Below, one piece after another: positions 1 through 57,631 of a DNA stretch of 57,631 bases. The DNA comes from Candidatus Kaiserbacteria bacterium (GTDB taxonomy: Bacteria > Patescibacteriota > Minisyncoccia > Phycocordibacterales > Phycocordibacteraceae): assembly GCA_011322135.1 (NCBI GenBank), contig DRNP01000043.1:1-57631 (forward strand), written 5' to 3'. How positions within the stretch are numbered: position 1 is the stretch's first letter; every line of letters begins with the position of its first letter. The notes under the pieces are model-generated. The model had not been told where the DNA came from. It ran no database searches and worked only from the letters and a program-made list of their open reading frames with translations. The position numbers and the translations under genes were made by a program.

Positions 1-5
1 ATATT

Positions 6-839
6 TTATTGCTTATGTTGCAATGACTCGATTTTTAAATCTATAGCTTTTTGTTGCTCTTCCCCTACGACAAGACGGACCGCACGCCAATCAGAAATTG
101 CCTTTGTAATATTTCCTATCGATTCTTCCCATTGCGCGCGTGCAATGCGTATGTCAGTAGCGTTGTCAGTAGCACTCATTGCTTCAGCAAAAACACGCGC
201 GGTTTCTTTGGAAGATTTTTCGTGTACTGAAAGAAAGTTTAGATACGAGAGCCAATACAATTTAATCGAAGGCTTTAATTCTACTGACTTTGCATACGCA
301 TTATTCGCAGTGTTATATGCTCCCAGTTTGGTCATAAGATTACCTAAATTATTAAACGCGAGCCCATTTTGAGGAGAATCTTTAATCGCGAGTATGTAAA
401 AACGATACGCGGAATGCCCATCGCCAAGCATTTCATACTCCTGTGCAATTTGTATATACACCGCATAGTTTGGATATTTACCGGAACCGATTTCCCTTGA
501 AAAGGCTACGATTTTATTTTGAATACTTGTTGTTGCGACACCTGATGCAGGCGTGAAATCCCACGATGATATTGAATCCCTTTTATCAATCGGCAATATA
601 TTGTCTGACGTTTTATTAAAAGAATATGTAATTACTTTTGAGACATTTCTATCACGCTCGTCGGTAGCGCGAGCTTTCGTGGAAGATGCGTTGTAATTCG
701 TCGAAAGCGCTTCGTTTTGTTTTATTTCTTTAGTAACAAGATGAGCAGGTCTCGCGTTTTCCACTAAAAGAACAACGAGCACGGCAATAAGTGCGCTCGC
801 CACAATACTCCCGATAGCTATCTCTTTATGTATTTTCAT
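6..839 (-). CDS. TPR-repeat protein with N-terminal membrane anchor
   Basis: ORF 6..992. Preferred start is MKIHKE at 839, because the longer N-terminus runs into the 975-1022 terminator hairpin. Hydrophobic anchor IAIGSIVASALIAVLVVLLV. TPR-like C-terminal repeats (AYRFYILAIKDSPQNGLAFNNLGNLMTKLGAYNTANNAYAKSVELKP). Confidence 0.6.
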   Translation of the reverse strand: MKIHKEIAIGSIVASALIAVLVVLLVENARPAHLVTKEIKQNEALSTNYNASSTKARATDERDRNVSKVITYSFNKTSDNILPIDKRDSISSWDFTPASGVATTSIQNKIVAFSREIGSGKYPNYAVYIQIAQEYEMLGDGHSAYRFYILAIKDSPQNGLAFNNLGNLMTKLGAYNTANNAYAKSVELKPSIKLYWLSYLNFLSVHEKSSKETARVFAEAMSATDNATDIRIARAQWEESIGNITKAISDWRAVRLVVGEEQQKAIDLKIESLQHKQ

Positions 840-974
840 AACAATGAGCATATCACAATATGCGTTTATATATAAAACACTACGCACATACCACCACGCA
901 TCATTTTGTACTCCGATTACGTACACATTTTGAAAAATATTGTTGAAAGTAACACTGTCATCAAACCAAAACAA

Positions 975-1022
975 CACAAACACAAAAACCACCCCCGAAG
1001 GGGGGTGGTTTTTGTGTTTGTG
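975..1022 (-). terminator. Intrinsic terminator hairpin (22-bp perfect stem, GAAG loop, A/T tracts inside the stem ends)
   Basis: cacaaacacaaaaaccaccccc-gaag-gggggtggtttttgtgtttgtg. It lies 89 nt downstream of the stop of the 1111..4506 gene. Confidence 0.7.
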
Positions 1023-1110
1023 AAGGATTAACCTCCACCGGACGTCCTTTCTTTTTTGGGAGAGTTAAACTTTCCCAAAATAAAGAGGGTGCGCGAAACC
1101 TAATCTAAGA

Positions 1111-4100
1111 CTAGTAGTTGAACGACGTTGTGTCGGACGTAAAGTCTTTAAGAAGGTAACCGTTTGTCCAGTCAGTTGCTGCAGTACCAAGCGTTGCGTG
1201 ATCAGAAGCTGAACGGTCAGACCACACGACCTTGTTGCCGGAGGTAAGACTTGTAGCTGCTGCATTTGAAGCAAGACTTGTGTCCTGTGCAAGCGAGATG
1301 GAAATCGAAGCACCTGTTGTCCAGTTGGAAAGCGTTGCCGAGCGAAGCTCATACGTCTTCGTCTGGCTTGCACCAACTTGCTGAAGGCTGTCGAAAGGAA
1401 TCTTTACGACACCACTGGCATTTGCTTCTACAGCAGTTGCATTAAGCGCAGTTGCCGTTCCGCCGGTCACATCATAGAGAGTGAATCCTGCAACAGTTGC
1501 TGTCGATGTCGAGACATTGAATGTCAACTGGTCAAGATCCACAGCTCCGGCTGCATCTGCGGATACATTCACGCGGTAGAGGGCTTGTCCTGCTGCCGGT
1601 GTTGTACCCACAGACTGCATTGCGAATGTCGGGAATGACTTACGTACATACATTGTACCGTAACCAGTGCTTGTACCAGAAACATTTGCTGTCCCAACCG
1701 ATGTTGTGGCATTACCTGTCGAATCGATTGCCTGGAAGCCTATGTTGTGGATAAGTGTGGTTGTGATACCTGCACCCGAAGTTGCTCCATTTGCAATTGT
1801 CGGAACACCTACGAACACTTTAACGTCAGCCGAGTCATTCTTCGGAACATAGAACGAGAGACCGCTGAATGTAGAAGTTGCAACACTGGTCGACGAGTTT
1901 GTACTAAGCGCGCTCGTAACTGTCTGTGTTGCCCCACTTGCATTCTTGTACTGAAGTGTGACTCCGGTTGTAGAAGTTGCAACATTGTTCGGAAGAGTAA
2001 TCTCGAGTTTCGTCACAGTGTACGGCGAATTCTGCGCCGAGAATGTGTAATTCGAAACCTCTACTTGACTTGCTCCTGCGATAACATTGGCACTAACAGG
2101 ATTCGATGCGCTACGCGCTATCGAAAGTGTTCCCGTACCAACAGTCATGCTTTGCAATGCTTCAGAACTCGAAAGCGAAGAACTTGTCGAAGTTACAGCA
2201 CCTGTTCCTGTTGTACTTGTGGTGAGTGTCGCTTGGATACTACCGGTAGCAGTAGAGAGCAAGTTGCCGTAAACATCGATAGTCTTCGTACCAGACTCCG
2301 GAATAGTGAAGTTCACCGAGAAGGTGTTCCCCGTTGCCGAAGGCGTTGTGATTGCTGTACCGATTGTTGCTCCTGTTGCGTGATCCTTAAGAGTAAGATT
2401 TGTCACACCGGCATAACCGGAAAGGTCTACCGCAATTGTGTTGACATTAATCCCTTCTGTAGATCCTGCAGAAAGAGTAAACGAACCAAGTCGAGCATTC
2501 TGGGTTCCTGCAATCATTGTCTGATCACCATAACCCGTGAACTTTGATGCCGTAAGTGCAGAACTGGATACAGTTACCGCATTTCCGGAAACATTTGTCG
2601 AAGGAACATTTGTCGAATTAAGAGAGCTCTGGCCCTGACCATTGCTGGTTGCCGCCTTCAAGCTAACTTGAATCGTACCTGTTGAAGGAATATTTACACC
2701 GGCAGATGTCTTTGCGTCAGCATAGATATCTACAGTTGTTACAGTCCCCGCAGGAATTATCAGTGATGAACCGAGCGAGAAATCCATTGCCTGACTTGCT
2801 GCATTTGTTGAGCTACCACCAATTGTCTTAGTAGAGCCAATTTGTACACCATTTACCATAATCTTACCATTGGCAAGGTTATATGATGCATCCGTAGAAC
2901 CATCACTTGTAGTCGAAGCAAAGACATAAAGGTCGTTTATCTTTACAGCCTCACCGGAAGCGAGGAAGTTAAAGGATGCGAGCTTTACACCTGTTGTTCC
3001 AAGGGCAATGTCGTTAATAGGAGAAGCTGCCGCTTTTGTGACAGAAACTCCATTTGCACCAACAGAAGCGATTGTCTGAACACCGGACGATGCTGCAGAG
3101 AAACTTGTTGATGTGTTCGATGTGTTCAAGGTAACCGGCTGATTGAGCTGGTTATCTACAAACATAGCATCCGAGCTACGCTGGAGAGAAAGCTCTAGCG
3201 TACGGCTTGAACCCCCAACAACGTTTGCCATAACTTTGATGATGTGGCTAGACGTCGAGAGAAGTACCGGATTGCTCGAAAGGTCAAACGTGACTGTTCG
3301 GTCAGCGCTCAACTGTGATACAGCTGAACCAACCTGAGTTCCGTCCACATAGAGACGGAGGTTCTGCACATCTGATGCATCAATCGAACCGAGGTTCGTA
3401 AGCTTAATCATCGAGAGGTTTACAGGGTTTGTAGAAACGGAGACCGTATTCTGCCAAACGATGTAATCTGCCGTCGGGCTCAAACTTGTGTTTGTAGACG
3501 GAAGCGTGGTGCTGTCAAAGACAACACTCGCGAGGTCCGCTGCCGAAATAGTTTGCAATCCGCCACTAATCGGGAACGAAACACTTGAGTCAAGTGTTCC
3601 TGTGCTACCGACTGCCGTAAGCGATACGCCTACTTGCTGACCGGAAGTGCTGTCTGCAATGTCAGATCGAACAGCTACCGTGTAGGTACCACCTGCCGGA
3701 ACAGTAAAGAGTCCGGAAGCGTTGCTGAACGAGAATGATGAATTGCTGACACCTGCCGAGTCGGTAATACGGTTTACACCATTATATAGGTACACGTTCG
3801 TAAGAGTCGTGTCATTTGACACTCCTGTGCGATTGAACGTAAGGCTCGTCACATTGATTGAAGCCGACGTTGGGTTGCTGAACGTGAACTCACCGAGGTC
3901 TGCAATACCCTGTTTTTGAACGATAACCGTTCCGGACGGAGACGTAGCGGAAAGGGCGACCTTAAGGCCGTTACCTGTCATTGCTGTAGTCCCGCCTGTA
4001 TTTCCACCAGTGTTCCCACTTGTAGAAGAAGTACTTCCGAGATTCCAATGCGCACGGGAAATCGGACCAAAGTACCCTACTGCCGGAGAAATACTATTTG

Positions 4101-4506
4101 CAGACTGCCATGCAGCTACTGCCGACTGTGTCTGGCTACCGAAGTATCCTGTTGCACCTGCCGGAATTGTATATCCTGCTGCGATAAGAGCGTTTTGAAG
4201 GCACGTTACATCAGCACCTTTTGCACCAATGGTGAGACTTGCTGTGAAATTGCAAGACGATGTTGTTGTGGTTGTGCCGCCTGTCGAGCCGGTGTTTACC
4301 GAAGTACCGGTAAGTGCCGACTGAACGTTTGAGATCGTAGCGCTGTCTGCGCCAAACGAAGAAAGTAGCGAGAGGATGGACTGGACCTGTGCGCTGGTGA
4401 GCGATGCAGCATGTGCCGGAGCAACAACTGCAAATGAAGCTACCATCGCAAGACCTGTCGCAACCGCTGCAATCTTCGCGATCACATTATTGGTTACTGT
4501 AGTCAT
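1111..4506 (-). CDS. Large secreted Ser/Thr/Gly/Ala-rich cell-surface protein with N-terminal peptidoglycan-binding domain (S-layer/adhesin-like)
   Basis: ORF 1111..4539; likely start MTTVTNN at 4506. Signal/anchor IAAVATGLAMVASFAVVAPAHA. PG_binding_1-like segment GADVTCLQNALIAAGYTIPAGATGYFGSQTQSAVAAWQ (about 4045-4242). The remaining ~950 aa are low in charge and look like repetitive beta-sandwich. Confidence 0.7.
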   Translation of the reverse strand: MTTVTNNVIAKIAAVATGLAMVASFAVVAPAHAASLTSAQVQSILSLLSSFGADSATISNVQSALTGTSVNTGSTGGTTTTTSSCNFTASLTIGAKGADVTCLQNALIAAGYTIPAGATGYFGSQTQSAVAAWQSANSISPAVGYFGPISRAHWNLGSTSSTSGNTGGNTGGTTAMTGNGLKVALSATSPSGTVIVQKQGIADLGEFTFSNPTSASINVTSLTFNRTGVSNDTTLTNVYLYNGVNRITDSAGVSNSSFSFSNASGLFTVPAGGTYTVAVRSDIADSTSGQQVGVSLTAVGSTGTLDSSVSFPISGGLQTISAADLASVVFDSTTLPSTNTSLSPTADYIVWQNTVSVSTNPVNLSMIKLTNLGSIDASDVQNLRLYVDGTQVGSAVSQLSADRTVTFDLSSNPVLLSTSSHIIKVMANVVGGSSRTLELSLQRSSDAMFVDNQLNQPVTLNTSNTSTSFSAASSGVQTIASVGANGVSVTKAAASPINDIALGTTGVKLASFNFLASGEAVKINDLYVFASTTSDGSTDASYNLANGKIMVNGVQIGSTKTIGGSSTNAASQAMDFSLGSSLIIPAGTVTTVDIYADAKTSAGVNIPSTGTIQVSLKAATSNGQGQSSLNSTNVPSTNVSGNAVTVSSSALTASKFTGYGDQTMIAGTQNARLGSFTLSAGSTEGINVNTIAVDLSGYAGVTNLTLKDHATGATIGTAITTPSATGNTFSVNFTIPESGTKTIDVYGNLLSTATGSIQATLTTSTTGTGAVTSTSSSLSSSEALQSMTVGTGTLSIARSASNPVSANVIAGASQVEVSNYTFSAQNSPYTVTKLEITLPNNVATSTTGVTLQYKNASGATQTVTSALSTNSSTSVATSTFSGLSFYVPKNDSADVKVFVGVPTIANGATSGAGITTTLIHNIGFQAIDSTGNATTSVGTANVSGTSTGYGTMYVRKSFPTFAMQSVGTTPAAGQALYRVNVSADAAGAVDLDQLTFNVSTSTATVAGFTLYDVTGGTATALNATAVEANASGVVKIPFDSLQQVGASQTKTYELRSATLSNWTTGASISISLAQDTSLASNAAATSLTSGNKVVWSDRSASDHATLGTAATDWTNGYLLKDFTSDTTSFNY

Positions 4507-4587
4507 AACTATATTTTTCTGAATTCCTAGTCTGCACATTCGCCGACATACTTAAAAATAATAAAGTGCCGGTGAGTGTACAGGGTT

Positions 4588-4616
4588 TTAATAAGTATCG
4601 CTTTCGCGATTTTCAA
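4588..4616 (-). promoter_or_regulatory. Candidate sigma70-type promoter for the surface-protein gene
   Basis: Minus strand reads TTGAAA (4611-4616), 17-nt spacer, TATTAA (4588-4593), about 80 nt upstream of the 4506 start. Confidence 0.3.
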
Positions 4617-5001
4617 TTTTTCAATTTGTGATTTCAATCACTACCTCACAGTGTGCAGTGTCGACGCACACACCATGAGCTAGCTGGTAAGGGTCACATC
4701 GTACTGGATTTGTCTTTCATGATCTGAGCAGTGTCTTTCGTACTGATCCTATTTCAGTATCTTTTGTGAGAATACTGTTGCGCGCGACAATAGGAAATCG
4801 CGCAATGCGAGGCACTGCGAAACGCGCAGACAACTGGTCCTGGTTGCTATTCAGTTATCAAAGACCCCGCCCACCGGAACGACTGTATTAACATATTCCG
4901 CGGGACTAGATTTAGTATAGCGGAATATTGCAATACAGTCGAAGCAAAACGGTGGCAACATGTGTGGATAACGACAATGTGCGATATTATTTTAGGTACA
5001 C

Positions 5002-5023
5002 AAAAAAGACCGTTTCCGGCCTT
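5002..5023 (-). terminator. Candidate intrinsic terminator for the 5240..6052 gene
   Basis: Minus strand reads aaggccg-gaaa-cggtctt followed by tttttt. One stem mismatch. It lies ~215 nt past the stop. Confidence 0.4.
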
Positions 5024-5239
5024 AAAGCTCCCTTATAATCCAGTCGTCATCGCTCGGTTATACTATGAAAAAATGAACCTTAAGTCAATACGCTGACATG
5101 CCAACAGTATTTATTAATATATGTACTTAAACTTTTAGGTTAAAAACACAATGACTCCACGCTCAAGCACTTCTAAAAAGAGACTGCCCAATATCACGAA
5201 AATGTGTACCCGTGAGCCGAAAAACTAATCTGTATACAG

Positions 5240-6052
5240 CTAATTTGCAAGCGAATATGATGTCCACCGACGGGTTCCTTTACGCACCAATATACCTTTA
5301 TTAACGAGATACACGAGTTCCCTTTGGATTGTTTTTTCACTCACGTTACGTATGACAGTGGAAATGTCCTTTATATATGCGTCCCCTTTCTTTCTTATTA
5401 TGGACACTATTGCATCTCGACGAGACGTCTTAACAGTATTGTCCTTTAGCATTTGTCCTTTAGCAACTTTCACTACACGTGCGTCTTTTTTTACTTTTGT
5501 CGTTATTGTATTCTGTGAAAAAGATTTGACATACGCACTCTCATTTTTTGCCACGCGCTCACGAGAGCTGAGAGAAGATGATGCATTTCGCGCCAGCTCG
5601 GCAAGTGACGGAGTTTCTTCTAGGAAAAGTCTCGGTTCTTCATAAGAAGCAACTTCTTGAAGCAATGCATGAGCTTCTTTTGCTATTATCTCCGCATTCA
5701 TACCGGAAAGCATCCCTCCGGTGCGCGCGATAGAAAGCACACTGGAAAGAGCGAGCAGTTCACGTGAAAGAGACTCTCTTGCGGAAGCCGGCGGAAGTAT
5801 CGCGTATTCAACCAAACTGACCGCTATCGAATCAATCTTGTTTCGAAGTGTTGGTGAATTTGTAAACGCAGGAGTAATCAGATGTATTGCTTTTGCGAGT
5901 CTTTCGGCTTTTTTGTATATAAATACTCTTTTAATGTCTTTGGCAAATATGTTTGAAAATATATGACTATCTAGGACAATATCATTTATATCCGCATTTC
6001 TTGCGCGTTTTGTTGAGATAGTTTTGTCTTTTAGTCGTCCTTTATCAGACAT
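5240..6052 (-). CDS. Hypothetical protein with C-terminal winged-helix DNA-binding domain (DeoR/MarR-like wHTH)
   Basis: C-terminus RDAIVSIIRKKGDAYIKDISTVIRNVSEKTIQRELVYLVNKGILVRKG fits a wHTH pattern. The N-terminal part looks helical. Confidence 0.5.
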   Translation of the reverse strand: MSDKGRLKDKTISTKRARNADINDIVLDSHIFSNIFAKDIKRVFIYKKAERLAKAIHLITPAFTNSPTLRNKIDSIAVSLVEYAILPPASARESLSRELLALSSVLSIARTGGMLSGMNAEIIAKEAHALLQEVASYEEPRLFLEETPSLAELARNASSSLSSRERVAKNESAYVKSFSQNTITTKVKKDARVVKVAKGQMLKDNTVKTSRRDAIVSIIRKKGDAYIKDISTVIRNVSEKTIQRELVYLVNKGILVRKGTRRWTSYSLAN

Positions 6053-6183
6053 GGCGTCTTTAGATTTCTGTACTTGTATTGTATGTCCTTAAAAGAATGT
6101 CCGCAAGCCCCTAAGATAAGGAGCTCTCAAAAAAAATAAACGAAGTATCCGCAAGCGGTGTTACAAGTGTTACAATGTAGCCC

Positions 6184-8448
6184 ATGACACGTAGACGAAA
6201 ACGTAGGGTCTCTCGAGCGCGTACTATCACCGAGTACGAAGATGTTATCCGCTGGACAAGTGCTGTTGTTCTCATAGCATGTGGTACTCTGCTTGCGCTT
6301 GGTGCGTTTGGAGCGTCGGGACCAATGGGCGATACCGCTTTTTTGATTACACAAGCAACCATTGGTATCGGCGCATTTGTCTTACCTCTGGGAATAATAG
6401 CTCTTGGACTTTATGCGGGATTTCGTCGTCCTGCCATAGAGCCCGTTGTTGCCGGAGGCGCCACACTTTTTCTAGCGGCGGTACTTGCTTTCGCGGGACT
6501 TTTCCCAACAAGTACATGGGGTGGACATGTGGGTTCTTTCACCGGACATTTTCTTGAAAGTCTTTTCGGTTTTTGGGGAGCGCTTGTACTTCTACTCGCA
6601 CTTACACTTATTGCACTCGCAACAATTACCGATGTTGCAATACTCCTTGAAGGAGTTGGAGAATTCGTAAACCGTATATTCAACTCAATGATGGGTGTCA
6701 AAATTTCTCTTCCTCACAAAGATACACAAACAAAAGATAGTGCCGAGGATGATACAGATGATGAAGAAGCTGACAAAGAGTACGGCACGGATAATGCAGA
6801 AGAGGACGAGGAGGAATACTCCGAGAATGAACCCGTACACAAAGACACAGAACCGACTGTGACTATTTTTAATAAAACAGATATGTCCGACTCTCCTACC
6901 GGAGCTATAGCAAATTTTGACGCTGAGTACGAAGCCCCTACTGTTTCACTTTTAGGAACCGACAAAGGCAAACCCGGTGTCGGTGACATAAAAGCAAACA
7001 CAAACATTATAAAACGTACATTCCAAAATTTTGGCATCTCTGTTGAAATGGACGAAGTATCTGTCGGTCCTACAGTTACGCGCTACGCGTTTAAGCCTGC
7101 CGAAGGAGTACGTCTTTCACGTATTGTTTCTCTGCACAACAATCTGGAGCTGGCACTGGCGGCGCACCCTGTACGAATCGAAGCTCCTATTCCCGGTAAA
7201 TCACTTGTTGGAATCGAGGTTCCAAATACATCAAAGACTACTGTTGGACTTGGCGGACTTATAAGTGCTAGAGAATGGAGCGCTAACAAAAAACCACTCC
7301 TTGCAGCTCTTGGTCGCGACATTACCGGCAGACCTCATTATATTGATATCGCAAAAACACCACATGCTCTCGTTGCAGGTGCAACAGGAGCCGGTAAGTC
7401 AGTTGCTATACATGCATTAATCGCTTCTCTTCTCTACAGAAACGGTCCAAACCAGCTTCGATTTATGATGATTGACCCTAAACGCGTCGAGCTAACTCTT
7501 TATAATGGTATCCCTCATCTGCTCACACCTGTTATAACCGATCCTAAAAAAGCTATTCTCGCACTGAAGTGGGCTGCAAAAGAAATGGAACGCAGGTACA
7601 ACATACTCGAAGCAGAGCAAGTACGAGACATAGAGTCCTACCACGATACAATCGTCGAGCCGGCAAAAAAGCGCGGAGACGAAGAACTCCCTGAAGCGAT
7701 GCCCTACATTGTGATAGTTATCGATGAACTTGCGGATATTATGCAAGCATACCCACGCGAGCTAGAAGCGGCCATTGTACGTCTTGCACAAATGAGCCGA
7801 GCTGTTGGTATACACCTGCTTCTTTCAACACAACGCCCTTCTGTGAATGTAATCACCGGACTTATTAAAGCAAACGTGCCGACACGTATGGCTCTCCAAG
7901 TAGCTTCACAAATTGATTCTCGCACAATTCTTGACAGTGCCGGAGCGGAACAATTGCTTGGTGCAGGCGACATGCTTTATATTTCAAGTGACATGCAAAA
8001 ACCAATCCGTATTCAAACGGCATACATAAGCGAAGCAGAAGTAAAAAAAGTCACGCAATATATTAAAAAACATAATGCCGGAGACCTTATATCTCTAAAT
8101 CTTGACGGCAAAGGTACTGCTCACGAACCAAACGATGCCATAATGCTCACCGACGATGCCGATGATGATGCGGACGATGAACTATACAGCGAAGCGCGCG
8201 CCACTGTAGAAGAAGCCGGGCGAGCTTCTACGAGCTATCTTCAAAGGAAACTCCGTATCGGTTATTCGCGCGCTGCAAGACTTATGGACATTTTGGAAGA
8301 ACGAGGAATTATAGGACCGGCTGATGGCTCACGTCCGCGGGAAATTCTCGCACATACAGATGACACAGCAGACATTGACGATATGGAAACTGCACCTGAG
8401 TCTGAAACGGAAGAAGCAGATACCGACGACACTGCAAAAGAAATATAA
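6184..8448 (+). CDS. ftsK: DNA translocase FtsK/SpoIIIE
   Basis: N-terminal TM helices and an acidic linker. Walker A GATGAGKS, Walker B VIVIDELAD. C-terminal gamma wHTH STSYLQRKLRIGYSRAARLMDILEERGIIGP. Confidence 0.9.
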   Translation: MTRRRKRRVSRARTITEYEDVIRWTSAVVLIACGTLLALGAFGASGPMGDTAFLITQATIGIGAFVLPLGIIALGLYAGFRRPAIEPVVAGGATLFLAAVLAFAGLFPTSTWGGHVGSFTGHFLESLFGFWGALVLLLALTLIALATITDVAILLEGVGEFVNRIFNSMMGVKISLPHKDTQTKDSAEDDTDDEEADKEYGTDNAEEDEEEYSENEPVHKDTEPTVTIFNKTDMSDSPTGAIANFDAEYEAPTVSLLGTDKGKPGVGDIKANTNIIKRTFQNFGISVEMDEVSVGPTVTRYAFKPAEGVRLSRIVSLHNNLELALAAHPVRIEAPIPGKSLVGIEVPNTSKTTVGLGGLISAREWSANKKPLLAALGRDITGRPHYIDIAKTPHALVAGATGAGKSVAIHALIASLLYRNGPNQLRFMMIDPKRVELTLYNGIPHLLTPVITDPKKAILALKWAAKEMERRYNILEAEQVRDIESYHDTIVEPAKKRGDEELPEAMPYIVIVIDELADIMQAYPRELEAAIVRLAQMSRAVGIHLLLSTQRPSVNVITGLIKANVPTRMALQVASQIDSRTILDSAGAEQLLGAGDMLYISSDMQKPIRIQTAYISEAEVKKVTQYIKKHNAGDLISLNLDGKGTAHEPNDAIMLTDDADDDADDELYSEARATVEEAGRASTSYLQRKLRIGYSRAARLMDILEERGIIGPADGSRPREILAHTDDTADIDDMETAPESETEEADTDDTAKEI

Positions 8449-8450
8449 AC

Positions 8451-8780
8451 ATGCCCACCTTCAGACTTTTTTTGATATTACTCATTGTTATAGTAGTTGG
8501 CTATGGTTTTAATGAGGCGTTTCCTCTTCTCTCCGGACCAAAAATAAAATTGTCTTCTCCTGTAAATGGCATGACAACAACGTCCGATATCGTAACAATT
8601 GCCGGAACGGCAAAACGCGTAGTGGCTCTTTCTTTTGATGGAGAGCCTATTCTGCCAAACCGTACCGGTACATTTTCCAAAACACTCGCACTTCCGCGTG
8701 GAGGAGCTATACTTACACTAACGGCAATGGATCGATTTGGACGTACTGTTACAAAAAAACGAACCATATTCGTTCAATAA
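8451..8780 (+). CDS. Small membrane-anchored hypothetical protein (Ig-like ectodomain)
   Basis: Starts 3 nt after the ftsK stop. N-terminal TM FRLFLILLIVIVVGYGF. No recognisable catalytic motif. Confidence 0.5.
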   Translation: MPTFRLFLILLIVIVVGYGFNEAFPLLSGPKIKLSSPVNGMTTTSDIVTIAGTAKRVVALSFDGEPILPNRTGTFSKTLALPRGGAILTLTAMDRFGRTVTKKRTIFVQ

Positions 8781-8801
8781 TTACTTCTTATAAAATTACG
8801 T

Positions 8802-9845
8802 ATGCGAGCAAAGAAACCGGCTAAAGCCCCGAAGACCACAGCACCAAGTGCTAAAACAAAAGATGAAAAACAAAAATCAATAGAGCTTGCGCTCCAGGAA
8901 ATTCGTACGAAATTTGGTGATGAATCTATTATGACATTTGGAGCCGGAAAACCTTCCGCCATTCCATCAATCCCCACAGGTTCTATCGGTCTCGATAACG
9001 CACTAGGAGTGGGCGGACTTCCTTGCGGACGCATTATCGAAGTTTATGGTCCTGAGTCATCAGGAAAGACAACACTAACACTCCACTCAATAGCACAAGC
9101 GCAAAAGAAAGGTGGCGTATGCGCATTTGTAGATGCGGAACACGCTTTTGACCCTGAATACGCACGCCGTATCGGTGTAAAACTAAAAGAACTTCTTATT
9201 TCACAACCGGACACGGGAGAGCAAGCACTTGAAATAGTCGAATCTTTGGTACGCAGTGGAAATATAGACATGATTGTTATAGATTCTGTCGCAGCACTAA
9301 CTCCAAAAGATGAAATTGAAGGAGACATGGGTGCCACTCATGTAGGGAAACAAGCGCGCTTAATGAGCCAAGCCCTCCGAAAATTAACGGCGATTACAGC
9401 GAAAAGCAAAACTATCGTTATATTTATCAATCAAATTCGTATGCAGATTGGTGTTATGTTTGGAAATCCTGAGACAACGCCCGGAGGAAAAGCACTCAAG
9501 TTTTATACATCGGTACGTTTGGATATTCGCAGAATTGCACAAATTAAAAAAGGCGACGAAGTTGTCGGTGGGCGCGTGCGCGTAAAAGTCGTAAAAAACA
9601 AAGTCGCGGCACCTTTCAAAACTACGGAATTCGATTTGCTTTATAACGAAGGCATAAGCCACGAGGGAGAACTTCTGGCGCTCGGTGAAAAATACGATCT
9701 CTTAACAAAAGCAGGCGCATCGTATAGATTTGGAGAGATTAAACTCGGGCGCGGATACGATGCAGCTCGCACATTCCTACGTGAAAATCCAAAAGTTTCG
9801 GAAGATTTGTTGAAACAAATACAAGAACAATTTAAAAATCAATAA
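8802..9845 (+). CDS. recA: Recombinase RecA
   Basis: [13 protein letters not shown] Walker [37 protein letters not shown]. Confidence 0.95.
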
Positions 9846-9849
9846 TTAC

Positions 9850-10188
9850 TCAAGCGACCCTCGGTTTCGATCCGTCTGCAATTTGCATTTGAACAACGCG
9901 CGCTATTGTGTGTGCAATATAAATACTCGCTACAAGCGCTACAAACGCTAAGAATTGCACTACGAAGTGCGTATGCACAAAAGCATAGACAAGATACCTT
10001 GCATGCCCCAAAAAGTCATGTGGACCGTTTGTGAAAACTTTTACCACCCACACTTCCCTACCTATAAACCACAAAGTTACCCCGAGAGCGAATATTGAAA
10101 GTACGCAAGATGAAAGAAATAGTCTAAGCATGCGCACAATATAAACACGACGCATAACTTTTCTTTGTATTGTAGAGTCAGTTATCAT
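9850..10188 (-). CDS. Membrane protein, possible anti-sigma partner of the upstream ECF sigma
   Basis: Its start overlaps the sigma gene stop by 11 nt. Three predicted TM segments. No zinc-binding anti-sigma motif seen. Confidence 0.45.
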   Translation of the reverse strand: MITDSTIQRKVMRRVYIVRMLRLFLSSCVLSIFALGVTLWFIGREVWVVKVFTNGPHDFLGHARYLVYAFVHTHFVVQFLAFVALVASIYIAHTIARVVQMQIADGSKPRVA

Positions 10189-10795
10189 GTTGTTTAAGTT
10201 TATCTTTAAGTATCTTTTTAGCTCTGTGCACTCTCGTTTTTACAGCTGAAACTGACACACCTTCATCACTCGCTATTTCTTCTTGTGTCTTCCCGTCTAA
10301 AAATTGCAACCTCAACATACGCGAAGCTGTTTCAGGAAGTTTTGAAAGTGCATACAGCAACTCATTTCGAAGTGAAATCCTTTCAACAAAACCGTCTGCG
10401 AGCATGTCCGGAAATGATTCATACTGCTCCGTATTCAAAACGGCGAACCTCTCACTTGCTCGCTTTAGTTTTGCATATCTCGTAAGTGCTACTCGCGTAA
10501 GTATTGCATAAGCCCACGAAGCAAACGTGGCTCCTTCTTTATCTTTATAACTATCTGCATAAAGATATATACGTGTAAATGCGTCTTGCACCACTTCTTC
10601 AGCATCTTCTTTGGTATAAACTATCTTTCGCGCTTTACGCAAAAAAGGTATCTCGTATCTTTTTACCAGTATTTCAAACAGTGCCGGCTCACGTCGAGAG
10701 CGACGCAAAACCTCAACATCACTAATAGATGTGTCTGCAATACTTGAAATACTCATCACGCCCTGTATCATACCTTTATTCGCCTTGTCGGACAT
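10178..10795 (-). CDS. RNA polymerase sigma-70 family (ECF-type) sigma factor
   Basis: Region 2 (EEVVQDAFTRIYLYADSY..FASWAYAILTRVAL) and region 4 HTH (KTQEEIASDEGVSVSAVKTRVHRAKKIL). Confidence 0.85.
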   Translation of the reverse strand: MSDKANKGMIQGVMSISSIADTSISDVEVLRRSRREPALFEILVKRYEIPFLRKARKIVYTKEDAEEVVQDAFTRIYLYADSYKDKEGATFASWAYAILTRVALTRYAKLKRASERFAVLNTEQYESFPDMLADGFVERISLRNELLYALSKLPETASRMLRLQFLDGKTQEEIASDEGVSVSAVKTRVHRAKKILKDKLKQHDN

Positions 10796-10862
10796 TTTTC
10801 TTATAATTGGTATCAGTCATACCTCTTTTTATTATAACCGTCGATAAGGTAGCAAAAGTTAC

Positions 10863-11438
10863 ATGGCAACACTTTCATACAACGAAATAACTCCAAAAAC
10901 AGTTATCAATTTTAATGACGAGCCGTACGAAGTGCTCTCGTCACATGTTTTTCGAATGCAAAAAAGAAAACCTGTAAACCAAACCAAACTACGACACCTC
11001 GTTTCCGGTAAAGTAATCGAAAACTCATTCCACCAAAACGAAACTGTAACGGAAGCCGACATTGATACAATGAACGCAAAGTATCTTTACACAAATCACG
11101 ACGAATCGTGGTTTTGCGAAGAAGGAAATCCAAAGAATCGTTTTTCTTTCCCCGAAAATACAGTTCACACAAAAACAAAATGGCTCGTGCAAGATGCTCC
11201 CTGTTCTATTCTTTTGTACAACGATGAACCTGTTTCTGTAAAAATACCGATCAAGGTCGAGCTTGTTGTCGTAGACGCTCCGCCTGCAGTAAAAGGCGAT
11301 ACTGCAACAGGAGGGACAAAACAAATTACTCTTGCTTCAGGAGCGACAATAAACACCCCTCTCTTCATAAACGAAGGTGATGTCATTCGTATCAATACGG
11401 AAACCGGCGAATACGTTGAGCGAGTAACGAAAGCGTGA
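10863..11438 (+). CDS. efp: Elongation factor P
   Basis: Typical EF-P length and N-terminus (YEVLSSHVFRMQKRKPVNQTKLRHLVSGKV). C-terminal OB domains. TGA stop. Confidence 0.9.
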   Translation: MATLSYNEITPKTVINFNDEPYEVLSSHVFRMQKRKPVNQTKLRHLVSGKVIENSFHQNETVTEADIDTMNAKYLYTNHDESWFCEEGNPKNRFSFPENTVHTKTKWLVQDAPCSILLYNDEPVSVKIPIKVELVVVDAPPAVKGDTATGGTKQITLASGATINTPLFINEGDVIRINTETGEYVERVTKA

Positions 11439-11740
11439 ACTGCAAAAATGGAAATGGAAAATGGGGTCAGGATCCATTTTATCCAATGTTGGAAAGTTGG
11501 GAGAGTCGGACTCTCCCATATTGGATTAAAGTGAATATTTAACTACTTAAAATAAGTTGGATGAGGTGTTCTCAAGACCGCGAGCAACATGTCTAGGGAC
11601 AAGTGTAGATAATTAAATTATTTTAGTTATCTACACTTGTAATGTGACAAAACAAAAACCGGATTTTTACACCGCGACAAAAAATATCCGGTGAGTGGGG
11701 TTTAACCTCACTCACTTTCTTTAACTCTAATTCAAAAAGC

Positions 11741-11779
11741 GTGAAGGATATTCCTTCACGCTTTTTGAATGTCTTCACA
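11741..11779. terminator. Bidirectional intrinsic terminator
   Basis: ttcaaaaagcgtgaagga-ta-tccttcacgctttttgaa. It lies 20 nt downstream of the rpsR stop. Confidence 0.6.
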
Positions 11780-11798
11780 AACTTTTTAGACAAAAAAT

Positions 11799-12005
11799 CT
11801 ACGATGCAATATATGGTAAAAGTGCCATGTATCGTGAACGTTTTATTGCTTGAGTAATCTCACGCTGACGTTTTGATGTAACTCCCGTGCGCTTTCGCGG
11901 AAGAATCTTTGCGTGCGGATTTGTAAAGAGTTTTAAATACGCGACATCTTTATAGTCGACAAATTTTTTCTGCTCTATTTCTTCTCGTTCTGCTTGATGT
12001 GCCAT
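11799..12005 (-). CDS. rpsR: 30S ribosomal protein S18
   Basis: [33 protein letters not shown]. Confidence 0.9.
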
Positions 12006-12023
12006 GTTGTATTTAATTAAGTA

Positions 12024-12485
12024 CTAAAACGGAATATCTTCCGGGTTAATATCCTCATCAGGATATTGAATCGCTTCGCCCTTTGCGGGAGCATCTTGTG
12101 AAGCTTGTTCGCCTGTCGGTTGGGTTTGTGTTTGCGAAGGAGTGCTTCCTCCACCACGATTTCCACCGTCACCAAACTGGAAATTATCAACAACAATCTC
12201 TGTGCGATAATTTTTACGACCATCCGACTCCCATGAACGCGTTTGCAAACGTCCTTCCACAAAAATAGGTCGTCCTTTTTTCATGTACTGACTTATAAGC
12301 TCTGCAGGACGTCCAAAAGCAACAATATTATGAAACTCTGCCACCTCTTTCTTGTTTCCTTCTTTATCTTTGTAGACGCGATTTGTAGCAAGACTAAATG
12401 TAGCTACCTGCTGACCGGAGGGAAGCGCTCGCAACTCAGGGTCGCGAGTCAAATTACCATATACAAGTGCTTTGTTGATATACAT
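12024..12485 (-). CDS. ssb: Single-stranded DNA-binding protein
   Basis: OB-fold N-terminus MYINKALVYGNLTRDPELR, Gly-rich linker, acidic tail ending DIPF. Confidence 0.9.
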   Translation of the reverse strand: MYINKALVYGNLTRDPELRALPSGQQVATFSLATNRVYKDKEGNKKEVAEFHNIVAFGRPAELISQYMKKGRPIFVEGRLQTRSWESDGRKNYRTEIVVDNFQFGDGGNRGGGSTPSQTQTQPTGEQASQDAPAKGEAIQYPDEDINPEDIPF

Positions 12486-12548
12486 CTCGTTAAAAATTAT
12501 ATTGAATAATATTCTTTACCATTATACATCACGCTTACTTCACGCAAA

Positions 12549-13049
12549 TTATACAGCCACTTCTTTTAGTGCGGCATCAAGTTGCTCTTCGGAAACATTT
12601 TCCTCCTTCGGTTTATCTGATGTTTTATCTAAAACCTTGGTGCGCATCTCGTGCTCTTCCGCCGTGTGCTCTGCAGACTCTTTAGTCGTTAAAATATCTA
12701 TAAAACGGAAAATACGCTGTTCAGATTCCGCCTCTTCGAGTACTTTTTTGTGACCTTCTGCAGTAGTCTCGTATGCAATCCACGAAAAGAATGCTGAGGA
12801 AAAGTCGTGACGCCCCGTATGCTCCATACGCGAAATGGTATATGCAAGCGCTATTTTTTCCGGCTTGCCGGTAGCCACAACTGTTCCAACGGAAGCAATC
12901 GTTTCCTTCATTGTTTGATACACCGTTTTCACATCATCTTGTGAAAGATCGGGGTCAATATGAAAACCCAACTCGTACACATGCGGTTCATTGCGACCTT
13001 CATCAACAACTGCGTCTTTAGCAGTTTCTTCTTTCTGTTTCTTTACCAT
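12549..13049 (-). CDS. rpsF: 30S ribosomal protein S6 with C-terminal acidic extension
   Basis: Position at the head of the rpsF-ssb-rpsR operon. YELGFHIDPDLSQDDVKTVYQTMKETI fits the S6 fold pattern. Confidence 0.8.
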   Translation of the reverse strand: MVKKQKEETAKDAVVDEGRNEPHVYELGFHIDPDLSQDDVKTVYQTMKETIASVGTVVATGKPEKIALAYTISRMEHTGRHDFSSAFFSWIAYETTAEGHKKVLEEAESEQRIFRFIDILTTKESAEHTAEEHEMRTKVLDKTSDKPKEENVSEEQLDAALKEVAV

Positions 13050-13161
13050 AATATCGCAATCCTAACACGCGTTCGACCCTGAAGCAAGGTTGCCAATATC
13101 TTTATATTATTTTCTAACATACAAATACATGACTAATCTAAAAAACACTTCGTTAAAACTT

Positions 13162-13959
13162 TTATACCAACTTAAAAAGTCTCATGGCGTTTTCAACTGT
13201 GGAAACTCGCATTGATTCTTCACTCTCTCCGCGAATACCGGCAAGAGCAGAAACCACATCTTTTACAGCAAGCGGGTCATTCCTCGTTCCTCTGCGTGAA
13301 GCGGGGGCAACATACGGCGAATCGGTTTCAGAAAGAATCATGTCGCGTGGAGCAAAGCGTATTGCTTCATCATAGTCTCTAGCAAAAGTTATAACCGCCG
13401 TATACGAAATTGTAAAACCTAGCTCGAGAAATGCTCGCGCCTCGTCAACGCCTCCTGCGAAAAAGTGCATGTTGCCTGTTAGAGAATCTCCATATTCCCT
13501 CTTCGCACTTTTTAGTAAATCGATAATGTCATGGTACGCATCCATCGACTTTTCAGATGGACGTGCATGTATCATTAAGGGTTTGTTTACTTTTACAGCG
13601 AGAGCAATCTGCGCTTCAAAAAGAGGCACCTGCTTCGAGCGTGCTTCCGCAACATTATCAATACGAAAATACTCGAGACCGCACTCTCCTATTGCAACGG
13701 TACGATTATTATTTGCGAGCTTCATGAAAGCGTGGTCGTCAAAGACATTGTTTGTTTCTATCGGATGCTGACCAACCGCTGAAAAAACATGTTCGTATTT
13801 CTCAGCAAGCGCCACCGCCCTCTCGGAAGACTCCTCATCTACACCGACAGCAACCGTACCGATATTTTCTTTCATCATTTTCGACAAAAGTTCTTCTCTA
13901 TCCTCATTAAACTCATCGCCTTCTATATGGCTGTGTGCGTCAAAGTATTGAAATGACAT
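13162..13959 (-). CDS. tatD: TatD-family metal-dependent hydrolase (DNase)
   Basis: FDAHSHIEG N-terminal metal motif, ECGLEY, MIHARPS, HFFAGG, ETDSPY. Confidence 0.85.
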   Translation of the reverse strand: MSFQYFDAHSHIEGDEFNEDREELLSKMMKENIGTVAVGVDEESSERAVALAEKYEHVFSAVGQHPIETNNVFDDHAFMKLANNNRTVAIGECGLEYFRIDNVAEARSKQVPLFEAQIALAVKVNKPLMIHARPSEKSMDAYHDIIDLLKSAKREYGDSLTGNMHFFAGGVDEARAFLELGFTISYTAVITFARDYDEAIRFAPRDMILSETDSPYVAPASRRGTRNDPLAVKDVVSALAGIRGESEESMRVSTVENAMRLFKLV

Positions 13960-13977
13960 AAAAAGAGCGTAGCACGT

Positions 13978-14229
13978 CTACTGATACACGTCATGCGTGC
14001 CAACATCAATGTAATATGAAGCTTTCTTTGTCATCTTCACGACGACACGATACGAAAAATTCGCTGAAAACGCATGGTACGCTCGCATTCTGCCATGCAG
14101 TCTGTGTAGTCCAATCGATTCACGCTCGCCCGCCTCAAATAAACGAATTGCACGTGCTATATCTTGTCGAACAGGCGATTCATATTTCTGAAGAGTACGA
14201 AGAAACTTCCCTGTCGAAAAATATCGCAT
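13978..14229 (-). CDS. Type II toxin, RelE/ParE superfamily
   Basis: 83 aa. C-terminal pattern LHGRMRAYHAFSANFSYRVVVKM...YYIDVGTHDVY. Its start overlaps the antitoxin stop by 1 nt. Confidence 0.6.
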   Translation of the reverse strand: MRYFSTGKFLRTLQKYESPVRQDIARAIRLFEAGERESIGLHRLHGRMRAYHAFSANFSYRVVVKMTKKASYYIDVGTHDVYQ

Positions 14230-14450
14230 TACTCGAAGTGCTTGATGAGTTCGAGTACGTCGCCCTCGTAGACTCGTCCTGTCTTAATATCTTCTTCTGC
14301 TTCACGAATGCGTGCAAGAGCACGCTCCTCTCGAAGCCGTCTGAGTGCGTAGCGCACGAGATGTGCTTTTGACTCACTCGTTCCTTCGGCGAGCTCTTGC
14401 TCAATGAACGCCTCAAGGTCTTTTGTAATTGGTACGGTGATAGTTGACAT
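14229..14450 (-). CDS. Ribbon-helix-helix (CopG/ParD-like) antitoxin
   Basis: 73 aa. MSTITVPITKDLEAFIEQE (RHH strand plus helix). Located upstream of and overlapping the toxin. Confidence 0.6.
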   Translation of the reverse strand: MSTITVPITKDLEAFIEQELAEGTSESKAHLVRYALRRLREERALARIREAEEDIKTGRVYEGDVLELIKHFE

Positions 14451-14489
14451 GTACTAAAGTATAGTACTATGGCGTAGTATATGCAAGAC

Positions 14490-14624
14490 CTACAGCAGTC
14501 CTTCTTTTATTAGAGCGTCTTGGATGCGCTCGAACATGAGGCGATGACCTTCGGCATGTAGACGATTCGCCCAACCGCCGTATTCACTATCAAAGAACCC
14601 TTGCGTGATACTGTCGCCGAAAAT
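14490..14624 (-). pseudogene. N-terminal remnant of an SGNH/GDSL hydrolase gene (about 44 codons, no ATG)
   Basis: Minus-strand frame reads (INIL)IFGDSITQGFFDSEYGGWANRLHAEGHRLMFERIQDALIKEGLL*. This includes GDS(I/L) block I of SGNH hydrolases but is truncated. It is wedged between the metG stop and the TA pair. Confidence 0.4.
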
Positions 14625-16069
14625 TAGTATATTAATACGGCACGTTCTAACCGCGGGAACAGGTTCTCGGGCTTGGTGTTGGCGATGACAGCCTTTTTTA
14701 CGGCGTCACTCGTGTGTGGCATGAATGGCTGTAGAAGGTGTCCAATGTGGTAGAGCTCGGTCGCGCAGTCAGCGATGATTGACTTCCCTTTCTCCGGGTC
14801 GGTCTTTACCACTTTAAACGGCTCTTGTTTTGTAATTTTTTCATCTAGATTCTGAATCCTGCTCCAAATATAATCAATCATCTCATTCAAGCGATAATTT
14901 TCGAGCGCATCTGTGTATTCTTTATTAAAAGATGTTTCCTCTTCCGGCTTTGGCGGTTTCTCCAGATACGTTTCTGCCAGCTTCATTACTCTGGCAACGA
15001 GATTACCAAGACCGTTTACCAAATTTGCCGTGTACCATTCGTCCATACGCTCCCACGTAACATCCGTATCATCTGTCGGATGTATATGTCGTAAAAGAAT
15101 ATACCTCGTAGCATCAGTTCCATATTTTTCGATAAGTTCGTACGGGCTTATTACATTGCCTAAACTTTTACTCATCTTGTGTCCATTGGACGTGATAAAT
15201 CCGTGATACAAAACCGTATCCGTAGCAGATAATCCAGCAGACTTAAGCATCGCCTGCCATAAAATTGACTGGAAGCGTATTTGGTCTTTCCCTGCGACCT
15301 GTAGCGTATATCCGTCTTCCCAAAACTTCTTAAAAAGTTCTCCTCCGTCAGCAGTCCAGCCGAGCGCGGAAATATAATTTACCAAAGCGTCAAACCAAAC
15401 ATACATAACTTGACCGTCATCGTCCGGTACGGGTATTCCCCATGATAAACGCGCTTTTTCACGAGAAATACTTAAATCTTCAAGTCCGGACCTTACAAAA
15501 TTGAGTGCCTCCGTACGTCTCCAATCCGGCGATACCGTTTCAGACTGTTCAAGATATTCTTCCAGATATTCTTGATATTTTGAAAGTGCGAAAAAATAGT
15601 TTTCCTCCTCTATTTCAACAGGATCCATATTAGGGTGATTTGGACACTTGCCGTCTACCAAATCACTGTCTCGCAAAAACATTTCGTCACCGACACAATA
15701 CAATCCACGATATTTCTTTTTATAAATATCGCCGTTTGCTTTACAAAGGTTCCAAAACTCTTGTGCCACAGCAATATGTTTTTTGTCCGTGGTGCGGACA
15801 AAATTATCATAAGAAAGATTTAGAGCTTTTTTTAGTCGGTCAAATTCACTTGCATAGTGATTGACATATTCTTGTACATCTTGACCTGCTTGTTGTGATT
15901 TCTGAAATATCTTTTGACCATGTTCATCTGTGCCTGTATTAAAGAAAACTTCTTCTCCTTGTTTTCTCCATGTGCGTGCCAACGCATCTGCCTGCAAAAG
16001 CTCCACCGCAAACCCAACATGTGGGTCGGAGTTTACATACGGGAGTGTCGTTGTTATGTAACGCGCCAT
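14624..16069 (-). CDS. metG: Methionyl-tRNA synthetase (short form, no C-terminal tRNA-binding domain)
   Basis: TTTLPYVNSDPHVGFA (HIGH region), KMSKSLGN, anticodon-binding helical C-terminus. 481 aa. Confidence 0.9.
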   Translation of the reverse strand: MARYITTTLPYVNSDPHVGFAVELLQADALARTWRKQGEEVFFNTGTDEHGQKIFQKSQQAGQDVQEYVNHYASEFDRLKKALNLSYDNFVRTTDKKHIAVAQEFWNLCKANGDIYKKKYRGLYCVGDEMFLRDSDLVDGKCPNHPNMDPVEIEEENYFFALSKYQEYLEEYLEQSETVSPDWRRTEALNFVRSGLEDLSISREKARLSWGIPVPDDDGQVMYVWFDALVNYISALGWTADGGELFKKFWEDGYTLQVAGKDQIRFQSILWQAMLKSAGLSATDTVLYHGFITSNGHKMSKSLGNVISPYELIEKYGTDATRYILLRHIHPTDDTDVTWERMDEWYTANLVNGLGNLVARVMKLAETYLEKPPKPEEETSFNKEYTDALENYRLNEMIDYIWSRIQNLDEKITKQEPFKVVKTDPEKGKSIIADCATELYHIGHLLQPFMPHTSDAVKKAVIANTKPENLFPRLERAVLIY

Positions 16070-16077
16070 ATAAAAAA

Positions 16078-17142
16078 CTATTTCCTTGCAAAACGAGCAC
16101 GGCGTCCTTTGTCCAAGTCACCTACAAATTCTTGCAAAATTGCCGCAAGAGGAATGGACAACAATAACCCGAGGAAACCCGCGAGCTCTCCTCCCGCCAC
16201 CATTGCAACAATAACGAGAAGTGGCGGAACTCCGACAATTTTTTTCACTACAAGCGGGTAAATAAGATGTGCTTCAAATTGATTTACTACAATATATAAA
16301 CCTGCCACAATTACAGAAAGTGTTGCTCCGCCGGTTGTAAAAGCAATGGCAATGGCGGGAACTGCGGCAATAAACGAACCAAATATCGGAATAATCTCCA
16401 TCATAGCGGTAAAAATACCGATGAGAAGAGCATAAGGAATACCTATTATAAGCAGTCCCAGATAAACAAGAACTCCGACCAAAACCGAGAGCATAATCTG
16501 TCCCTGCATCCAAAGACCTATTTTCTTTTGTGACCTGCGCCAAAGGTCGATGACGTACTCTTCTTGAGACAAAGGAGTTATCGTACGTAAAAACCCTTCA
16601 ATTCCCTCTTCTTGAACAGCAAAATAAAATGAAAGAACGATAACGAATATCAGAGAAAACAGTCCGCCGAATACGGTAGCCAAAAGACTAAACGCCCCGG
16701 CAGAAGTATTAGTGAAGGCCTTTTGTAGAGAGAACAAAGACTGTACAAACGAAGTTCCCGTTCCGCTTGCGTTTGTCGACAAAAAACTACTTGCTCCGGA
16801 GGAACCAAACGGTGCCGGCAAAGAAAAACTTTGCAAATAGTGCGGTAGAGCATTTATAAAATTACCAACCTCTCCTAAAAGTGGCGGCAGGAAAAAATAA
16901 ATGAAACCAAACAGTGCACCGAACACTGCCGTATACATTCCAAAGACCGCAAGTGCGCGCGGTAATTTATATCGCATGAAAAAAAGAACCCCGGGTCGAA
17001 TAGCGGAAGCCATCACTATCGCTGTTACAACAAGCAATACCAAATCACGAAGAGTCCATAGTGCATATGCGATTAAACCGATTACCAACGCCGTAACAAT
17101 GGTGCCGGAGGTAATAGAAATACTGTAACGAGTATCTTTCAT
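16078..17142 (-). CDS. AI-2E family (PerM/UPF0118) transporter
   Basis: Eight or so TM segments. Family-typical MEIIPIFGSFIAAVPAIAIAF and IYPLVVKKIVGVPPLLV. Confidence 0.8.
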   Translation of the reverse strand: MKDTRYSISITSGTIVTALVIGLIAYALWTLRDLVLLVVTAIVMASAIRPGVLFFMRYKLPRALAVFGMYTAVFGALFGFIYFFLPPLLGEVGNFINALPHYLQSFSLPAPFGSSGASSFLSTNASGTGTSFVQSLFSLQKAFTNTSAGAFSLLATVFGGLFSLIFVIVLSFYFAVQEEGIEGFLRTITPLSQEEYVIDLWRRSQKKIGLWMQGQIMLSVLVGVLVYLGLLIIGIPYALLIGIFTAMMEIIPIFGSFIAAVPAIAIAFTTGGATLSVIVAGLYIVVNQFEAHLIYPLVVKKIVGVPPLLVIVAMVAGGELAGFLGLLLSIPLAAILQEFVGDLDKGRRARFARK

Positions 17143-17303
17143 AATTCGAATAATACCACACGTAGTGCGCGGTTATACTATCGCACTGCAGGACAATACA
17201 AAGAAACAAAATTGTGCGCGAGTAAAACCGGCGAGCTTTATAAAGAAAGACTTTATACAAAGACACAAAATGCACAAAGACTTTTATGTGTGCTTTTTTA
17301 GAA

Positions 17304-17335
17304 AAAGTTTACACAATTAATCTCGTGTAAACTTT
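17304..17335 (-). terminator. Intrinsic terminator after glyQS
   Basis: Minus strand: aaagtttacac-gagattaatt-gtgtaaacttt followed by ttct. It begins 8 nt after the glyQS stop. Confidence 0.5.
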
Positions 17336-17342
17336 TCAATGA

Positions 17343-18746
17343 CTAAATAACGGCTCTTATCTTCGAGGCAAGTTCATTTGCATGGACACGCTCTTGTTCA
17401 CCGCTATCACGATGACGCAATGTAACCGTATTTTCCATCTCCGGTTTTTCTCCCAGAGTATCGAAATCAATTGTAATACAAAAAGGTGTGCCTATCTCAT
17501 CTTGTCTGCGATATCGTTTTCCGATATTTCCATTGTCATCCCACATAATTTGCGGAATATCTTTTTTCAACTCTTCGTAGATTTTTCGAGCCTTATCTAC
17601 AAGTGCCGGTTTATTTTTTAAAAGTGGTGATACCATCGCTTTTACCGGAGCAATCTTTGGAGAGAGTTTCAATACAACGCGCGTCTCATTATTTACAGTA
17701 TCCTCGTAATACGCATCTGTGAGAACCGCCAAAAAAAGTCGCCCGAGCCCCATCGATGTCTCAAGTATCCACGGAGTATATTTTTCTCCTGTTTTCGGAT
17801 CAACATATCGTAAATCAACACCTGAAAACTTTTGATGCTGTGTCAAATCATAGTCACTTCTGTCATGAATTCCTTCCAACTCATCAAAACCCCACGGATA
17901 TTTATATTCAATATCCCATGCATCTTTTGCATAAAATACGAGATTTTCATGTTGCTTAAATCTGAGATTTTCTTCGCGAATACCTAAAGCGAGATACCAC
18001 TCCATGCGCTCTTTTTTAAGAGATTCGTACGCTTCTTTATTTTCGTTCGGCTTTATAAAAAGCTGTGTGTCTGCCTGCTCAAACTCGCGAGTACGGAAAA
18101 GAAAGTTTCGTGGAGAAATCTCATTGCGAAATGCCTTACCTATTTGCGCAACTCCGAAAGGAATCTTCGGGTGCATCGAATCTACTATATTTTTATAATC
18201 GAGATATATACCCTGACTTGCTTCGCCCGGCAGATAAACCGGCTCCGCTTCGTCGGACGTAAAATCACCGAGGTTCGACTTTACCAAAAGATTAAATTTG
18301 CGTACTGCTGAAAAATTATGCTCACCGCATTTCTTACAAGCAATCTCCGCACGGTGAGCGTCAAAAAGAGTATTGATTTCTTCTTCGCTCATTTTTTCAT
18401 CTGCAGTCACACCTATCGCTTCAAGCACTTTGTCGACACGAATACGTGTATTGCATTTTTTGCACTCGGCAAGCGGGTCTGAAAAACCACTTGTGTGTCC
18501 ACTGGCTTCCCATGTGCGTGGATTTTTAAACATGCCGGAATCCAAACCGTACCAATTTTCACGCATCGAAACATTTGCATCCCACCATACTCGCTTTAAA
18601 TTATTTAAAAGCTCGACACCTCTTGGACCAAAATCATATACTCCCGCGAGCCCGCCGTATATTTCAGAACCGGGGAAAACAAAACCGCGTCGTTTGGCAA
18701 GCGAGACAATGGTTTCCATAACAGATTTTTGTGATGATTTTTCCAT
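17343..18746 (-). CDS. glyQS: Glycyl-tRNA synthetase (alpha2 class II type)
   Basis: IVSLAKRRGFVFPGSEIYGGLAGVYDFGPRGVELLNNLKRVWW; class II motifs (FRNEISPRNFLFRTREFEQ); anticodon-binding C-terminus. Confidence 0.9.
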   Translation of the reverse strand: MEKSSQKSVMETIVSLAKRRGFVFPGSEIYGGLAGVYDFGPRGVELLNNLKRVWWDANVSMRENWYGLDSGMFKNPRTWEASGHTSGFSDPLAECKKCNTRIRVDKVLEAIGVTADEKMSEEEINTLFDAHRAEIACKKCGEHNFSAVRKFNLLVKSNLGDFTSDEAEPVYLPGEASQGIYLDYKNIVDSMHPKIPFGVAQIGKAFRNEISPRNFLFRTREFEQADTQLFIKPNENKEAYESLKKERMEWYLALGIREENLRFKQHENLVFYAKDAWDIEYKYPWGFDELEGIHDRSDYDLTQHQKFSGVDLRYVDPKTGEKYTPWILETSMGLGRLFLAVLTDAYYEDTVNNETRVVLKLSPKIAPVKAMVSPLLKNKPALVDKARKIYEELKKDIPQIMWDDNGNIGKRYRRQDEIGTPFCITIDFDTLGEKPEMENTVTLRHRDSGEQERVHANELASKIRAVI

Positions 18747-18781
18747 ATAACAAATACTCTACGATAAAAACACGCACGAAG

Positions 18782-20677
18782 CTACTGCACCATCCCGGAA
18801 CCTGACACTGAAGAGTATTTTGGATCATGCGACATGTTTGTTGTAATTACGTTTGTGTTGGCAGTTATGTGTACTTGTGCAAAACGGTCAAAACCTGAAA
18901 ATACCGGTTTGTTCACCAAAACAGGCTCACTTCCATGCTGGCTTGTGCTTGGAATAAACGACACTTGGAAAGATCCCGTTCGACTTTCACCTGCTGAAAG
19001 ATTGCCGATATTCCACGTAACGGTATGAGCCCCGTTATCATACGATAATGAATTATCCCGTGGCGCTACGGCACCGACAAACTGCACGTACGTCGGCAAA
19101 TTAGCGGTTATTGTGGCTCCGGCAACATCATTTGTCGTATTGTGTACATTCCACATAATCGTATACGTCGTCATTTGGTTTGCTACGGGTGGCACCGGTC
19201 CGGAATTGACAACACCTCCTGTCGAATACAGTGCATACGAGTTAAGCGAAAGAGCTGTCGATATTTTTATCTTTTTACTTACAGTTGAGCTAATTGCTTG
19301 AGCAACATTATCTTGACCCAAACGCTGACCCGACACTGAAACAGTCATGGTGATGGTTTGGTTTGTGCCGATTGCTTCGGTGCTTGTGCTTTGCGGTGTA
19401 ATAGTAAAAGAGCCCACGCCTTGCGCACCCGGAGCAAGCGAAGCAAACGACGGGTCTGAATCTCTGCTAAATACAATGGTTTGCGTAGCTGATTGATATT
19501 GACCTCCGACAACTTGAATATTTTGATTAAATGGTGCTCCGGAAAGTTTCACTTCAATGAGTGCGTTATCAATCGGAACACTGAGTGTATTTTTCCAAGA
19601 AAGCGATATGTGCGCGGTTTCCCCGGCCGAAACAATTGTCGGTCCGGACGTCTTTCCATTAATACTGAGAGTGGTGGCAAGGAACGGTTGCATAATATTA
19701 ACCTCCGCAGTTTGTGTCATATATGAAAGAGCGATGGAAGTATTTGCTCCGTTTGCTGTTCCTACCGAAAAGCGAAATACTCGCAGTTCTCCATCTTGAC
19801 CCGTAAGCTTACCCGAAACTCTCACTGTAACGGTTTGTCCCGGACTGAGAGTCCCGAGTGAAAAAAGCGTTCCGGTTGGGGTTAACGATGTTTTTGTAGG
19901 AGTAAATCCTGTCGGGTATCCAATATTGAGACCGACATTTGATATAGGTTTTGTAGCATTCGACCGCACATTTGCCGTAATGGAAAAGACTTGACCGGAT
20001 ACCGTTTCTGTCGGTGCCTCCACCGATACGGAAAGAGGTGTTGATATTACAGAAAGCGCATACGAAGTATGTTTTACAAAAACAGCATTTGAACCGTGCG
20101 TCTTAAATTGTAATGTAGCAGGTATTTTTATCGTGTCCCCCTGCCCTCCGAAAAGAACAACACGGACGGTACGTTCAACTGAAGCTCCCGGTGCGATTAC
20201 ACCAAACGCCTCGTCATCATGCGTAACTGATTGTGTTACATCTGTAGCCCTACGTGTTCCTGTCGGGAAAACCAAAGAAAGCGTCGTGTCCTGTATCGCC
20301 GTTGGGTTATTGTTTGTAACCGAGATTGAAAGAGCTACGGTATCACCTCCGGCTATCGTCGTCGGTCCCTTGATGGCAACGGAAACATGGTTTACAGAAA
20401 CCGACCGACCTCCGGAAAGAAAAAGATAAGTTGCAATACCAAGAGCAATGACAAAAAAACCGATGGCGCTCCAGAAAAAACCGAGCGCAAATCGCACATG
20501 TTTGTGTGGAATTTTTTTTGTCTTTGCTTTGCCGTCGTTATCCCATTTATGAGGAGTACTCGGTGCCGGAGAACGCGAAAGATGCGCCTCCGGTCTTTCA
20601 ATCTCTTTTCGAGACGAATAAAGCCGACGCCTTTCTTCTTCCAAAGAACCTACTGTATCCTCTTTTTCCGATTTCAT
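18782..20677 (-). CDS. Membrane-anchored protein with repeated beta-sandwich (CARDB/DUF11-like) ectodomains
   Basis: Charged N-terminus, one TM (FALGFFWSAIGFFVIALGIATYLFL), then ~530 aa of repeated Thr/Ser/Val-rich modules. Confidence 0.6.
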   Translation of the reverse strand: MKSEKEDTVGSLEEERRRLYSSRKEIERPEAHLSRSPAPSTPHKWDNDGKAKTKKIPHKHVRFALGFFWSAIGFFVIALGIATYLFLSGGRSVSVNHVSVAIKGPTTIAGGDTVALSISVTNNNPTAIQDTTLSLVFPTGTRRATDVTQSVTHDDEAFGVIAPGASVERTVRVVLFGGQGDTIKIPATLQFKTHGSNAVFVKHTSYALSVISTPLSVSVEAPTETVSGQVFSITANVRSNATKPISNVGLNIGYPTGFTPTKTSLTPTGTLFSLGTLSPGQTVTVRVSGKLTGQDGELRVFRFSVGTANGANTSIALSYMTQTAEVNIMQPFLATTLSINGKTSGPTIVSAGETAHISLSWKNTLSVPIDNALIEVKLSGAPFNQNIQVVGGQYQSATQTIVFSRDSDPSFASLAPGAQGVGSFTITPQSTSTEAIGTNQTITMTVSVSGQRLGQDNVAQAISSTVSKKIKISTALSLNSYALYSTGGVVNSGPVPPVANQMTTYTIMWNVHNTTNDVAGATITANLPTYVQFVGAVAPRDNSLSYDNGAHTVTWNIGNLSAGESRTGSFQVSFIPSTSQHGSEPVLVNKPVFSGFDRFAQVHITANTNVITTNMSHDPKYSSVSGSGMVQ

Positions 20678-20753
20678 TAGTTTTCAGTATACCGCAGAAG
20701 CACAATGCGCAAAAAACTCACAGTACAATATTTCTATATTAAAATGTTCGACT

Positions 20754-21320
20754 TTATAATCCCGAAGCCGTTATGCCACGATTGATACGAGCAATATACG
20801 CTCCCCTATCTTTCTCAATGGTTTCTAAAACATGCACAACATTATCATTATTTACTACAGGTAGTTCTCCCGCATCCAATCCAAGAATTCGCAAGAATCG
20901 AAGCGACACCAAACATTCGGCAGAGTCATGCAATTTTTCCGGCATATCGACAAGTGTTTGAAAGAAATCATGCATTATGTGGAAAAAACGCGAATCGATT
21001 GATTCACAAGGAGCAAGTCGCAACAAGAAACCCGCTACACGCCCTGCACGTTCACGCTCCACTGCTCCCAATAAACTAAACCAGCTCGTATCAAGTACCG
21101 CTCCCGAAATCCTCCAACTTTCTTTTCCACGCAAAAGTATTACATCGGATTCTGTAAATGTTTGTAAAGCGCAAGCGAGTTTTGCTCCCTGTTTTCGCAC
21201 ACTTTGCGCACGTGCGTGTATCAAGCCAAGCTCATCTGTCAAAAGCACTATACCGGCGCTCGCTTCGGATATAGGATAACGTTTAAGTGCAATCGCTTTT
21301 GTAGCGTATCTATGTCGCAT
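20754..21320 (-). CDS. recO: Short RecO-like DNA repair protein
   Basis: N-terminal OB-like pattern AIALKRYPISEASAGIVLLTDELGLIHARAQSVRK. Overlaps the ileS stop by 11 nt. Shorter (188 aa) than typical RecO. Confidence 0.5.
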   Translation of the reverse strand: MRHRYATKAIALKRYPISEASAGIVLLTDELGLIHARAQSVRKQGAKLACALQTFTESDVILLRGKESWRISGAVLDTSWFSLLGAVERERAGRVAGFLLRLAPCESIDSRFFHIMHDFFQTLVDMPEKLHDSAECLVSLRFLRILGLDAGELPVVNNDNVVHVLETIEKDRGAYIARINRGITASGL

Positions 21321-24300
21321 CGTTTGTTATCGAAAAATGTATCTCTCCGAAAGAAAGTTTTGCCGTGTGTTGTGCATCGCTACCTGCATCAAACGTTATG
21401 AGCGATACTCCTGCAATCGTTTCCTTTTCAAGCAGTGCCCTGCCATTTTCTTCGATAGAAATACGTACCGTGTCAGTAGGTGAAAGTCCCGCTGATTTAC
21501 GCGCTTCCGCAAGTGCCCGAGTAAACTCGCGAACGTCACCTTCACGAACCAAGTCATCTGTAATTTTTGTATCAAGAGAAAGTTTTTCAGCTTTTGTGTT
21601 CACTTTTTTTACATTCACTTCATCTGCCAAGATTGTGGCAAATTCTCTTGAGATATTTCCCGGCACGGATAATGCAGAGAGTGGTTGACGTACTTTGATG
21701 CCTTCTTTTTGTCGCAACATAAGAGCTTCCGAAGCGAACGTTCTGACACGCTCCATCTCGGCAAGTGTTTCTTTGTCATGACCTGACACAAAAGAATTCA
21801 CCAAGCGCAGAGCAAATGAAAGTTTTTCTTCCGGCCAACTCGCCAGATGTACGCTTTCCGGATCGGCATCCGTACGTACGTTTTGGAAAACCTCTTCAGC
21901 CATAAAAGGTGCCAGTGGTGCTATCAAAAGTGATATGGTACGTAATGTGTCACGAAGCGTATTTAGTGCGGAAGAATCTCCTTCTCGCGCACGGTCACGA
22001 ATACGTCTCACATACCACTGCGACAAATCTTCTAAAAGTTTTGCGATTGTACGCGATGCTTCGAAAAGTTTGTATTCATCAAATGATTGCGTAACAGTGC
22101 GCACGGTTTCTTTGGTACGTGCAAGCATCCATCTGTCAATTATTTGCATGTTTGTGCTGTCTTTCTTTTGAACATTCTTAAACAGCGAATAAAACTTCGC
22201 ACTGTTTTCAAACCACGACAAAGTGCGCGCCACCTCGCGAATTGTTTTGCCATCAAAACTCTTCGACTCTCCGGGCTGGTTTACGCTATACATCCAGAAA
22301 CGCAAAGTATCCACTCCCCACTTTGCCATTGCTTCCCATGGATTTATTACATTCCCTTTTGACTTCGACATTTTGCGACCCTTATCATCAAGCAAATGCC
22401 CCAGGCAAATGACATTTTTATATGCGTGTCCTCGCCCCGTCAAAGTTCCAACCGCATGAAGTGTGTAAAACCACCCACGCGTTTGGTCAATAGCTTCTGA
22501 AATAAAATCTGCAGGATACCCGTGCCCTTCCACCCACTCTCTATTTTCAAAAGGATAATGTTCTGATGCAAAAGGCATTGCTCCCGAATCAAACCACACG
22601 TCCATGACCTCTTTTACACGATGAAGTTCCTCGCCGTTTTCACTCTCAAGCACAACATCATCTATATACGGACGATGTAAATCGAGCTCGTATTTTTCAT
22701 TATGCGGAAGCGGTACAAAATCAAGAGGAACAACCTCCGCGTTATTGACTTCCGGTATTTCCATAGCTTTCTTCTCAGACAACCCCTGCGCCACCGAGCG
22801 GAGCGCCCATATTGTCCGACCGTGCGATACAAGTAAAATACGCTTTCCGCTATAGCGTGACTCCAGCTCATACAGTAAGGCTCCCGTTCGATGCTTTACA
22901 TCATTTAATGTTTCGCCTCCTTCCGGAGCATTATCAAAACGGTCTTCAAATCTTTCAAAAAAACTCTCATATCCTTTTAATTTCTTTCCGTCAAATATAC
23001 CCGTATCTATCTCTCGCAAACGGTCTTCCAAAAGTACATGCGTTTCTGATACACCGAGTTCTTTTGCGAGTATTTTTGCAGTCTCTCTGGTGCGTGCAAA
23101 AGGTGATGTAAAAATGATGTCAACGCCTCCGTTTTCTTTTAATCCTTTTGCCGTTTCCAAAACTTGTGCTCTGCCCGATTCTGTTAAGTGGTCGGAGCTT
23201 GCGATGTTTGCAGACGTGCTTGTTATTTGTTCAATATTACTCTGCGATTCACCGTGACGAACAGCAACATAAACGTTGTGTCCTGTTTTTGTACGCTCCG
23301 CGAGATCGCTTAAGGAACCGATAACAACGCTCTCGGATCCGTCAGCATTTTCCCACACAGGCAAAGGAGTTCCCCAATACCTCTCACGACTTATCGCCCA
23401 ATCTTTCGCTCCTGCAAGCCACTCGCCGAAACGACCTTTTTTGATATGTTCCGGTTCCCAATGAATATGCTCATTCTCCGCAAGCATTGTCTCTCGTAAA
23501 TCATTCATGCGTATGTACCACGAATCACGTGCATAATAAATGAGCGGAGTCTTGCAACGCCAGCAAAAAGGATAACTGTGCTCATATTTATTTTTTGAAA
23601 AAAGAATTCCTTTCCCTGCCAAATCTTTTATTATGTCGACTGCGACTTCTTCATCTTTTACAAAACGCCCTTCCAGGAAACCTGTACCCGCAATAAACCG
23701 TCCGTCCGCACCAACGACATGTACTTTCGGCAAACCGACTTCCGTACCTAATACAAAATCGTCTTGTCCATACATTATCGCCGTATGTACGATTCCTGTT
23801 CCGTCTTCAGCGGTAACAAACTGTGCCGGATACACTTTGTGAGCTTTTTGAAATTTCGTCTCTTCTTCAGCGGAAGCAAGAGCGCGCGCAAAAGGATAAA
23901 GTGCTTCGTATGACATCCCTACGAGTTCACTTCCGAGCGTTTCTTCAGTGATGCGATATGTCTCGTCACCAAAAACCGCCTCCAATCTATCTTTTGCGAG
24001 AATAAATCTTTTTGTTTTTCCTTCTGTTTCTTTTTCAACCGTAACGTATTTCATTTTCGGATTTACGGCAAGCGCTACGTTGCCCGGAAGTGTCCACGGA
24101 GTTGTCGTCCACGCAAGAAAATACGTATTGTGTTTACCGGAGACCAAAAACTCAACCGTAACTGAAAGGTCTTTTACGTCTTCATACCCCTGCGCAAGCT
24201 CGTGCGAAGAAAGTGCTGTACCGCAACGAGCACACCACGGCACAACTTTATAGTCCTTATATAATCTTCCGCTTTTTGATATGTGCTTCAAAATAGACCA

Positions 24301-24909
24301 GAGCGATTCAATATATGTAGCATCGTATGTAAAATATGCTTTCCCCTGATCAACCCAATATCCCATGCGCTCTGTAAATTTTCGCCACTCATCTATATAT
24401 TTCCAAACGCTTTCCCTGCATTTTTTGTTAAAAGCTCCAATACCGTACGCCTCGATATCTTTCTTGCCGGAAAATTGCAAACTCTTCTCCACTTCCAATT
24501 CAACAGGAAGTCCGTGAGTGTCCCAACCTCCGCGACGACGCACGTGGTATCCTCGCATCGTCTTATATCTCGGTATCGCATCTTTGAAAGCGCGCGCCTC
24601 CAGATGATGAATGCCCGGACGCCCATTTGCAGTTGGCGGTCCCTCGTAAAAAACAAACTCTCCTTTAGGTGACGGCTTCTCCAATGACTTTTCAAAAATA
24701 TGATTTTCTTTCCAAAACTCCAACGTTGCTTTCTCTCGTGTGGCGGTTTTTGATTCTGCAAACGTATCAAAATCTACAGAGTTATCCGACTCGCCACTGT
24801 ACCCGTTTTTTTCAACGTGCTGTGAATTCGAAACCGAATTATTTGCCACTTCAGCGCTTTCAAACGCCGTGTCTGTTCTTTTTGTATGTGACTTTTTCAT
24901 ATAAATCAT
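21310..24909 (-). CDS. ileS: Isoleucyl-tRNA synthetase with an inserted histidine-phosphatase (PGAM-like) domain
   Basis: PPTANGRPGIHHLEAR (HIGH), editing CP1 (TTTPWTLPGN), WAISRERYWGTPLPVW, KMSKSKGN. Residues ~545-728 (22726-23277) carry RHGESQSN...SPFARTRETA...GGETLNDV...VSHGRTI. Confidence 0.9.
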   Translation of the reverse strand: MIYMKKSHTKRTDTAFESAEVANNSVSNSQHVEKNGYSGESDNSVDFDTFAESKTATREKATLEFWKENHIFEKSLEKPSPKGEFVFYEGPPTANGRPGIHHLEARAFKDAIPRYKTMRGYHVRRRGGWDTHGLPVELEVEKSLQFSGKKDIEAYGIGAFNKKCRESVWKYIDEWRKFTERMGYWVDQGKAYFTYDATYIESLWSILKHISKSGRLYKDYKVVPWCARCGTALSSHELAQGYEDVKDLSVTVEFLVSGKHNTYFLAWTTTPWTLPGNVALAVNPKMKYVTVEKETEGKTKRFILAKDRLEAVFGDETYRITEETLGSELVGMSYEALYPFARALASAEEETKFQKAHKVYPAQFVTAEDGTGIVHTAIMYGQDDFVLGTEVGLPKVHVVGADGRFIAGTGFLEGRFVKDEEVAVDIIKDLAGKGILFSKNKYEHSYPFCWRCKTPLIYYARDSWYIRMNDLRETMLAENEHIHWEPEHIKKGRFGEWLAGAKDWAISRERYWGTPLPVWENADGSESVVIGSLSDLAERTKTGHNVYVAVRHGESQSNIEQITSTSANIASSDHLTESGRAQVLETAKGLKENGGVDIIFTSPFARTRETAKILAKELGVSETHVLLEDRLREIDTGIFDGKKLKGYESFFERFEDRFDNAPEGGETLNDVKHRTGALLYELESRYSGKRILLVSHGRTIWALRSVAQGLSEKKAMEIPEVNNAEVVPLDFVPLPHNEKYELDLHRPYIDDVVLESENGEELHRVKEVMDVWFDSGAMPFASEHYPFENREWVEGHGYPADFISEAIDQTRGWFYTLHAVGTLTGRGHAYKNVICLGHLLDDKGRKMSKSKGNVINPWEAMAKWGVDTLRFWMYSVNQPGESKSFDGKTIREVARTLSWFENSAKFYSLFKNVQKKDSTNMQIIDRWMLARTKETVRTVTQSFDEYKLFEASRTIAKLLEDLSQWYVRRIRDRAREGDSSALNTLRDTLRTISLLIAPLAPFMAEEVFQNVRTDADPESVHLASWPEEKLSFALRLVNSFVSGHDKETLAEMERVRTFASEALMLRQKEGIKVRQPLSALSVPGNISREFATILADEVNVKKVNTKAEKLSLDTKITDDLVREGDVREFTRALAEARKSAGLSPTDTVRISIEENGRALLEKETIAGVSLITFDAGSDAQHTAKLSFGEIHFSITNDAT

Positions 24910-24968
24910 ATCCTAGCGGATTCAAAGGAAAAAAGGAAATGCCAAAAACAAAAACTCACGATTTCTCA

Positions 24969-26687
24969 CTACATTTTTTTTGGAGCTTCGATACCGAGAA
25001 TTGCAAGACCGTTTGTCATAGTTTTAATAAATGCACGCGCAAGCGACAATTTGTATGCTTCATATTCTCCTCCAATGATGCGTTCTTTCGCATAAAAAGA
25101 GTTCCACTCTCCCGCAAGCTCCGTGAGATATGTTGTAAGTAAGTTTGGAGCCAGAAGTCTCTCAGCATTTGCAACAATCTCAGGGAAACGCACTATCAAG
25201 CGAGATATGTCGTACGGCGTTTCCGGAGCGTCATCTGTTAAAATAGGAGCATCGATATTTTTTATGTCTTTTGATTTTTCCGCGTTACGCAAAACCGACT
25301 GCGCGCGCACAAGTGCATATTGTAAATAAGGACCGGAATCTCCGTCGAGAGAAAGCGACTTTTCCGTATCGAAAACAATCTCTGCTCCGGGAGACTGACG
25401 AAGAATCATGTATTTTATGGCACCTATCGCAACCTGTTCCGCCACAATGGGGTCTTTATTTCTTTCGAGTGCTTTTTCGATAACTTCTCGAATAAGACCG
25501 GAACCGGTAATCACGTTGCCTTTTCGCGAAGACATTTTTCCTGTTGTAAGTCGCAATAACCCGTGCGGAACATGAGTTGTCTTTTTCGCAATACCCGGCG
25601 CAATCTCCGAAAGCGCCGACAACACGACATTGAAATGCCCTATCTGCTCCGTACCGGTTATGATAATTACTTTTCCCGATGTGATGTGCTCTTCACGCAA
25701 AAAAGCCAATCCAATATCTTTTGTTTCGTATGTCGGTGTACCGCGACTCGTTATAAATACCAGAGTATGCAAGCCGTGTTTTTCTCCGTGATATACCACA
25801 GCCCCATCGCTCTTTTCAAAAATGCCTTTTTTTAATCCGTCATTAACGACTCTCATGCCGGGAGCAACCGTATCACTGTCAAAAAACTCGTAATCAAATT
25901 TTGTACCTATAAGAGCGAACACTCTCCTGTGCTCTTGCATTGAAAGCTCCCGCCCAGTGCGCCACATGGCAAGTAGTTTCCTTTTATCGTTTTGAAGCTC
26001 TGCTTCATTTTCTGCCATGGAAATGGTCTCATACAATGTAACGTTCAGTGAATCTATCTCTTTTTTTGCAGTTTCGCTTTTTTCATAAGCGTTCGATCCT
26101 TTTAGATACGCTTTGCCTATTTCAGTTGCACTTCCCGGCTCTGTAATACCTTCTCTAAGTAACCACCACAAAGCTTTCGCAACATGCGGACCTACGTCTC
26201 CACCAAAAGTATCCCTAACAACGACCGCACCTGAACTTTCTATCAAACGCGAAACGGCTTCACCAATAACGGCACCCATCAAATGCCCTATGTGCATCTC
26301 TTTAAAAGGATTCGGATTGCCGTATTCAATACTCACTCGCTCACCGGAGCGAGTGTTGTTTTTTCCCCATTCTTCATCTTCTGAAACAGCCCCTTCCAAT
26401 TCGCTTAAAATCGCACTCTGTGAAAGTTTAATATTTACAAATCCGGGACCTGCCACACTCACAGAGATTATATCTTTCCCGAGAGCACTCTTGAGATTGC
26501 TCGCGAGCTCATCTGCAATCTCGCGTGGATTTTTAGAAAGTTTTTTCGCAACAACCATTGCCGCATTCACCGCAAAATCTCCATGCTCTAAAGATGCGGG
26601 ATATTCCACTGCAAAATCAATATCTTCCGCTCCCATATCCGCAAGCGAGTTTTTAACGATTTTGTGAATTTTCCCTTTAATACTCAT
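24969..26687 (-). CDS. argS: Arginyl-tRNA synthetase
   Basis: SIEYGNPNPFKEMHIGHLMG (HIGH), MSSRKGN, and a C-terminal DALR-type anticodon-binding domain ending in M. Confidence 0.9.
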   Translation of the reverse strand: MSIKGKIHKIVKNSLADMGAEDIDFAVEYPASLEHGDFAVNAAMVVAKKLSKNPREIADELASNLKSALGKDIISVSVAGPGFVNIKLSQSAILSELEGAVSEDEEWGKNNTRSGERVSIEYGNPNPFKEMHIGHLMGAVIGEAVSRLIESSGAVVVRDTFGGDVGPHVAKALWWLLREGITEPGSATEIGKAYLKGSNAYEKSETAKKEIDSLNVTLYETISMAENEAELQNDKRKLLAMWRTGRELSMQEHRRVFALIGTKFDYEFFDSDTVAPGMRVVNDGLKKGIFEKSDGAVVYHGEKHGLHTLVFITSRGTPTYETKDIGLAFLREEHITSGKVIIITGTEQIGHFNVVLSALSEIAPGIAKKTTHVPHGLLRLTTGKMSSRKGNVITGSGLIREVIEKALERNKDPIVAEQVAIGAIKYMILRQSPGAEIVFDTEKSLSLDGDSGPYLQYALVRAQSVLRNAEKSKDIKNIDAPILTDDAPETPYDISRLIVRFPEIVANAERLLAPNLLTTYLTELAGEWNSFYAKERIIGGEYEAYKLSLARAFIKTMTNGLAILGIEAPKKM

Positions 26688-26713
26688 AGCGCAAAGTGTA
26701 TCAGAAAGTATAC

Positions 26714-28105
26714 TTATACGCTCGTGAGCGCACCGCGTTTTGAAAGAAAATCATAATTGGATAGCGCTTTTTGCACATACATACGTAGACCTCTGTTGTG
26801 CACATGGTTAATCGATTTTTCAAATTCTCGTTTGTATAATTTCGGAGTCTGCGTAAAAACATGTCCAAAATAAGAATACGCTTCTGTCGGGAGATGGTGC
26901 GACATTGCGATAAATGCCAAAATTTCTTTATGCAAAATATCTGGCGGAGTTTTTGCAATCCTTTCCTCAGCAATCACCAGCTCTCTTTGTGAAAGTCTCC
27001 CTGAAAGTTGCGTCAAATGCTCGATTGCAACAAAATAAGCCACCTTGTGATGTTCTATTCCTGAAACTTTTTCAACCGACTTCGGGATTAAACCTTTTGG
27101 TAAAAGTGCCTCCACTTTTTCTGATAAATGACCAACTCCACCGGGAGCAAAGAGCGCCGGAGTTAACTGGTATGGTCCAAATGACGCTAATAAATCGTGC
27201 ACAGACGGAATCGCATCGATAAAATCCGTACCAGCATTACGCAAAAGAAAATCAAGTACGATGGCATTTGTCTCTCCGTCCGCTGAAGGCATAAGCTCTG
27301 TAAGAGAACACGCAATTAATTTTCTGGAGCTTATTCGAGATGCCATTTTTTCAATAAGAGCACGTCTTGCGCGCGGAAACTTTGCATCATTTCTAAGCTC
27401 ATACATTGCGTTCATAAATGCACGCTGTACGCTTTTTGTGGCATGAACTATATCCTTGGAATATTCATCGAGTGAAACTTTTTTAGCTTTACTCTGACTA
27501 TATGAACAATACAAATGTTCTGCCAAATCCATTAAATCTTTGTGTTCTTTCAAAAAAAGCTCGCGCACAATTTTCTCTTTTTCCGGCGAGTCAGTATGTT
27601 TATCGAAGCCAAACTTCATACGCCACAACCGCGCAAGGTTCGCTTTGAAATCTATTTGCAACTTTTCCGGTATAGTGCCCTTTTCATCAACACCTAAATA
27701 CATAGCATACAAGTTCGAAAGTTTTTTACCTTCAAGTGCTCCCACTGAAAAGGAGCGCGTTTTTTCTTTGTCGTGAAGAAAGGTGTACTTTTCTAAACCA
27801 TCGCCCTCCTCCGAAACATTTTGTTCACGTAATTTTTGCTTTAAATCTTTAATCTTTTTATCGGTAATACTTTCCTCTTTTTTCTTTGGTTTATCTTTTC
27901 GAGTGTGAGCGTTTGATGCAAGCTTGTCCGCAGTTTCTATGCCGGTTATCGCACTTATTGCAGTAACGAGAATACCGAGCTCTTTCAAAAACTCTCTGCG
28001 TGTCTTTTTCGTTCCGGTTTTTTCATGCTCCTTGCGCGCATGAGACACTGCGCTTTTGTCATTTTCGTATGCGCGTTGCGTGTTAAACGATTCCATCATA
28101 TACAA
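26714..28105 (-). CDS. Hypothetical protein with twin-arginine-like signal
   Basis: KKTRREFLKELGILVTAISAITG matches (S/T)RRxFLK plus an h-region. The rest is helical with no motif I can assign. Confidence 0.55.
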   Translation of the reverse strand: MYMMESFNTQRAYENDKSAVSHARKEHEKTGTKKTRREFLKELGILVTAISAITGIETADKLASNAHTRKDKPKKKEESITDKKIKDLKQKLREQNVSEEGDGLEKYTFLHDKEKTRSFSVGALEGKKLSNLYAMYLGVDEKGTIPEKLQIDFKANLARLWRMKFGFDKHTDSPEKEKIVRELFLKEHKDLMDLAEHLYCSYSQSKAKKVSLDEYSKDIVHATKSVQRAFMNAMYELRNDAKFPRARRALIEKMASRISSRKLIACSLTELMPSADGETNAIVLDFLLRNAGTDFIDAIPSVHDLLASFGPYQLTPALFAPGGVGHLSEKVEALLPKGLIPKSVEKVSGIEHHKVAYFVAIEHLTQLSGRLSQRELVIAEERIAKTPPDILHKEILAFIAMSHHLPTEAYSYFGHVFTQTPKLYKREFEKSINHVHNRGLRMYVQKALSNYDFLSKRGALTSV

Positions 28106-28117
28106 ATTGTTGCAATT

Positions 28118-29371
28118 TTATACAAATGATTCGGGAATAGGATGCGCGGTTGCCATTTTTTGTACTGTCTTTCGAACATTCTCCACGCTGTCTTTTTTTG
28201 TAAGAATATCTATCATTAGATTAGCTACAAGTGTAACGTCATCTTCTGTAAAACCGCGTGTGGTGAGAGCGGGAGTTCCGAAACGTATTCCGGAAGGGTC
28301 CATCGGTTTTCTTGTATCATTTGGAATGATATTTTTATTAAGAGTAATTCCTGCTTTATCAAGCAATGCCTCTGCATCCGCTCCTGAAACACCAAATGAC
28401 TTCCACGCGTCAAGCAAAATAAGATGGTTTTCCGTACCGCCCGCAACCATTTTCGCACCGTGCTCTGCAAAAACATGTGCCATTGCTTTAGCGTTTTTTA
28501 TAACCTGCAAAGAATATGTTTTGAAACTCGGGCGCAGTGCTTCACCAAAAGCTACCGCTTTCGCGGCAATATTGTTCATGTGCGGACCTCCTTGAAAGCC
28601 CGGGAATACACTTTTGTCTATTTTTCTTGCGAGCTCTGCACTGTTTCGTGTCAATATCATTCCTCCGCGCGGTCCGCGCAAAGTTTTGTGTGTTGTCGTT
28701 GTCAATAAGTCAAAACCGTAATCAAAAGGGTTCTTTACAGCACCTCCTGCAATAAGCCCTGCAATATGTGCGATATCCATCACAGCAAGCGCTCCGGACT
28801 CTTTCGCAATCTCTACAAATTTTGCATAGTCAAGCTCTCTAGGATATGCGGAAAAACCTGCAAGTAGGATTTTTGGCTTCACTTCATTTGCAATGCGACG
28901 CATTTCATCATAATCGATATCTCCGGTCTCTACGTCTTTCATTTGATAATGCGCAAAATTAAAAATCTTTGTGAGATATGTTACCGGATGTCCGTGCGTC
29001 AAATGTCCGCCATGAGAAAGTTCCATTCCGAGCACAGTATCCCCCGGTTCAAGTAAAGCAAAATACATCGCGATATTTGCGTTAGCTCCACCAAGAGGTT
29101 GCACATTTGCATATTCGGCATTAAAAAGTTTTTTAGCACGTTCTATCGCAGTTGTTTCTACCATGTCTGTAAAATCCTGCCCGCCATAATATCGCTTCTC
29201 CGGATAGCCTTCCGCGTATTTGTTTGTAAGTGTTGACGCAAGAGCGTCACGCACCGCATGCGACACATAATTTTCAGATGGTATAAGCTCTAATCCGTTT
29301 TCTTCACGCCCATCTTCTCCGACAACAGCAGTATAAACATCCATGTCTTCTCGTTTAAGAAAATCGTACAT
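28118..29371 (-). CDS. glyA: Serine hydroxymethyltransferase
   Basis: LELIPSENYVS, TTTTHKTLRGPRGG (PLP lysine motif), SHGGHLTHG. Confidence 0.95.
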   Translation of the reverse strand: MYDFLKREDMDVYTAVVGEDGREENGLELIPSENYVSHAVRDALASTLTNKYAEGYPEKRYYGGQDFTDMVETTAIERAKKLFNAEYANVQPLGGANANIAMYFALLEPGDTVLGMELSHGGHLTHGHPVTYLTKIFNFAHYQMKDVETGDIDYDEMRRIANEVKPKILLAGFSAYPRELDYAKFVEIAKESGALAVMDIAHIAGLIAGGAVKNPFDYGFDLLTTTTHKTLRGPRGGMILTRNSAELARKIDKSVFPGFQGGPHMNNIAAKAVAFGEALRPSFKTYSLQVIKNAKAMAHVFAEHGAKMVAGGTENHLILLDAWKSFGVSGADAEALLDKAGITLNKNIIPNDTRKPMDPSGIRFGTPALTTRGFTEDDVTLVANLMIDILTKKDSVENVRKTVQKMATAHPIPESFV

Positions 29372-29387
29372 AATTTTATATTTACAG

Positions 29388-29816
29388 TTATACTCCGGTC
29401 GTACCGAAACCGCCTCTGCTTTTCGTGGCTAAAGTATCAACCTCATCCCATTCGACACGGTTAAAAGGCAGGACAAGTATCTGCACAATACGTTCACCTC
29501 GTAATACTTTTACCGGCTCATGTGTGAAATTATAAATTACAGCATTATACTCATCATCATCCCCTGAAAAATCTTCATCGCAAATACCAACACCGTTTGC
29601 CAGCATCAATCCTCGTTTATGCAGTGAACTTCTGGCAACAAGCAAAACAAAATGACCGCGTGGTGGTTTTATTGCGATATTTAGAGGAACCATTCCGCAA
29701 ACTCCCGGAGCAATCTCCGTATCGACTCGCGCAACACAATCCATTCCGGCGGCACCGGCAGTTTTATATTCCGGAAGTTCTAGTTTTTTATCTATTTTTC
29801 GTATCAGCACTTTCAT
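29388..29816 (-). CDS. dut: dUTP diphosphatase
   Basis: ORF 29388..29834; likely start MKVLIRK at 29816. AGAAGMDC, RSSL..RGLMLANGVGICDEDFSGD, GGFGTTG C-terminal motif. Confidence 0.85.
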   Translation of the reverse strand: MKVLIRKIDKKLELPEYKTAGAAGMDCVARVDTEIAPGVCGMVPLNIAIKPPRGHFVLLVARSSLHKRGLMLANGVGICDEDFSGDDDEYNAVIYNFTHEPVKVLRGERIVQILVLPFNRVEWDEVDTLATKSRGGFGTTGV

Positions 29817-29878
29817 ATAAACGTATTGTAGCACATCACGATTTTTGAAACGTCAAGACTAATTCGCGAGTCTATACT

Positions 29879-30802
29879 ATGTTAAACTGCGATTATTCAA
29901 TAATGAAGTCAATCACCTTAAAGAAGGTTCATTCATTCGGTGCGGTGGAGGACATGCTCCATAACATAATCTTTCGAGGTCTATACAATACTAATGGCAA
30001 AAACATATCCCCGTACAAAAACGCCCACATATCACTTACAAAAGTTTACCCGCAAACATCTCTTGGTACTTCTCCTAACATACACATCGGACGTAAACAA
30101 GAACCTCTTTTTACTCCCCAACCTACAATTTACGAAAACCAAAGCGCCATCATTGAAAAAGTCGACTCTTTCTTACTTGAGCACGATATAAAAATGAGTG
30201 ATTTACATAATGCTATTGAATATACCTGGGAAGGTCGAGGAACATTTCACATTCTTCCTCCTGTTATAGAAAAACACACGTACCAAATGAAAAACGGGTA
30301 TCTCGATATTTCTCAACTTTTAAAACGATTCAAAAATGCATATATAAAAGATGCTCTCGGAAATATGCACACGCTGTCCAGACGATACTTGCGTTCATTT
30401 TATATCGACGAAGTAAGCTCTATAGAACACCTTGATGTTTTTAATTCAAACGTACCAATACTCAACTACGGTCTCGGACATAACGGTGACTTCACTTTTT
30501 ATATAGTATGTGATGGCGCCCACCGTCTTGATTACGTTCTGGAAAAAATAAAAGAACCAATGACAGTGCTGTTGGTCGAGCCTAAAAAAGATGCCTCTCT
30601 GCTATATCCATACTACGCGCTACCTGTTCCCTTTCGTCCATCGATACGTCTTTCAAGCAAAAGATCTGAAAAGATGTACCGCAAACTTGAGCGGGATAAA
30701 ATACATTTGTTAAATGACTTTATAAAAAAGACACTTCACTACGACTGGGAAGCCGGCGGACTAAGCGTAAGTAAACTGAGAAGCAATGTCGACATTTATT
30801 GA
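29879..30802 (+). CDS. Hypothetical protein, ParB/Srx-fold-like (DGxHR motif)
   Basis: FYIVCDGAHRLDYVL (DGxHR, as in ParB/sulfiredoxin/SerK-type domains) and an upstream ISLTKVYPQTS strand-like element. First gene of the operon. Confidence 0.45.
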   Translation: MLNCDYSIMKSITLKKVHSFGAVEDMLHNIIFRGLYNTNGKNISPYKNAHISLTKVYPQTSLGTSPNIHIGRKQEPLFTPQPTIYENQSAIIEKVDSFLLEHDIKMSDLHNAIEYTWEGRGTFHILPPVIEKHTYQMKNGYLDISQLLKRFKNAYIKDALGNMHTLSRRYLRSFYIDEVSSIEHLDVFNSNVPILNYGLGHNGDFTFYIVCDGAHRLDYVLEKIKEPMTVLLVEPKKDASLLYPYYALPVPFRPSIRLSSKRSEKMYRKLERDKIHLLNDFIKKTLHYDWEAGGLSVSKLRSNVDIY

Positions 30803-31613
30803 TAAAAACAATTCTGCTCGTGCTACAACTCGCTCCGGTAATGTCTACACGGGAGTTCACATTGCAAGTACGACACATATTTTAGATATTTCGGCGGAGC
30901 TTTCCGCACTTGTAAATGCCGTGCACAATTCTGATTTGTATGTAACTGAAATGGAAACCGTACAAACCAAAAACACCGCGCCATCGCCACTTGTACTCAA
31001 GATTATTGCAGACCACGGCGCGCGCACGGGCGTACCTATTCATTACATACTGCGAGACGAATACGGAAAGATTCATTTCGAGACAAAAGATGCTAATCAC
31101 GAACTCGGTTCATATATTCAAACAAACTCCATATTAAAATCTTTTGGAAACAGATTTCCGTCTACAGCAAAAATACTCGCAAAAGATGTTGCTCAGGATA
31201 AGCTTGAATCAACATTAAAAAAATATGCCGTCGATGGGATATCACGAAACTTCCCAACATACGATGGAGCATCCGGGTACGGTTCCGCCGTCCGCACAAA
31301 AAACGGAGATATTTATTTTGGTGGTCAATATTCCGCATCAGACCAACGCTTGGGAGTTCATGCAGAAATGGCAGTGCTAACACAAGCAATCTCAGATGGA
31401 GCAACAGGATTTACACATATCGCTCTTGCATCAAGTAAATTTAAAGATGCACCCGCAAGCCCGTGCGGTTGTTGTCGACAATTTATTTCTGAAGCGTCGC
31501 ACGAAACAAACAGCAACCCAAACATTCTTCTATTTGCATCAAACTCAAACTCTTCGAGCGCTTACACTATCGATGAGCTACTTCCTGTACAATGGACTAA
31601 CAGAGCATCATAA
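30786..31613 (+). CDS. Tandem-domain cytidine/deoxycytidylate deaminase-fold protein (N-domain degenerate, C-domain catalytic)
   Basis: C-domain: VHAEMAVL (res 191-198) and SPCGCCRQFI (res 225-234). N-domain has the CDA scaffold but ISAELSAL and SPLVLKII in place of the zinc ligands. Start overlaps the upstream stop by 17 nt. Confidence 0.75.
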   Translation: MSTFIDKNNSARATTRSGNVYTGVHIASTTHILDISAELSALVNAVHNSDLYVTEMETVQTKNTAPSPLVLKIIADHGARTGVPIHYILRDEYGKIHFETKDANHELGSYIQTNSILKSFGNRFPSTAKILAKDVAQDKLESTLKKYAVDGISRNFPTYDGASGYGSAVRTKNGDIYFGGQYSASDQRLGVHAEMAVLTQAISDGATGFTHIALASSKFKDAPASPCGCCRQFISEASHETNSNPNILLFASNSNSSSAYTIDELLPVQWTNRAS

Positions 31614-31627
31614 TACATATTATAAAT

Positions 31628-34039
31628 ATGTCTGCAAAAACAAAACAACCGCATTTTCCAATAGTCGACTCGCTTCTTCTAACTCCAAAAAATGCTGATA
31701 AAGGATATATCGGCATCTGCACAAACACTTCCGCACCGGGTCAAGTTTATAACGACATTCGAGAAAGCTTGCGCGAAAGCGTTTCTGTTCTGGGTCCTTT
31801 GATTGTAAACAGAGACGGAACCGAGCGCATGATTCTAAATACACTTGTGCACCCTACAATGACATACCTGATTCTCTTTTCCGAAGAGTCGCTTACTTTT
31901 TCGCCAAGCACAAACCTCTTGCTCGCACTAAAAAACGGCTTCGATAAAAAACGCTCTAGCAACTATATTGCCGGAGGTAAAGCCATGTCTGCATACTACC
32001 CGAATATCTCACCGGCAATTCTGGATACTTTCAGAAAAAACATTACCGTCATTCCTTTGTTTATGTCTCAAAATAAAGACAGCTCTGATATTATCGAAAA
32101 ATATATAGAGTGGCTTGAGGATTCTTCTCGTCTTCCTAAGAATATTCTAGAGTTTTTAAAAGAAGCAAATACAAAAAAGAAAAAATATTTTGATCAACTT
32201 AATGAACTTGTGGCGATGCTCGATGAACTGCCCAAAAGTCCAAAAGCTACGATAGCTCTGGACCCTAAAGACTTTCAACAACTTCAACCTCCACGAGTCG
32301 ACATAAAGAAAAACGATACCCCCCTTCCGGCTCCTTTTCGAGCAAGTATCGAGGACGGTCACTTACGGCTCGATATACGAATAAATAATCATACTTATTT
32401 TATTCGTGGAGATGATGATTTTCGTATTGAATATACTCTGATGCGTTTTCTCGGCAAAGACAAATCCGCTCTTTCTCCAATTGAGCAATTTTTAATAGGA
32501 GCTGAACTAAATCGCATAAACGTCGAACTCTCTCTTTCGACGAGGACTCCTTCGTTTGTTCTTGAAAACAACATTTCCGGCACCGAGGAAATATTTCTGG
32601 AACCGACATTGTCGCTCATGCCGGACAAAGAATACTATTACAAGATAGGACTGTCTGATGACGAGCTTTCCGTTATGTGTATGGCATTTGACACATGCGC
32701 CGAAGTTTTTGATTTACGTTCAAAGGGCATCACCGGCATTTTTACATGGCTTTCTGAAAAAAACCGTTTCCAAAATTACGAAATGGATATATTGCATCGA
32801 ATGGATATCGGCGGACAAATCGGTCGTGCTCGCATTGCGCTTCGGCTGGGATATTCTTTTATACAAGACTTCCCCAACATATTCAAAATAAACACAAAGG
32901 AGCTTCCTCTCGTCATTGCAGAAAGTGATTCTTTTTTGGACACTCATCGAAACCTTTTAATGAAAGTGTACACAGAAGGGATTACAGAAGCTCACGGAGA
33001 CGAGCGTAAAGGACTTGCTCGCACAGCTATTGCTCTGGCGGTATATCGCGATACAAAAAATGCTTTTTCAAAAATGCCAGCCATCTACGCACAAGGAGAC
33101 CTATCTCCGGAAGCAATGCGCGAATCATACAAAAAACAATTACTTCGTTTTGATTATGACGGCGACTACAGCTATGGAGAACGCACACGAGCACACTTTG
33201 GTTTTGACCAACTTAAAAAAACTCAAGAACTCTTAAAAGACAACCCTTCACAAGCAACTATTGTTCAGCGTTTTGATCCGATAATTGATATGGGTATATC
33301 AAAAAATCCTGATACCGGTCAAATGGAATATACACACGACCCGTGTCTTACACACGACATATTTTTTATAGAGCATGGAAAATTACATTCATTTCACATT
33401 GCTCGTGCGCACAATTTACCAAATGCATATCCTGAAAATGTTTTTGGGCTGTACGACGCCTATGTTTCCACAATACGAGACACGCTAAAACTAAAGCATG
33501 GTGACATGTACATGCTTTCTTCTCGCGGAAATATTCTTTTGCTAACAGAAGAACAGCGCGTGCGAAAAATAATCGCAGAACCTTCGAAACCAATGAGTGG
33601 TGTAAATCGTGAAAGCGGACCGGCGCTCATCGGTAAAAACGTACTCCCCGCAAAGCACTCCGGCGTCTCATATCTAACGGCAAGTCTTACAGATGAGAAA
33701 CTTTTTAATCATTCGTTTATCGAACGAATACGCAATTTTGAAGGAGTTGATACGCTCGAGCGCGCTATAAAATACCTAAAAACAAAAGGTGCGTCTCACA
33801 ACAATCCTATTTTAACTACACACCAAGCAGGTATAACGAACCCGCAAGATGACCATCTCGCTTTCTTTCAAGCAAACGTCTTTGGTAAAAAAATACAAGT
33901 AACCGCCATATTCTCAAACCATAAACCAAACCCTCAAATTGATATACGTATTGTTAGTGCGCTGGCGGGACAATATGCATCCGAACTCTCGACACCTCTC
34001 GGAGAAACAACTATATTTTATATCAATGGAGAATCTTAA
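31628..34039 (+). CDS. 803-aa fusion: MtrA-like/DUF4346-like N-domain + unknown middle + divergent thymidylate-synthase/dCMP-hydroxymethylase-fold domain + C-terminal extension
   Basis: Res ~433-650 align by eye to ThyA: [92 protein letters not shown]. Cys573 codon is at 33344-33346. The N-terminal [33 protein letters not shown]...LLALKNGFD...[10 protein letters not shown] resembles MtrA-like domains. Confidence 0.65.
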   Translation: [803 protein letters not shown]

Positions 34040-34682
34040 TTTTCATGTAATCGGTTTTGATCTTGATCACACTCTTTATCCAAAGTCGAAAAAGATAGAT
34101 GAAAAGATACAGAGTTATCTTTACGGGAAAATTGCCGAAAATAAAAAAATAACATTATCAAAAGCACGGTCACTTTTTGATGAACGTTATAAAAACGGAT
34201 CCGGAACAAGCGGTGGGCAAACACTTCGAGATATTGGAATTGAAAATGGGTCGGAGATTATTCAAGAAGCTCTGGAAAATGCGGATATTTCATCCATGCT
34301 AACCCCCGACAAAAATGTAAACAGTCTTATTTCGCAAATTGTTTCAAAATATAAAAATGTAGATTTAATCACCGGTTCAAACATGCACCAAACTCACATA
34401 AAACTGAACGCCTTGGATATACCTCTAAAAACTTTTTCACACATTATTACCGCAGATGACGGATCAAAATCAAATGGTGATAATTTTAAAAAATGGCTGT
34501 CTCTGTATCCGAGTTACAACCCTAAACATTTTTTGTATATAGGAGACCGCGCGCGTCTTGATTGCGATGTTCCCTCCGCTCTTGGGATACACACTGCTCT
34601 GGTATATGTAAAAGAAGTCGATGAAAAATTACCGTGTACTCAATATCATTCGCTCGTCGACACGCTTCAAGATTTATTATGA
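34026..34682 (+). CDS. HAD-superfamily hydrolase, pyrimidine 5'-nucleotidase-like
   Basis: ORF 33939..34682. Likely start MENLNF at 34026, overlapping the upstream stop by 14 nt. Motif I GFDLDHTLYP, motif II LITGSN, motif IV YIGDRARLD. Confidence 0.75.
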   Translation: MENLNFHVIGFDLDHTLYPKSKKIDEKIQSYLYGKIAENKKITLSKARSLFDERYKNGSGTSGGQTLRDIGIENGSEIIQEALENADISSMLTPDKNVNSLISQIVSKYKNVDLITGSNMHQTHIKLNALDIPLKTFSHIITADDGSKSNGDNFKKWLSLYPSYNPKHFLYIGDRARLDCDVPSALGIHTALVYVKEVDEKLPCTQYHSLVDTLQDLL

Positions 34683-34685
34683 AAA

Positions 34686-34714
34686 ATCGGCTCATGTCTA
34701 AAGACATGAGCCGA
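34686..34714. terminator. Bidirectional terminator hairpin between convergent genes
   Basis: atcggctcatgtct / agacatgagccgat, a 14-nt inverted repeat, 4 nt after the HAD stop. Confidence 0.6.
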
Positions 34715-34734
34715 TGCATGTATAACGTGCATAC

Positions 34735-35316
34735 TTATTCCCATTTGTAAAAGACAATCTTCCCATCCGCTTCTTTTACGATAAGAGGAATAACGATGTT
34801 TTTAGGAACGGTCATTTTGTAAAATAACTTTTTATAAATGGTCGGGAGCCCGGGATAGCTCCCACTTTCTTTTTTTTCAGTTCGGATTTCAATACCATTG
34901 GTCGGCAACCCTACTAAAAAAGGAAGCTCTTCCCGAAGAAGTCTCTCCAAAGATTCGTTTGGGTTTTCACCCTGTTTCATCTTTTCTCCAACAGAGGCAT
35001 CGAGATGCCTCTCCCTTTCTCGACCGTCCTGCAGTATCTGTTTATATTCCCGCAGAACCTTCTCGTTCTGATAAACATAGAGGCAAATTACGCTTATGAT
35101 CCTGACGAGCTCTGCTTGATCTATCGCAAAAACACACTCCCCTGTTTTTGCCTCTTCGAGCAAGCACTCTACACTTTTGGCAGACCCAATTCCATATTCA
35201 TGAATTGGGATTTTGTAAAAGTTCATCAAGCGTAAAAGATCTTCTTTTGACCGCGGTATCTTTGTTTCCCATAACCTGGAATCCATATCACTCCTCCCTT
35301 TTTTGGAAAGTTGCAA
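34735..35316 (-). CDS. Hypothetical protein with degenerate Nudix-box-like segment
   Basis: VGEKMKQGENPNESLERLLREELPF compared with the Nudix box Gx5Ex7REUxEExGU: the GE, R and EE positions are kept, others are substituted. Monocistronic between two terminators. Confidence 0.4.
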   Translation of the reverse strand: MQLSKKGRSDMDSRLWETKIPRSKEDLLRLMNFYKIPIHEYGIGSAKSVECLLEEAKTGECVFAIDQAELVRIISVICLYVYQNEKVLREYKQILQDGRERERHLDASVGEKMKQGENPNESLERLLREELPFLVGLPTNGIEIRTEKKESGSYPGLPTIYKKLFYKMTVPKNIVIPLIVKEADGKIVFYKWE

Positions 35317-35374
35317 AACGATTTTTGCACACCCTTATACTTCTTTTATTATTATAACACAATTTGTATAATTT

Positions 35375-35411
35375 AAAAACTCGTGCATGCCGTAGACATG
35401 CACGAGTTTTT
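35375..35411. terminator. Bidirectional intrinsic terminator after rplK
   Basis: aaaaactcgtgcatg-ccgtaga-catgcacgagttttt. Confidence 0.65.
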
Positions 35412-35459
35412 AAGTTCTGCTAAAACAACGAAGTATTACTTTACGCCCGCACTGCACAC

Positions 35460-35879
35460 TTACTCAACACCAATGCCCATTGAGCGCGCAGTACCTTCAA
35501 TTATTTTATCTGCAGATTCAAGAGTCGACGCATTTAGATCCGGCATTTTCTGCTCTGAGACCTCGCGAACCTGTGCTTTACTTATTGTTCCTGCGCGAGA
35601 AACTCCGGGTTTTTGAGATGCTTTTTCCATTCCGAGTTTCTTGAGAATAAGTCTCGATGCCGGAGGAGTTTTTAAAATGAAGTCAAACGAGCGGTCATCG
35701 TATACCGACAACTCAACAGGGATGATATCTCCCATACGATCACGTGTCGCCTCGTTAAACTTATTTACAAAATCACCAATATTAATACCTGCCGGACCAA
35801 GTGCCGTACCAACAGGCGGAGCAGGTGTTGCCTTCCCTGCGGGAATCTGAAGTTTTATTTTTTTTACTACGTTTGCCAT
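35460..35879 (-). CDS. rplK: 50S ribosomal protein L11
   Basis: [28 protein letters not shown]. Confidence 0.95.
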
Positions 35880-35898
35880 ATATATTCGGAACTCTACA

Positions 35899-36468
35899 CT
35901 AAAGTTTCTTTACTTGCAAAAAATCCAGTTCGACCGGTGTCTCACGACCGAACATTGCGACCATAACTTTTACCTTTCCTCTCTCTTCATCTACCTCACC
36001 AATCTTGCCTTCAAGCTCCTTAAATGGTCCGTCTACAATAGTAACCGGATCATCTTTTACAAGGTCAATCTTGTGTTTCGGAGCGTCTGCATTCATGCGC
36101 TTCATCAAAGAAGCAACTTCTGCCTCGTCCATCGGCACAGGAGTTGTTCCTGAACCGACAAAACCTGTAACACGTGGAGTGTTCCTAACCACAAACCACG
36201 AATCATCATCCACAACCATACGTACGAGAATATATCCCGGATAAATTTTCTCTTCTTCTACAACACGTTTTCCACCTTTTACTCGAATCTTTTTTTCAGT
36301 CGGAACAATAATATCGAATATTTTATTTTCCATTCCAAGTGACTCAACGCGTTGTTTTAGATTACGCTCCACCGCTTTTTCATATCCGGCATACGTATGA
36401 ATTGCGTACCATTGTATACCTTCAGATCCATTTGTGTCTAAGTGTGTTTGTTTGTTTACATTATCCAT
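35899..36468 (-). CDS. nusG: Transcription termination/antitermination factor NusG
   Basis: [21 protein letters not shown] domain; C-terminal KOW ([29 protein letters not shown]). Confidence 0.9.
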
Positions 36469-36479
36469 ACTCGGAAAAA

Positions 36480-36665
36480 TTAAATGCCCACCAAATGACT
36501 AACACCGCTTGTAAAGATGTAATCAAAAAGACCAATCATAACACCTGTCACAATCGATATCGCGATAACAATGAGAGTATGCGCAATGGCTCTGTGCGTA
36601 GGTGGCCATGTTACGTGCGCAAACTCTGTACGAACATTCTTCAAATAAGTAATCAATGCGTGCAT
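36480..36665 (-). CDS. secE: Preprotein translocase subunit SecE
   Basis: 61 aa. YLKNVRTEFAHVTWPPTHRAI followed by a single TM. Position upstream of nusG. Confidence 0.8.
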   Translation of the reverse strand: MHALITYLKNVRTEFAHVTWPPTHRAIAHTLIVIAISIVTGVMIGLFDYIFTSGVSHLVGI

Positions 36666-36684
36666 AGGTCTAAAATTACCAATT

Positions 36685-36707
36685 AAAAAAGCCCTACGGG
36701 CTTTTTA
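36685..36707 (-). terminator. Terminator-like hairpin in the secE leader
   Basis: Minus strand: aaaaagccc-gta-gggctttttt, 20 nt upstream of the secE ATG. Confidence 0.45.
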
Positions 36708-36719
36708 TTCACGTTTCCT

Positions 36720-36748
36720 ATGATAGTACGCAGAGCGTTGCTTGTCAA
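36720..36748 (-). promoter_or_regulatory. Candidate sigma70 promoter of secE-nusG-rplK
   Basis: Minus strand: TTGACA (36743-36748), 17-nt spacer, TATCAT (36720-36725). Confidence 0.4.
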
Positions 36749-36780
36749 CGTACAGTATATCCGTATTTGATATTTTATTT

Positions 36781-36817
36781 AAGTGCGCGGGAGGAGCGTA
36801 GCTCCTCCCGCGCACTT
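36781..36817. terminator. GC-rich 17-bp hairpin downstream of the SIMPL gene (possible terminator; no U-tract on the minus strand)
   Basis: aagtgcgcgggaggagc-gta-gctcctcccgcgcactt. Confidence 0.4.
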
Positions 36818-36887
36818 AAAAAATGTAAACACTCAACCACTCACACCTTTAATGTGTCTTGACGCATGACACACGGTGCACAAAGCA

Positions 36888-37676
36888 CTAGCGTATTTCG
36901 TATGTTATTGAAACATTTACAGCATACTCGTTTTGTCCGGCAGGAATATTTATATTTGTAGATGTTCCCGTTTCTGCGCTTGATTTTACTCCGTACACAA
37001 TAGGATGATTTGCGTAGGTTGTTTCTTTATAGTTTACAATTCGCACAACGTGCACACCAAGTAATTTTGCAAGTTTTTCAGCTTGTGTTTTCGCTTTTCC
37101 GATTGCCTCTGCACGTGCTTCGTTTTTTATGCTTGTCGGGTCATCAACAACAAAATTTGGACCGGATAGATTGCTCACTCCGATATCACCGAGTGCTCCG
37201 ACAACAGAACCGACTATCGAAAGTTTGTGTATTTTCAGAGAAACAGTTTGAGATACTTTGTATCCATCCTTTTTTGTTGGATAACAGTATCCTTTTACAC
37301 AAGGTCTGTATATATAGTTCGGAGAGATTGAATAACTTGTTGTACGTACATCGTTATCTGTAATACCGTTTTTTTTCAGAACATCGAGTGCTTTGTTTTC
37401 AATTTTTGTCACATCGGTCTGCGCATCTGAAACTTTTGGTTCGACTTTTGTAATAGTGTAGCTGACTGTTGCAGTATCCGGTGCGGCATATGCTTTGCCA
37501 TTCCCTGTAACAACTATTGTGTTAGTTGCCGGAGCGGAATACGATACTGTTTTCCTTACAATCAGTACCGTTTCAGCGAGCAAGAAAAATGAAAGCATCG
37601 CCAGCGCGGTGATAAACGCAATACGTATAAACTTGCTCCTCTGTGTTATTTCTTTTGGAAGATTTTCAGTCATCAT
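36888..37676 (-). CDS. SIMPL/DUF541 domain protein (periplasmic immunogenic protein-like)
   Basis: N-terminal TM, VTGNGKAYAAPDTATVSYTI, and VVDDPTSIKNEARAEAIGKAKTQAEKLAKLLG typical of SIMPL. Confidence 0.75.
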   Translation of the reverse strand: MMTENLPKEITQRSKFIRIAFITALAMLSFFLLAETVLIVRKTVSYSAPATNTIVVTGNGKAYAAPDTATVSYTITKVEPKVSDAQTDVTKIENKALDVLKKNGITDNDVRTTSYSISPNYIYRPCVKGYCYPTKKDGYKVSQTVSLKIHKLSIVGSVVGALGDIGVSNLSGPNFVVDDPTSIKNEARAEAIGKAKTQAEKLAKLLGVHVVRIVNYKETTYANHPIVYGVKSSAETGTSTNINIPAGQNEYAVNVSITYEIR

Positions 37677-37747
37677 AAATAAAATACATTTAATTTAAAA
37701 TTATATTAACAGTGTATCAGATACACGCGCGTATTCCCCATCTACTT

Positions 37748-38404
37748 TTAGTTCTTAGATATTTGCAGTGTCTGTAAAAGTGTTCGCATGGCAGAGATGT
37801 CACTTGCATTTACTTCACCCGACTCTTTTATATCAAAACGCAATACGTCATTTTTCCGCAATAAAAAGTACGCCACGTGCATATATTTTTTTGAACTACC
37901 AATTGTAATCTCCTCGAACGTGTTCGCACCGATAGTCACTTTTTTAAAATCATTCATACTTTGCGGTGAAAGACCTGTTGAATCAAACACTGTTTCTCCC
38001 AGCATGATATCTTTTGCCGTATTTTTTTCAGAAAGTGGGTACACTCGTAACGTGATGTTTTGTGTGCTACTATCCTCTTTTGCTAAAGTTGCCTCATATA
38101 CAATTCCCGCACTCTCATTTTTCGGCGAGCTTGTGGCAATTGACTTAAAACCTTTTGGAAGAACAAATGAAACTCCGATATCCTTAAGTTCAGTATTCAT
38201 AACAGGACATGTGGAAAATCTACAAGAAGAACCGGTACGTCCAACGAAGGTACCGTCCGGACACTTTTTTACTTCAAGTGTACATGCGGTAGATTTGGGG
38301 ACATTGAGAATCGGTTGCTCCATCGCATTGCGATACAAAAAACCTGCAATACCAAGAATAAAAATAAGTATGATTCCCGTAAAAAGTTCTTTAAAGTTAA
38401 ACAT
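37748..38404 (-). CDS. Membrane-anchored/secreted hypothetical protein
   Basis: N-terminal TM FTGIILIFILGIAGFLY, Cys pairs in the ectodomain. Preferred over the antisense ORF 37788..38411. Confidence 0.55.
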   Translation of the reverse strand: MFNFKELFTGIILIFILGIAGFLYRNAMEQPILNVPKSTACTLEVKKCPDGTFVGRTGSSCRFSTCPVMNTELKDIGVSFVLPKGFKSIATSSPKNESAGIVYEATLAKEDSSTQNITLRVYPLSEKNTAKDIMLGETVFDSTGLSPQSMNDFKKVTIGANTFEEITIGSSKKYMHVAYFLLRKNDVLRFDIKESGEVNASDISAMRTLLQTLQISKN

Positions 38405-38581
38405 TGCCTAAAAATTATATATTTATTATAACAGGCAATCCACTATAGATGCAGTACCTACAAAAACCCGCTCACCACACTCACACAAGATATATTCCTG
38501 CATAAAATGCGCGTGCTAAAATATTATTCTTTTAGCTGATTAAATTTCTAAAAAGAGAACAATTCTGTTTTTGTATATTTC

Positions 38582-38845
38582 TTATTCTTCAATTGTTTGC
38601 GGAACCGAACTCATCTTATTGTATATCCACGCAATAACAAATCCTGCAAAAAATCCGTCCGCAAAAGCCCATACAGCACCAATAAGCGCGCCGATAATTG
38701 ATGCAGAGAATCCTATATAAAGCGAAGAGAGTGAGATAACAAGCAATGTTCCCCATCCAAACATCGCGGATATACCGATAAACAAAACATAGAATGCCCA
38801 AAGTGCTCCGATAGCAACTCCCAGAGAAATTGGTTTACAAGTCAT
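38582..38845 (-). CDS. Small Gly/Ala-rich integral membrane protein
   Basis: 87 aa, three hydrophobic segments (GVAIGALWAFYVLFIG, LLVISLSSLYIGF, GFFAGFVIAWIY). Confidence 0.5.
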   Translation of the reverse strand: MTCKPISLGVAIGALWAFYVLFIGISAMFGWGTLLVISLSSLYIGFSASIIGALIGAVWAFADGFFAGFVIAWIYNKMSSVPQTIEE

Positions 38846-38940
38846 AATTTTATATAAATGATTATTTTAATATTATATCAGCAATTCTGTTGCAAAAATC
38901 CATTGTACACACGAAACACGCACTGCTAGTTTTATTTTTG

Positions 38941-39014
38941 GGCGACCTATGGGACTCGAACCCATAACCGCTGGTACCACAAACCAGAGCTCTACCAATT
39001 GAGCTAAGACCGCC
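38941..39014 (-). tRNA. tRNA-His (GTG) with encoded G-1
   Basis: Reverse complement: g-gcggtct-ta-gctcaattggtagagc...ctggt-ttGTGgt-accag...gggttcgagtccc...aggtcgc-c. Cloverleaf checked by hand; G-1 pairs with C73. Confidence 0.9.
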
Positions 39015-39062
39015 ATGCGTACATTGCACGCACACTGTTTATAACACAGAAAACCAAAAGTA

Positions 39063-39653
39063 TTAATATTCCGGCACTTCTTCTTTCACTTCACTCGCGT
39101 GGTTTGCAAGACGTGCGAGCGCATAAAGGAGTGATGAAAGACGATTCAAATACACAAGGGATGCTTCTCGTTGCTCTTTTACGGGAACCGTCACTTCCCC
39201 GTATTGTGTTTTAACACCGTCGCGCTCAAAACAAAAAGCTACCTCTCGCCTTTCCGCCCGTCTTGCAATTGCACGCGCCATATCAAAAAGTGCAGACCGC
39301 TCCGTACTACCCGGAATAAAAAAAGAATGTATCGGTGGTAATATTTTTTCAATATCTGCAATAATCTTTTCCATCGTATCCACTTTCTCTTGTGTAATAT
39401 GTTTATCCGCACCCGCAATCTCTGCCTGTATCGTAAAAAGATTTTGTTGTATTTCTGTAAGTATCTCGTACACGCTCCGCTCGCCTACCGCAAACGATTT
39501 GTCTTTTCCTATTTTCGATTTACACAAGCCTATGTACGAATTGAGTTCATCTACAGTTCCCAGTGCTTCAGCGAGTTTTTCGCTTTTTGAAAAACGCTGG
39601 TCACAGCCAAACGCACATGTTGTTCCTGAATCTCCTTTACGTGTATAAAGCAT
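39063..39653 (-). CDS. ATP:cob(I)alamin adenosyltransferase, PduO type
   Basis: MLYTRKGDSGTT N-terminus, DELNSYIGL, and a helical bundle typical of the PduO/MMAB family. Confidence 0.85.
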   Translation of the reverse strand: MLYTRKGDSGTTCAFGCDQRFSKSEKLAEALGTVDELNSYIGLCKSKIGKDKSFAVGERSVYEILTEIQQNLFTIQAEIAGADKHITQEKVDTMEKIIADIEKILPPIHSFFIPGSTERSALFDMARAIARRAERREVAFCFERDGVKTQYGEVTVPVKEQREASLVYLNRLSSLLYALARLANHASEVKEEVPEY

Positions 39654-39658
39654 GTTTT

Positions 39659-40684
39659 TTATAATACACTTTTTTCCTCCGACGAACCCGACCCTACATC
39701 TCCAAGCTCATACACAAGAACATGCTTCGACGAAAGATATGCAAAGAAAATAAGCATCACGCCAATACTTGCAACAAACCATTCAGGCAATGGTGTCAGA
39801 AGAGCAACAAACATACATATCGCTAGAGCGAATATCGCCCAGTGAGCTCCGTTTTCGAGATAAAGCATTCTTTTTAAAGTCCCTCCGCGCACCAGCATTA
39901 ACGTTAGCGTGCGAACAAAATATGCTCCTATTCCCAATCCTGCAACTATCACAGGTACTGAAGTTGTGATGGCAAAAGCCCCGACGACACTATCCAGAGA
40001 AAACGCCATATCAAGCACACTTAAGTACAAGAAAAAAGCCACACCGGAGTGTACGACATTTTTTGCTTCTACACCAAGCGCTCTGGTAACACCTTCCATC
40101 GCAATAAACAGAACCGTCCCGAACAAACCACTCTCCAAAATAATCTCTGACTGGTGTTTTGAAAGTATCGCAACCAAAAGAAGTACTGAAAGCGCCAAGG
40201 CAATATTTATTGCTTCAAGCTGTCCCCAGCTCGCAAACTTTCGTTCTATTATTGTGAACCAATGCACGTCTTTCTTTTCATTAAAGAAATATCGGAGCGC
40301 TATAAGCAAAAGAAATGTTCCCCCAAACGCTTTTATTGCAGGCTCTGCTGCAGCTATTAACACTGCATATTTTGCAGGCTCTGTAAAAATGAGCACCGCT
40401 ACTGTGGATGGCGAAAGTGCCAAAACCACACTCACGATAAGCACCGGCAAAACAAAACGAACAATTCCTACAGACACCAAAACTCCCCATGTAAGAAAAA
40501 ACTGTTGCCAGCGCAATGGCATCTTTTCCAAAATCCTGGCATTGATAACAGCGTTATCAAATGAAAACGTTATTTCCAATACGGCGAGAGCAAGTGTGAT
40601 GAGAAAAGCCGGAAGACCTCCCCACACATACATTATTGAAAGCACAACCACTGATATGAGCACGGGAGTAAAAAGTAACTTCAT
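39659..40684 (-). CDS. DUF475/TerC-like integral membrane protein
   Basis: LEITFSFDNAVINARIL and a second FSLDSVVGAF repeat; about 9 TM segments. Confidence 0.7.
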   Translation of the reverse strand: MKLLFTPVLISVVVLSIMYVWGGLPAFLITLALAVLEITFSFDNAVINARILEKMPLRWQQFFLTWGVLVSVGIVRFVLPVLIVSVVLALSPSTVAVLIFTEPAKYAVLIAAAEPAIKAFGGTFLLLIALRYFFNEKKDVHWFTIIERKFASWGQLEAINIALALSVLLLVAILSKHQSEIILESGLFGTVLFIAMEGVTRALGVEAKNVVHSGVAFFLYLSVLDMAFSLDSVVGAFAITTSVPVIVAGLGIGAYFVRTLTLMLVRGGTLKRMLYLENGAHWAIFALAICMFVALLTPLPEWFVASIGVMLIFFAYLSSKHVLVYELGDVGSGSSEEKSVL

Positions 40685-40783
40685 TGAAAATTGAAAAAAT
40701 TAAAGATACGCCAATATGTTTATAAAGTATAGCAAACAAAAAACGTGGCGAGCCGACGGCTCGCCACGTTTTTTGTTTTTTTG

Positions 40784-40865
40784 TGCCCAGGAGAGGACTC
40801 GAACCTCCAAGCCTTGCGGCATATGCACCTCAAGCATACGCGTATACCAATTCCGCCACCTGGGC
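40784..40865 (-). tRNA. tRNA-Leu (GAG), type II long variable arm
   Basis: Reverse complement: gcccagg...tatgc-ttGAGgt-gcata-tgccgcaaggct-tggaggttcgagtcctct-cctgggc-a. Confidence 0.9.
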
Positions 40866-40927
40866 AGGTGTATCGCTACTATACCGAGAACTCGGCTTTT
40901 TTACAAACAAAAGCAATATGAGCTCCC

Positions 40928-41506
40928 CTATTCAGAAACTTTTTCTTCTTTGCTTTCCGAATCTTTTACTGTCTCTTTTTTGTCTGATGTTTCCGGATTT
41001 TCTTTTTCCGAATCTTTTACTGTCTCTTCAGAAGTTTTTTCCGATACTTCTTCCGAAACAGATTCTTCATTTGCGTTTGTATCGGAATCAGATTCTTCTG
41101 CTTTTTCTTGCGTTTCTTTTTCAGCAAAGTCATCGGTGGAGATATTCATTATGCGTGCATTGCGAAGCTGGCGACGCACAGCCTTTGCAGCTTTCTCACG
41201 AATAAAGTATAGCTTTGATCTGCGTACTTTCGAGCGCTTTACAATCTCAATTTTCTCAATGAGAGGTGTATACAGTGGAAATGTCTTTTCCACACCGATA
41301 CCTGAAAGAGTTGTACGTACTGTAAAAGTACCGCCTGCTTCAGATCCGTGCTTCACAGAGATAACGAGACCTTCAAAAATCTGAATTCGTGTTTTTCCAC
41401 GCTCAATAACTTTTTGATGAACTTTTACTGTGTCACCGGACTTTATACCGAGCTTGCTACGCTCCTCGCTTTTAACGGGAGAAATAATAGTATTCATGAG
41501 TGGCAC
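40928..41506 (-). CDS. rplS: 50S ribosomal protein L19 with acidic C-terminal extension
   Basis: GDTVKVHQKVIERGKTRIQIFEGLVISVKHGSEAGGTFTVR. About 70 aa Glu/Ser/Asp-rich tail. Confidence 0.9.
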   Translation of the reverse strand: MPLMNTIISPVKSEERSKLGIKSGDTVKVHQKVIERGKTRIQIFEGLVISVKHGSEAGGTFTVRTTLSGIGVEKTFPLYTPLIEKIEIVKRSKVRRSKLYFIREKAAKAVRRQLRNARIMNISTDDFAEKETQEKAEESDSDTNANEESVSEEVSEKTSEETVKDSEKENPETSDKKETVKDSESKEEKVSE

Positions 41507-41564
41507 AGTATCATATTAAAGGACAAACGCAAGCGTTTACACTAAAATACCTCTCTGAAAATAC

Positions 41565-42314
41565 CTATTTTATATGTATTTCTTTCTGTAAAAAGTCTGT
41601 ATTTTTAAAACGAGCGATGGCTATTTTAAATTCGTCCGGAATAGAAGCGATGAACACTTTACGGTCTCCGGAAATAAAAGGTACGTCCAGCATCCAAGCA
41701 TGAAGTCCGAGCCTGTTGAAACCCATGTCACACGCGTGGTTTGGAGCGTATAAGGAGTCACACACCACGGGGTGATGAATTGCTTTAAAATGTGTACGAA
41801 TTTGATGTGTTCGCCCGGTTTCCGGCATTGCTTTTACAAGAGCATGCGAACCTATTTCGCTAACAACTTCATACCGAGTCAGTGCTTCTCTCAGACGTCC
41901 TTTTGCTTTGGGTTGCGCACTTCTTAAACGAAAATCTTTTCTGGAGCGTCCTATTGGAAAACTGATTTTCCCGACTGCAGGTTTTGGCACACCATAAACA
42001 AAAGCAAGGTACGTTTTTTTTACATTATGGTTTTTAAATGCATTTTTTAGAAAATCATATGCATGCTTACTTTTTGCAAGAACAAGAGCTCCTGAAGTGC
42101 CTACGTCTAGGCGATGCACGATTCCCGGTCGCATAATAGTTTTTCCTGTGCGAAGCGTCATGGATTCGCCAACGTCTACAGCTTGTGGATATTTCTTTGC
42201 AAACCAATCTGAAACAGTTTCGCTTTCGTTATGACCATCCGGGTGTGTCATAATTCCGGACGGTTTATTTATAACAACAATATCTTCATCTTCGTATAAG
42301 ATTTCCAAATCCAT
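41565..42314 (-). CDS. RluA-family pseudouridine synthase (no S4 domain)
   Basis: HRLDVGTSGALVLAK catalytic Asp motif; KTYLAFV; HQIRTHF. Confidence 0.85.
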   Translation of the reverse strand: MDLEILYEDEDIVVINKPSGIMTHPDGHNESETVSDWFAKKYPQAVDVGESMTLRTGKTIMRPGIVHRLDVGTSGALVLAKSKHAYDFLKNAFKNHNVKKTYLAFVYGVPKPAVGKISFPIGRSRKDFRLRSAQPKAKGRLREALTRYEVVSEIGSHALVKAMPETGRTHQIRTHFKAIHHPVVCDSLYAPNHACDMGFNRLGLHAWMLDVPFISGDRKVFIASIPDEFKIAIARFKNTDFLQKEIHIK

Positions 42315-42322
42315 AATAATTT

Positions 42323-42399
42323 TGGTGGGCGCTGGAGGATTCGAACCCCCGACCTACCCGGTGTAAACGGGTTGCTCTGACCAACTGAGCTAAGCGCCC
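42323..42399 (-). tRNA. tRNA-Val (TAC), CCA encoded
   Basis: Reverse complement: gggcgct-ta-gctcagttggtcagagc-a-acccg-ttTACac-cgggt-aggtc-gggggttcgaatcctcc-agcgccc-acca. Confidence 0.9.
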
Positions 42400-42456
42400 T
42401 TCTTCAATATTTAGGCAATGGTCGCAAACTACTTTGCGCTTCCTGCATTGCCTTTG

Positions 42457-42538
42457 TGGGCATGAGAGGACTCGAACCTCCAAGCCTTGCGGCATACGCA
42501 CCTGAAGCGTACGTGTATACCAATTCCACCACATGCCC
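42457..42538 (-). tRNA. tRNA-Leu (CAG), type II
   Basis: Reverse complement: gggcatg...tacgc-ttCAGgt-gcgta-tgccgcaaggct-tggaggttcgagtcctct-catgccc-a. Close paralog of the Leu-GAG gene. Confidence 0.9.
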
Positions 42539-42735
42539 GTGAGCATACTGTGCCACACTTATGAGTTTTTTTCTACTATTTCAATGTGCAGATATATCAA
42601 AATGCTTTTTAGATTTGCACATAACATTATATGATATTAGCTTTACAAACGTGATATTGTTTAAATATCGGAAATATGTATTTTCGATATTAGTGGAATA
42701 GTCCACTAAAAAGTTCTTTCATATGGAGGTGCATC

Positions 42736-42993
42736 ATGAAAAAAATTTTTATATTATTTTTCTGTGCAGTTGTTGTTGTTGCTTTTGTAACAGCAACGAC
42801 GCATCAAGCTCAAATAATATGTCTGTCTGGCGGGTTTCTTGGAATCCTAATCGGTAACAGATACGCGGTCGTCTTAAAGCGATTACGTCGCAGGGAAAAG
42901 CTCCGTTTAAAGTTGTTTTATTACACGGCTTTTTGGAGTCTAACGGGCTTTTTGCTGATATCAAAAGCACTTTCTGCAATGGCACACCCGTAA
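42736..42993 (+). CDS. Small membrane protein (hypothetical)
   Basis: Strong SD ggaggtg 6 nt upstream of the ATG. Signal/TM FILFFCAVVVVAFV plus two further hydrophobic segments. Followed by a terminator. Confidence 0.45.
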   Translation: MKKIFILFFCAVVVVAFVTATTHQAQIICLSGGFLGILIGNRYAVVLKRLRRREKLRLKLFYYTAFWSLTGFLLISKALSAMAHP

Positions 42994-43024
42994 TCCTGGA
43001 AAAATTTCTACCTCTAAAAACTTG

Positions 43025-43063
43025 AAGACCTCTGATGTTTAATTAAACAGAGGTCTTGTTTTT
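43025..43063 (+). terminator. Intrinsic terminator
   Basis: aagacctctg-atgtttaattaaa-cagaggtctt followed by gttttt. Confidence 0.6.
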
Positions 43064-43171
43064 GCAAAATCAATATGCTTGCACACTTAAATTAAGTACC
43101 GTGAATATTCATATTCAATAAATACTCTAAACATTGAACGCTCACGATTTTTATAAAAAAGATTATCTCAC

Positions 43172-43201
43172 ATGCACGGCGCGGGCGCCCGCGCCGTGCA
43201 T
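43172..43201. repeat. Perfect 30-nt GC-rich palindrome
   Basis: atgcacggcgcgggc|gcccgcgccgtgcat. Embedded in AT-rich intergenic DNA, immediately next to repeat copy A. Confidence 0.7.
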
Positions 43202-43236
43202 AATGCTCCGCATTGTGCTCGTTATTTTTGGTGCCC
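43202..43236. repeat. 35-nt direct repeat copy A (tRNA-Arg 3' end plus its downstream flank)
   Basis: aatgctccgcattgtgctcgttatttttggtgccc, identical to 43403-43437. The period is 201 bp. Confidence 0.85.
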
Positions 43237-43402
43237 GCATTATTTAGGAATCGGTCACTCTCGCGGGTTTTTCTTTCACGCTTTGCGCTCATAAAAACCT
43301 CGCTCCCTCGACCCCCACTCGTCGTCACTTGTTCGCTTCGCTCACAAGGCTTCGCGACGACTCGGTTCGATTCCTACCGGTGCCACAAAAATATACTCAC
43401 CC

Positions 43403-43437
43403 AATGCTCCGCATTGTGCTCGTTATTTTTGGTGCCC
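43403..43437. repeat. 35-nt direct repeat copy B (overlaps the true tRNA-Arg 3' end)
   Basis: Identical to 43202-43236. Confidence 0.85.
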
Positions 43438-43504
43438 CCAGTAGGAATCGAACCCACATCAAGAGCTTAGAAGTCTCCTGTTCTATCCATTGAACTATGG
43501 GGGC
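43430..43504 (-). tRNA. tRNA-Arg (TCT), CCA encoded
   Basis: Reverse complement: gccccca-ta-gttcaatggatagaac-a-ggaga-ctTCTaa-gctct-tgatg-tgggttcgattcctac-tgggggc-acca. One A.G mismatch closes the anticodon stem. Confidence 0.85.
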
Positions 43505-43540
43505 GTTTTTTTATTTAAGCACATTCACTAAAATAATGCT

Positions 43541-43849
43541 CTATATGGAAGGATCTCTAAATACATATCCTCCCGATTCATATTTTTCTTGTTCTACTGC
43601 GCGAGTGTCAAATATTTTTTGAACATTCCTAAGGGCTTGATTATTTATAATGGTTGCCGAAGCTTGTATAGGAGCTATCGGTGTTTTCTCTGTAACAGTA
43701 TTGAAAAAAGTTACAGCTCCCCACGCAATTCCAACAATAAAAGCAATCGCGGCAAACGAAAGTAGCGTGAGCCAGTCACGCGCCGGTCGCAAACGCGAAC
43801 CATATCGAAGTTTCTTTACAAGAGCTGTTAGTGAAAATTGTGTTTTCAT
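43541..43849 (-). CDS. Single-pass membrane protein, last gene of the pilMNO-like operon
   Basis: TM WLTLLSFAAIAFIVGIAWGAV. Start overlaps the upstream stop by 4 nt. Confidence 0.5.
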   Translation of the reverse strand: MKTQFSLTALVKKLRYGSRLRPARDWLTLLSFAAIAFIVGIAWGAVTFFNTVTEKTPIAPIQASATIINNQALRNVQKIFDTRAVEQEKYESGGYVFRDPSI

Positions 43850-44388
43850 GATTTTTTTATTGTACTCGTTCCGGCAACAGAACCAACCTCCATTGTAAAC
43901 ACGGCAGACCAGTATGTTTTTTTCAAAACTGTTGCATGTTCAAGAGTTATTGTTTTAATGATGGCGTAATACGGAACGTTTTCTATTGCTCCCACCGTTC
44001 GCATAACCGCATCAAAGTTCCCTTTTACTTTTACAGACACGGTTAACATTGGTCTTTTACTGTCCGTCTTTGGAGATACAGATGCAACAGAAACTTTAGC
44101 GCCGGAAGCGCGTCCTGCCGTTTCCAGGACGTTCAAAAATGAAACAATATCAGTATCTGCCACAAAATACGATTTTATTGATGACTCTTCTCCGGAAAGA
44201 CCTGAAAGTATCATTTTTTCGGTATCTGCATGTTTTAAAGCTCCGTGCGTATTTTGTATTTCTTGTGAGAGAACGTTAACAGATGCAACAACTTCATTGA
44301 CATGATTGTGCCACCACCAAAATGCTCCAAGTACTACAATCAAGATTGTAAGCATTAAACTGAACAGATTACGTGCTGATTTTTTCAT
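43846..44388 (-). CDS. pilO: PilO-like pilus assembly protein
   Basis: N-terminal TM, a coiled segment, then an alpha/beta domain. Position after pilN with a 4-nt overlap. Confidence 0.55.
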   Translation of the reverse strand: MKKSARNLFSLMLTILIVVLGAFWWWHNHVNEVVASVNVLSQEIQNTHGALKHADTEKMILSGLSGEESSIKSYFVADTDIVSFLNVLETAGRASGAKVSVASVSPKTDSKRPMLTVSVKVKGNFDAVMRTVGAIENVPYYAIIKTITLEHATVLKKTYWSAVFTMEVGSVAGTSTIKKS

Positions 44389-44963
44389 GATTTAAATGCT
44401 CCAATAAGTGTAATTGTAAAAGGGATGCTCGAATCTTTAGCATAAGCATCGATAGGTAGCTTTACATCGCTGATAAAAGAGACTTTTTTCAAAGCGCGCT
44501 GGTATCTTTGCAAAGTGTCTCGCGTCAATGCAGTACCTGTAAGCATCATCTTTCCGTTCTTTTCTGCATCTGGTGCTGAATAAACAATTTGTCTCAAACT
44601 AATTCCATTATGTGGAACACTCAAAACCAAACGAATCGCTGTGCCACTCATAGACACCTTCCCCAGAGTTGATAAAAATACCGCATTTTGCTTTAGCACA
44701 CGCAGTCTGACTTCTGTATCTGTTATGTCTTGCGTAGCAAGTTGCGATTTAAGATTTTTTAAAACTTGTTGTTGATCTTCAGATTTACTTTTTAAAGATA
44801 AATATGTAGGGATCAACACAAGTCCGTATATAAAGACAAGTGTTGCTGTTACTGCAGTTGCTATTGTCGCAAACCGTACAAAGTACGATATGCGTATGGC
44901 GCGCAAGCGTGTCGACGGGAGAAGATTTATATTTTTATTTGTCATAATAGTCACGCAGTGCAA
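44385..44963 (-). CDS. pilN: PilN-like fimbrial assembly protein
   Basis: INLLPSTRL motif followed by a TM (FATIATAVTATLVFIYGLVLIP) and a coiled region. Confidence 0.7.
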   Translation of the reverse strand: MHCVTIMTNKNINLLPSTRLRAIRISYFVRFATIATAVTATLVFIYGLVLIPTYLSLKSKSEDQQQVLKNLKSQLATQDITDTEVRLRVLKQNAVFLSTLGKVSMSGTAIRLVLSVPHNGISLRQIVYSAPDAEKNGKMMLTGTALTRDTLQRYQRALKKVSFISDVKLPIDAYAKDSSIPFTITLIGAFKS

Positions 44964-46047
44964 GTCCTATTGTCGTTGCATATGCAAAAGACTGAGAATA
45001 ATCCACTGTTGGTAGCCATGTATCTCGAGATGCAAGATTTAAAAACACATCCCCCAGCTCGACCGGCAAGTTAAAGGAGCTTGAAAAATATTCAGGGAAT
45101 CCGCGCACAGTTGCATTTCCTCCAACAATCAAAACTCGCGAAATTGTTAGACAATCTTTTTCCGTGCGTGCGCGCGTCTGCCAATAGTCAATACGTCTCT
45201 TTATCTCTTCACGAATAACCGAGGCGGTTGAAAGCATCGCTTCAATATAATCATCATTTCCGCCAGATGAAACAATACCGTGTTCCATTTTTACCTTACG
45301 TGCCTCTTTTTCGTCTACACCAAAATATTTTTGCACAGCTTCTGTTAAGGCGTGTCCTCCTACATCAAGTGTAGTTGCAAAACGTGGAAGTCGGCGCTCT
45401 GTTATGACTATTTTTGTTGTCATTTTCCCGATATCGACAACCATAACTGTTTCGTTTATGTCCGCCGGCAAGATAGCTCTCATACTCGCAAACGTCTCAC
45501 TTTCCAGTGAGCGAGGCTCTATGTTCACATCATCAATAATTCGTAAAACGTTTTCTACAACCTTTCGTGCATATCCGACTCCGACCACCAGCGTCTTGTC
45601 ATCTATTTTATGAAGTGGAGAAATATCAAAAGATACTTCATCAGGCGGAAGTGGCACAAACTCATCTATGTGTTGCTCAACTTCCGTATACCATTCTTCT
45701 TGCGAATCACCTGAAACCAAGGTCTCGAACAAATATGATTTCGACTCCGGCAATGCAATATGTGCTGATTTAATTCCACGTTCTTTTGCCAGTTCACGCA
45801 AATGTTCCGCAACGGGCTCCGGTTCTACAATCTCTCCACTTGCCACAGCACCTTTTGGAAGTTTTTTTTCATCAAACGACGCCACTTCGAGACCGTATCT
45901 GTGCTCTTTCAAAAAAATCGCTTTGATACTGCTTGTCGATATTTCAAGACCTGCCGCAGGTAAAACAAGATAACGCGGAGGTGGAAAATAAATATGTACA
46001 AAACGTGACAGTGCGCTTTTATGCATCACGTACAGTATACAGAGCAT
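44935..46047 (-). CDS. pilM: Type IV pilus assembly protein PilM (actin-like ATPase fold)
   Basis: GLEISTSSIKA, VVDIGKMTTKIVI, VLIVGGNATVRGFPEYF. An alternative start is at 46026. Confidence 0.8.
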   Translation of the reverse strand: MLCILYVMHKSALSRFVHIYFPPPRYLVLPAAGLEISTSSIKAIFLKEHRYGLEVASFDEKKLPKGAVASGEIVEPEPVAEHLRELAKERGIKSAHIALPESKSYLFETLVSGDSQEEWYTEVEQHIDEFVPLPPDEVSFDISPLHKIDDKTLVVGVGYARKVVENVLRIIDDVNIEPRSLESETFASMRAILPADINETVMVVDIGKMTTKIVITERRLPRFATTLDVGGHALTEAVQKYFGVDEKEARKVKMEHGIVSSGGNDDYIEAMLSTASVIREEIKRRIDYWQTRARTEKDCLTISRVLIVGGNATVRGFPEYFSSSFNLPVELGDVFLNLASRDTWLPTVDYSQSFAYATTIGLALRDYYDK

Positions 46048-46100
46048 GTGCGCTCTATAAAAGTTTCAACTGGGTATAGCGATGCGTTAATTACAATATT

Positions 46101-46427
46101 TTAGTGTGCACCTGTTCCGGGTGGTACCGGACGACTTGGTGTCAAAAAAGCAAACGTGTCGTTTTTTCCAACAGCAAAAAGCATGCCGTTTGATTCGACT
46201 CCGCAAATTGTGCGTGGTTCGAGATTTGTAACAAATGCGAGTTGTTTCCCCACAAGCTCATCCGGTGACTCCACGTATTCCACAACACCGGACACAATTT
46301 GACGCGGTTCTTCCTCGCCAAAATCGACCATCAACCGAATAAGTTTATCTGTATTCTCTACTCGTTCCGCGCTCTGTACAGAACCGATACGCACTTCTAT
46401 TTTTTCTAAATCGTCAATTGTTGCCAT
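46101..46427 (-). CDS. Stand-alone tRNA-binding domain protein (Trbp111/CsaA-like)
   Basis: IEVRIGSVQSAERVENTDKLIRLMVDFGEE-PRQIVSGV...LAFVTNLEPRTICGVESNGML. Confidence 0.8.
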   Translation of the reverse strand: MATIDDLEKIEVRIGSVQSAERVENTDKLIRLMVDFGEEEPRQIVSGVVEYVESPDELVGKQLAFVTNLEPRTICGVESNGMLFAVGKNDTFAFLTPSRPVPPGTGAH

Positions 46428-46812
46428 TTTTTGAAAGATAACTTGTAAGTATTAAAGCGGCGGCGGCGGCGTCTACGACGCCGCCGGACACACGCTCACC
46501 CGTTGGTAAACGTCTGGCTTCTTGGGTTGTAAATATTTCCGTCTCGAAAAAAATCGGGACATTCGCGCGCGAGCGAAGCTCGCGCGCGAATGTTCGAGCT
46601 TCCGTGGCTATCGGATTATCGGTTCCATCAAAATTTTTAGACTCTCCGATGACAACCGCTCCGACTTTTTCTTCACCAATAAGTTTCGACAATCTCTCTG
46701 CGAGATTCTTGTCTGTAAAAATAACACCTCTCGGGAAACCCATTGTGCCGGCATCGTCTGAAAAAGCGATACCTGTTTTTTTGCTTCCATAATCTATACC
46801 AAGATAACGCAT
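46414..46812 (-). CDS. ruvX: Holliday junction resolvase-like RuvX/YqgF
   Basis: MRYLGIDYGSKKTGIAFSD, VVIGESKNFDGT, DAAAAALIL. Confidence 0.85.
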   Translation of the reverse strand: MRYLGIDYGSKKTGIAFSDDAGTMGFPRGVIFTDKNLAERLSKLIGEEKVGAVVIGESKNFDGTDNPIATEARTFARELRSRANVPIFFETEIFTTQEARRLPTGERVSGGVVDAAAAALILTSYLSKNGNN

Positions 46813-46883
46813 GCTTTTATCCTACCAGAATGCGCACGGTCGTGCTTCGCGCGACCATACGCACATGATATACTTTCATACAT

Positions 46884-47174
46884 ATGATGAATATTTTTGG
46901 TCCTATTTCCGGGTTTAGTTTTGCTTTAATATTTTTATTTATTACGCTGGTCATTGCAGTCATTGTTTTAAAATATTACGCACTCTGGTACAGTGCACGT
47001 GGTAACCAAAGAATGTGGTTTATAATTATGTTGGTTGTAAACACTATAGGCATCCTTGAAATAATTTATCTTATCTGGTTCCGTCCGAAAGATGATTCTG
47101 TTATTCAGGATACAGACAAAGACACCGCTACAAAAGCAATCACACCATCGCAAGACGATTCGCAACCGGAATAG
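46884..47174 (+). CDS. Small two-TM membrane protein (DUF5652-like)
   Basis: YALWYSARGNQRMWFIIMLVVNTIGILEIIYLIWF pattern. Confidence 0.5.
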   Translation: MMNIFGPISGFSFALIFLFITLVIAVIVLKYYALWYSARGNQRMWFIIMLVVNTIGILEIIYLIWFRPKDDSVIQDTDKDTATKAITPSQDDSQPE

Positions 47175-47220
47175 ATATACTATATAAATAAACCCACGGG
47201 CTTCGCCCGCGATTATTCAT

Positions 47221-47307
47221 GGAGGGATGGCAGAGAGGTCGAATGCGCCGGTCTTGAAAACCGGAGTCTCAAAAGGACCGTGGGTTCGAATCCCACTCCC
47301 TCCGCCA
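47221..47307 (+). tRNA. tRNA-Ser (TGA), CCA encoded
   Basis: ggaggga-tg-gcagagaggtcgaatgc-g-ccggt-ctTGAaa-accgg-agtctcaaaaggacc-gtgggttcgaatcccac-tccctcc-gcca. Confidence 0.9.
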
Positions 47308-47341
47308 ATTTGTACGAAATCCGAACAGTACCGCAGATTAA

Positions 47342-47363
47342 GGTTATCTTGTATAAGATAACC
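47342..47363. terminator. Hairpin between convergent tRNA-Ser and truB (weak terminator candidate)
   Basis: ggttatctt-gtat-aagataacc. No clear U-tract. Confidence 0.3.
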
Positions 47364-47434
47364 AAACAGTTATCAAAAGCATAACCTGTGTTGCACTTAT
47401 TATCTTATCTCAAGCACATAAAGAAAAATGGTAT

Positions 47435-48253
47435 TTATATCCCATAAAATCTACGACTCCACAGCTTCCCTATCCACGTGCGTTTAATTGAAAAAGCGAG
47501 TCCTTCTGTTCCCAAATCGTGCGCAATTACTTCAGAAAGCGACCGCATGTACGTTCCTGATGAGCACAAAACGCTCACGCGAACAATCACATATTTTTCT
47601 TTTTTATTATTCGCTAACACACGCATCCATGAATCAATAACATCTTTTCTGCGAAAATCTCGTCCGAGAGCTTTTGACTTTTCCGTTACTCTCGGCAACA
47701 TCGATATCTGTTTCAGTGCGCTTTGCACAATATCGCCGGTAGACATTGTACGTACAGAAATGAGCTTCGCACGATATATACGAGAATGCTGTAACGGTAT
47801 TTTTATTTCGTTTAATCTGCCTTCAAGCGCCCACTGAAAAAGATGCTTCCCATCGAAAGTTTTTGATGAATATGCAGGATACGGGAAATTGAATTCTCCG
47901 ACGCGCGCGCGAAGCGCGCGATTCACTTTTTCCGGAGTTATTTTCGGTGGTGGAAAAGAACTCACAATCCCCAAAATATCCCCCGTATCACTTGCCATGC
48001 CAAAAAGTATTTCTACTTCGTATTTTTTATCAAGACCTAAATACCGCTTCATTCTACGACACTCTTTTCCAACAACAACGAGCATTTTTCCACTTGCCAT
48101 CGGGTCAAGTCTTCCTGCATACGCAAGTTTTTTGTTGCGTAGCCACGGATACCTGTCTCGAAGTTTATTTAGTGCGATGAGTGGCGTCTCACCTGTAAGT
48201 TTCCATACGGTAAGTGTTTTTGGTTTTAATAACCACATTACAGCAGTATACAT
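47435..48253 (-). CDS. truB: tRNA pseudouridine(55) synthase TruB
   Basis: LAYAGRLDPMASGKMLVVVG catalytic Asp motif; SSGTYMRSL. Confidence 0.85.
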   Translation of the reverse strand: MYTAVMWLLKPKTLTVWKLTGETPLIALNKLRDRYPWLRNKKLAYAGRLDPMASGKMLVVVGKECRRMKRYLGLDKKYEVEILFGMASDTGDILGIVSSFPPPKITPEKVNRALRARVGEFNFPYPAYSSKTFDGKHLFQWALEGRLNEIKIPLQHSRIYRAKLISVRTMSTGDIVQSALKQISMLPRVTEKSKALGRDFRRKDVIDSWMRVLANNKKEKYVIVRVSVLCSSGTYMRSLSEVIAHDLGTEGLAFSIKRTWIGKLWSRRFYGI

Positions 48254-48257
48254 AAAC

Positions 48258-48298
48258 TACGATGTAATATCTTTCACACATTACTGCAAAAATAAAGC
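48258..48298. repeat. Island direct repeat, left copy
   Basis: See 57231-57273. One substitution plus a 2-nt indel between the copies. It starts 5 nt upstream of the truB start codon. Confidence 0.85.
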
Positions 48299-48300
48299 TC

Positions 48301-48323
48301 GGAAATCGTGACTGTCCCTATTT
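48301..48323 (+). repeat. 23-nt inverted repeat, left arm (contains the TCGTGACTGTCCC core)
   Basis: ggaaatcgtgactgtccctattt, a perfect reverse complement of 48988-49010. Confidence 0.9.
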
Positions 48324-48345
48324 ATTCAATATTCTTAGTTTTAAG

Positions 48346-48588
48346 TTATAGGTTTTTATATGTTTTTTCGTTGCGCAAACGTATTGAATCTATAATGAGT
48401 ACTTTCCCTTTTTCATAATGAAAAATAATTCTGAAATTTCCTTTTCTGAGTTTAAAGAAATCTGTATCTTTTACTTTCGTAATATTTAAACCTATTTTGT
48501 GTCCGTTTGTAAGCTGACTAATTATTTTAGATAAAAATAAACGGTCTTTAGCCGATATTTTTCTAAATAATTTCTCTTTTTTATCCAT
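48346..48588 (-). CDS. Type II toxin, RelE/ParE family
   Basis: 80 aa. FFKLRKGNFRIIFHYEKGKVLIIDSIRLRNEKTY pattern. Confidence 0.7.
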   Translation of the reverse strand: MDKKEKLFRKISAKDRLFLSKIISQLTNGHKIGLNITKVKDTDFFKLRKGNFRIIFHYEKGKVLIIDSIRLRNEKTYKNL

Positions 48589-48599
48589 ATACTATTTCT

Positions 48600-48851
48600 C
48601 TATCCGTCTATTTTCTTAAGAATTTTTTGTAGTTCGCTAGCCCTTAATCCTTTTCTACTGTTATCACGAATAGCGTCAAATACCGTATATTCATCTATAT
48701 CTTTTTTTGTATAAGAAACAGGGTTAATGATAATAGAATCACCTTTTGAATCAATGGAAATGTATTTAGTTTTCATCGCTCTACGCCACTCTATTGGAAG
48801 TGTTATTTGCCCTCTCTCTGTGACTTTTTGTATTTTTTGTATTGATTTCAT
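48600..48851 (-). CDS. AbrB/MazE/SpoVT-type antitoxin
   Basis: VTERGQITLPIEWRRAMKTKYISIDSKGDSIIINP swapped-hairpin motif. Upstream of the toxin. Confidence 0.7.
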   Translation of the reverse strand: MKSIQKIQKVTERGQITLPIEWRRAMKTKYISIDSKGDSIIINPVSYTKKDIDEYTVFDAIRDNSRKGLRASELQKILKKIDG

Positions 48852-48987
48852 CGTATTCTTATTATAAGAATTTCATATTTTCTGTCAACAAGTGTATTTA
48901 ATCACCTCGGGGTCGAATGAGATCAACGCCTGTTTATTACAGAAATTATCTTTTAAACTTCGCTGACTAAAGTGTCTACTTTTTGGA

Positions 48988-49010
48988 AAATAGGGACAGT
49001 CACGATTTCC
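48988..49010 (-). repeat. 23-nt inverted repeat, right arm
   Basis: aaatagggacagtcacgatttcc. Confidence 0.9.
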
Positions 49011-49092
49011 GTGGTCTGCCAACTCCCCGACGAGTAGTCTCGAACCCGTGACGATCGACCATTATGTCCACCTGGCGCGCTCTCCCATATAT

Positions 49093-49116
49093 AAAATCGT
49101 GACTTCCCACCATTTA
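49093..49116 (+). repeat. Degenerate copy of the motif plus island right-junction sequence
   Basis: aaaatcgtgacttcccaccattta resembles 57202-57233 (aaaatcgtagctgtcccacccttaccattta). Confidence 0.5.
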
Positions 49117-49136
49117 CTCGAATGCTTGGCGCACCT

Positions 49137-49583
49137 CTAAGCCGTATTCTTGGATGCCCGTGTGTTCGCACGATGCGCTTTGAAATATTTCCAAGCGATG
49201 AGTAGAAATGAGATGACGGTGACAATCTCAGCCATCTGGCGTGCGGCATCGTCACGGGTGTAGGGAAAGAGATCCATACCAAGCCCCTGAGATGAAGTGG
49301 TATTTGTCAGAGCAACAGAGATGAAGGCGAGCGGGAGTAGCCACACCGCGAGCTTGAGCCAGGATTTGAAGACTGCGCGCGAGACGAAGATAAGGACAAT
49401 GGCAAGCGGGAGGGAGTAGAGGGCGAAGAAGTATGAGGGTTGAGTGAAGTAGAAGTATATATGATCCATCCAGGAGCCATAGCAAGACGAGATTGTTTCT
49501 GTACACCAACGACTGAAGTAAAGAAATCCTATAGCTAATAGCGTGCCCAGCACTGGTATAAATTGGACGATTTTTGTTTTCAT
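49137..49583 (-). CDS. Four-TM membrane protein (hypothetical)
   Basis: CYGSW...FKSWLKLAVWLLPLAFISVALT. Distant paralog of 49669..50088. Confidence 0.55.
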   Translation of the reverse strand: MKTKIVQFIPVLGTLLAIGFLYFSRWCTETISSCYGSWMDHIYFYFTQPSYFFALYSLPLAIVLIFVSRAVFKSWLKLAVWLLPLAFISVALTNTTSSQGLGMDLFPYTRDDAARQMAEIVTVISFLLIAWKYFKAHRANTRASKNTA

Positions 49584-49668
49584 ATCAATCTGAATAATTA
49601 ATAATTAAATTCCCCTTCTTTGTTTTTATATATGGTATCACCAAACCAGGGAGTATTTGTCGTTTGCG

Positions 49669-50088
49669 CTATTTCTTCAACCAGTAAATGCGAATTGACT
49701 GGATTAGAATAATGAAAAAAGATATGAGGATGTAGAGTGCGTACAATCCAAGTATCACATAAAATTTGATCGGGGTGGAAATGAAACCCGCACCGGCGTC
49801 TGGAGTCAAAACCGAAATAATCAAAGAGACAGTTACCCAAGGAACAGAGACACGAATCCAACTTGAAAAAATCCTATTATCAAGAAACCAGACAATTCCT
49901 AAGAATACTAAAATTATCGGTGCCCAAAAAAAGTCCATTTCGAGATAAAATAATAAGCCGTAATATGGGTAACACCACTTTGACGCATAACAGACATTAT
50001 CGTATCCAAGTGTGAGGAACGCTACTAACAGTAATGTAAACACCGCACTCCATATCAGTACATTTTTTTTAGAGATGATACGATACAT
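49669..50088 (-). CDS. Four-TM membrane protein (hypothetical), paralog of 49137..49583
   Basis: CYASKW...FSSWIRVSVPWVTVSLIISVLT. Starts 8 nt after the orphan fragment stop. Confidence 0.55.
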   Translation of the reverse strand: MYRIISKKNVLIWSAVFTLLLVAFLTLGYDNVCYASKWCYPYYGLLFYLEMDFFWAPIILVFLGIVWFLDNRIFSSWIRVSVPWVTVSLIISVLTPDAGAGFISTPIKFYVILGLYALYILISFFIILIQSIRIYWLKK

Positions 50089-50096
50089 AGCTTTTA

Positions 50097-50405
50097 TATT
50101 TTAATTACTAATATTCCTTCCAATGTTTTCACACTCGGCACATACAAACCATTATACGTCTTTAAGTGCTCGCGATGGAAGCGTGGTTTTGTGAACAAGT
50201 TTATTCTGTGTTTGTATGCAGATGAAACGACATACGTTTTATTGAGGCGTGGAAAATATGTAGCGATAATATTGTTGGTCGGCGTTTTGATATCCGAGAC
50301 AAGGGTTGTGTAGTTGCCTTGTCTATTTGTATTCCAAAAGTAATGGAGCGTAGCGGTGGCGTTTGTTGTAGTGCCATTTGAATAACTGAGAGAACGTATT
50401 ATATT
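50097..50405 (-). pseudogene. Orphan 3'-terminal fragment of the giant lipase-like gene
   Basis: 50125-50396 aligns ungapped with 51135-51406 (offset 1010; about 14 mismatches in 272 nt by eye). The frame stays open (IRSLSYSNGTTTNATATLHYFWNT...VKTLEGILVIKI*) but there is no start codon. Confidence 0.65.
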
Positions 50406-50487
50406 TTGATTTAGATAAAATCAATAGAATCACATATTACTTAGCCAGCAACACTCTGTTATAAGCACATCCAAGAACTTGACTTAA

Positions 50488-51081
50488 TTAAAGCAGTCCA
50501 AAACTTGGTATAGTAACAAAGAAAATTGGCAAAAGTATTATCCCTGCACTACTTATCGCAAGAACAAGCATGGTAAATACAGTAGCCCAGCTCATTGAAT
50601 GTGCATATCGTATTTTTTTATAAGTTGCCACTACGAATTCAACAAGAAAGAAAAGGGACTGAGTAATCGCGAGAATTAAAAATGCAATAAGAATCCAGAG
50701 AAACGCTGCGCTCGATACAACATACAAAAACCCTTGCGGTATGATTTCGGGTGACATACCCCATAGAACGAACAGAGCTATAAATATTGCAAGAAAAACA
50801 CTAACAACAGCGCCTGCACGCGAGAAAACTTTGGAACCAAGTTTTGATGGCAATATAAAGTGTCGATAGAGCATCAATACAACATATCCGTTAACTAGAT
50901 AGGTCACCACAGCAAGAAAGGCGCTCCATACCAAAGATCCCCCTTCAGCCTGCGCTTGCGACTGCACATATTGATTAAAACTTAAAACAAAAATTGTCAG
51001 CAATATGCCACCAATAATTGATAGTAAAAGCAGTAGTCGTGAAAACTTCGTTGGTTTTTTGATTAAGTAAGAGACTGACAT
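50488..51081 (-). CDS. Multipass membrane protein (hypothetical)
   Basis: About 6 TM segments. Starts 22 nt after the giant gene stop. Confidence 0.6.
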   Translation of the reverse strand: MSVSYLIKKPTKFSRLLLLLSIIGGILLTIFVLSFNQYVQSQAQAEGGSLVWSAFLAVVTYLVNGYVVLMLYRHFILPSKLGSKVFSRAGAVVSVFLAIFIALFVLWGMSPEIIPQGFLYVVSSAAFLWILIAFLILAITQSLFFLVEFVVATYKKIRYAHSMSWATVFTMLVLAISSAGIILLPIFFVTIPSFGLL

Positions 51082-51103
51082 AATATGAGTTTAATTACTT
51101 GAA

Positions 51104-54100
51104 CTAATAATCTATCTGCACAAATCCCTTCTCCGTTTTCACACTCGGAACATACAATCCATTATACGTCTTTAAGTGCTCGCGACGGAAGTGTGGTTTT
51201 GTGAACAAGTTTATTCTGTGTTTGTGTGCAGATGAGATAACATACGTTTTATTAAGGCGTGGAAAATATGTAGCGACAATGTTTTTGGTCGGCGTTTTGA
51301 TATCCGAGACAAGGGTTGTGTAGTTACCTTGTCTGTTTGTATTCCAAAAGTAATGGAGCGTAGCGGTGGCGTTTGTTGTAGTGCCATTTGAATAACTGAG
51401 AGAACGCATTGTAAGTATTGCGAAACCCGGACCAAATGAATGGCGAACAAGTTTGCTGTGGTAATTTCTGTGATGACGTTTGCGGTCACGTCTATAATCG
51501 CGATCATGATTATTATCGTGGGGTATCTTTTTCGCGAATAAATTTGGAATATGTAAGTTGTTGAAACTCCTCTCTATAGATCGTCCGTCCTTATGCCACG
51601 AGTCATCTAATTTTAAAAATGGAAATATTTTATGATATTTGTGATGGCGACTAAAACTTGGATATTTAGCTGTGGCAATAGTGAGCCAATTGCCAGCCTG
51701 GTCGGTAATCGTGGTGGAGGTTGCGGTAGAAGTGACTGTTGTTGATGATGTCTCATCTATGCCTGTAATTTGTATGCTTTTGGTAGAAGTACTGAAACCA
51801 ATTATAGCTTCTGGCGGAATGATGTCAGGAATTACAATACTTCCCTGCTTTGCATTATATTGAGTGTACGTTACACCGTCGCCACTGTAATTAACTTTTA
51901 GAGTACTACTTGCGGTCGGGTCGGTCGCCGGGTTGATTGCCAGCGTAGCAATAGTTGATGTCGCTGAAGGAATAGCGGCGAAAGTGGTAGACGCAACGAC
52001 AGTGTTTCCATTTTGTTCTTTAATATCTAGTGCAAAGGAACCGCTACCGATACCACGCATCACCACCTTTCCTGTCATACTTTGAGGCACCGAGAGCCAT
52101 TGCACTTCACCGAAACGACGATAATCAACTCCTGGAATATTGAACTCTGTTGATGTTGCGGTAGCACCGGTATAATTACCGGAAGTATTTATGAAACCGA
52201 GTGTGAGTGGAGAATGAAGAATAAAATGAAGCCGTGCCATGTTACCTGTGTAAGCGGGAGTTGAAGTACTAATGTATTTTGGAAGTGATGCAGTGGTTGA
52301 TGCTGTGATAATGGATGATAGAAGTGTACGAAGTTCAGAGACGTTAAATATATTGTCATGATGAGTACCAAAAAGTGCATCTGCTTTTTTCGAGTATCTA
52401 AGCCACCCATTGTATTTATTTAGATTCACCCAATACCTAGTATCCTTTCCACCATCAGCCCATAGTGCGCTTGGTGTTACAACTGTTCCATCTCCATCCA
52501 TGACCATCCTTGGTATGTATGATATGTGCGTTGATAAATTACAGCCATTGGATAACCATACTTTTGACTCTTCTGCGAAAGCCAGACATTTAAAAAATGG
52601 CAACTTCTCGTAATGAATCCCAGCTACAGTCTCATTTCCCCATCCAGCTATCGTGTAAAGATGTACACTGGTGGGTGGCGTCCATTTATCCAATGAAGCA
52701 TGGGTTGCTTTTGCGGCATGTAGAAGATTTACATTTGCTATCTGTGGATCAATTAGATCGTCATATGCGGGCACGTTACGCGTGCCTGCAGAATCGGTCA
52801 TAAAATTATACAAACCCTGAGCCCAGTTGATATTGCTTCCATAAGCATTGCTCCATGTTGGCAAAGTTGATGAAGAAATTGTAACGACAGGAGTAGAAAC
52901 GAGTTGGTTGTCGCTGTTTTTGAAATTATCAGCGTAAGAAAAATATGATTGCGATGGTAGAAGGTCATAAGTCATCGGCATGTTTTGTGCCAAGTCACGA
53001 GCTTTCTTGTTAGAAAGAAGAGTCGGTATACCAGCACCATATCCGTTAAGAAGAACCCCTATTGCGTCTGGTGTTCCGAGTTGTGGCGTGGCAATGAGTA
53101 TGACGTTATCAATGAGCCGTGCCGTGGTTGTCGCTCCAAGTTTTTGCATAAGTGCTTTGGCAAGTAATCCTCCGTTGCTGTGAGCAATGATTGTAACTTT
53201 TCCGGTTGGTGAAGTTGAGGCGAGATGTTTTAAGGTCTCAATAATGTATGGGTCATGCCCGGGCTTTGGTGCCTCAATATAACTAATGTGCCCATCTGCG
53301 AGTTTCCTTCCCTTGGTAATAAGGGTGTTGTATCCAAGTCGCCAGTCATAGGGAGTTGACGTCGCAATAATGTGGTACTTGGACTGCCAGTTTTTCATTT
53401 CTTGCAATAAATCTTTGTATACCGTATGATGAATCGCTTTATACACCATATGTACAGTCACTTGGGAAATAACTTTTGAAACTGCAATATTCTGGTCAAT
53501 GCTCGTTCCATCTGAGTTTAGTTTTAGTGAATTAGCTACAGTATCACTTGCAGGAGTCCACACTTTTTGATGAATCGCTTCGTCGTATAATGTGCTTCCC
53601 TCAATGCCGGGGAGGAAGAGGACGTTGGAGACTTTGGGGACTTTTGGCAAGCTCGTATCTTTGACGACAATAGTTCCTGCAGTGCTACAGTAATAATCAC
53701 CAACCCACGTATTGCAATAACCATTTGCAACTATGGTGCCTGTAAATGTAGAAGTCGCACCTTCTGCGTATAGCGCGATGCGACCGCCACCGCCAGCTCC
53801 AGAGACAATAGCACTACCTCCCCCGCCACCGTTTGCGTTAAACACGCCATTTCCAACGAGTGTCTTGGTGTGCACGAGTATGCTTCCACCGCTCCCGGAG
53901 GTATCGCCTTCGACGGAAATCGTACCGTTGTTAGTGAGCGTATCTGCGATATTGAGTGCGATTGCGCCACCACCGGCTCTGTAGCCACCGCTCCCAAAGT
54001 CGGTCGGGTTGTCAGCACTGCCATACGTCGAGGTTGCGCTGTTTCTGTACCCGATGCCACCATAGCTTGCTCCTGCGTATTGGTCACCATGTGCTGTGCC

Positions 54101-55231
54101 AGGTCCTTCTCTCGCCGGATAGCCCTTTCCCGAGAGGTCGATTGTTGAGCCGTTTGAAACGGTGAGGTCGGTGAGCGAGAGATCAAGCCGATGCTCCGGA
54201 GCTGTAGTGAGTTTCGAGGATCCTGAGATGTCGAGATTGCGTATAGTCGTGTCGGTTGCGTCCGCAATGCTAAGTGTCGACTTGCCACCCAGCGTCACGT
54301 TGGTTGCATTGAGGTGAACGCTATCGCCCAGAGTCACGTTCGACGCATTTGATAACGTGAAATTGGTTGCGGAAATGGTTGCTCCCGGTTCACTCGTTAT
54401 CTGTTTGCCCGACAAAAGGATGTTTGTAAATGTCGTGGTTTTGTTTGATTGGAACTGCCATGCTTTCGGGAGCATGAGTGTGTTTCCGGAGGTGTTTATC
54501 ATTCCCACCGTTCCGTCTCCACCGCATATTTTTGACCCGGATGGAGTTGCGCATTGCCCGGCGGCAGTCACTGTTCCGGAAAAACTAGATGTGGCATACC
54601 GGAGAAGGATGCGACCGCCACCGCCCGGGAAGTGGTATGAGCCATCATCGAAAAGTGCTCCACCCATTGCGGAAAATACTCCGGTGCCTGTGAGCGTATG
54701 AGTAGTGACATAAATACTGCCACCGCTAGACGCTGAGTACCCATCGGCAGATATACGTCCGTCGTTTTGAATCATGCCTGCCACTATGAGTTGCATCGCA
54801 CCGCCACCGGAACCGTATCCACCACTCCCAAGGTCGATTGGATGTAGTGCTGAACCGTATGTTGAAGTGGCGGTATTACCGATACCCACGCCACCATAGC
54901 TTGCACCGCTTCTGTAGTTTGTTGGCGACGGAGCTCCGGGACCTTCTCCAGCCGGGTATCCTTGAGCGTCTGCAGAAATAGACGACCCTTTGTCGACCAC
55001 TATATTATTTGCATGAATGATGACTCCTTTAAATCCCTTGCGACTTGGATCGCCTTGGAGTGTGAGTGTAGAACTACTGGCAACCCTGAGTGTGTCAAAA
55101 AAATACTCGCCCGGAGCAAGTGTTGTGTTGTTTGTGATGACGGTACTTGTGGCGGCGGCGTGTGTTGCTGTGGGGAATGTAACGAAAACGCAGAGCGTTA
55201 GTAACGTGAGGATATATATGCGAGCGCGCAT
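51104..55231 (-). CDS. 1375-aa secreted protein: duplicated Gly-rich beta-helix module + LCAT-like alpha/beta-hydrolase (lipase/acyltransferase) + beta-sandwich region + His/Arg-rich C-terminus
   Basis: Signal peptide LTLLTLCVFVTFPTATHA. Two ~125-aa repeats (GYPAGEGPG..ASYGGVG..GSGGY..GGG..; res ~85-210 and ~366-490). VLFLPGIEGSTL, PYDWR, IIAHSNGG (Ser685 codon at 53177-53179), MDGDGTV, THHDNIF. Confidence 0.8.
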   Translation of the reverse strand: MRARIYILTLLTLCVFVTFPTATHAAATSTVITNNTTLAPGEYFFDTLRVASSSTLTLQGDPSRKGFKGVIIHANNIVVDKGSSISADAQGYPAGEGPGAPSPTNYRSGASYGGVGIGNTATSTYGSALHPIDLGSGGYGSGGGAMQLIVAGMIQNDGRISADGYSASSGGSIYVTTHTLTGTGVFSAMGGALFDDGSYHFPGGGGRILLRYATSSFSGTVTAAGQCATPSGSKICGGDGTVGMINTSGNTLMLPKAWQFQSNKTTTFTNILLSGKQITSEPGATISATNFTLSNASNVTLGDSVHLNATNVTLGGKSTLSIADATDTTIRNLDISGSSKLTTAPEHRLDLSLTDLTVSNGSTIDLSGKGYPAREGPGTAHGDQYAGASYGGIGYRNSATSTYGSADNPTDFGSGGYRAGGGAIALNIADTLTNNGTISVEGDTSGSGGSILVHTKTLVGNGVFNANGGGGGSAIVSGAGGGGRIALYAEGATSTFTGTIVANGYCNTWVGDYYCSTAGTIVVKDTSLPKVPKVSNVLFLPGIEGSTLYDEAIHQKVWTPASDTVANSLKLNSDGTSIDQNIAVSKVISQVTVHMVYKAIHHTVYKDLLQEMKNWQSKYHIIATSTPYDWRLGYNTLITKGRKLADGHISYIEAPKPGHDPYIIETLKHLASTSPTGKVTIIAHSNGGLLAKALMQKLGATTTARLIDNVILIATPQLGTPDAIGVLLNGYGAGIPTLLSNKKARDLAQNMPMTYDLLPSQSYFSYADNFKNSDNQLVSTPVVTISSSTLPTWSNAYGSNINWAQGLYNFMTDSAGTRNVPAYDDLIDPQIANVNLLHAAKATHASLDKWTPPTSVHLYTIAGWGNETVAGIHYEKLPFFKCLAFAEESKVWLSNGCNLSTHISYIPRMVMDGDGTVVTPSALWADGGKDTRYWVNLNKYNGWLRYSKKADALFGTHHDNIFNVSELRTLLSSIITASTTASLPKYISTSTPAYTGNMARLHFILHSPLTLGFINTSGNYTGATATSTEFNIPGVDYRRFGEVQWLSVPQSMTGKVVMRGIGSGSFALDIKEQNGNTVVASTTFAAIPSATSTIATLAINPATDPTASSTLKVNYSGDGVTYTQYNAKQGSIVIPDIIPPEAIIGFSTSTKSIQITGIDETSSTTVTSTATSTTITDQAGNWLTIATAKYPSFSRHHKYHKIFPFLKLDDSWHKDGRSIERSFNNLHIPNLFAKKIPHDNNHDRDYRRDRKRHHRNYHSKLVRHSFGPGFAILTMRSLSYSNGTTTNATATLHYFWNTNRQGNYTTLVSDIKTPTKNIVATYFPRLNKTYVISSAHKHRINLFTKPHFRREHLKTYNGLYVPSVKTEKGFVQIDY

Positions 55232-55318
55232 TGCTTTTACCCTACTCGGTATTGCGTGCGGGTGCGAATGATTGTGTGTGGATAACTGTTAGTTGCAAGC
55301 TGGCGAGAAAGAGTTCGT

Positions 55319-55339
55319 TGCGTCGACTTCGTCGACGCA
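55319..55339. repeat. Hairpin tgcgtcgac-ttc-gtcgacgca (short version of 57115-57157)
   Basis: Same gtcgac-ttc-gtcgac core as the 20-bp stem upstream of the 254-aa paralog. Confidence 0.7.
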
Positions 55340-55356
55340 CGTGTTTAGACTAAGAT

Positions 55357-55399
55357 ACCTCCTTCATCTTTTTCGCCACCTGCAAGATATTAAAATCGT
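55357..55399. repeat. 43-nt block identical to 57167-57209 (shared 5' region of the giant gene and of the paralog pair)
   Basis: acctccttcatctttttcgccacctgcaagatattaaaatcgt. Confidence 0.9.
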
Positions 55400-55434
55400 G
55401 ACTGTCCCCATTTCTTCGTGACTGTCCCCATTTC
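55393..55434 (+). repeat. Two tandem 21-nt units carrying the CGTGACTGTCCCCATTT core
   Basis: aaatcgtgactgtccccattt + cttcgtgactgtccccatttc. Confidence 0.85.
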
Positions 55435-55499
55435 TTTGAGGTATTCCTTACCTTTTTGTTCTTTAGCTCTTTTGAACCCTGCATTGCGCGGGGTTCTTT

Positions 55500-56225
55500 T
55501 TATTCAATAACAAATGTCTTTTCTCCCACTTTTTTGTTGTAAGGGTTTCCGTAAGGCCCTGTATAAGTAACACTGCTATCGAAAACAGATAATTTTATGG
55601 TGTTATCTGTCATGAACGTGGCTTCTATCTCGTCTAGTAATCCATAGGACTTTGCATATGTCTGACTACCAACAAGCCGCGAACCCGGCACGTCTTGTAA
55701 TGCATTCATTCCGGGCTTGTAGTATGTAAGTTTTTTATCTGAAACAAAGACTATCGTAGTGCTACTTTGCAACACATTGTTTGCAAGTGTACTAGAACCT
55801 ACGTACGCTTCTTGCGACAAACTATACACTTGGTAGTACGATCCCTTTGCGTTGAACGATGCAACCAGAGCGAACCCATTATATAGGGCAATCAAAGAGC
55901 TGTTCGCTAGACCTTCTTCTTCGCTAAGACAATATGCTTCGCTCGGATTCGCACACCGCGCGGGCATAAATATTTGCCTCAAGAATGTTTCCCCGACCTC
56001 AGGTAAATTCGCATACTTCCCCTCTTTCTTAGTATAGAGCCGATCTTTCTCAAGAGAAGAGAGGTCAATACCAGCAAGCGGATTGGTCGAGGTTGCGACG
56101 GATGCTTCAGACGTTGAAGTTGCAATCTGGTCTTGAGTGGCTGGCACATGAGGACGCGAGAGTGCATACCAACTGGTACCGATGATTGCTAGCACAATCA
56201 TTCCGAGGGCAATCTTCATTTTCAT
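55500..56225 (-). CDS. Secreted/membrane-anchored hypothetical protein (paralog A)
   Basis: N-terminal TM, then ATSTNPLAGIDLSSLEKDRLYTKKEGKYANLP, shared with paralog B. Confidence 0.6.
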   Translation of the reverse strand: MKMKIALGMIVLAIIGTSWYALSRPHVPATQDQIATSTSEASVATSTNPLAGIDLSSLEKDRLYTKKEGKYANLPEVGETFLRQIFMPARCANPSEAYCLSEEEGLANSSLIALYNGFALVASFNAKGSYYQVYSLSQEAYVGSSTLANNVLQSSTTIVFVSDKKLTYYKPGMNALQDVPGSRLVGSQTYAKSYGLLDEIEATFMTDNTIKLSVFDSSVTYTGPYGNPYNKKVGEKTFVIE

Positions 56226-56346
56226 GTTGTCATAGTATCACAGACAACGTCTGCCTCTGGGAGACGTGCCAGCTCCTCAATTGAGGTATTCCTTACTTTT
56301 TTGTTCTTTAGTTCTTTTGAACCTCGCGCAATGCGGGGTTCTTTTA

Positions 56347-57090
56347 TTACAGCAATCCTAAATCGAACGACACGGTTCGATTTGTTTTTGGGGCAAGCAT
56401 TTCGGAAGATCCTCTGCTATCAAAAAGGCTGATGCTCAACAAGTTTCCATTGAACGAGAATTGCGAGATCTGCATGCCCATGCCAGCGTAGTACCAATAC
56501 GATTCTGATGCAGATAAAGACGACCTTGGGACGAGGGCAAAAGCGGTCATACCCGGACGATAGTAGAGAAGCTCCTCTCTCTGTCCTGGTAGATTGTTTA
56601 TGTATACGACAAACGTCTTGTTCTCTATCTGCGAGCCAAAATACATCAAAGATTGCCCGAGCTTCTCATGGAGCGCGTTATAGGTGACATAATAGGAACT
56701 TCCTTTTCCTGTAGGAACACTAAATAGGAAAATGTTATTTTTAGCAGCAATGATCCTGCTCTCAGGAATGATCTCTTGCCACACATTACAATAGTTACCG
56801 CTAAGATTTTCTACACATTCAGGCGCGAGCGCCTCCCATAATAATTCTTGTCCTGCTTTGGGAAGATTAGAGTATTTCCCTTCTTCTTCGGTATAAAGCG
56901 TATTCTTCTCAAGAGAAGAGAGGTCAATACCAGCAAGCGGATTGGTCGAGGTTGCAACAGGTGCTTCTGGCGTTGAAGTCGCGTTCATGTTTGACGCAAC
57001 CGGTGTGTGTGGATGCAAGAACGCGAACCATGCACCGAAGCCAACAAGAATAATGGCAGCGGTGGTGGCAATGATTGCCTTTCTGTTCAT
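56347..57090 (-). CDS. Secreted/membrane-anchored hypothetical protein (paralog B)
   Basis: ORF 56347..57111; likely start MNRKAII at 57090. ATSTNPLAGIDLSSLEKNTLYTEEEGKYSNLP. Confidence 0.6.
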   Translation of the reverse strand: MNRKAIIATTAAIILVGFGAWFAFLHPHTPVASNMNATSTPEAPVATSTNPLAGIDLSSLEKNTLYTEEEGKYSNLPKAGQELLWEALAPECVENLSGNYCNVWQEIIPESRIIAAKNNIFLFSVPTGKGSSYYVTYNALHEKLGQSLMYFGSQIENKTFVVYINNLPGQREELLYYRPGMTAFALVPRSSLSASESYWYYAGMGMQISQFSFNGNLLSISLFDSRGSSEMLAPKTNRTVSFDLGLL

Positions 57091-57114
57091 GAGCGAATGG
57101 TACCATAGCAATTA

Positions 57115-57157
57115 TGGAGAACGCGCGCGTCGACTTCGTCGACGCGCGCGTTCTCCA
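57115..57157. repeat. Perfect 20-bp GC-rich stem with 3-nt loop
   Basis: tggagaacgcgcgcgtcgac-ttc-gtcgacgcgcgcgttctcca, 25 nt upstream of the paralog B start. Confidence 0.8.
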
Positions 57158-57202
57158 GGCTGATACACCTCCTTCATCTTTTTCGCCACCTGCAAGATAT
57201 TA

Positions 57203-57219
57203 AAATCGTAGCTGTCCCA
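57203..57219 (+). repeat. Degenerate motif copy at the island right end
   Basis: aaatcgtagctgtccca. Confidence 0.5.
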
Positions 57220-57230
57220 CCCTTACCATT

Positions 57231-57273
57231 TACGCGATGTAATATTTTTCACACATTACTGCAAAAATAAAGC
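57231..57273. repeat. Island direct repeat, right copy
   Basis: tacgcgatgtaatatttttcacacattactgcaaaaataaagc. Confidence 0.85.
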
Positions 57274-57313
57274 AAAAAGTTTGCGCACGAGTGTTATAGT
57301 TATATTTACAGTT

Positions 57314-57631
57314 ATGCAACACACACCGCGATTTGTATGGGACGCACAAGAATACGAATTCGACGATAAGCCTGCCGAATGGTATTGGGGTTTGGGTGTT
57401 ATCGCAACGGCTAGTATTATTGCCAGTGTTCTTTTCGGAAATTATCTCCTTGCAATTGTTTTTTTAACAGCAACATTTGCTATCGGACTACAAGCCACGA
57501 AAAAACCTAATACTCATCACATTGTTCTCTCCGAACAAGGACTGGCAATCGAACACCGTTTATACCCTTTTGATATAATGCACTCCTTCAGCATGTTCGA
57601 GCACATTGATAAATCAAAACCTCCCATATTA
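57314..57631 (+). CDS. Hypothetical two-TM protein (3'-partial, runs off the window)
   Basis: Not in the supplied track (no stop in the window). ATG at 57314; hand translation MQHTPRFVWDAQEYEFDDKPAEWYWGLGVIATASIIASVLFGNYLLAIVFLTATFAIGLQ... is open to the end. Confidence 0.5.
   Translation, partial: MQHTPRFVWDAQEYEFDDKPAEWYWGLGVIATASIIASVLFGNYLLAIVFLTATFAIGLQATKKPNTHHIVLSEQGLAIEHRLYPFDIMHSFSMFEHIDKSKPPIL

Follow-up and report, generated by a model that had tools for sequence, protein, structure and literature searches.

An old, nested accessory island with a 41-bp direct repeat at its edges between truB and a divergent membrane protein gene of a Candidatus Kaiserbacteria genome

How did 8.9 kb of accessory DNA come to lie between truB and the divergent gene that starts at 57314, with a 41-bp direct repeat (R41) at either edge? 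The window analysed here is the whole stretch of 57,631 nucleotides from contig DRNP01000043.1 (Table 1), and p157 is our name for the 157-aa product of the gene at 57314. An earlier note on this DNA had regarded the block as a single inserted unit that duplicated part of the truB/p157 spacer on arrival. Our analysis indicates that the island is an old patchwork region without mobility genes of its own, a feature of an ordinary kind. It is not one unit but a nested mosaic, in which each of three inserts lies between its own pair of direct repeats (41, about 90 and 279 nt). It most likely arose by homology-anchored recombination at the hypervariable tRNA-Ser/p157 locus rather than by self-mobilisation.

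Table 1. Features of the island and its flanks (positions in the window)
Feature	Position	Strand	Remark
tRNA-Ser(tga), conserved left landmark of the hypervariable interval	47221..47307	+	ARAGORN and Rfam
truB, tRNA pseudouridine-55 synthase family	47435..48253	-	Pfam TruB_N, E=3.5e-25
R41-L, left direct-repeat copy, 41 bp	48258..48298	+	40/40 identical to the copy of sister strain L016
Arm 1 of perfect 24-nt inverted repeat bracketing the toxin-antitoxin (TA) cassette	48300..48323	+	24/24 complementary
Putative toxin, 80 aa	48346..48588	-	weak RelE/ParE resemblance
AbrB/MazE (SpoVT-AbrB) type antitoxin, 83 aa	48600..48851	-	Pfam MazE_antitoxin, 28.7 bits (cut-off 24.7)
Sigma-70-type consensus promoter of TA cassette (TTGACA, 16-nt spacer, TATAAT)	48861..48888	-	12/12, pattern match only
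Arm 2 of 24-nt inverted repeat	48988..49011	-	24/24 complementary
Degenerate third copy of 16-nt motif, with promoter-like module	49094..49109	+	3 mismatches
mem148, 148-aa membrane protein	49137..49583	-	3 hydrophobic segments
mem139, 139-aa membrane protein	49669..50088	-	4 hydrophobic segments
Relic of an older giant-gene 3' end, 279 nt, direct repeat copy 2	50125..50403	-	94-95% identical to 51135-51413
mem197, 197-aa membrane protein	50488..51081	-	within segment flanked by 279-nt direct repeat
Giant gene, 1375-aa putative secreted or surface protein	51104..55231	-	Pfam LCAT, E=3.7e-16
Leader/promoter-like module upstream of giant gene	55320..55428	-	direct repeat of 57127-57218
sec241, 241-aa putative secreted or anchored protein	55500..56225	-	one N-terminal hydrophobic segment
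sec254, putative secreted or anchored paralog	56347..57090	-	247 aa in public record
Second leader/promoter-like module	57115..57218	-	repeat and hairpin match
R41-R, right direct-repeat copy	57231..57273	+	2 nt longer than left; L016 ortholog at 820-859
Putative extended -10 element TGTTATAGT of p157, outside R41	57292..57300	+	conservation
p157, two-pass membrane protein gene, 5' part, conserved right landmark	57314..57631	+	full gene in L003

The direct repeat described earlier was confirmed, and its edges are sharp. Its two copies share the sequence CGATGTAATAT(C/T)TTTCACACATTACTGCAAAAATAAAGC (48260-48298 and 57235-57273), identical at 38 of 39 positions, and differ further by a 2-nt CG indel, the left copy being preceded by TA and the right by TACG. 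With up to three mismatches the window holds exactly two matches to R41, compared with none in 100 dinucleotide shuffles. Across 70 kb of the source contig the 23-nt core occurs only twice, so R41 is not a common intergenic element. In metagenome contigs the core was found once, at the orthologous place, and no copies were found in GTDB representative genomes or in viral contigs. Beyond the repeat edges, local alignments over 80 nt per side score no better than shuffled sequence. From the end of R41-L it is 4 nt to the first ATG of the truB ORF (48253) and 19 nt to the likelier start at 48238; the latter is probably the true start, judging from the N-terminus MWLLKPKT...GETPL, which aligns with an in-frame upstream ATG in the relative L004 (read directly). 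R41-R ends 40 nt before the ATG of p157. Neither copy overlaps a tRNA.

Comparison with relatives places the island in a former spacer. In L004, the closest relative found without the island, the p157 ortholog is directly divergent from truB, and the two start codons are about 106 nt apart, compared with about 101 nt when the window is reconstructed with one R41. The same tRNA-Ser precedes a variable interval in L004, L010, L011, L013 and L015. Between this tRNA and p157 lie 174 bp in L011, a single 118-aa gene in L013 and a cassette with an HTH-Panacea antitoxin in L010; L004 has truB there, and the window has truB and a further 8.9 kb. On these gene orders, the interval is a hypervariable hotspot in the family. 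The ortholog of p157 is 93% identical in L016, 74% (aa) in L004 and 65-72% in L010-L012. The L004 arrangement and the hypervariable interval thus support the view that an accessory block occupies the former truB/p157 divergent spacer. The search for an empty site succeeded at the level of L004 but not at that of strains, where the only close strain found (L016) also has the island; the insertion is therefore old.

The sister strain L016 is 94.8% identical to the window over 6.5 kb of core sequence and carries the giant gene at the same site, beside the same R41. Its contig begins within the giant gene, and the comparison covers the right part of the island only. On the island side the two strains are 60% and 72% identical; beyond it, identity rises to 93% in R41, 97.5% upstream of p157 and 94% in its coding sequence. 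The step in divergence coincides exactly with the inner edge of R41. In the truB-p157 spacer of L004, R41 is not recognisable (the alignment score is below the shuffle mean), and neither in L004 nor in L010-L013 is its sequence kept in front of p157 or truB. Insertion of an island is largely supported. Duplication of the spacer on insertion is plausible; it is not demonstrable, because nothing resembling R41 can be detected in the L004 spacer. Position and spacer length suggest that R41 was a pre-existing target sequence, and it is equally possible that truB with one R41 copy was the incoming piece.

The gene inventory given earlier holds: a TA cassette, three membrane proteins (3-6 hydrophobic segments each), a gene fragment, a giant enzyme and two secreted paralogs, all on the minus strand. 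The giant protein has a signal-like N-terminus, two glycine-rich N-terminal repeats, an LCAT-like alpha/beta-hydrolase domain and a C-terminal region, and most of its 361 homologs at E<1e-20 belong to Paceibacteria. Homologs of mem139 directly follow the giant-gene homologs in L028 and L029, and a homolog of mem148 (48% identity) comes after that of L029; no mem197 homolog lies beside the giant genes of either genome. From these homologies, the core cargo of giant hydrolase and small membrane proteins is a cluster widespread in Paceibacteria and no exotic DNA. The 279-nt relic has an intact frame and ends in a C-terminus of its own (...VKTLEGILVIKI*). It directly adjoins the start of mem139, which matches the giant-then-mem139 order of L028 and L029. 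In L028, a Y1 (IS200-like) transposase gene adjoins the giant-gene homolog.

The right part of the island contains two tandem paralogs, sec241 and sec254, which are 40% identical, have a single hydrophobic segment each, at the N-terminus, and are both missing from L016. The sec254 ORF extends to a TTG at 57111 but probably starts at the ATG at 57090. A direct-repeat pair of about 90 nt frames this missing block. The module at 55320..55428 contains a short hairpin, a 62-nt repeat and two copies of a 16-nt motif, and L016 has one diverged copy of this giant-gene leader. The module at 57115..57218 contains a perfect 20-bp hairpin (57115-57157), the 62-nt repeat and one 16-nt motif (57203-57218).

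At the left end, the first inverted-repeat arm of the TA cassette includes the 16-nt motif AAATCGTGACTGTCCC. The putative toxin gene lies 12 nt downstream of the antitoxin gene, and its product matches Pfam ParE_toxin at E=0.015, below the family cut-off. The antitoxin also matches the NCBIfam AbrB domain (E=1.4e-5), and the GC content of the cassette is 32%. Upstream of the cassette (minus sense), the similarity at the third motif copy extends, by eye, over GTAAATGGT...GGGA.AG..ACGATTTTA.ATAT...CAGGTGG.

Composition also sets the island apart. At four-fold degenerate sites, minus-strand genes of the flanks have a G:C ratio of 1059:655 (skew +0.236, zero or above in 24 of 25 genes), and plus-strand genes have a skew of -0.179 (negative in 7/7). 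For the island genes, which without exception lie on the minus strand, the skew is -0.122, and the giant gene (G:C 119:181, skew -0.207, Fisher p=1.7e-12) is opposite to flank genes on the same strand. The island therefore differs from its flanks at neutral sites, as the earlier note proposed to check. The difference in tetranucleotides is mild (0.0165 vs 0.012 +/- 0.003). Giant-gene homologs in L028 and L029 have zero to negative skew in genomes lacking the strand pattern, and the anomaly of the giant gene could be an intrinsic codon bias of this protein family. No integrase or transposase was found across record positions 32907-102948 (about 70 kb), which bears out and extends the earlier claim for the island. 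No viral or plasmid-like genes were found, and neither the proteins of the island nor R41 had matches among viral contigs. Elsewhere in the same genome, the 3' end of a tRNA-Arg is duplicated at 43202-43443 in the manner of an att scar.

We favour, at middling confidence, a lineage-specific flexible island edged by R41 in the truB/p157 spacer of about 100 nt and built stepwise by host recombination. R41 would be core-side sequence that serves both flanking genes as upstream promoter region, and the joining-in of foreign or relocated DNA would have duplicated it, leaving either gene with the upstream sequence that it had before. The components would be the conserved Paceibacteria cluster of a giant LCAT-like surface hydrolase with small membrane proteins, the mem197 insert with the 279-nt repeat on both sides, the two secreted paralogs within the repeat pair of about 90 nt, and the TA cassette with 24-nt inverted repeats on either side. 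DNA taken up from related strains may have been joined by a homologous crossover at one end and illegitimately at the other; alternatively, a circular fragment may have entered by a Campbell-type single crossover. Host recombination fits best because the inserts recur with direct repeats of arbitrary length, which an integrase or transposase explains less well.

The strongest competitor, which we regard as possible and rather doubtful, is a decayed integrative element. An attP would have recombined with a 41-bp attB in the truB/p157 spacer to give identical attL/attR cores, the integrase being lost or acting in trans, and internal rearrangements would have followed. The nearly perfect, sharp-edged repeat resembles attL/attR, L004 provides an island-free site, the TA cassette is typical island cargo and the hotspot adjoins tRNA-Ser; the scar-like tRNA-Arg duplication suggests that integrative elements visited this genome in the past. 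However, about 70 kb hold no integrase, and R41 overlaps no tRNA or tmRNA gene. The repeats of 279 and about 90 nt that flank the two other inserts are quite unlike R41 in sequence and length, and one integrase cannot account for them. The cargo is a lineage-typical gene cluster, and the failure to find viral or plasmid relationships also argues against such an element.

It is less probable still that R41 is mainly a functional cis-element (an upstream promoter, UP element or operator), present twice to serve two transcription units, truB at one edge and p157 plus the first island operon at the other. Its identity would then be kept by selection or gene conversion, and its duplication would be uninformative on the arrival of the island. 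R41-R ends 18 nt before the putative extended -10 element of p157, where the window, L004, L010 and L012 all have GTGTTATAGTA at 12-16 nt before the start codon, and R41-L ends 8 nt before a -10-like TATACT preceding truB. The non-coding sequence best conserved between the two strains is R41-R together with the region upstream of p157 (93-97.5%), and further promoter-like modules are duplicated inside the island. On the other hand, the R41 copies are in direct orientation although the outside genes are divergent, and the more distant relatives do not conserve R41 upstream of either gene. The one substitution and one indel between the copies are about the neutral divergence since the strain split, and thus give no sign of special constraint. 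A cis-acting role is moreover compatible with duplication at insertion and hence is no true alternative.

A non-autonomous transposon, with R41 as a target-site duplication made by staggered cuts, is very improbable. Direct repeats do flank the insert and a transposase gene accompanies the giant-gene homolog of L028, but 41-43 bp far exceeds the known target duplications of about 2-15 bp, and IS200/IS605-type elements are not known to make any. The island does not end in inverted repeats, its terminal 16-nt motifs are directly oriented, and no transposase is present. A chimeric join at a short repeat, conceivable in a metagenome assembly, is hardly credible, since both junctions were seen independently, the left one 100% identical base for base in a Logan assembly of another run (L002, whose contig stops 11 nt past the second inverted-repeat arm) and the right one in L016, a different strain from another assembly, and R41 is shorter than the final k-mer length that the contig name (k127) implies.

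Islands carried by integrases likewise have sharp repeats, tens of bp long, at both ends, a relative with an empty site, TA cargo and atypical neutral-site composition; here there is no integrase, and R41 is not a tRNA/tmRNA 3' end. The TA cassette resembles type II systems with an AbrB/MazE-fold antitoxin in its antitoxin-then-toxin order with 12 nt between the genes, its own consensus promoter, low GC and location in a variable region. Unlike these, its toxin fits no family at curated thresholds, and the perfect 24-nt inverted repeats around it are unusual for a plain chromosomal TA locus.

Flexible genomic islands, additive or replacement, are hypervariable regions at a fixed chromosomal locus in marine and other bacteria. 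Genomic islands have been reported in metagenome-assembled genomes of Patescibacteria (PMC12455944). The present island likewise occupies a fixed locus between core genes by a tRNA, its content varies even between strains about 94% identical, its cargo consists of surface or secreted proteins, membrane proteins and a TA module, and its interior diverges faster. It differs in having no integrase and no tRNA-derived att repeat, in a boundary repeat that is probably promoter-spacer sequence, and in three nested inserts, each with direct repeats of a different length.

In natural transformation of Acinetobacter, Streptococcus pneumoniae and Pseudomonas stutzeri, DNA can be inserted by homology-facilitated illegitimate recombination or in a Campbell-type manner. 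Transformation also generates partial duplications (PMC3784515). The mechanism at the truB/p157 locus, unlike in those cases, is read from scars only. Such recombination places an insert of foreign or allelic DNA beside a homologous anchor and can leave direct duplications of arbitrary length, a pattern matched in this island by the repeat pairs of 41, 90 and 279 nt and by the relic end of a gene.

The 8.9-kb segment between truB and p157, the gene of a 157-aa two-pass membrane protein, constitutes a flexible genomic island, located in a CPR (Candidate Phyla Radiation) bacterium at a hypervariable locus. Five GTDB genomes with p157 show that the stretch from tRNA-Ser(tga) to this gene is hypervariable; what it contains differs among the family members L010, L011 and L013, the nearest island-free relative L004, the sister strain L016 and the window (see table). 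Genomic islands and hypervariable loci have already been reported in Patescibacteria (PMC12455944). The best relative, L004 (JGI SWIR1_1000508), has the same gene order as the window on the truB side (tRNA-Ser, DUF5652, RuvX, tRNA-binding protein, PilM), and in it truB and the p157 ortholog (74% identity, E=2e-91) are immediate neighbours that diverge. With the conserved in-frame upstream ATG (window 48238) taken as the truB start, 106 nt separate the two start codons in L004, compared with ~101 nt in the window rebuilt with a single copy of R41, the direct repeat that bounds the island. The earlier note had suggested looking for an empty site in relatives. The empty or minimal state was found in L004 and L011, which are genus- or family-level relatives, but the only close strain, L016, carries the island. 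The closest TruB other than the protein itself, among 5.8 billion proteins, has only 60% identity, and therefore close relatives are scarce. The proposal that the truB–p157 spacer was duplicated as the target of insertion has an empty-site analogue in L004, but R41 is unrecognisable in the L004 spacer. A MAFFT alignment of the two looked suggestive before the comparison with shuffled sequence, and homology was dropped because the local alignment score of 13 was below the shuffle mean of 15.4.

The window corresponds to the reverse strand of positions 41501–99131 in the 152.6-kb contig k127_763805 (ENA ERZ940665) from a hydrothermal-vent metagenome, of which ~70 kb was readable via fetched loci (record positions 32907–102948). 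The readable part is ordinary core chromosome encoding aminoacyl-tRNA synthetases, ribosomal proteins, RecA, FtsK, PolA, RuvA and pilus genes, and NCBI labels the proteins of the contig Candidatus Kaiserbacteria.

Features of the island, its flanks and the corresponding interval in relatives (window positions)
Feature	Position	Strand	Remarks
R41, left copy	48258–48298		beside truB
R41, right copy	57231–57273		beside p157
Inverted repeats of the toxin-antitoxin (TA) cassette	48300–48323 and 48988–49011		perfect, 24 nt; cassette lies between the arms
16-nt motif AAATCGTGACTGTCCC	48303, 48993, 49094, 55393, 55413, 57203	minus for 48993	
Extended -10 TGTTATAGT	57292–57300		13 nt before p157 start; conserved in window, L004, L010 and L012
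-10-like TATACT	48249–48244	minus	5 nt before likely truB start; TATAAT in L004
279-nt direct repeat, current 3' end of the giant gene	51135–51413		95% identity between copies
279-nt direct repeat, relic	50125–50403		
~90-nt module (hairpin, 62-nt repeat, 16-nt motif)	55320–55408 and 57127–57218		
Second 41-nt direct repeat	43202–43242 and 43403–43443		95% identity; 201 nt apart; one copy degenerate
tRNA-Ser–p157 interval, L011			174 bp
tRNA-Ser–p157 interval, L013			118-aa ORF
tRNA-Ser–p157 interval, L010			HTH/SocA-Panacea antitoxin gene, 128-aa partner and one further ORF
tRNA-Ser–p157 interval, L004			truB
tRNA-Ser–p157 interval, window			truB and 8.9 kb

The direct repeat described in the earlier note is present at both sites, with 38 of 39 core positions identical; besides this single mismatch, the copies differ by a 2-nt CG indel near the 5' edge. 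R41 is matched exactly twice in the window (≤3 mismatches) compared with no match in 100 shuffles, and its core has only two copies in the readable 70 kb. The 80 nt on each side are no more alike than shuffled sequence. Therefore, the edges of R41 are sharp and the repeat does not extend beyond 41–43 bp. The idea that R41 is a common intergenic or genome-wide element was rejected, since the 70 kb holds no third copy and the viral contigs hold none. R41 was also absent from the GTDB representative genomes, a collection from which the source MAG is apparently missing. The gene inventory reported for the island was correct. The observation as a whole holds, and the insertion reading of the note has partial support.

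Other repeats occur in the window. One copy of the second 41-nt repeat (43403–43443) is made up of the tRNA-Arg(tct) 3' end (gene 43430–43504, minus strand) and 27 nt of downstream flank, and a tRNA 3'-end-like fragment in the opposite orientation (43364–43390) lies between the copies. This pair looks like the att scar of a mostly deleted tRNA-targeting integrative element. An 83-nt repeat with 89% identity (40780–40862 and 42453–42535) was rejected as a mobile-element repeat; it represents two tRNA-Leu genes (gag, cag).

Scanning metagenome contigs with a 23-nt R41 core gave a single match, UOEV01000057.1 (L016). The core genes of this strain share 94.8% nucleotide identity with the window contig over 6.5 kb, and p157 shares 93% amino acid identity. 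The contig starts within the giant gene, which encodes a 1375-aa LCAT-type surface protein, and so covers only the right side of the island. The 5' end of the giant gene is at the same site (86.5% nucleotide and 88.7% amino acid identity), and beyond it come a lone diverged leader module, a single R41 copy and p157; the genes of the tandem secreted paralogs, sec241 and sec254, are missing. Since L016 carries the giant gene at the same place, the island is older than the strain split, and its content is still changing between strains. The L016 copy of R41 is identical to the left copy in the window at 40 of 40 positions. On the island side, strain identity is 60% over 57115–57230 and 72% in the final 32 nt of the island, whereas on the core side it is 93% in R41, 97.5% upstream of p157 and 94% in p157 coding sequence. 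This step at the inner edge of R41 indicates that the edge is a real evolutionary breakpoint, with R41 on the conserved core side. Elsewhere in L016, an extra gene for a 219-aa multipass membrane protein (1497–2234) lies between tRNA-Arg(gcg) and rpsT, where the source contig has only ~170 nt (8145–8316 of L003, the locus that reaches past the window end and holds the full p157). This is another strain-level indel beside a tRNA, and no flanking repeats were found around the 219-aa gene.

The island interior is a nested mosaic. The membrane protein gene mem197 comes after the present 3' end of the giant gene, and the relic copy of this end has an intact frame and its own C-terminus (VKTLEGILVIKI, then stop), 5 nt from the start of mem139. 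In the Paceibacteria contigs L028 and L029, giant homologs are directly followed by homologs of mem139 and mem148, and mem197 is absent there. Therefore, the relic represents the ancestral giant–mem139 junction, and a newer giant allele bringing mem197 would have joined in upstream of it. The pair of ~90-nt modules frames the sec254–sec241 block that L016 lacks; the modules share 96% identity over their best 52 nt, and each has only ~60% identity with the single L016 copy. The sec254 leader contains a perfect 20-bp GC-rich hairpin (TGGAGAACGCGCGCGTCGAC ttc GTCGACGCGCGCGTTCTCCA; 57115–57157), of which the giant-gene leader has a shorter 8-bp form (55320–55338). The sec254-leader hairpin is not conserved in L016 and has no T-run after it on the coding strand.

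The giant protein combines an LCAT-type alpha/beta-hydrolase domain with two glycine-rich repeats at its N-terminus and a long C-terminal part. Its family gave 361 matches at E<1e-20, mostly Paceibacteria/Patescibacteria proteins of 1200–1300 aa, and giant genes with small membrane protein genes form a cluster that is common across Paceibacteria and recurs at unrelated loci. The island cargo is lineage-typical, not exotic. In L028, a gene for an IS200-like Y1 transposase (537–1247) lies directly upstream of the giant homolog, the closest one of full length. A search of other assemblies for alternative arrangements of mem148 returned the source contig only. No curated family was assigned to sec241, sec254, the toxin, mem148, mem139 or mem197. 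IMG/VR contained no relatives of sec241, sec254 or the toxin, and the idea that sec241 or the toxin came from a virus was accordingly rejected. We speculate that the giant LCAT-type lipase/acyltransferase-like cluster is plausibly relevant to a host-dependent lifestyle.

The composition of the island, which the earlier note had proposed to profile against the flanks, sets it apart in one respect: four-fold skew is reversed (p about 1e-12), but GC and tetranucleotide usage differ only mildly (tetranucleotide distance 0.0165 compared with 0.012 ± 0.003; 3 of 40 flank windows more extreme). Across the whole window and L003, four-fold GC skew tracks gene strand almost without exception, minus-strand genes being G-rich and plus-strand genes C-rich, and therefore minus is the leading strand over at least ~70 kb. 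The minus-strand flank genes have a G:C ratio of 1059:655 (skew +0.236; 24 of 25 genes at or above zero), and the plus-strand genes have a skew of -0.179 (negative in 7 of 7). Beyond the island this rule persists in aggregate, with individual small genes deviating. The island genes, all on the minus strand, have a pooled skew of -0.122; the value is -0.207 ± 0.056 for the giant gene (G:C 119:181; Fisher p=1.7e-12 against the flanks) and -0.35 for mem148, and mem197 (+0.25) and sec241 (+0.24) are native-looking on small counts. Among core genes, RuvX (46414–46812) is the sole outlier (-0.29). A large secreted protein encoded on the same strand (1111–4539) has a flank-like skew of +0.17, so that the anomaly is not simply a property of secreted proteins. 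Amino acid composition was rejected as the cause on the same ground and by the restriction to four-fold sites. The skew minimum near 48.7 kb was also rejected as a replication origin or terminus, because flank-sign skew resumes beyond the island and the gene-wise strand rule is the same on both sides. The opposite skew of the giant–mem block argues that it is not equilibrated to its present strand and arrived or was inverted relatively recently. In L028 and L029, whose genomes lack the strand pattern, the skew of the giant homologs is zero to negative, and an intrinsic codon bias of the giant family may underlie the anomaly.

A single 9-kb region holds three inserts, each between its own pair of direct repeats; the pairs are unrelated in sequence and measure 41–43, ~90 and 279 nt. 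We hold with middling confidence that homology-anchored recombination best explains them. In one route, one side would undergo a homologous crossover in shared sequence and the other an illegitimate join; in a second route, a circular fragment would enter by a single crossover. By either route the repeat would span the distance from the join to the end of donor–recipient homology, so that its length would be arbitrary. In the case of R41, two chromosomes would have recombined, one with p157 and R41 beside the island and the other with p157, R41 and truB, the state seen in L004. TruB with R41 is as good a candidate for the incoming piece as the island. By analogy with transformable bacteria, we infer that such events would follow DNA uptake. 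The scars, namely the repeats of 41, ~90 and 279 nt and the relic gene end, point to host recombination with related-strain DNA. The island is thus mainly notable as a well-resolved, base-level record of gene gain without an integrase, in which a streamlined CPR genome acquires and reshuffles surface-protein genes and carries no mobility gene. For specialists it is confirmatory and unsurprising.

It is possible, but doubtful, that the island is a decayed integrase-borne element. The direct repeats at its ends have the properties of an attL/attR core, with 38 of 39 positions and a 2-nt indel, sharp edges and two copies. A single integrase would use one att core, which does not fit all three repeat pairs. 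As the earlier note had stated, no integrase or transposase is present: the Pfam tables for all called genes in record positions 32907–102948 contained neither these nor a tyrosine or serine recombinase, and a separate Pfam scan found no recombinase among the island proteins. An att core commonly, though not universally, overlaps the 3' end of a tRNA or tmRNA gene. R41 does not; Rfam and ARAGORN found no tRNA, tmRNA or other RNA in or at it, the nearest tRNA being tRNA-Ser (47221–47307), ~950 bp from the left copy. Rfam matched nothing over the island at E≤1 save at chance level.

That R41 was mainly a regulatory duplication we consider improbable. We infer promoter roles upstream of p157 and truB, and R41 occupies positions upstream of both -10-like boxes. 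Insertion therefore left each gene with 41 nt or more of its former upstream sequence, which may explain why this insertion outcome was tolerated. The truB ORF (47435–48253) is probably annotated 5 codons too long, as ATG 48238 aligns with the conserved L004 start; the -10-like TATACT overlaps codons 2–3 of the longer ORF. The leaders of truB and p157 would then be very short or absent. A transposon is barely credible, since a transposase makes a fixed, short target duplication that does not fit all three repeat pairs, no transposase is present, and the 16-nt motif at the island ends is direct, not inverted. An assembly artefact is just as hard to credit, because both junctions were seen independently, the left one identically in a Logan assembly of the same strain (L002) and the right one in L016.

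The TA cassette has a GC content of 32% compared with ~42% for the genome, and its own sigma-70 consensus promoter (12/12). Its antitoxin has a SpoVT-AbrB domain (PF04014, 28.7 bits; cut-off 24.7) and belongs to the AbrB/MazE type. The 80-aa partner, a putative toxin, matched ParE_toxin below the cut-off of 23 (E=0.015, 16.3 bits) and had no match in NCBIfam. The cassette has no flanking target duplication, and L002 ends 11 nt past its outer arm, a hint of polymorphism or of a branching assembly graph at this point. The 16-nt motif AAATCGTGACTGTCCC has five to six copies compared with 0.55 expected by chance, is confined to the island and recurs at its unit boundaries, just upstream, in the sense of transcription, of each unit including truB. 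It includes the 7-bp palindrome GACAGTC and is often followed by TAATAT or TATATAT. All fetched relatives lack the motif, and its 10 single matches in viral contigs are at chance level. The island might be read as an array of promoter-tagged gene cassettes, with GGGACAGTCACGATTT as the recombination site of a trans-encoded, undescribed CPR shuffling system and R41 as the attachment site of the array. We regard this as very unlikely. The 70 kb contains no IntI or Xer gene that would place the island with integrons or pdif modules, and no attC-like or 11-6-11 dif-like architecture was recognised at the motif. The motif GGGACAGTCACGATTT does precede the sec254–sec241, giant–mem, TA and truB units, and a perfect inverted pair of it brackets the TA unit. 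An array of this kind would be likened to integron attC cassettes or to the pdif modules of Acinetobacter.

Follow-up and report, generated by a model that had tools for sequence, protein, structure and literature searches.

Short repeats around a toxin–antitoxin pair in a Kaiserbacteria genome are very probably terminal inverted repeats of a decayed Y1 transposase

Terminal inverted repeats (TIRs) with the motif GGGGWSAS flank the genes of TIR-associated tyrosine transposases (TIRYT) in what have been called 'TIRtrons' (Di Nocera, De Gregorio & Rocco 2013, PMC3733652). TIRYT is probably the same group as TnpA-Y1 subclass 2.1, which takes in 291 of the 292 sequences in RAYT group 1 (Quentin et al. 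2018, PMC6006769). For many E. coli strains, the transposase gene is reported to be missing while the REP repeats persist (PMC3733652). The window analysed here, a stretch of 57,631 nt from a Candidatus Kaiserbacteria contig, holds a short motif that is a transposition end of a known kind, and neither an operator nor the boundary of a toxin–antitoxin (TA) cassette. Very probably, it is the terminal inverted repeat of a TIRYT/RAYT-type Y1 (HUH) transposase, a TIRtron that has decayed to stubs in this genome, and the TA pair lies between two of its copies incidentally.

A perfect 23-nt inverted repeat, correctly noted by the sequence-only reading of this DNA, is formed by ggaaatcgtgactgtccctattt at 48301–48323 (plus strand) and its exact reverse complement at 48988–49010 (minus strand), and the exact match runs to 24 nt (48300–48323 against 49011–48988). 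The 13-mer core of this repeat, TCGTGACTGTCCC, is present in the window as four exact copies and two further copies with two mismatches; shuffled windows contain 0.75 ± 0.95 copies, and none of 100 shuffles reached six. Two copies stand in tandem at 55393–55434 (plus strand), with a period of 20 nt (55396 to 55416) rather than the 21 nt first given, upstream on the minus strand of a shared leader and a giant LCAT-like gene. Both copies that had been described as degenerate are so: the one at 49093–49116 (plus strand) through a 1-nt deletion in its core (TCGTGACT-TCCCA), and the one at 57203–57219 (plus strand), which lies in a duplicated 92-nt leader block upstream of paralogue B, through two mismatches. 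The end-repeat at 49093–49116 also overlaps the stop codon of a membrane-protein gene (49137–49583). We refer to this family as type A (consensus GRAAATCGTGACTGTCCCCATTTAT); a second, more palindromic family of the same superfamily, type B, has a copy at 11458–11480 (plus strand, AAAATGGGGTCAGGATCCATTTT).

Scanning the whole assembly of this CPR (Kaiserbacteria) genome, 657 kb in 46 contigs, for the 13-mer returned 19 exact copies on 7 of the 46 contigs and 21 copies at one mismatch or fewer, while the 13-mer read backwards, used as a control, returned none. None of the 21 type-A copies falls within a gene, although open reading frames make up about 87% of the genome. The 19 exact copies fall into about 12 loci and take the form of singles, tandem arrays or inverted pairs; contigs C1 and C15 have repeat clusters close to their ends, and on contig C18 the copies sit between convergent genes. 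Long shared stretches are frequent within the family, with at least 24 identical bases in 19 of 171 pairs, so a 24-nt identity like that of the arms flanking the TA pair is nothing special. The earlier claim that the motif marks every module junction holds in part: three intragenomic homology blocks end at the edges of repeat copies, and the block 55320–55408 against 57127–57218 stops exactly at the repeat core, but no copy is present at the junctions around 50100–50480, at 51081–51104 or at 56226–56346. Segmental duplication together with neighbouring genes, rather than transposition, is the origin of several type-A copies.

The assembly contains two remnants of a cognate enzyme. Next to the TA pair, 49003–49092 (minus strand; IYGRARQVDIMVDRHGFETTRRGVGRPRKS, then the stop) encodes the 30-codon 3′ stub of a TIRYT/RAYT-type Y1 transposase, found by a six-frame match to residues 194–223 of an intact 223-aa protein in the congeneric genome G011 (63% identity, E 1.4e-6). 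The second 30-codon stub, at C15 236–328, is 58% identical to the same residues, and the 124-nt unit that comprises stub and repeats is 94% identical between the window site and C15 222–345. In the window, the 3′ end-repeat of this decayed unit is the right arm around the TA pair (48988–49010, minus strand) and holds the transposase stop codon (..R-K-S-stop, GGAAATCGTGA); the stop codon likewise falls within the 3′ repeat of the intact G011 gene. The degenerate copy at 49093–49116 is the 5′ end-repeat of the stub. At a paralogous site, C15 1950–1984, two repeats abut and exactly the 86-nt stub region is missing. As the alignments read, the intact unit of G011, the 124-nt stub unit (window and C15 222–345) and the bare repeat dimer (C15 1950–1984) form a decay series. 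Beyond the two stubs we detected no intact transposase in the assembly (no PF01797 match at E ≤ 1); because this assembly is 95% complete and fragmented, absence from the genome is not proven. Judged by its translated match, the 85-nt segment 49011–49092 is a coding remnant of the transposase, and it folds no better than shuffles (z −1.83). A small RNA or tRNA-like gene had been considered for this segment, and ARAGORN and Rfam returned nothing there (gathering thresholds or E ≤ 5).

On contig C53 of G011, the 13-mer is found only at the flanks of the 223-aa reading frame, in inverted orientation, and the intact transposase is bracketed by the inverted motif in a Paceibacteria genome as well. 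The G011 protein matches Pfam Y1_Tnp (PF01797, E 1.4e-14), and its best NCBIfam match is REP_Tyr_transpos (E 3.4e-18), with a score against this equivalog (NF047646) of 65.9 bits, below the cut-off of 80. A PDB search with the single transposase sequence found no match, whereas a profile of six orthologues matched E. coli TnpA-REP (4ER8) best, at E 1e-5, followed by ISDra2 TnpA. Both the HUH motif (PNHWHL) and the catalytic tyrosine (YVERN) are invariant among the orthologues.

Inverted repeats flank all five orthologue loci that are complete in congeneric genomes, and 28 of the 33 that come from Patescibacteria, Nitrospirota, Planctomycetota, NC10 and Burkholderiales. Around orthologues in many phyla, these repeats share the core GGGG(T/A)CAG, and at the loci compared for its position a GGGG(T/A)C(A/G)G-type core precedes the orthologue start codon, mostly by 25–49 nt. 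The repeat at locus L049, AATGGGGACAG(C/T)CACGATT, is nearly the type-A sequence. A GGGGWSAS end-repeat accompanies this 223-aa transposase subfamily over very distant phyla. The family is single-copy per genome, and since most relatives with an intact gene have the repeat at its two flanks only, spreading is not a general property; one genome (G100) has 17 sites of its own repeat. Many Kaiserbacteria-type genomes carry several Y1 genes that diverge from one another, and every one of these has palindromic flanks of its own.

The type-A repeat has partial dyad symmetry and is a poor palindrome, self-complementary at 16 of 23 positions; as single-stranded DNA, its hairpin has a predicted energy of −1.3 kcal/mol, no better than shuffles, and the type-B consensus folds at −7.9 kcal/mol. 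Over 56 distinct related repeats, pairing in a 7-pair hairpin register reaches 80% of cells, versus 73.8 ± 1.2 in shuffled controls (exceeded in 0 of 500 shuffles), a comparison in which kinship among the repeats makes the controls lenient. Compensatory AU/UA/GC changes occur at two pairs of this register. In the same 56-repeat alignment G7, G8, G10 and C12 are invariant.

Between the arms lie a toxin candidate of RelE/ParE-like type (80 aa, 48346–48588, minus strand), with a weak match to Pfam ParE_toxin (E 0.015, 16.3 bits against a cut-off of 23), and an AbrB/MazE-type antitoxin (83 aa, 48600–48851, minus strand), which matches PF04014 MazE_antitoxin at 28.7 bits against a cut-off of 24.7 and the TIGR01439 AbrB family at E 1.4e-5. 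In other genomes, homologues of the toxin candidate are likewise paired with this antitoxin family, and congeneric genomes contain TA homologues of the family. The operon has its own promoter (TTGACA-16-TATAAT, 48855–48888, minus strand) that agrees with the consensus at 12 of 12 positions, and an 8+1+8 palindrome over its −10 box (48855–48871) is likely the operator of the antitoxin. In the closest TA relative, locus L129, the toxin is 85% identical and the promoter is conserved; homology covers 48346–48891 only, and stops 22 and 96 nt short of the inverted-repeat arms. The arms had been taken to enclose the two TA genes alone, but they also enclose this promoter and 22 + 96 nt of unrelated spacer.

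The sequence-only reading saw in this arrangement a TIR-bounded non-autonomous cassette. On that view, a Y1 transposase would act in trans to mobilise the unit, which would carry the TA pair instead of the transposase as its cargo. We regard this as improbable. The perfect 23/24-nt inverted repeat argues for it, as do the low GC content of the segment between the arms (27–32% against 42%, a sharp drop) and a rarer variant, GGAAA...CCCTATTT, common to both arms. However, the stub unit with the right arm recurs on C15 without the TA pair, and the arm geometry around the pair (TCGTGAC...GTCACGA) is the reverse of that of the transposase flanks (GTCACGA...TCGTGAC). Nor did we find a target duplication outside the arms (the flanks ...aaagctc and gtggtct... 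form no direct repeat), a second copy of the repeat–TA–repeat unit in this genome or a close DNA match to it in 200 congeneric genomes. The inverted repeat is not conserved around TA homologues, being absent at all 14 homologous loci examined (3 + 11); homology to the closest relative ends before the arms, and the identity of the arms is ordinary for this repeat family. At the truB locus, congeneric DNA matches only the tRNA and pieces of truB, and no empty site could be read because the congeneric species are too divergent in DNA. Under the decayed-TIRtron explanation, the arms would enclose the TA pair incidentally: the right one would be the 3′ end-repeat of the stub, the left one (48301–48323, intergenic) an unrelated solo end-repeat, and the TA module, low in GC and under its own promoter and operator, would have arrived separately in a repeat-rich spacer.

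The same initial reading had left room for either a recombination or transposition end, which proved right in kind, or an operator or promoter element through which a shared regulator would act on truB, the TA pair, the giant gene and paralogue B. The latter is very unlikely. In its favour, all direct copies in the window sit upstream of minus-strand units, the tandem pair is spaced by about two helical turns, most copies flanked by co-directional genes point the same way relative to transcription, and the motif has partial dyad symmetry. Against this stand the C18 copies between convergent genes and the flanking of the transposase on both sides in relatives. In addition, of 40 relatives only G011 (three copies) and G025 (one copy) have the exact 13-mer; the other 38, among them 23 of the 24 drawn from the genus, lack it, so it is not conserved upstream of orthologues. 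The TA operon has a consensus promoter of its own, and no promoter-like site overlaps any copy, in agreement with the initial failure to fit the motif to sigma70. At many orthologue loci, TTGACA follows the repeat and is not inside it.

A TA pair between inverted sites, copies at some module borders and homology blocks that end at copies would also suit sites of a site-specific recombinase, Xer/pdif-like as in Acinetobacter plasmids, with modules exchanged between inverted sites. A pdif site is a 28-bp XerC–spacer–XerD sequence that depends on XerC/D. Here, the sole protein consistently linked to the motif, in many phyla, is the Y1/HUH transposase; none of the loci examined ties it to a tyrosine or serine recombinase, and tandem arrays and partial copies are foreign to dif-like sites, which makes this explanation highly improbable. 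The metagenome-type assembly in 46 contigs, the repeat clusters close to the ends of C1 and C15 and the sharp GC drop between the arms might suggest a foreign low-GC fragment joined into the contig at a short repeat, but such an artefact is barely credible, as the usual final assembly k-mers exceed the 24 nt of the repeat, the fragment would have to carry this repeat, inverted, at both ends, and congeneric genomes have TA homologues of the same family.

By analogy with E. coli TnpA-REP and with IS608/ISDra2, the transposase of this TIRtron would recognise the repeat on single-stranded DNA, cut and rejoin it, and spread copies to intergenic sites. Since the assembly lacks an intact enzyme, we infer past mobility rather than observe it, and the remaining copies are probably fossils; the end-repeats of this genome are probably orphaned. 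Such orphan copies may now act mainly as short homologies where duplications and deletions begin and end. Whether they also serve as joints for the capture, duplication and deletion of accessory modules (membrane-protein and secreted-protein paralogues, leader-plus-gene blocks and the TA pair), with the TA pair guided by the repeats to its place exactly between two copies, is doubtful; low-GC DNA between two repeats could hint at repeat-targeted insertion. If this were true, the accessory islands of a streamlined, ultra-small CPR genome would owe their shape to a dead Y1 transposon.

These results replace the pictures of a mobile TA cassette and a shared operator with a tested one: about 20 end-repeats, orphaned from a little-studied TIRYT-type Y1/HUH transposase, in a CPR genome of 657 kb. 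Decay is visible within this one genome, from a stub with both of its ends to a bare repeat dimer, and TIRYT/RAYT biology, based mostly on Proteobacteria, gains a CPR example. In annotating genomes of this kind, a cassette should be called around a gene pair only after its short inverted repeats have been compared with the repeat families of the genome.

Several known systems resemble this one to different degrees. The pdif modules of Acinetobacter plasmids, in which TA or resistance genes lie between inverted Xer sites, are similar superficially, in that a TA pair is flanked by short inverted sites which are met again at module borders; here, the sites belong to a Y1 transposase and not to XerC/D, and TA homologues elsewhere lack them. 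The IS200/IS605 family (IS608, ISDra2) shares the catalytic fold and motifs, and presumably the chemistry on single-stranded hairpin ends. Its left and right ends are distinct, whereas both ends of the unit here have one sequence, in inverted copies; moreover, TnpB is absent here and the unit is not multi-copy. The REPIN–RAYT systems of Pseudomonas (Bertels & Rainey 2011, PMC3116915) also have inverted doublets, as at C15 1950–1984, and a transposase that is single-copy per genome. Unlike REPINs, the copies here are mostly singles or direct tandem arrays, and the one clear doublet arose when the gene was deleted from between its own ends.

A further such system comprises the E. coli REP/BIME elements and TnpA-REP (a RAYT, PDB 4ER8; REPtrons), the best relative of solved structure. 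Both systems have extragenic repeats, a gene bracketed by inverted copies, and loss of the gene with the repeats kept. The repeats here differ in lacking the GT[AG]G guide tetranucleotide and a GC-rich stem: the stem foot of the type-A repeat is A/T-rich, and no GT[AG]G (or CGTC) tag at the hairpin foot is conserved in the 19 copies. The protein also scores below the NCBIfam RAYT cut-off, and the repeats number in the tens, not the hundreds. From the described TIRtrons, this system differs in its host, an ultra-small CPR genome, in the reduction of its transposase to 30-codon stubs while about 20 repeats persist, and in a 223-aa protein without any Pfam domain beyond Y1_Tnp. Despite these differences, it shares with TIRtrons a Y1/HUH transposase with GGGGWSAS inverted repeats (here as GGGGACAG) at a short, fairly fixed distance, repeats that are partly self-complementary, and a moderately abundant repeat family of singles, dimers and clusters.

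The arm ggaaatcgtgactgtccctattt (48301-48323) and its exact reverse complement (48988-49010) form the perfect 23-nt inverted repeat first seen in the sequence-only reading, and their identity reaches 24 nt by BLAST. Their core, TCGTGACTGTCCC, is represented in the window by four exact and two near copies against 0.75 expected, and 0 of 100 shuffles reach six. In the whole assembly (656,807 bases, 46 contigs, 42% GC, rated 95% complete, with the window as contig C43), a search for the 13-mer returned 19 exact copies and 21 at ≤1 mismatch, with none for the backwards control, bearing out the claim that the motif recurs beyond the toxin-antitoxin (TA) locus. The conserved repeat unit spans about 24 nt (GRAAATCGTGACTGTCCCCATTTAT). 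Copies of this family (type A) are spread over about 12 loci, where they stand alone, in inverted pairs or in direct tandem arrays that repeat every 18-42 nt. The copy at 49093-49116 is degenerate through a 1-nt deletion, and two tandem copies do lie at 55393-55434, although with a period of 20 nt rather than the 21 nt originally given. All 21 copies are intergenic; ORFs of ≥90 aa cover about 87% of the genome. Tandem arrays often terminate in repeated fragments of the outer half, GTCCCCATTTAT. Short tandem runs of the outer half (e.g. TTGTCCCCATTTAT) were also seen beside full copies at C1 230-300, C15 130-235 and C18 13904-14020, and in another species downstream of the transposase (locus L018, genome G056); such runs could arise by slippage or by recurrent, abortive rounds of cleavage and rejoining.

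Among 40 relatives, only one congeneric genome (G011) contains the 13-mer more than once, and in it a 223-aa ORF lies between a tandem pair of copies and a single inverted one. This ORF matches the Pfam family Y1_Tnp (IS200-like; E 1.4e-14). In NCBIfam it scores highest against the model for REP-associated tyrosine transposases, where its 65.9 bits fall short of the cut-off of 80. The HUH (PNHWHL) and tyrosine (YVERN) motifs are kept in six full-length orthologues (51-64% identical), whose profile finds E. coli TnpA-REP (PDB 4ER8, E 1e-5) as its best solved relative, followed by ISDra2 TnpA. Public records label the protein just 'transposase' or 'hypothetical protein'. Inverted repeats flank the gene at every complete orthologue locus, varying in sequence by species around a constant architecture in which an A-run precedes GG(G/T)G(T/A)CAG and an arm of partial complementarity then leads into a T-run. 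Across the wider 223-aa family (Patescibacteria, Nitrospirota, Planctomycetota, NC10, Burkholderiales and others), flanking inverted repeats are present at 28 of 33 loci, with the core in most cases preceding the start codon by 25-49 nt, and at one Paceibacteria locus (L049) the end-repeat is almost exactly the type-A sequence. These arrangements link the motif to the transposase. Spreading of the repeat is not general among relatives: only the two flanking copies are found in G009, G056, G060, G218, G220 and G221, while G217 has 7 copies, G100 has 17 sites, and the genome holding the window has 19 or more without an intact gene. Additional, divergent Y1_Tnp genes (30-40% identical, 215-260 aa) are present in many congeneric genomes (loci L022-L034), as many as about 10 in a genome, and 9 of 15 examined lie within their own palindromic inverted repeat, e.g. 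CAAGGTTCGACCTTG or GTTAGGACACCCAGTGTCCTAAC; the genome holding the window has none of these.

No Y1_Tnp domain was detected in the window's assembly, and a six-frame search with the G011 protein gave two matches only, both to its last 30 residues: one in the window (49003-49092, minus strand, 63% identity) and one on C15 (236-328, 58% identity). The cognate transposase that the sequence-only reading proposed to look for is represented by C-terminal stubs and not by an intact gene; because the assembly is fragmented and repeat clusters lie near contig ends, such a gene may be unassembled. The window stub, IYGRARQVDIMVDRHGFETTRRGVGRPRKS followed by a stop, aligns to the conserved C terminus W-V-D-x-M-V-x-R-H-G-L-x-x-T-L-R-x-x-G-R-P-K-K, and its stop codon falls within the 3′ repeat, where GGAAATCGTGA encodes R-K-S-stop; the arrangement in G011 is identical. 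Flanked on its 5′ side by a degenerate repeat (49093-49116) and on its 3′ side by an intact one (48988-49010), the stub has the outward geometry of the intact gene. The 124-nt stub unit recurs at C15 222-345 with 94% identity. A paralogous third site, C15 1915-2000, matches the window collinearly, starting where a membrane-protein gene ends and continuing through both repeats, but exactly the 86-nt stub is missing, the remainder being a head-to-head repeat dimer. The genome carries an extragenic repeat family with transposase stubs, and the loci form a decay series from the intact unit of G011 through a stub with both ends to a bare dimer.

The inverted repeat around the TA pair had been likened to the ends of a non-autonomous cassette. 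The pair comprises an AbrB/MazE-type antitoxin (48600-48851; PF04014 above cut-off), and an ORF of weak ParE/RelE likeness (48346-48588; E 0.015), under a perfect TTGACA-16-TATAAT promoter (48888-48861), whose −10 box is overlain by an 8+1+8 palindrome read from the sequence; the segment has a GC content of 27-32%, compared with 42% genome-wide. However, the right arm forms the 3′ terminus of the stub unit, which occurs elsewhere without a TA pair, and the arms face inward (TCGTGAC...GTCACGA), the reverse of the transposase geometry, which places the pair outside rather than inside a unit of this type. An identity of 24 nt is common between family members (19 of 171 pairs). The closest relative found, on metagenome contig L129, has a toxin 85% identical and the same promoter; its homology covers only 48346-48891, which leaves 22 and 96 nt up to the arms. 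At 3 congeneric and 11 metagenomic homologue loci neither an adjoining GGGGWCAG core nor a comparable flanking inverted repeat was present. Neither a target duplication outside the arms nor a second copy of the cassette was found. The TA module is independent of the repeats. At a separate locus (L036, G073:C1 1000-1700), a homologous pair adjoins the 3′ terminus of a gene resembling exonuclease III and is flanked by a ~22-nt direct repeat (GGGCAGTGGTCGGAGCCGTAGA) that duplicates the end of that gene, which suggests a different route of movement for the TA family, independent of the repeat. As for a shared operator, each direct copy in the window does lie upstream of a minus-strand unit, but copies sit between convergent genes on C18 and tandem-orientation genes on C4, the 13-mer is not conserved in the 40 relatives, no promoter-like site overlaps a copy, and the copies at 55396 and 57206 belong to one duplicated 92-nt block with a shared leader, so their recurrence is one event.

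Type A is poorly palindromic, and its hairpin (−1.3 kcal/mol) is no more stable than those of shuffled sequences. A second, more palindromic family (type B, AAATGGGGTCAGGACCCATTT), which belongs to the same superfamily, has 16 matches at ≤1 mismatch, 12 of them intergenic, including one in the window (11458-11480) and others on C3, C4, C23, C24, C26, C27, C28 and C45; no cognate transposase for it was found in this genome. As single-stranded DNA, type B and the G100 repeat fold into strong hairpins (−7.9 and −7.3 kcal/mol). When 56 distinct 5′ repeats are compared in one fixed register of 7 pairs, 80% of positions pair; shuffles give 73.8 ± 1.2, and sliding the register by one column gives 58-71%. 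Pairs 6-20 and 9-17 have changed on both sides; because the sequences are related, this register is supportive of pairing rather than conclusive. Repeat types of other relatives are also represented, by single copies, e.g. AAATGGGGTCAGCCACCATTT at C19 11162.

By analogy with TnpA-REP, IS608 and ISDra2, the transposase would recognise and cleave the repeat on single-stranded DNA and then rejoin it, and copies would spread to intergenic sites. The anatomy suggests that, with the enzyme gone, remaining copies may act as short homologies. Two homology blocks, the stub-unit block shared with C15 (48986-49108) and the leader block of 92 nt (55320-55408), terminate where repeats do, a third (49098-49659) begins within the degenerate 5′ repeat, and two pairs of paralogous accessory genes adjoin repeat clusters.

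Several further duplications were observed. Paralogous secreted proteins at C4 13080-13622 and C18 14103-14693, both starting MPRKIIAQIAILASVFFLS, each adjoin a type-A cluster and a shared terminator-like hairpin, suggesting co-duplication of gene and repeats. Upstream of the giant LCAT-like gene and of paralogue B, the repeat is followed by a duplicated ~75-nt leader (55320-55392 and 57127-57202) containing AAGGAGGT and then a long GC-rich palindrome, near-perfect over 43 nt at 57115-57157 and shorter at 55320-55345. A 279-nt stretch belonging to the giant gene's 3′ end is duplicated (50125-50403 versus 51135-51413, 94% identity) about 1 kb downstream, beyond a 197-aa gene. A 39-nt direct repeat (48260-48298 versus 57235-57273, 97% identity), with a type-A copy beside it at both places, 2 and 15 nt away respectively, looks like a duplicated truB promoter region. 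The last 54 nt of the window (57578-57631) are identical to C19 1-54, so the two contigs probably abut.

The repeat and transposase belong to a known kind of system, the TIRYT/TIRtron, related to RAYTs. TIRtrons comprise tyrosine transposase (TIRYT) genes flanked at similar distances by TIRs sharing GGGGWSAS; some of these TIRs are self-complementary, and some make up moderately abundant families that occur in dimers or clusters (Di Nocera et al. 2013, PMC3733652), and TIRYT has tentatively been equated with TnpA-Y1 subclass 2.1 (Quentin et al. 2018, PMC6006769). A full-text literature search found no paper treating RAYT/REPIN elements in Patescibacteria/Candidate Phyla Radiation (CPR). The end-repeats around the 223-aa Y1 transposase fit the published TIRtron description, and what is particular here is local: the orphan state of the repeats, the decay series and the CPR host.

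Follow-up and report, generated by a model that had tools for sequence, protein, structure and literature searches.

What would a CPR bacterium do with a 1375-residue exported protein built around a lipase-like core? As a group, CPR bacteria lack lipid synthesis and are enriched in lysolipids, which could arise through phospholipase A (PMC7242380), and the mechanisms by which they take up and break down lipids have not yet been identified (PMC11665869). Secreted CPR phospholipases such as Vampirococcus Vamp_34_196 have been proposed to disrupt host membranes and supply phospholipids (PMC8080830; PMC11665869); the protein studied here resembles Vamp_34_196 in proposed role, and we compare the two by role alone. 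In the literature on CPR phospholipases, we found no description of an LCAT-type multidomain family or of the four-TM partner reported below. The gene lies in a stretch of 57,631 nucleotides (hereafter the window), and its product is 100% identical to NCBI 'hypothetical protein ENJ75_02985 [Candidatus Kaiserbacteria bacterium]', which places the organism in the CPR, a possibility raised in an earlier reading of the letters of the DNA (the sequence-only reading).

The hydrolase domain and its relatives

The sequence-only reading had proposed an LCAT-like core, and every motif it quoted is where it had placed it: VLFLPGIEGSTL at residues 537–548, PYDWR at 627–631, AHSNGG at 683–688 (with Ser685), MDGDGTV at 911–917 and THHDNIF at 956–962. 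Pfam family PF02450 (LCAT) matched residues 602–877 with 59.8 bits, above its gathering cutoff of 21 (E = 3.7e-16), and the same family appears in the precomputed annotation of ~45 homologs. An AF2 model of the hydrolase (pLDDT 84.7, pTM 0.80) returned LPLA2 (4x92/4x97/4x90) and LCAT as its best Foldseek matches (E 1e-10 to 1e-6), the LPLA2 structures with E values of 8e-11 to 7e-10 and TM scores of 0.59–0.66 on the target. The first 12 matches were all LPLA2 or LCAT, over ~430–510 aligned columns and with TM scores of 0.54–0.66 (normalised; targets of ~377 residues). As modelled, the match takes in the whole LPLA2/LCAT structure, including the family-specific inserted regions, and not the alpha/beta-hydrolase core alone.

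We aligned the family profile to human LCAT, whose reference sequence was verified against 4xx1_A, using hhalign (probability 97.6%, E = 1.4e-11). The alignment sets VLFLPGIEGS of the hydrolase against VILVPGCLGN of LCAT (the PG motif), finds PYDWR identical in both, and pairs the three catalytic residues of the human enzyme with Ser685, Asp914 and His958 (Table 1); the GxSxG elbow and the DGDxTV motif around the Asp are likewise common to both. Conservation of the triad was counted over 83 relatives, only where a position aligns. The Ser and the His had been named correctly before, but Asp912 had been taken as the acid: position 912 is D in 77 relatives and E in five, less strict than D914, and both alignment and conservation point to D914 as the catalytic Asp. 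H957 varies among relatives, unlike H958, and YDWR is invariant in all 83. Together, the alignments and the model make the enzyme class, an LCAT/LPLA2-type lipid esterase with a conserved Ser685-Asp914-His958 triad, well supported, at an identity to LPLA2/LCAT of only ~15% (22% over profile-aligned columns). From sequence, A1 and A2 regiospecificity are indistinguishable, as are hydrolysis and transacylation.

Among bacterial proteins of solved structure, the nearest apparent relative by sequence is Tle4/TplE (PDB 4R1D), with which the family seems to have FxPGxxG, HSxGGL and LxPSxxY motifs in common. The family profile matched 4r1d_A with E = 1.4e-5, over only the PG motif and some 90 further residues, and 4R1D was not within the top 50 Foldseek matches of the hydrolase model. 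Relatives of the protein were found in at least 449 species genomes, the best 80 almost all Patescibacteria, and 1310 cluster representatives scored E≤1e-30. Judged by these homology searches, the family is widespread in Patescibacteria, which is new here.

Domains surrounding the hydrolase

Unlike LPLA2 and LCAT, the Kaiserbacteria enzyme is bacterial, is predicted to be Sec-secreted, and places its hydrolase within a much longer chain, between a duplicated beta-solenoid and two beta-sandwiches with a variable C-terminal module. The predicted Sec-type signal peptide, already proposed from the sequence, has a basic n-region, a hydrophobic core and an AxA-like site on direct inspection, and of 43 family proteins that were aligned, 39 have a hydrophobic N-terminal segment (some entries among the other four are N-terminally truncated). 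As surface anchors, neither a C-terminal TM helix nor an LPXTG motif was found; the protein might just be released, and surface display, claimed earlier, is only a possibility.

Table 1. Features of the lipase locus, with positions in the window and the evidence for each.
Feature	Position	Strand	Evidence
Lipase gene, 1375-aa secreted multidomain LCAT-like hydrolase	51104..55231	(-)	ORF; full-length homologs E=0
Predicted signal peptide, aa 1-25, MRARIYILTLLTLCVFVTFPTATHA followed by AA	55157..55231	(-)	sequence reading
Gly-rich beta-solenoid module 1, aa 27-249	54485..55153	(-)	internal repeat; AF2
Gly-rich beta-solenoid module 2, aa 309-527	53651..54307	(-)	internal repeat; AF2
LCAT/LPLA2-like alpha/beta-hydrolase domain, aa 531-990	52262..53641	(-)	Pfam PF02450, Foldseek, hhalign
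Nucleophile Ser685 codon (AHSNGG)	53177..53179	(-)	aligns with LCAT Ser181; 83/83 relatives
Catalytic Asp914 codon (DGDGTV)	52490..52492	(-)	aligns with LCAT Asp345; 82/82 aligned relatives
Catalytic His958 codon (THHDNIF)	52358..52360	(-)	aligns with LCAT His377 (global profile alignment); 81/81 aligned relatives
Two beta-sandwich domains, aa ~1000-1190	51662..52234	(-)	AF2 strands; conserved columns across 43 homologs
Basic His/Arg-rich low-confidence linker, aa ~1191-1264	51440..51661	(-)	pLDDT 37-54
C-terminal beta domain, aa 1269-1375, end ...GFVQIDY	51107..51427	(-)	AF2 pLDDT about 90
w197, multi-TM protein gene between lipase gene and usual partner	50488..51081	(-)	
Duplicated last ~95 codons of lipase gene, without start codon	50125..50403	(-)	94% identical
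w139, conserved 4-TM partner family member	49669..50088	(-)	partner HMM E 1e-34
w148, second, paralogous partner family member	49137..49583	(-)	partner HMM E 2e-26
Duplicated leader: 62-nt block (including 43 identical nt) and palindromic hairpin GCGTCGACGAAGTCGACGC	55320..55408	(-)	repeat families D4, D8
Second leader copy	57127-57218		upstream of ORF 56347-57111

Between the signal peptide and the hydrolase, the two Gly-rich modules align over 227 residues with 43% identity (E = 6e-51), so that the duplication described before is real but has a unit of ~225 aa rather than ~125 aa. AF2 models these N-terminal repeats (pLDDT 94.9) as all-beta, with the short repeating strands of a beta-solenoid, possibly of the right-handed beta-helix type first suggested. 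The PDB neighbours of the model are beta-helix adhesins alone (tapirins, the TpsA/HMW1/EtpA secretion domains and autotransporter passengers). What they would have in common with the lipase is an all-beta solenoid over its N-terminal 500 residues, but none of the structural matches is strong (E no better than 0.014, TM 0.2–0.3), and the Gly-rich repeat GYPxxEGPG...ASYGG...GSGG...GGGA had no Pfam family in a search of the protein.

Many Paceibacteria proteins join this N-terminal region to DUF5011, LTD or other domains, and hundreds of Paceibacteria surface proteins carry the module without a hydrolase. The protein might then be an adhesin or a generic esterase, its solenoid attaching the cell and its hydrolase either vestigial or directed at non-membrane esters such as polyesters and acylated glycans, a view with which weak nucleophile-elbow matches to PGAP1, DUF900, DUF676 and generic lipases would also agree. 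We regard it as very improbable: LCAT scores 40 bits above the other Pfam families that match the hydrolase domain, the triad and the LCAT-specific PYDWR do not vary among relatives, and the fold-level match is to the entire LPLA2/LCAT structure, over ~430–490 aligned columns and with TM up to 0.66 on target.

Beyond the hydrolase, the beta-sandwich-like repeats noted earlier appear in the AF2 model as two domains, with strands at model residues 476–575 and 586–664 (pLDDT about 90). The His/Arg-rich stretch, HDRDYRRDRKRHHRNYH at residues 1242–1258, had been called a tail; it is part of a putatively disordered linker, because a confidently folded C-terminal beta domain comes after it. About half of the homologs end in that beta module, which was seen in at least 19 loci, and the remaining homologs have PxKF-like or helical C-termini in its place.

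A four-TM protein encoded beside the lipase

The most informative feature of the gene's context, absent from the sequence-only reading, is a conserved partner gene. It encodes an unannotated four-TM protein of ~140 aa and, in 64 of 71 loci, starts at most 150 nt past the lipase stop codon, often overlapping it, and the two are translationally coupled in many loci; nine or ten loci carry two to four tandem partner paralogs. In a reverse test, four partners were picked from the protein database, and all four lie 15–45 nt downstream of a PF02450 gene, in loci whose other flanking genes differ. The partner and the hydrolase co-diverge (rho 0.55, 0/999 permutations), with the partner evolving faster (mean identity 26% vs 46% for the enzyme). 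This tight linkage of lipase and four-TM genes extends across hundreds of CPR species and is new here. The partner family has an invariant intramembrane Ser123, an invariant interfacial Trp77 and very small extracytoplasmic loops; a domain search found no known domain in it, and it lacks similarity to known Tli proteins.

In the window, a 1010-nt insertion flanked by the duplicated lipase 3' end parts the partner w139 and its paralog w148 from the lipase gene, which leaves their co-expression in this genome uncertain. The duplicated 3' end differs from the lipase gene at 16 nucleotides (seven codons synonymous, eight nonsynonymous). The intervening w197 has no partner HMM match, no Pfam match and no homolog in 88 other loci, and w148 is 44% identical to a gene downstream of the closest homolog (locus L001). 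On the other side, an identical 43-nt block (55357–55399 and 57167–57209; chance expectation 0 matches) lies within a duplicated leader with a predicted fold of z = -2.2. The block had been credited to both tandem secreted paralogs, but it precedes the distal one (ORF 56347–57111) and not the proximal one (55500–56225), so the leader suggests co-regulation with one paralog only.

Immunity proteins of pore-forming colicins are three- or four-TM proteins of about 110–180 aa that act within the producer's membrane, and their genes directly adjoin that of the membrane-acting secreted protein. The four-TM partner would resemble them in size, TM count and gene position, although a colicin of this kind is a pore former whereas the enzyme here is an esterase, and no sequence relationship is expected. 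A second parallel is the T6SS antibacterial lipase Tle4, a membrane-targeting enzyme encoded next to its protective partner, the immunity protein Tli4. The Kaiserbacteria partner, however, is polytopic in the membrane and bears no relation to the Tli4 solved with Tle4, and the lipase is, unlike Tle4, apparently exported via its signal peptide, with no T6SS genes (VgrG, Hcp, PAAR) in the window or the annotated flanks of eight loci. An immunity role for the partner stays an analogy, because its extracytoplasmic loops are tiny and it has neither a known domain nor Tli similarity.

These parallels raise the possibility that the protein is primarily a weapon, a secreted membrane-lytic toxin against host or competitors with the four-TM protein as cognate immunity and lipid salvage incidental. 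Its nearest apparent relative by sequence among solved bacterial proteins is the Tli4-paired Tle4, T6SS effector islands include LCAT-domain genes (PMC3942780), and the tight, often overlapping gene pair, the partner arrays that resemble immunity arrays, the fast yet co-diverging partner, the variable C-terminal modules and the orphan-like 3' end in the window would all fit. We nevertheless think it rather unlikely. The protein has a Sec signal alone and no dedicated delivery system; the conserved 'toxic' part is the catalytic domain and not the C-terminus; and the cassette does not vary from strain to strain but is near-universal, in genomes that are very small, as would suit a core role in physiology better than a competition accessory. 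Nor is the duplicated 3' end, at 94% identity to that of the resident gene, a divergent orphan toxin tip.

A proposed role on foreign membranes

Such a core role could be domestic, with the enzyme working on the cell's own outer leaflet to remodel acquired lipids (lysolipids, acyl transfer) and the four-TM protein as a docking or substrate-presenting subunit. LCAT and LPLA2 catalyse transacylation in addition to hydrolysis, as is established in the biochemistry of the family (PMC6027918), and the lysolipid content of CPR membranes is unusually high (PMC7242380). The invariant Ser123 and Trp77 and the translational coupling would suit a stoichiometric subunit, and conservation of the cassette extends to at least 449 species. 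We consider this housekeeping role quite improbable: the adhesin-like stalk of ~500 aa, the Ig-like domains and the exchangeable C-termini suggest external reach or binding, no acceptor-binding feature was identified in the enzyme, and partner arrays are hard to square with a fixed subunit.

The reading we favour, with slightly better than even confidence, is that of a Sec-exported LCAT/LPLA2-type esterase acting on foreign membranes, with a four-TM partner for immunity or docking. The enzyme would be a catalytically competent lipid esterase, a phospholipase A and possibly a transacylase, carried behind a beta-solenoid stalk of ~500 residues, with two Ig-like beta-sandwich domains and then an exchangeable C-terminal module after it. 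Outside the cell, it would use LCAT-type membrane-binding and cap regions to bind the bilayer of a host or neighbour and would cleave acyl chains off glycerophospholipids, weakening the foreign membrane and releasing fatty acids and lysolipids for the cell to take up. As the sequence-only reading also proposed, we infer attack on host membranes or scavenging of their lipids. The co-encoded four-TM protein would reside in the producer's own membrane and, by analogy with small polytopic colicin immunity proteins and Tle/Tli pairs, may confer immunity against the enzyme, or it may dock it.

A bolder extension, to which we lend fairly low credence, is that Patescibacteria acquire their lipids by means of the two-gene cassette, which would then be the device missing so far: acyl chains or lysolipids would be stripped from the host bilayer, or directly transacylated, by the stalked enzyme, while the partner in the CPR membrane would receive, dock or gate this flow and shield the cell's own lipids. 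If true, this would account for both the borrowed membranes of CPR cells and their lysolipid enrichment. The lipase and its partner offer a testable candidate for how lipid-synthesis-poor CPR bacteria may attack or harvest foreign membranes.

A predicted LCAT/LPLA2-type esterase on a beta-solenoid stalk

The minus-strand lipase gene encodes a 1375-aa product that is 100% identical to 'hypothetical protein ENJ75_02985 [Candidatus Kaiserbacteria bacterium]' at NCBI, located on a 152.6-kb contig. Because this exact match is a Candidatus Kaiserbacteria entry, the source organism belongs to the CPR, as the sequence-only reading had assumed. The motifs quoted in that reading were all recovered in place, and the HMM search it had proposed as a check matched Pfam LCAT (PF02450) to residues 602–877 with 59.8 bits (gathering score 21). 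Other Pfam lipase families matched the nucleophile elbow alone, each below its cutoff. NCBIfam assigned no family to the protein, and PADLOC defence models returned nothing for it or for three neighbours.

We modelled residues 525–1375 with AF2 (pLDDT 84.7, pTM 0.80) and compared the model to the PDB using Foldseek. The 12 best matches were all lysosomal phospholipase A2 (4x92, 4x97, 4x90 and 4x95; E = 8e-11 to 7e-10) or LCAT (E = 3.5e-7 to 1.7e-5), with ~430–510 aligned columns and TM scores of 0.54–0.66 on ~377-residue targets. Searching PDB sequences with the single sequence of the protein found nothing, and Tle4 and small lipases were reached by the family profile only. Profile alignment to human LCAT (a sequence 100% identical to chain 4xx1_A; probability 94% local and 97.6% global, E = 1.4e-11) placed VLFLPGIEGS on VILVPGCLGN and PYDWR on PYDWR outside the elbow, and aligned the triad as AHS685NGG on GHS181LGC, DGD914GTV on DGD345DTV and THH958DN on IQH377LN. 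Among 83 relatives from independent genomes, Ser685 was conserved in 83/83, Asp914 in all 82 aligned and His958 in all 81 aligned; YDWR was invariant, D912 was replaced by Glu five times and H957 was variable. The LCAT alignment and this conservation thus uphold two members of the triad first proposed, Ser685 and His958, and move the aspartate from D912 to D914.

The N-terminus (MRAR, a hydrophobic core, then THA|AA) reads as a Sec signal peptide, as had been claimed, and a comparable hydrophobic segment begins 39 of the 43 aligned family proteins, some of the other four being N-terminally truncated entries. The Gly-rich region that follows is a true repeat (residues 27–249 versus 309–527; 43% identity, E = 6e-51), although its unit is about 225 aa rather than the ~125 aa originally suggested. 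An AF2 model of residues 26–530, made with 56 homologs (pLDDT 94.9, pTM 0.91), consists solely of short, evenly spaced strands, which justifies describing the region as a predicted 'beta-solenoid stalk'. Because Foldseek gave no significant PDB match, the earlier label of a typical right-handed beta-helix is confirmed no further than the fold class. The weak neighbours (E >= 0.014, TM 0.2–0.3) are all beta-helix adhesins, namely tapirins, EtpA/HMW1 secretion domains, autotransporter passengers, pertactin and VacA p55. One rival reading holds that the protein is an adhesin or a generic esterase. In the search with the catalytic region, generic lipases rank far below lysosomal phospholipase A2 and LCAT.

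No Pfam family covers the Gly-rich region. The first residue of the hydrolase varies between ~150 and ~900 across relatives, and many other Paceibacteria proteins carry the ~500-aa region joined to DUF5011, DUF5018 or LTD domains, which argues that the stalk is a modular presenting device of variable length. Two other large putative envelope proteins in the window lack the module (see table).

Downstream of the hydrolase, the anticipated beta-sandwich-like repeats were modelled as two domains conserved across the family, but the His/Arg-rich stretch, previously taken for a tail, is a linker with a further beta domain after it. Homolog C-termini (n = 43) fall into at least three classes: a beta domain ending in Y, as in the 1375-aa protein (about 22), a PxKF-like domain ending ...YSVVVGLR (7) and a helical tail (about 10). 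At least 19 further loci encode proteins that end in the same module type as the 1375-aa protein. None of the 43 homologs carries a C-terminal TM helix or LPXTG motif, so 'surface-displayed' is unproven. Sequence comparison and modelling together show a predicted catalytically intact LCAT/LPLA2-type esterase, predicted to be exported and carried on a beta-solenoid stalk.

Distribution of the family and its 4-TM partner

Using an elbow peptide pattern and one genome per GTDB species, we found relatives encoded in at least 449 genomes. The best 80 of these were almost all Patescibacteria (Kaiser-, Adler-, Moran-, Nomura- and Lloydbacteria, Paceibacterota and MAGs labelled Saccharibacteria), and four were labelled Bdellovibrionales. 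When 1.84 billion cluster representatives were searched exhaustively with HMMER, 2820 relatives passed E <= 1e-3, of which 1310 also passed E <= 1e-30. The LCAT-like hydrolase family is thereby shown to be Patescibacteria-wide. In one metagenome assembly (L085, 2205–4985), the 926-aa LCAT-like gene of the otherwise identical locus L084 is called as two 461-aa ORFs, which could point to a frameshift, to pseudogene status or to misassembly.

The LCAT-like gene is tightly linked to a gene for a small membrane protein. In 64 of the 71 loci with enough downstream sequence, a same-strand gene of 130–150 codons with 3–4 predicted TM helices starts <=150 nt past the lipase stop, often overlapping it by 4–20 nt; the partner is slightly more distant in three further loci. 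Nine or ten loci have 2–4 tandem partner paralogs (L001, L005, L009, L029, L049, L051, L055, L064, L069 and L071), with one paralog lying upstream of the LCAT-like gene in L009 and L069, and a 254-aa, 7-TM ORF in L049 resembles a fused or extended partner. In the reverse direction, we chose four partner proteins from the protein database regardless of context, and a PF02450 gene lay 15–45 nt upstream in 4/4. As the remaining flanking genes differed at each locus, lipase and partner form a conserved unit.

Basic termini imply a predicted N-in, C-in topology for the partner. Its first outside loop holds a Cys pair (C33 invariant, C39 in at least 90%), and no variation is seen at Trp77, on the cytoplasmic interface, or at Ser123 in TM4. 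Pfam searches of 20 family members produced no more than noise, with DUF202 and DUF4418 below threshold, and every label returned by a protein-database search with the family was 'hypothetical protein'. The divergence of the partner is correlated with that of the hydrolase (Spearman 0.55; 0/999 permutations), and the partner evolves faster (mean identity 26% vs 46%). A second rival reading is a self-lipid remodelling enzyme with the partner as a subunit.

Rearrangement and repeats around the lipase gene

In the window, the partner-family HMM matched w139 (E = 1e-34) and w148 (E = 2e-26) and did not match w197, the ORF directly downstream of the lipase gene. The last ~95 codons of the lipase gene are present twice, as a direct repeat of 279 nt with 94% identity that flanks w197. 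The downstream copy lacks a start codon and its stop sits 5 nt before w139, so the usual lipase-3'-end/partner junction is kept at this copy; a 1010-nt segment with w197, a multi-TM gene, is inserted between the lipase gene and the partner genes. Between the two copies, 7 codons differ synonymously and 8 nonsynonymously. A polymorphic-toxin reading, in which the duplicated 3' end would be an orphan C-terminal cassette, was rejected, the copy being 94% identical to the resident end and without a divergent tip.

Upstream lie the tandem paralogs w241 (proximal) and w254 (distal), which share 40% identity. Both have a hydrophobic segment at the N-terminus, and past each gene stands the same terminator-like hairpin as part of a 65-nt repeat. 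The true start of w254 is probably an ATG 21 nt downstream of the annotated TTG. Neither has a Pfam family or a homolog near LCAT-like genes elsewhere. We rejected w197, w241 and w254 as conserved cassette members, given no homolog in 88 loci and no partner-HMM match.

A 43-nt block had been described as common to the lipase gene and its tandem paralogs. The identity is real, within a longer duplicated leader (a 62-nt block of 90% identity plus a palindromic hairpin), but the leader precedes the lipase gene and w254 and is absent before w241. Its predicted fold is modestly better than that of shuffles (z = -2.2), and scanning the region for sigma-70 promoters gave a site count no higher than in shuffles. 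Within the window, GGGACAGTCACGA, a motif of 13 nt that TTT often follows, is confined to intergenic DNA, at five sites (6 hits vs 0.64 expected), and may serve as an operator or a recombination site, or mark the end of a repeat element. Neither GGGACAGTCACGA (88 loci) nor the shared leader was found in the other genomes sampled, so the leader is genome-specific and uninformative on regulation in general; co-regulation through it is possible, and would be specific to this Kaiserbacteria genome.

Inverted GGGACAGTCACGA copies also bracket a low-GC cassette with genes for a MazE/AbrB-type antitoxin and a weak ParE-like toxin, which suggests a small inserted toxin-antitoxin element. Elsewhere in the window, a complete histidine-phosphatase (His_Phos_1) domain sits inside the catalytic domain of an isoleucyl-tRNA synthetase, an architecture shared with another Patescibacterium (L002), and a type IV pilus assembly cluster with nearby tRNA genes lies ~5 kb from the lipase locus.

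Features of the window and of the 1375-aa protein
Feature	Position	Remark
Lipase gene	51104–55231	minus strand
First, second beta-sandwich	aa ~1000–1100; ~1110–1190	AF2 model
Basic linker	aa ~1191–1264	His/Arg-rich stretch; low-confidence in AF2 model
C-terminal beta domain	aa 1269–1375	ends ...GFVQIDY; confident in AF2 model
279-nt repeat	51135–51413; 50125–50403	lipase 3' end; downstream copy
w197	50488–51081	
w139	49669–50088	partner family
w148	49137–49583	partner family
w241	55500–56225	hairpin 55474–55496
w254	56347–57111	hairpin 56319–56341
43-nt identity	55357–55399; 57167–57209	
GGGACAGTCACGA sites	48306, 48993, 55396 and 55416 (all exact); 57206 (2 mismatches)	intergenic
Low-GC cassette	48306–49005	
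MazE/AbrB-type antitoxin	48600–48851	28.7 bits
ParE-like toxin	48346–48588	weak
Putative envelope protein	1111–4539	1142 aa; peptidoglycan-binding domain
Putative envelope protein	18782–20677	631 aa; DUF11 + NPCBM-associated repeats
Isoleucyl-tRNA synthetase	21310–24909	
Pilus cluster	43846–46047	PilM, weak sub-threshold PilN-like, one more small gene
Five tRNA genes	38941–43504	
tRNA-Ser	47221–47307	

A candidate for lipid supply in Patescibacteria

CPR/Patescibacteria account for a large part of bacterial diversity and are mostly unable to synthesise fatty acids or phospholipids. We propose that the LCAT-like enzyme would act as a phospholipase A, possibly a transacylase, on foreign bilayers, where lipid cleavage would injure the host membrane and release lysolipids and fatty acids that the cell could salvage. 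The 4-TM partner may have a protective or a docking role towards the enzyme at the membrane of the producer itself. CPR cells have been found to lack lipid synthesis and to be lysolipid-rich, with phospholipase A suggested as the lysolipid source (PMC7242380), and a secreted phospholipase was proposed for Vampirococcus (PMC8080830). As further context for the proposal, the nearest solved bacterial sequence relative of the family, Tle4, is an antibacterial T6SS lipase with an immunity protein, and LCAT-domain genes are present in T6SS effector islands (PMC3942780). A third rival reading is a pure toxin with the 4-TM partner as its immunity protein.

The enzyme class, the Pfam domain flag in public databases and the idea of CPR phospholipases are already known. 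Our literature search found no prior description of LCAT/PF02450 in CPR, which, coverage being incomplete, is weak evidence of novelty; within the literature searched, the multidomain LCAT-like family, its Patescibacteria breadth and its 4-TM partner appear undescribed. The pair is not categorically surprising; it offers a concrete candidate, conserved widely, on a question acknowledged to be open. The analysis also defines two families that lack annotation and that databases now label only as hypothetical, one being the 4-TM partner and the other the Gly-rich beta-solenoid module. The question of CPR lipid supply thereby gains a defined and directly testable molecular candidate: a predicted exported LCAT/LPLA2-type enzyme, present in hundreds of species, with a small membrane-protein partner.
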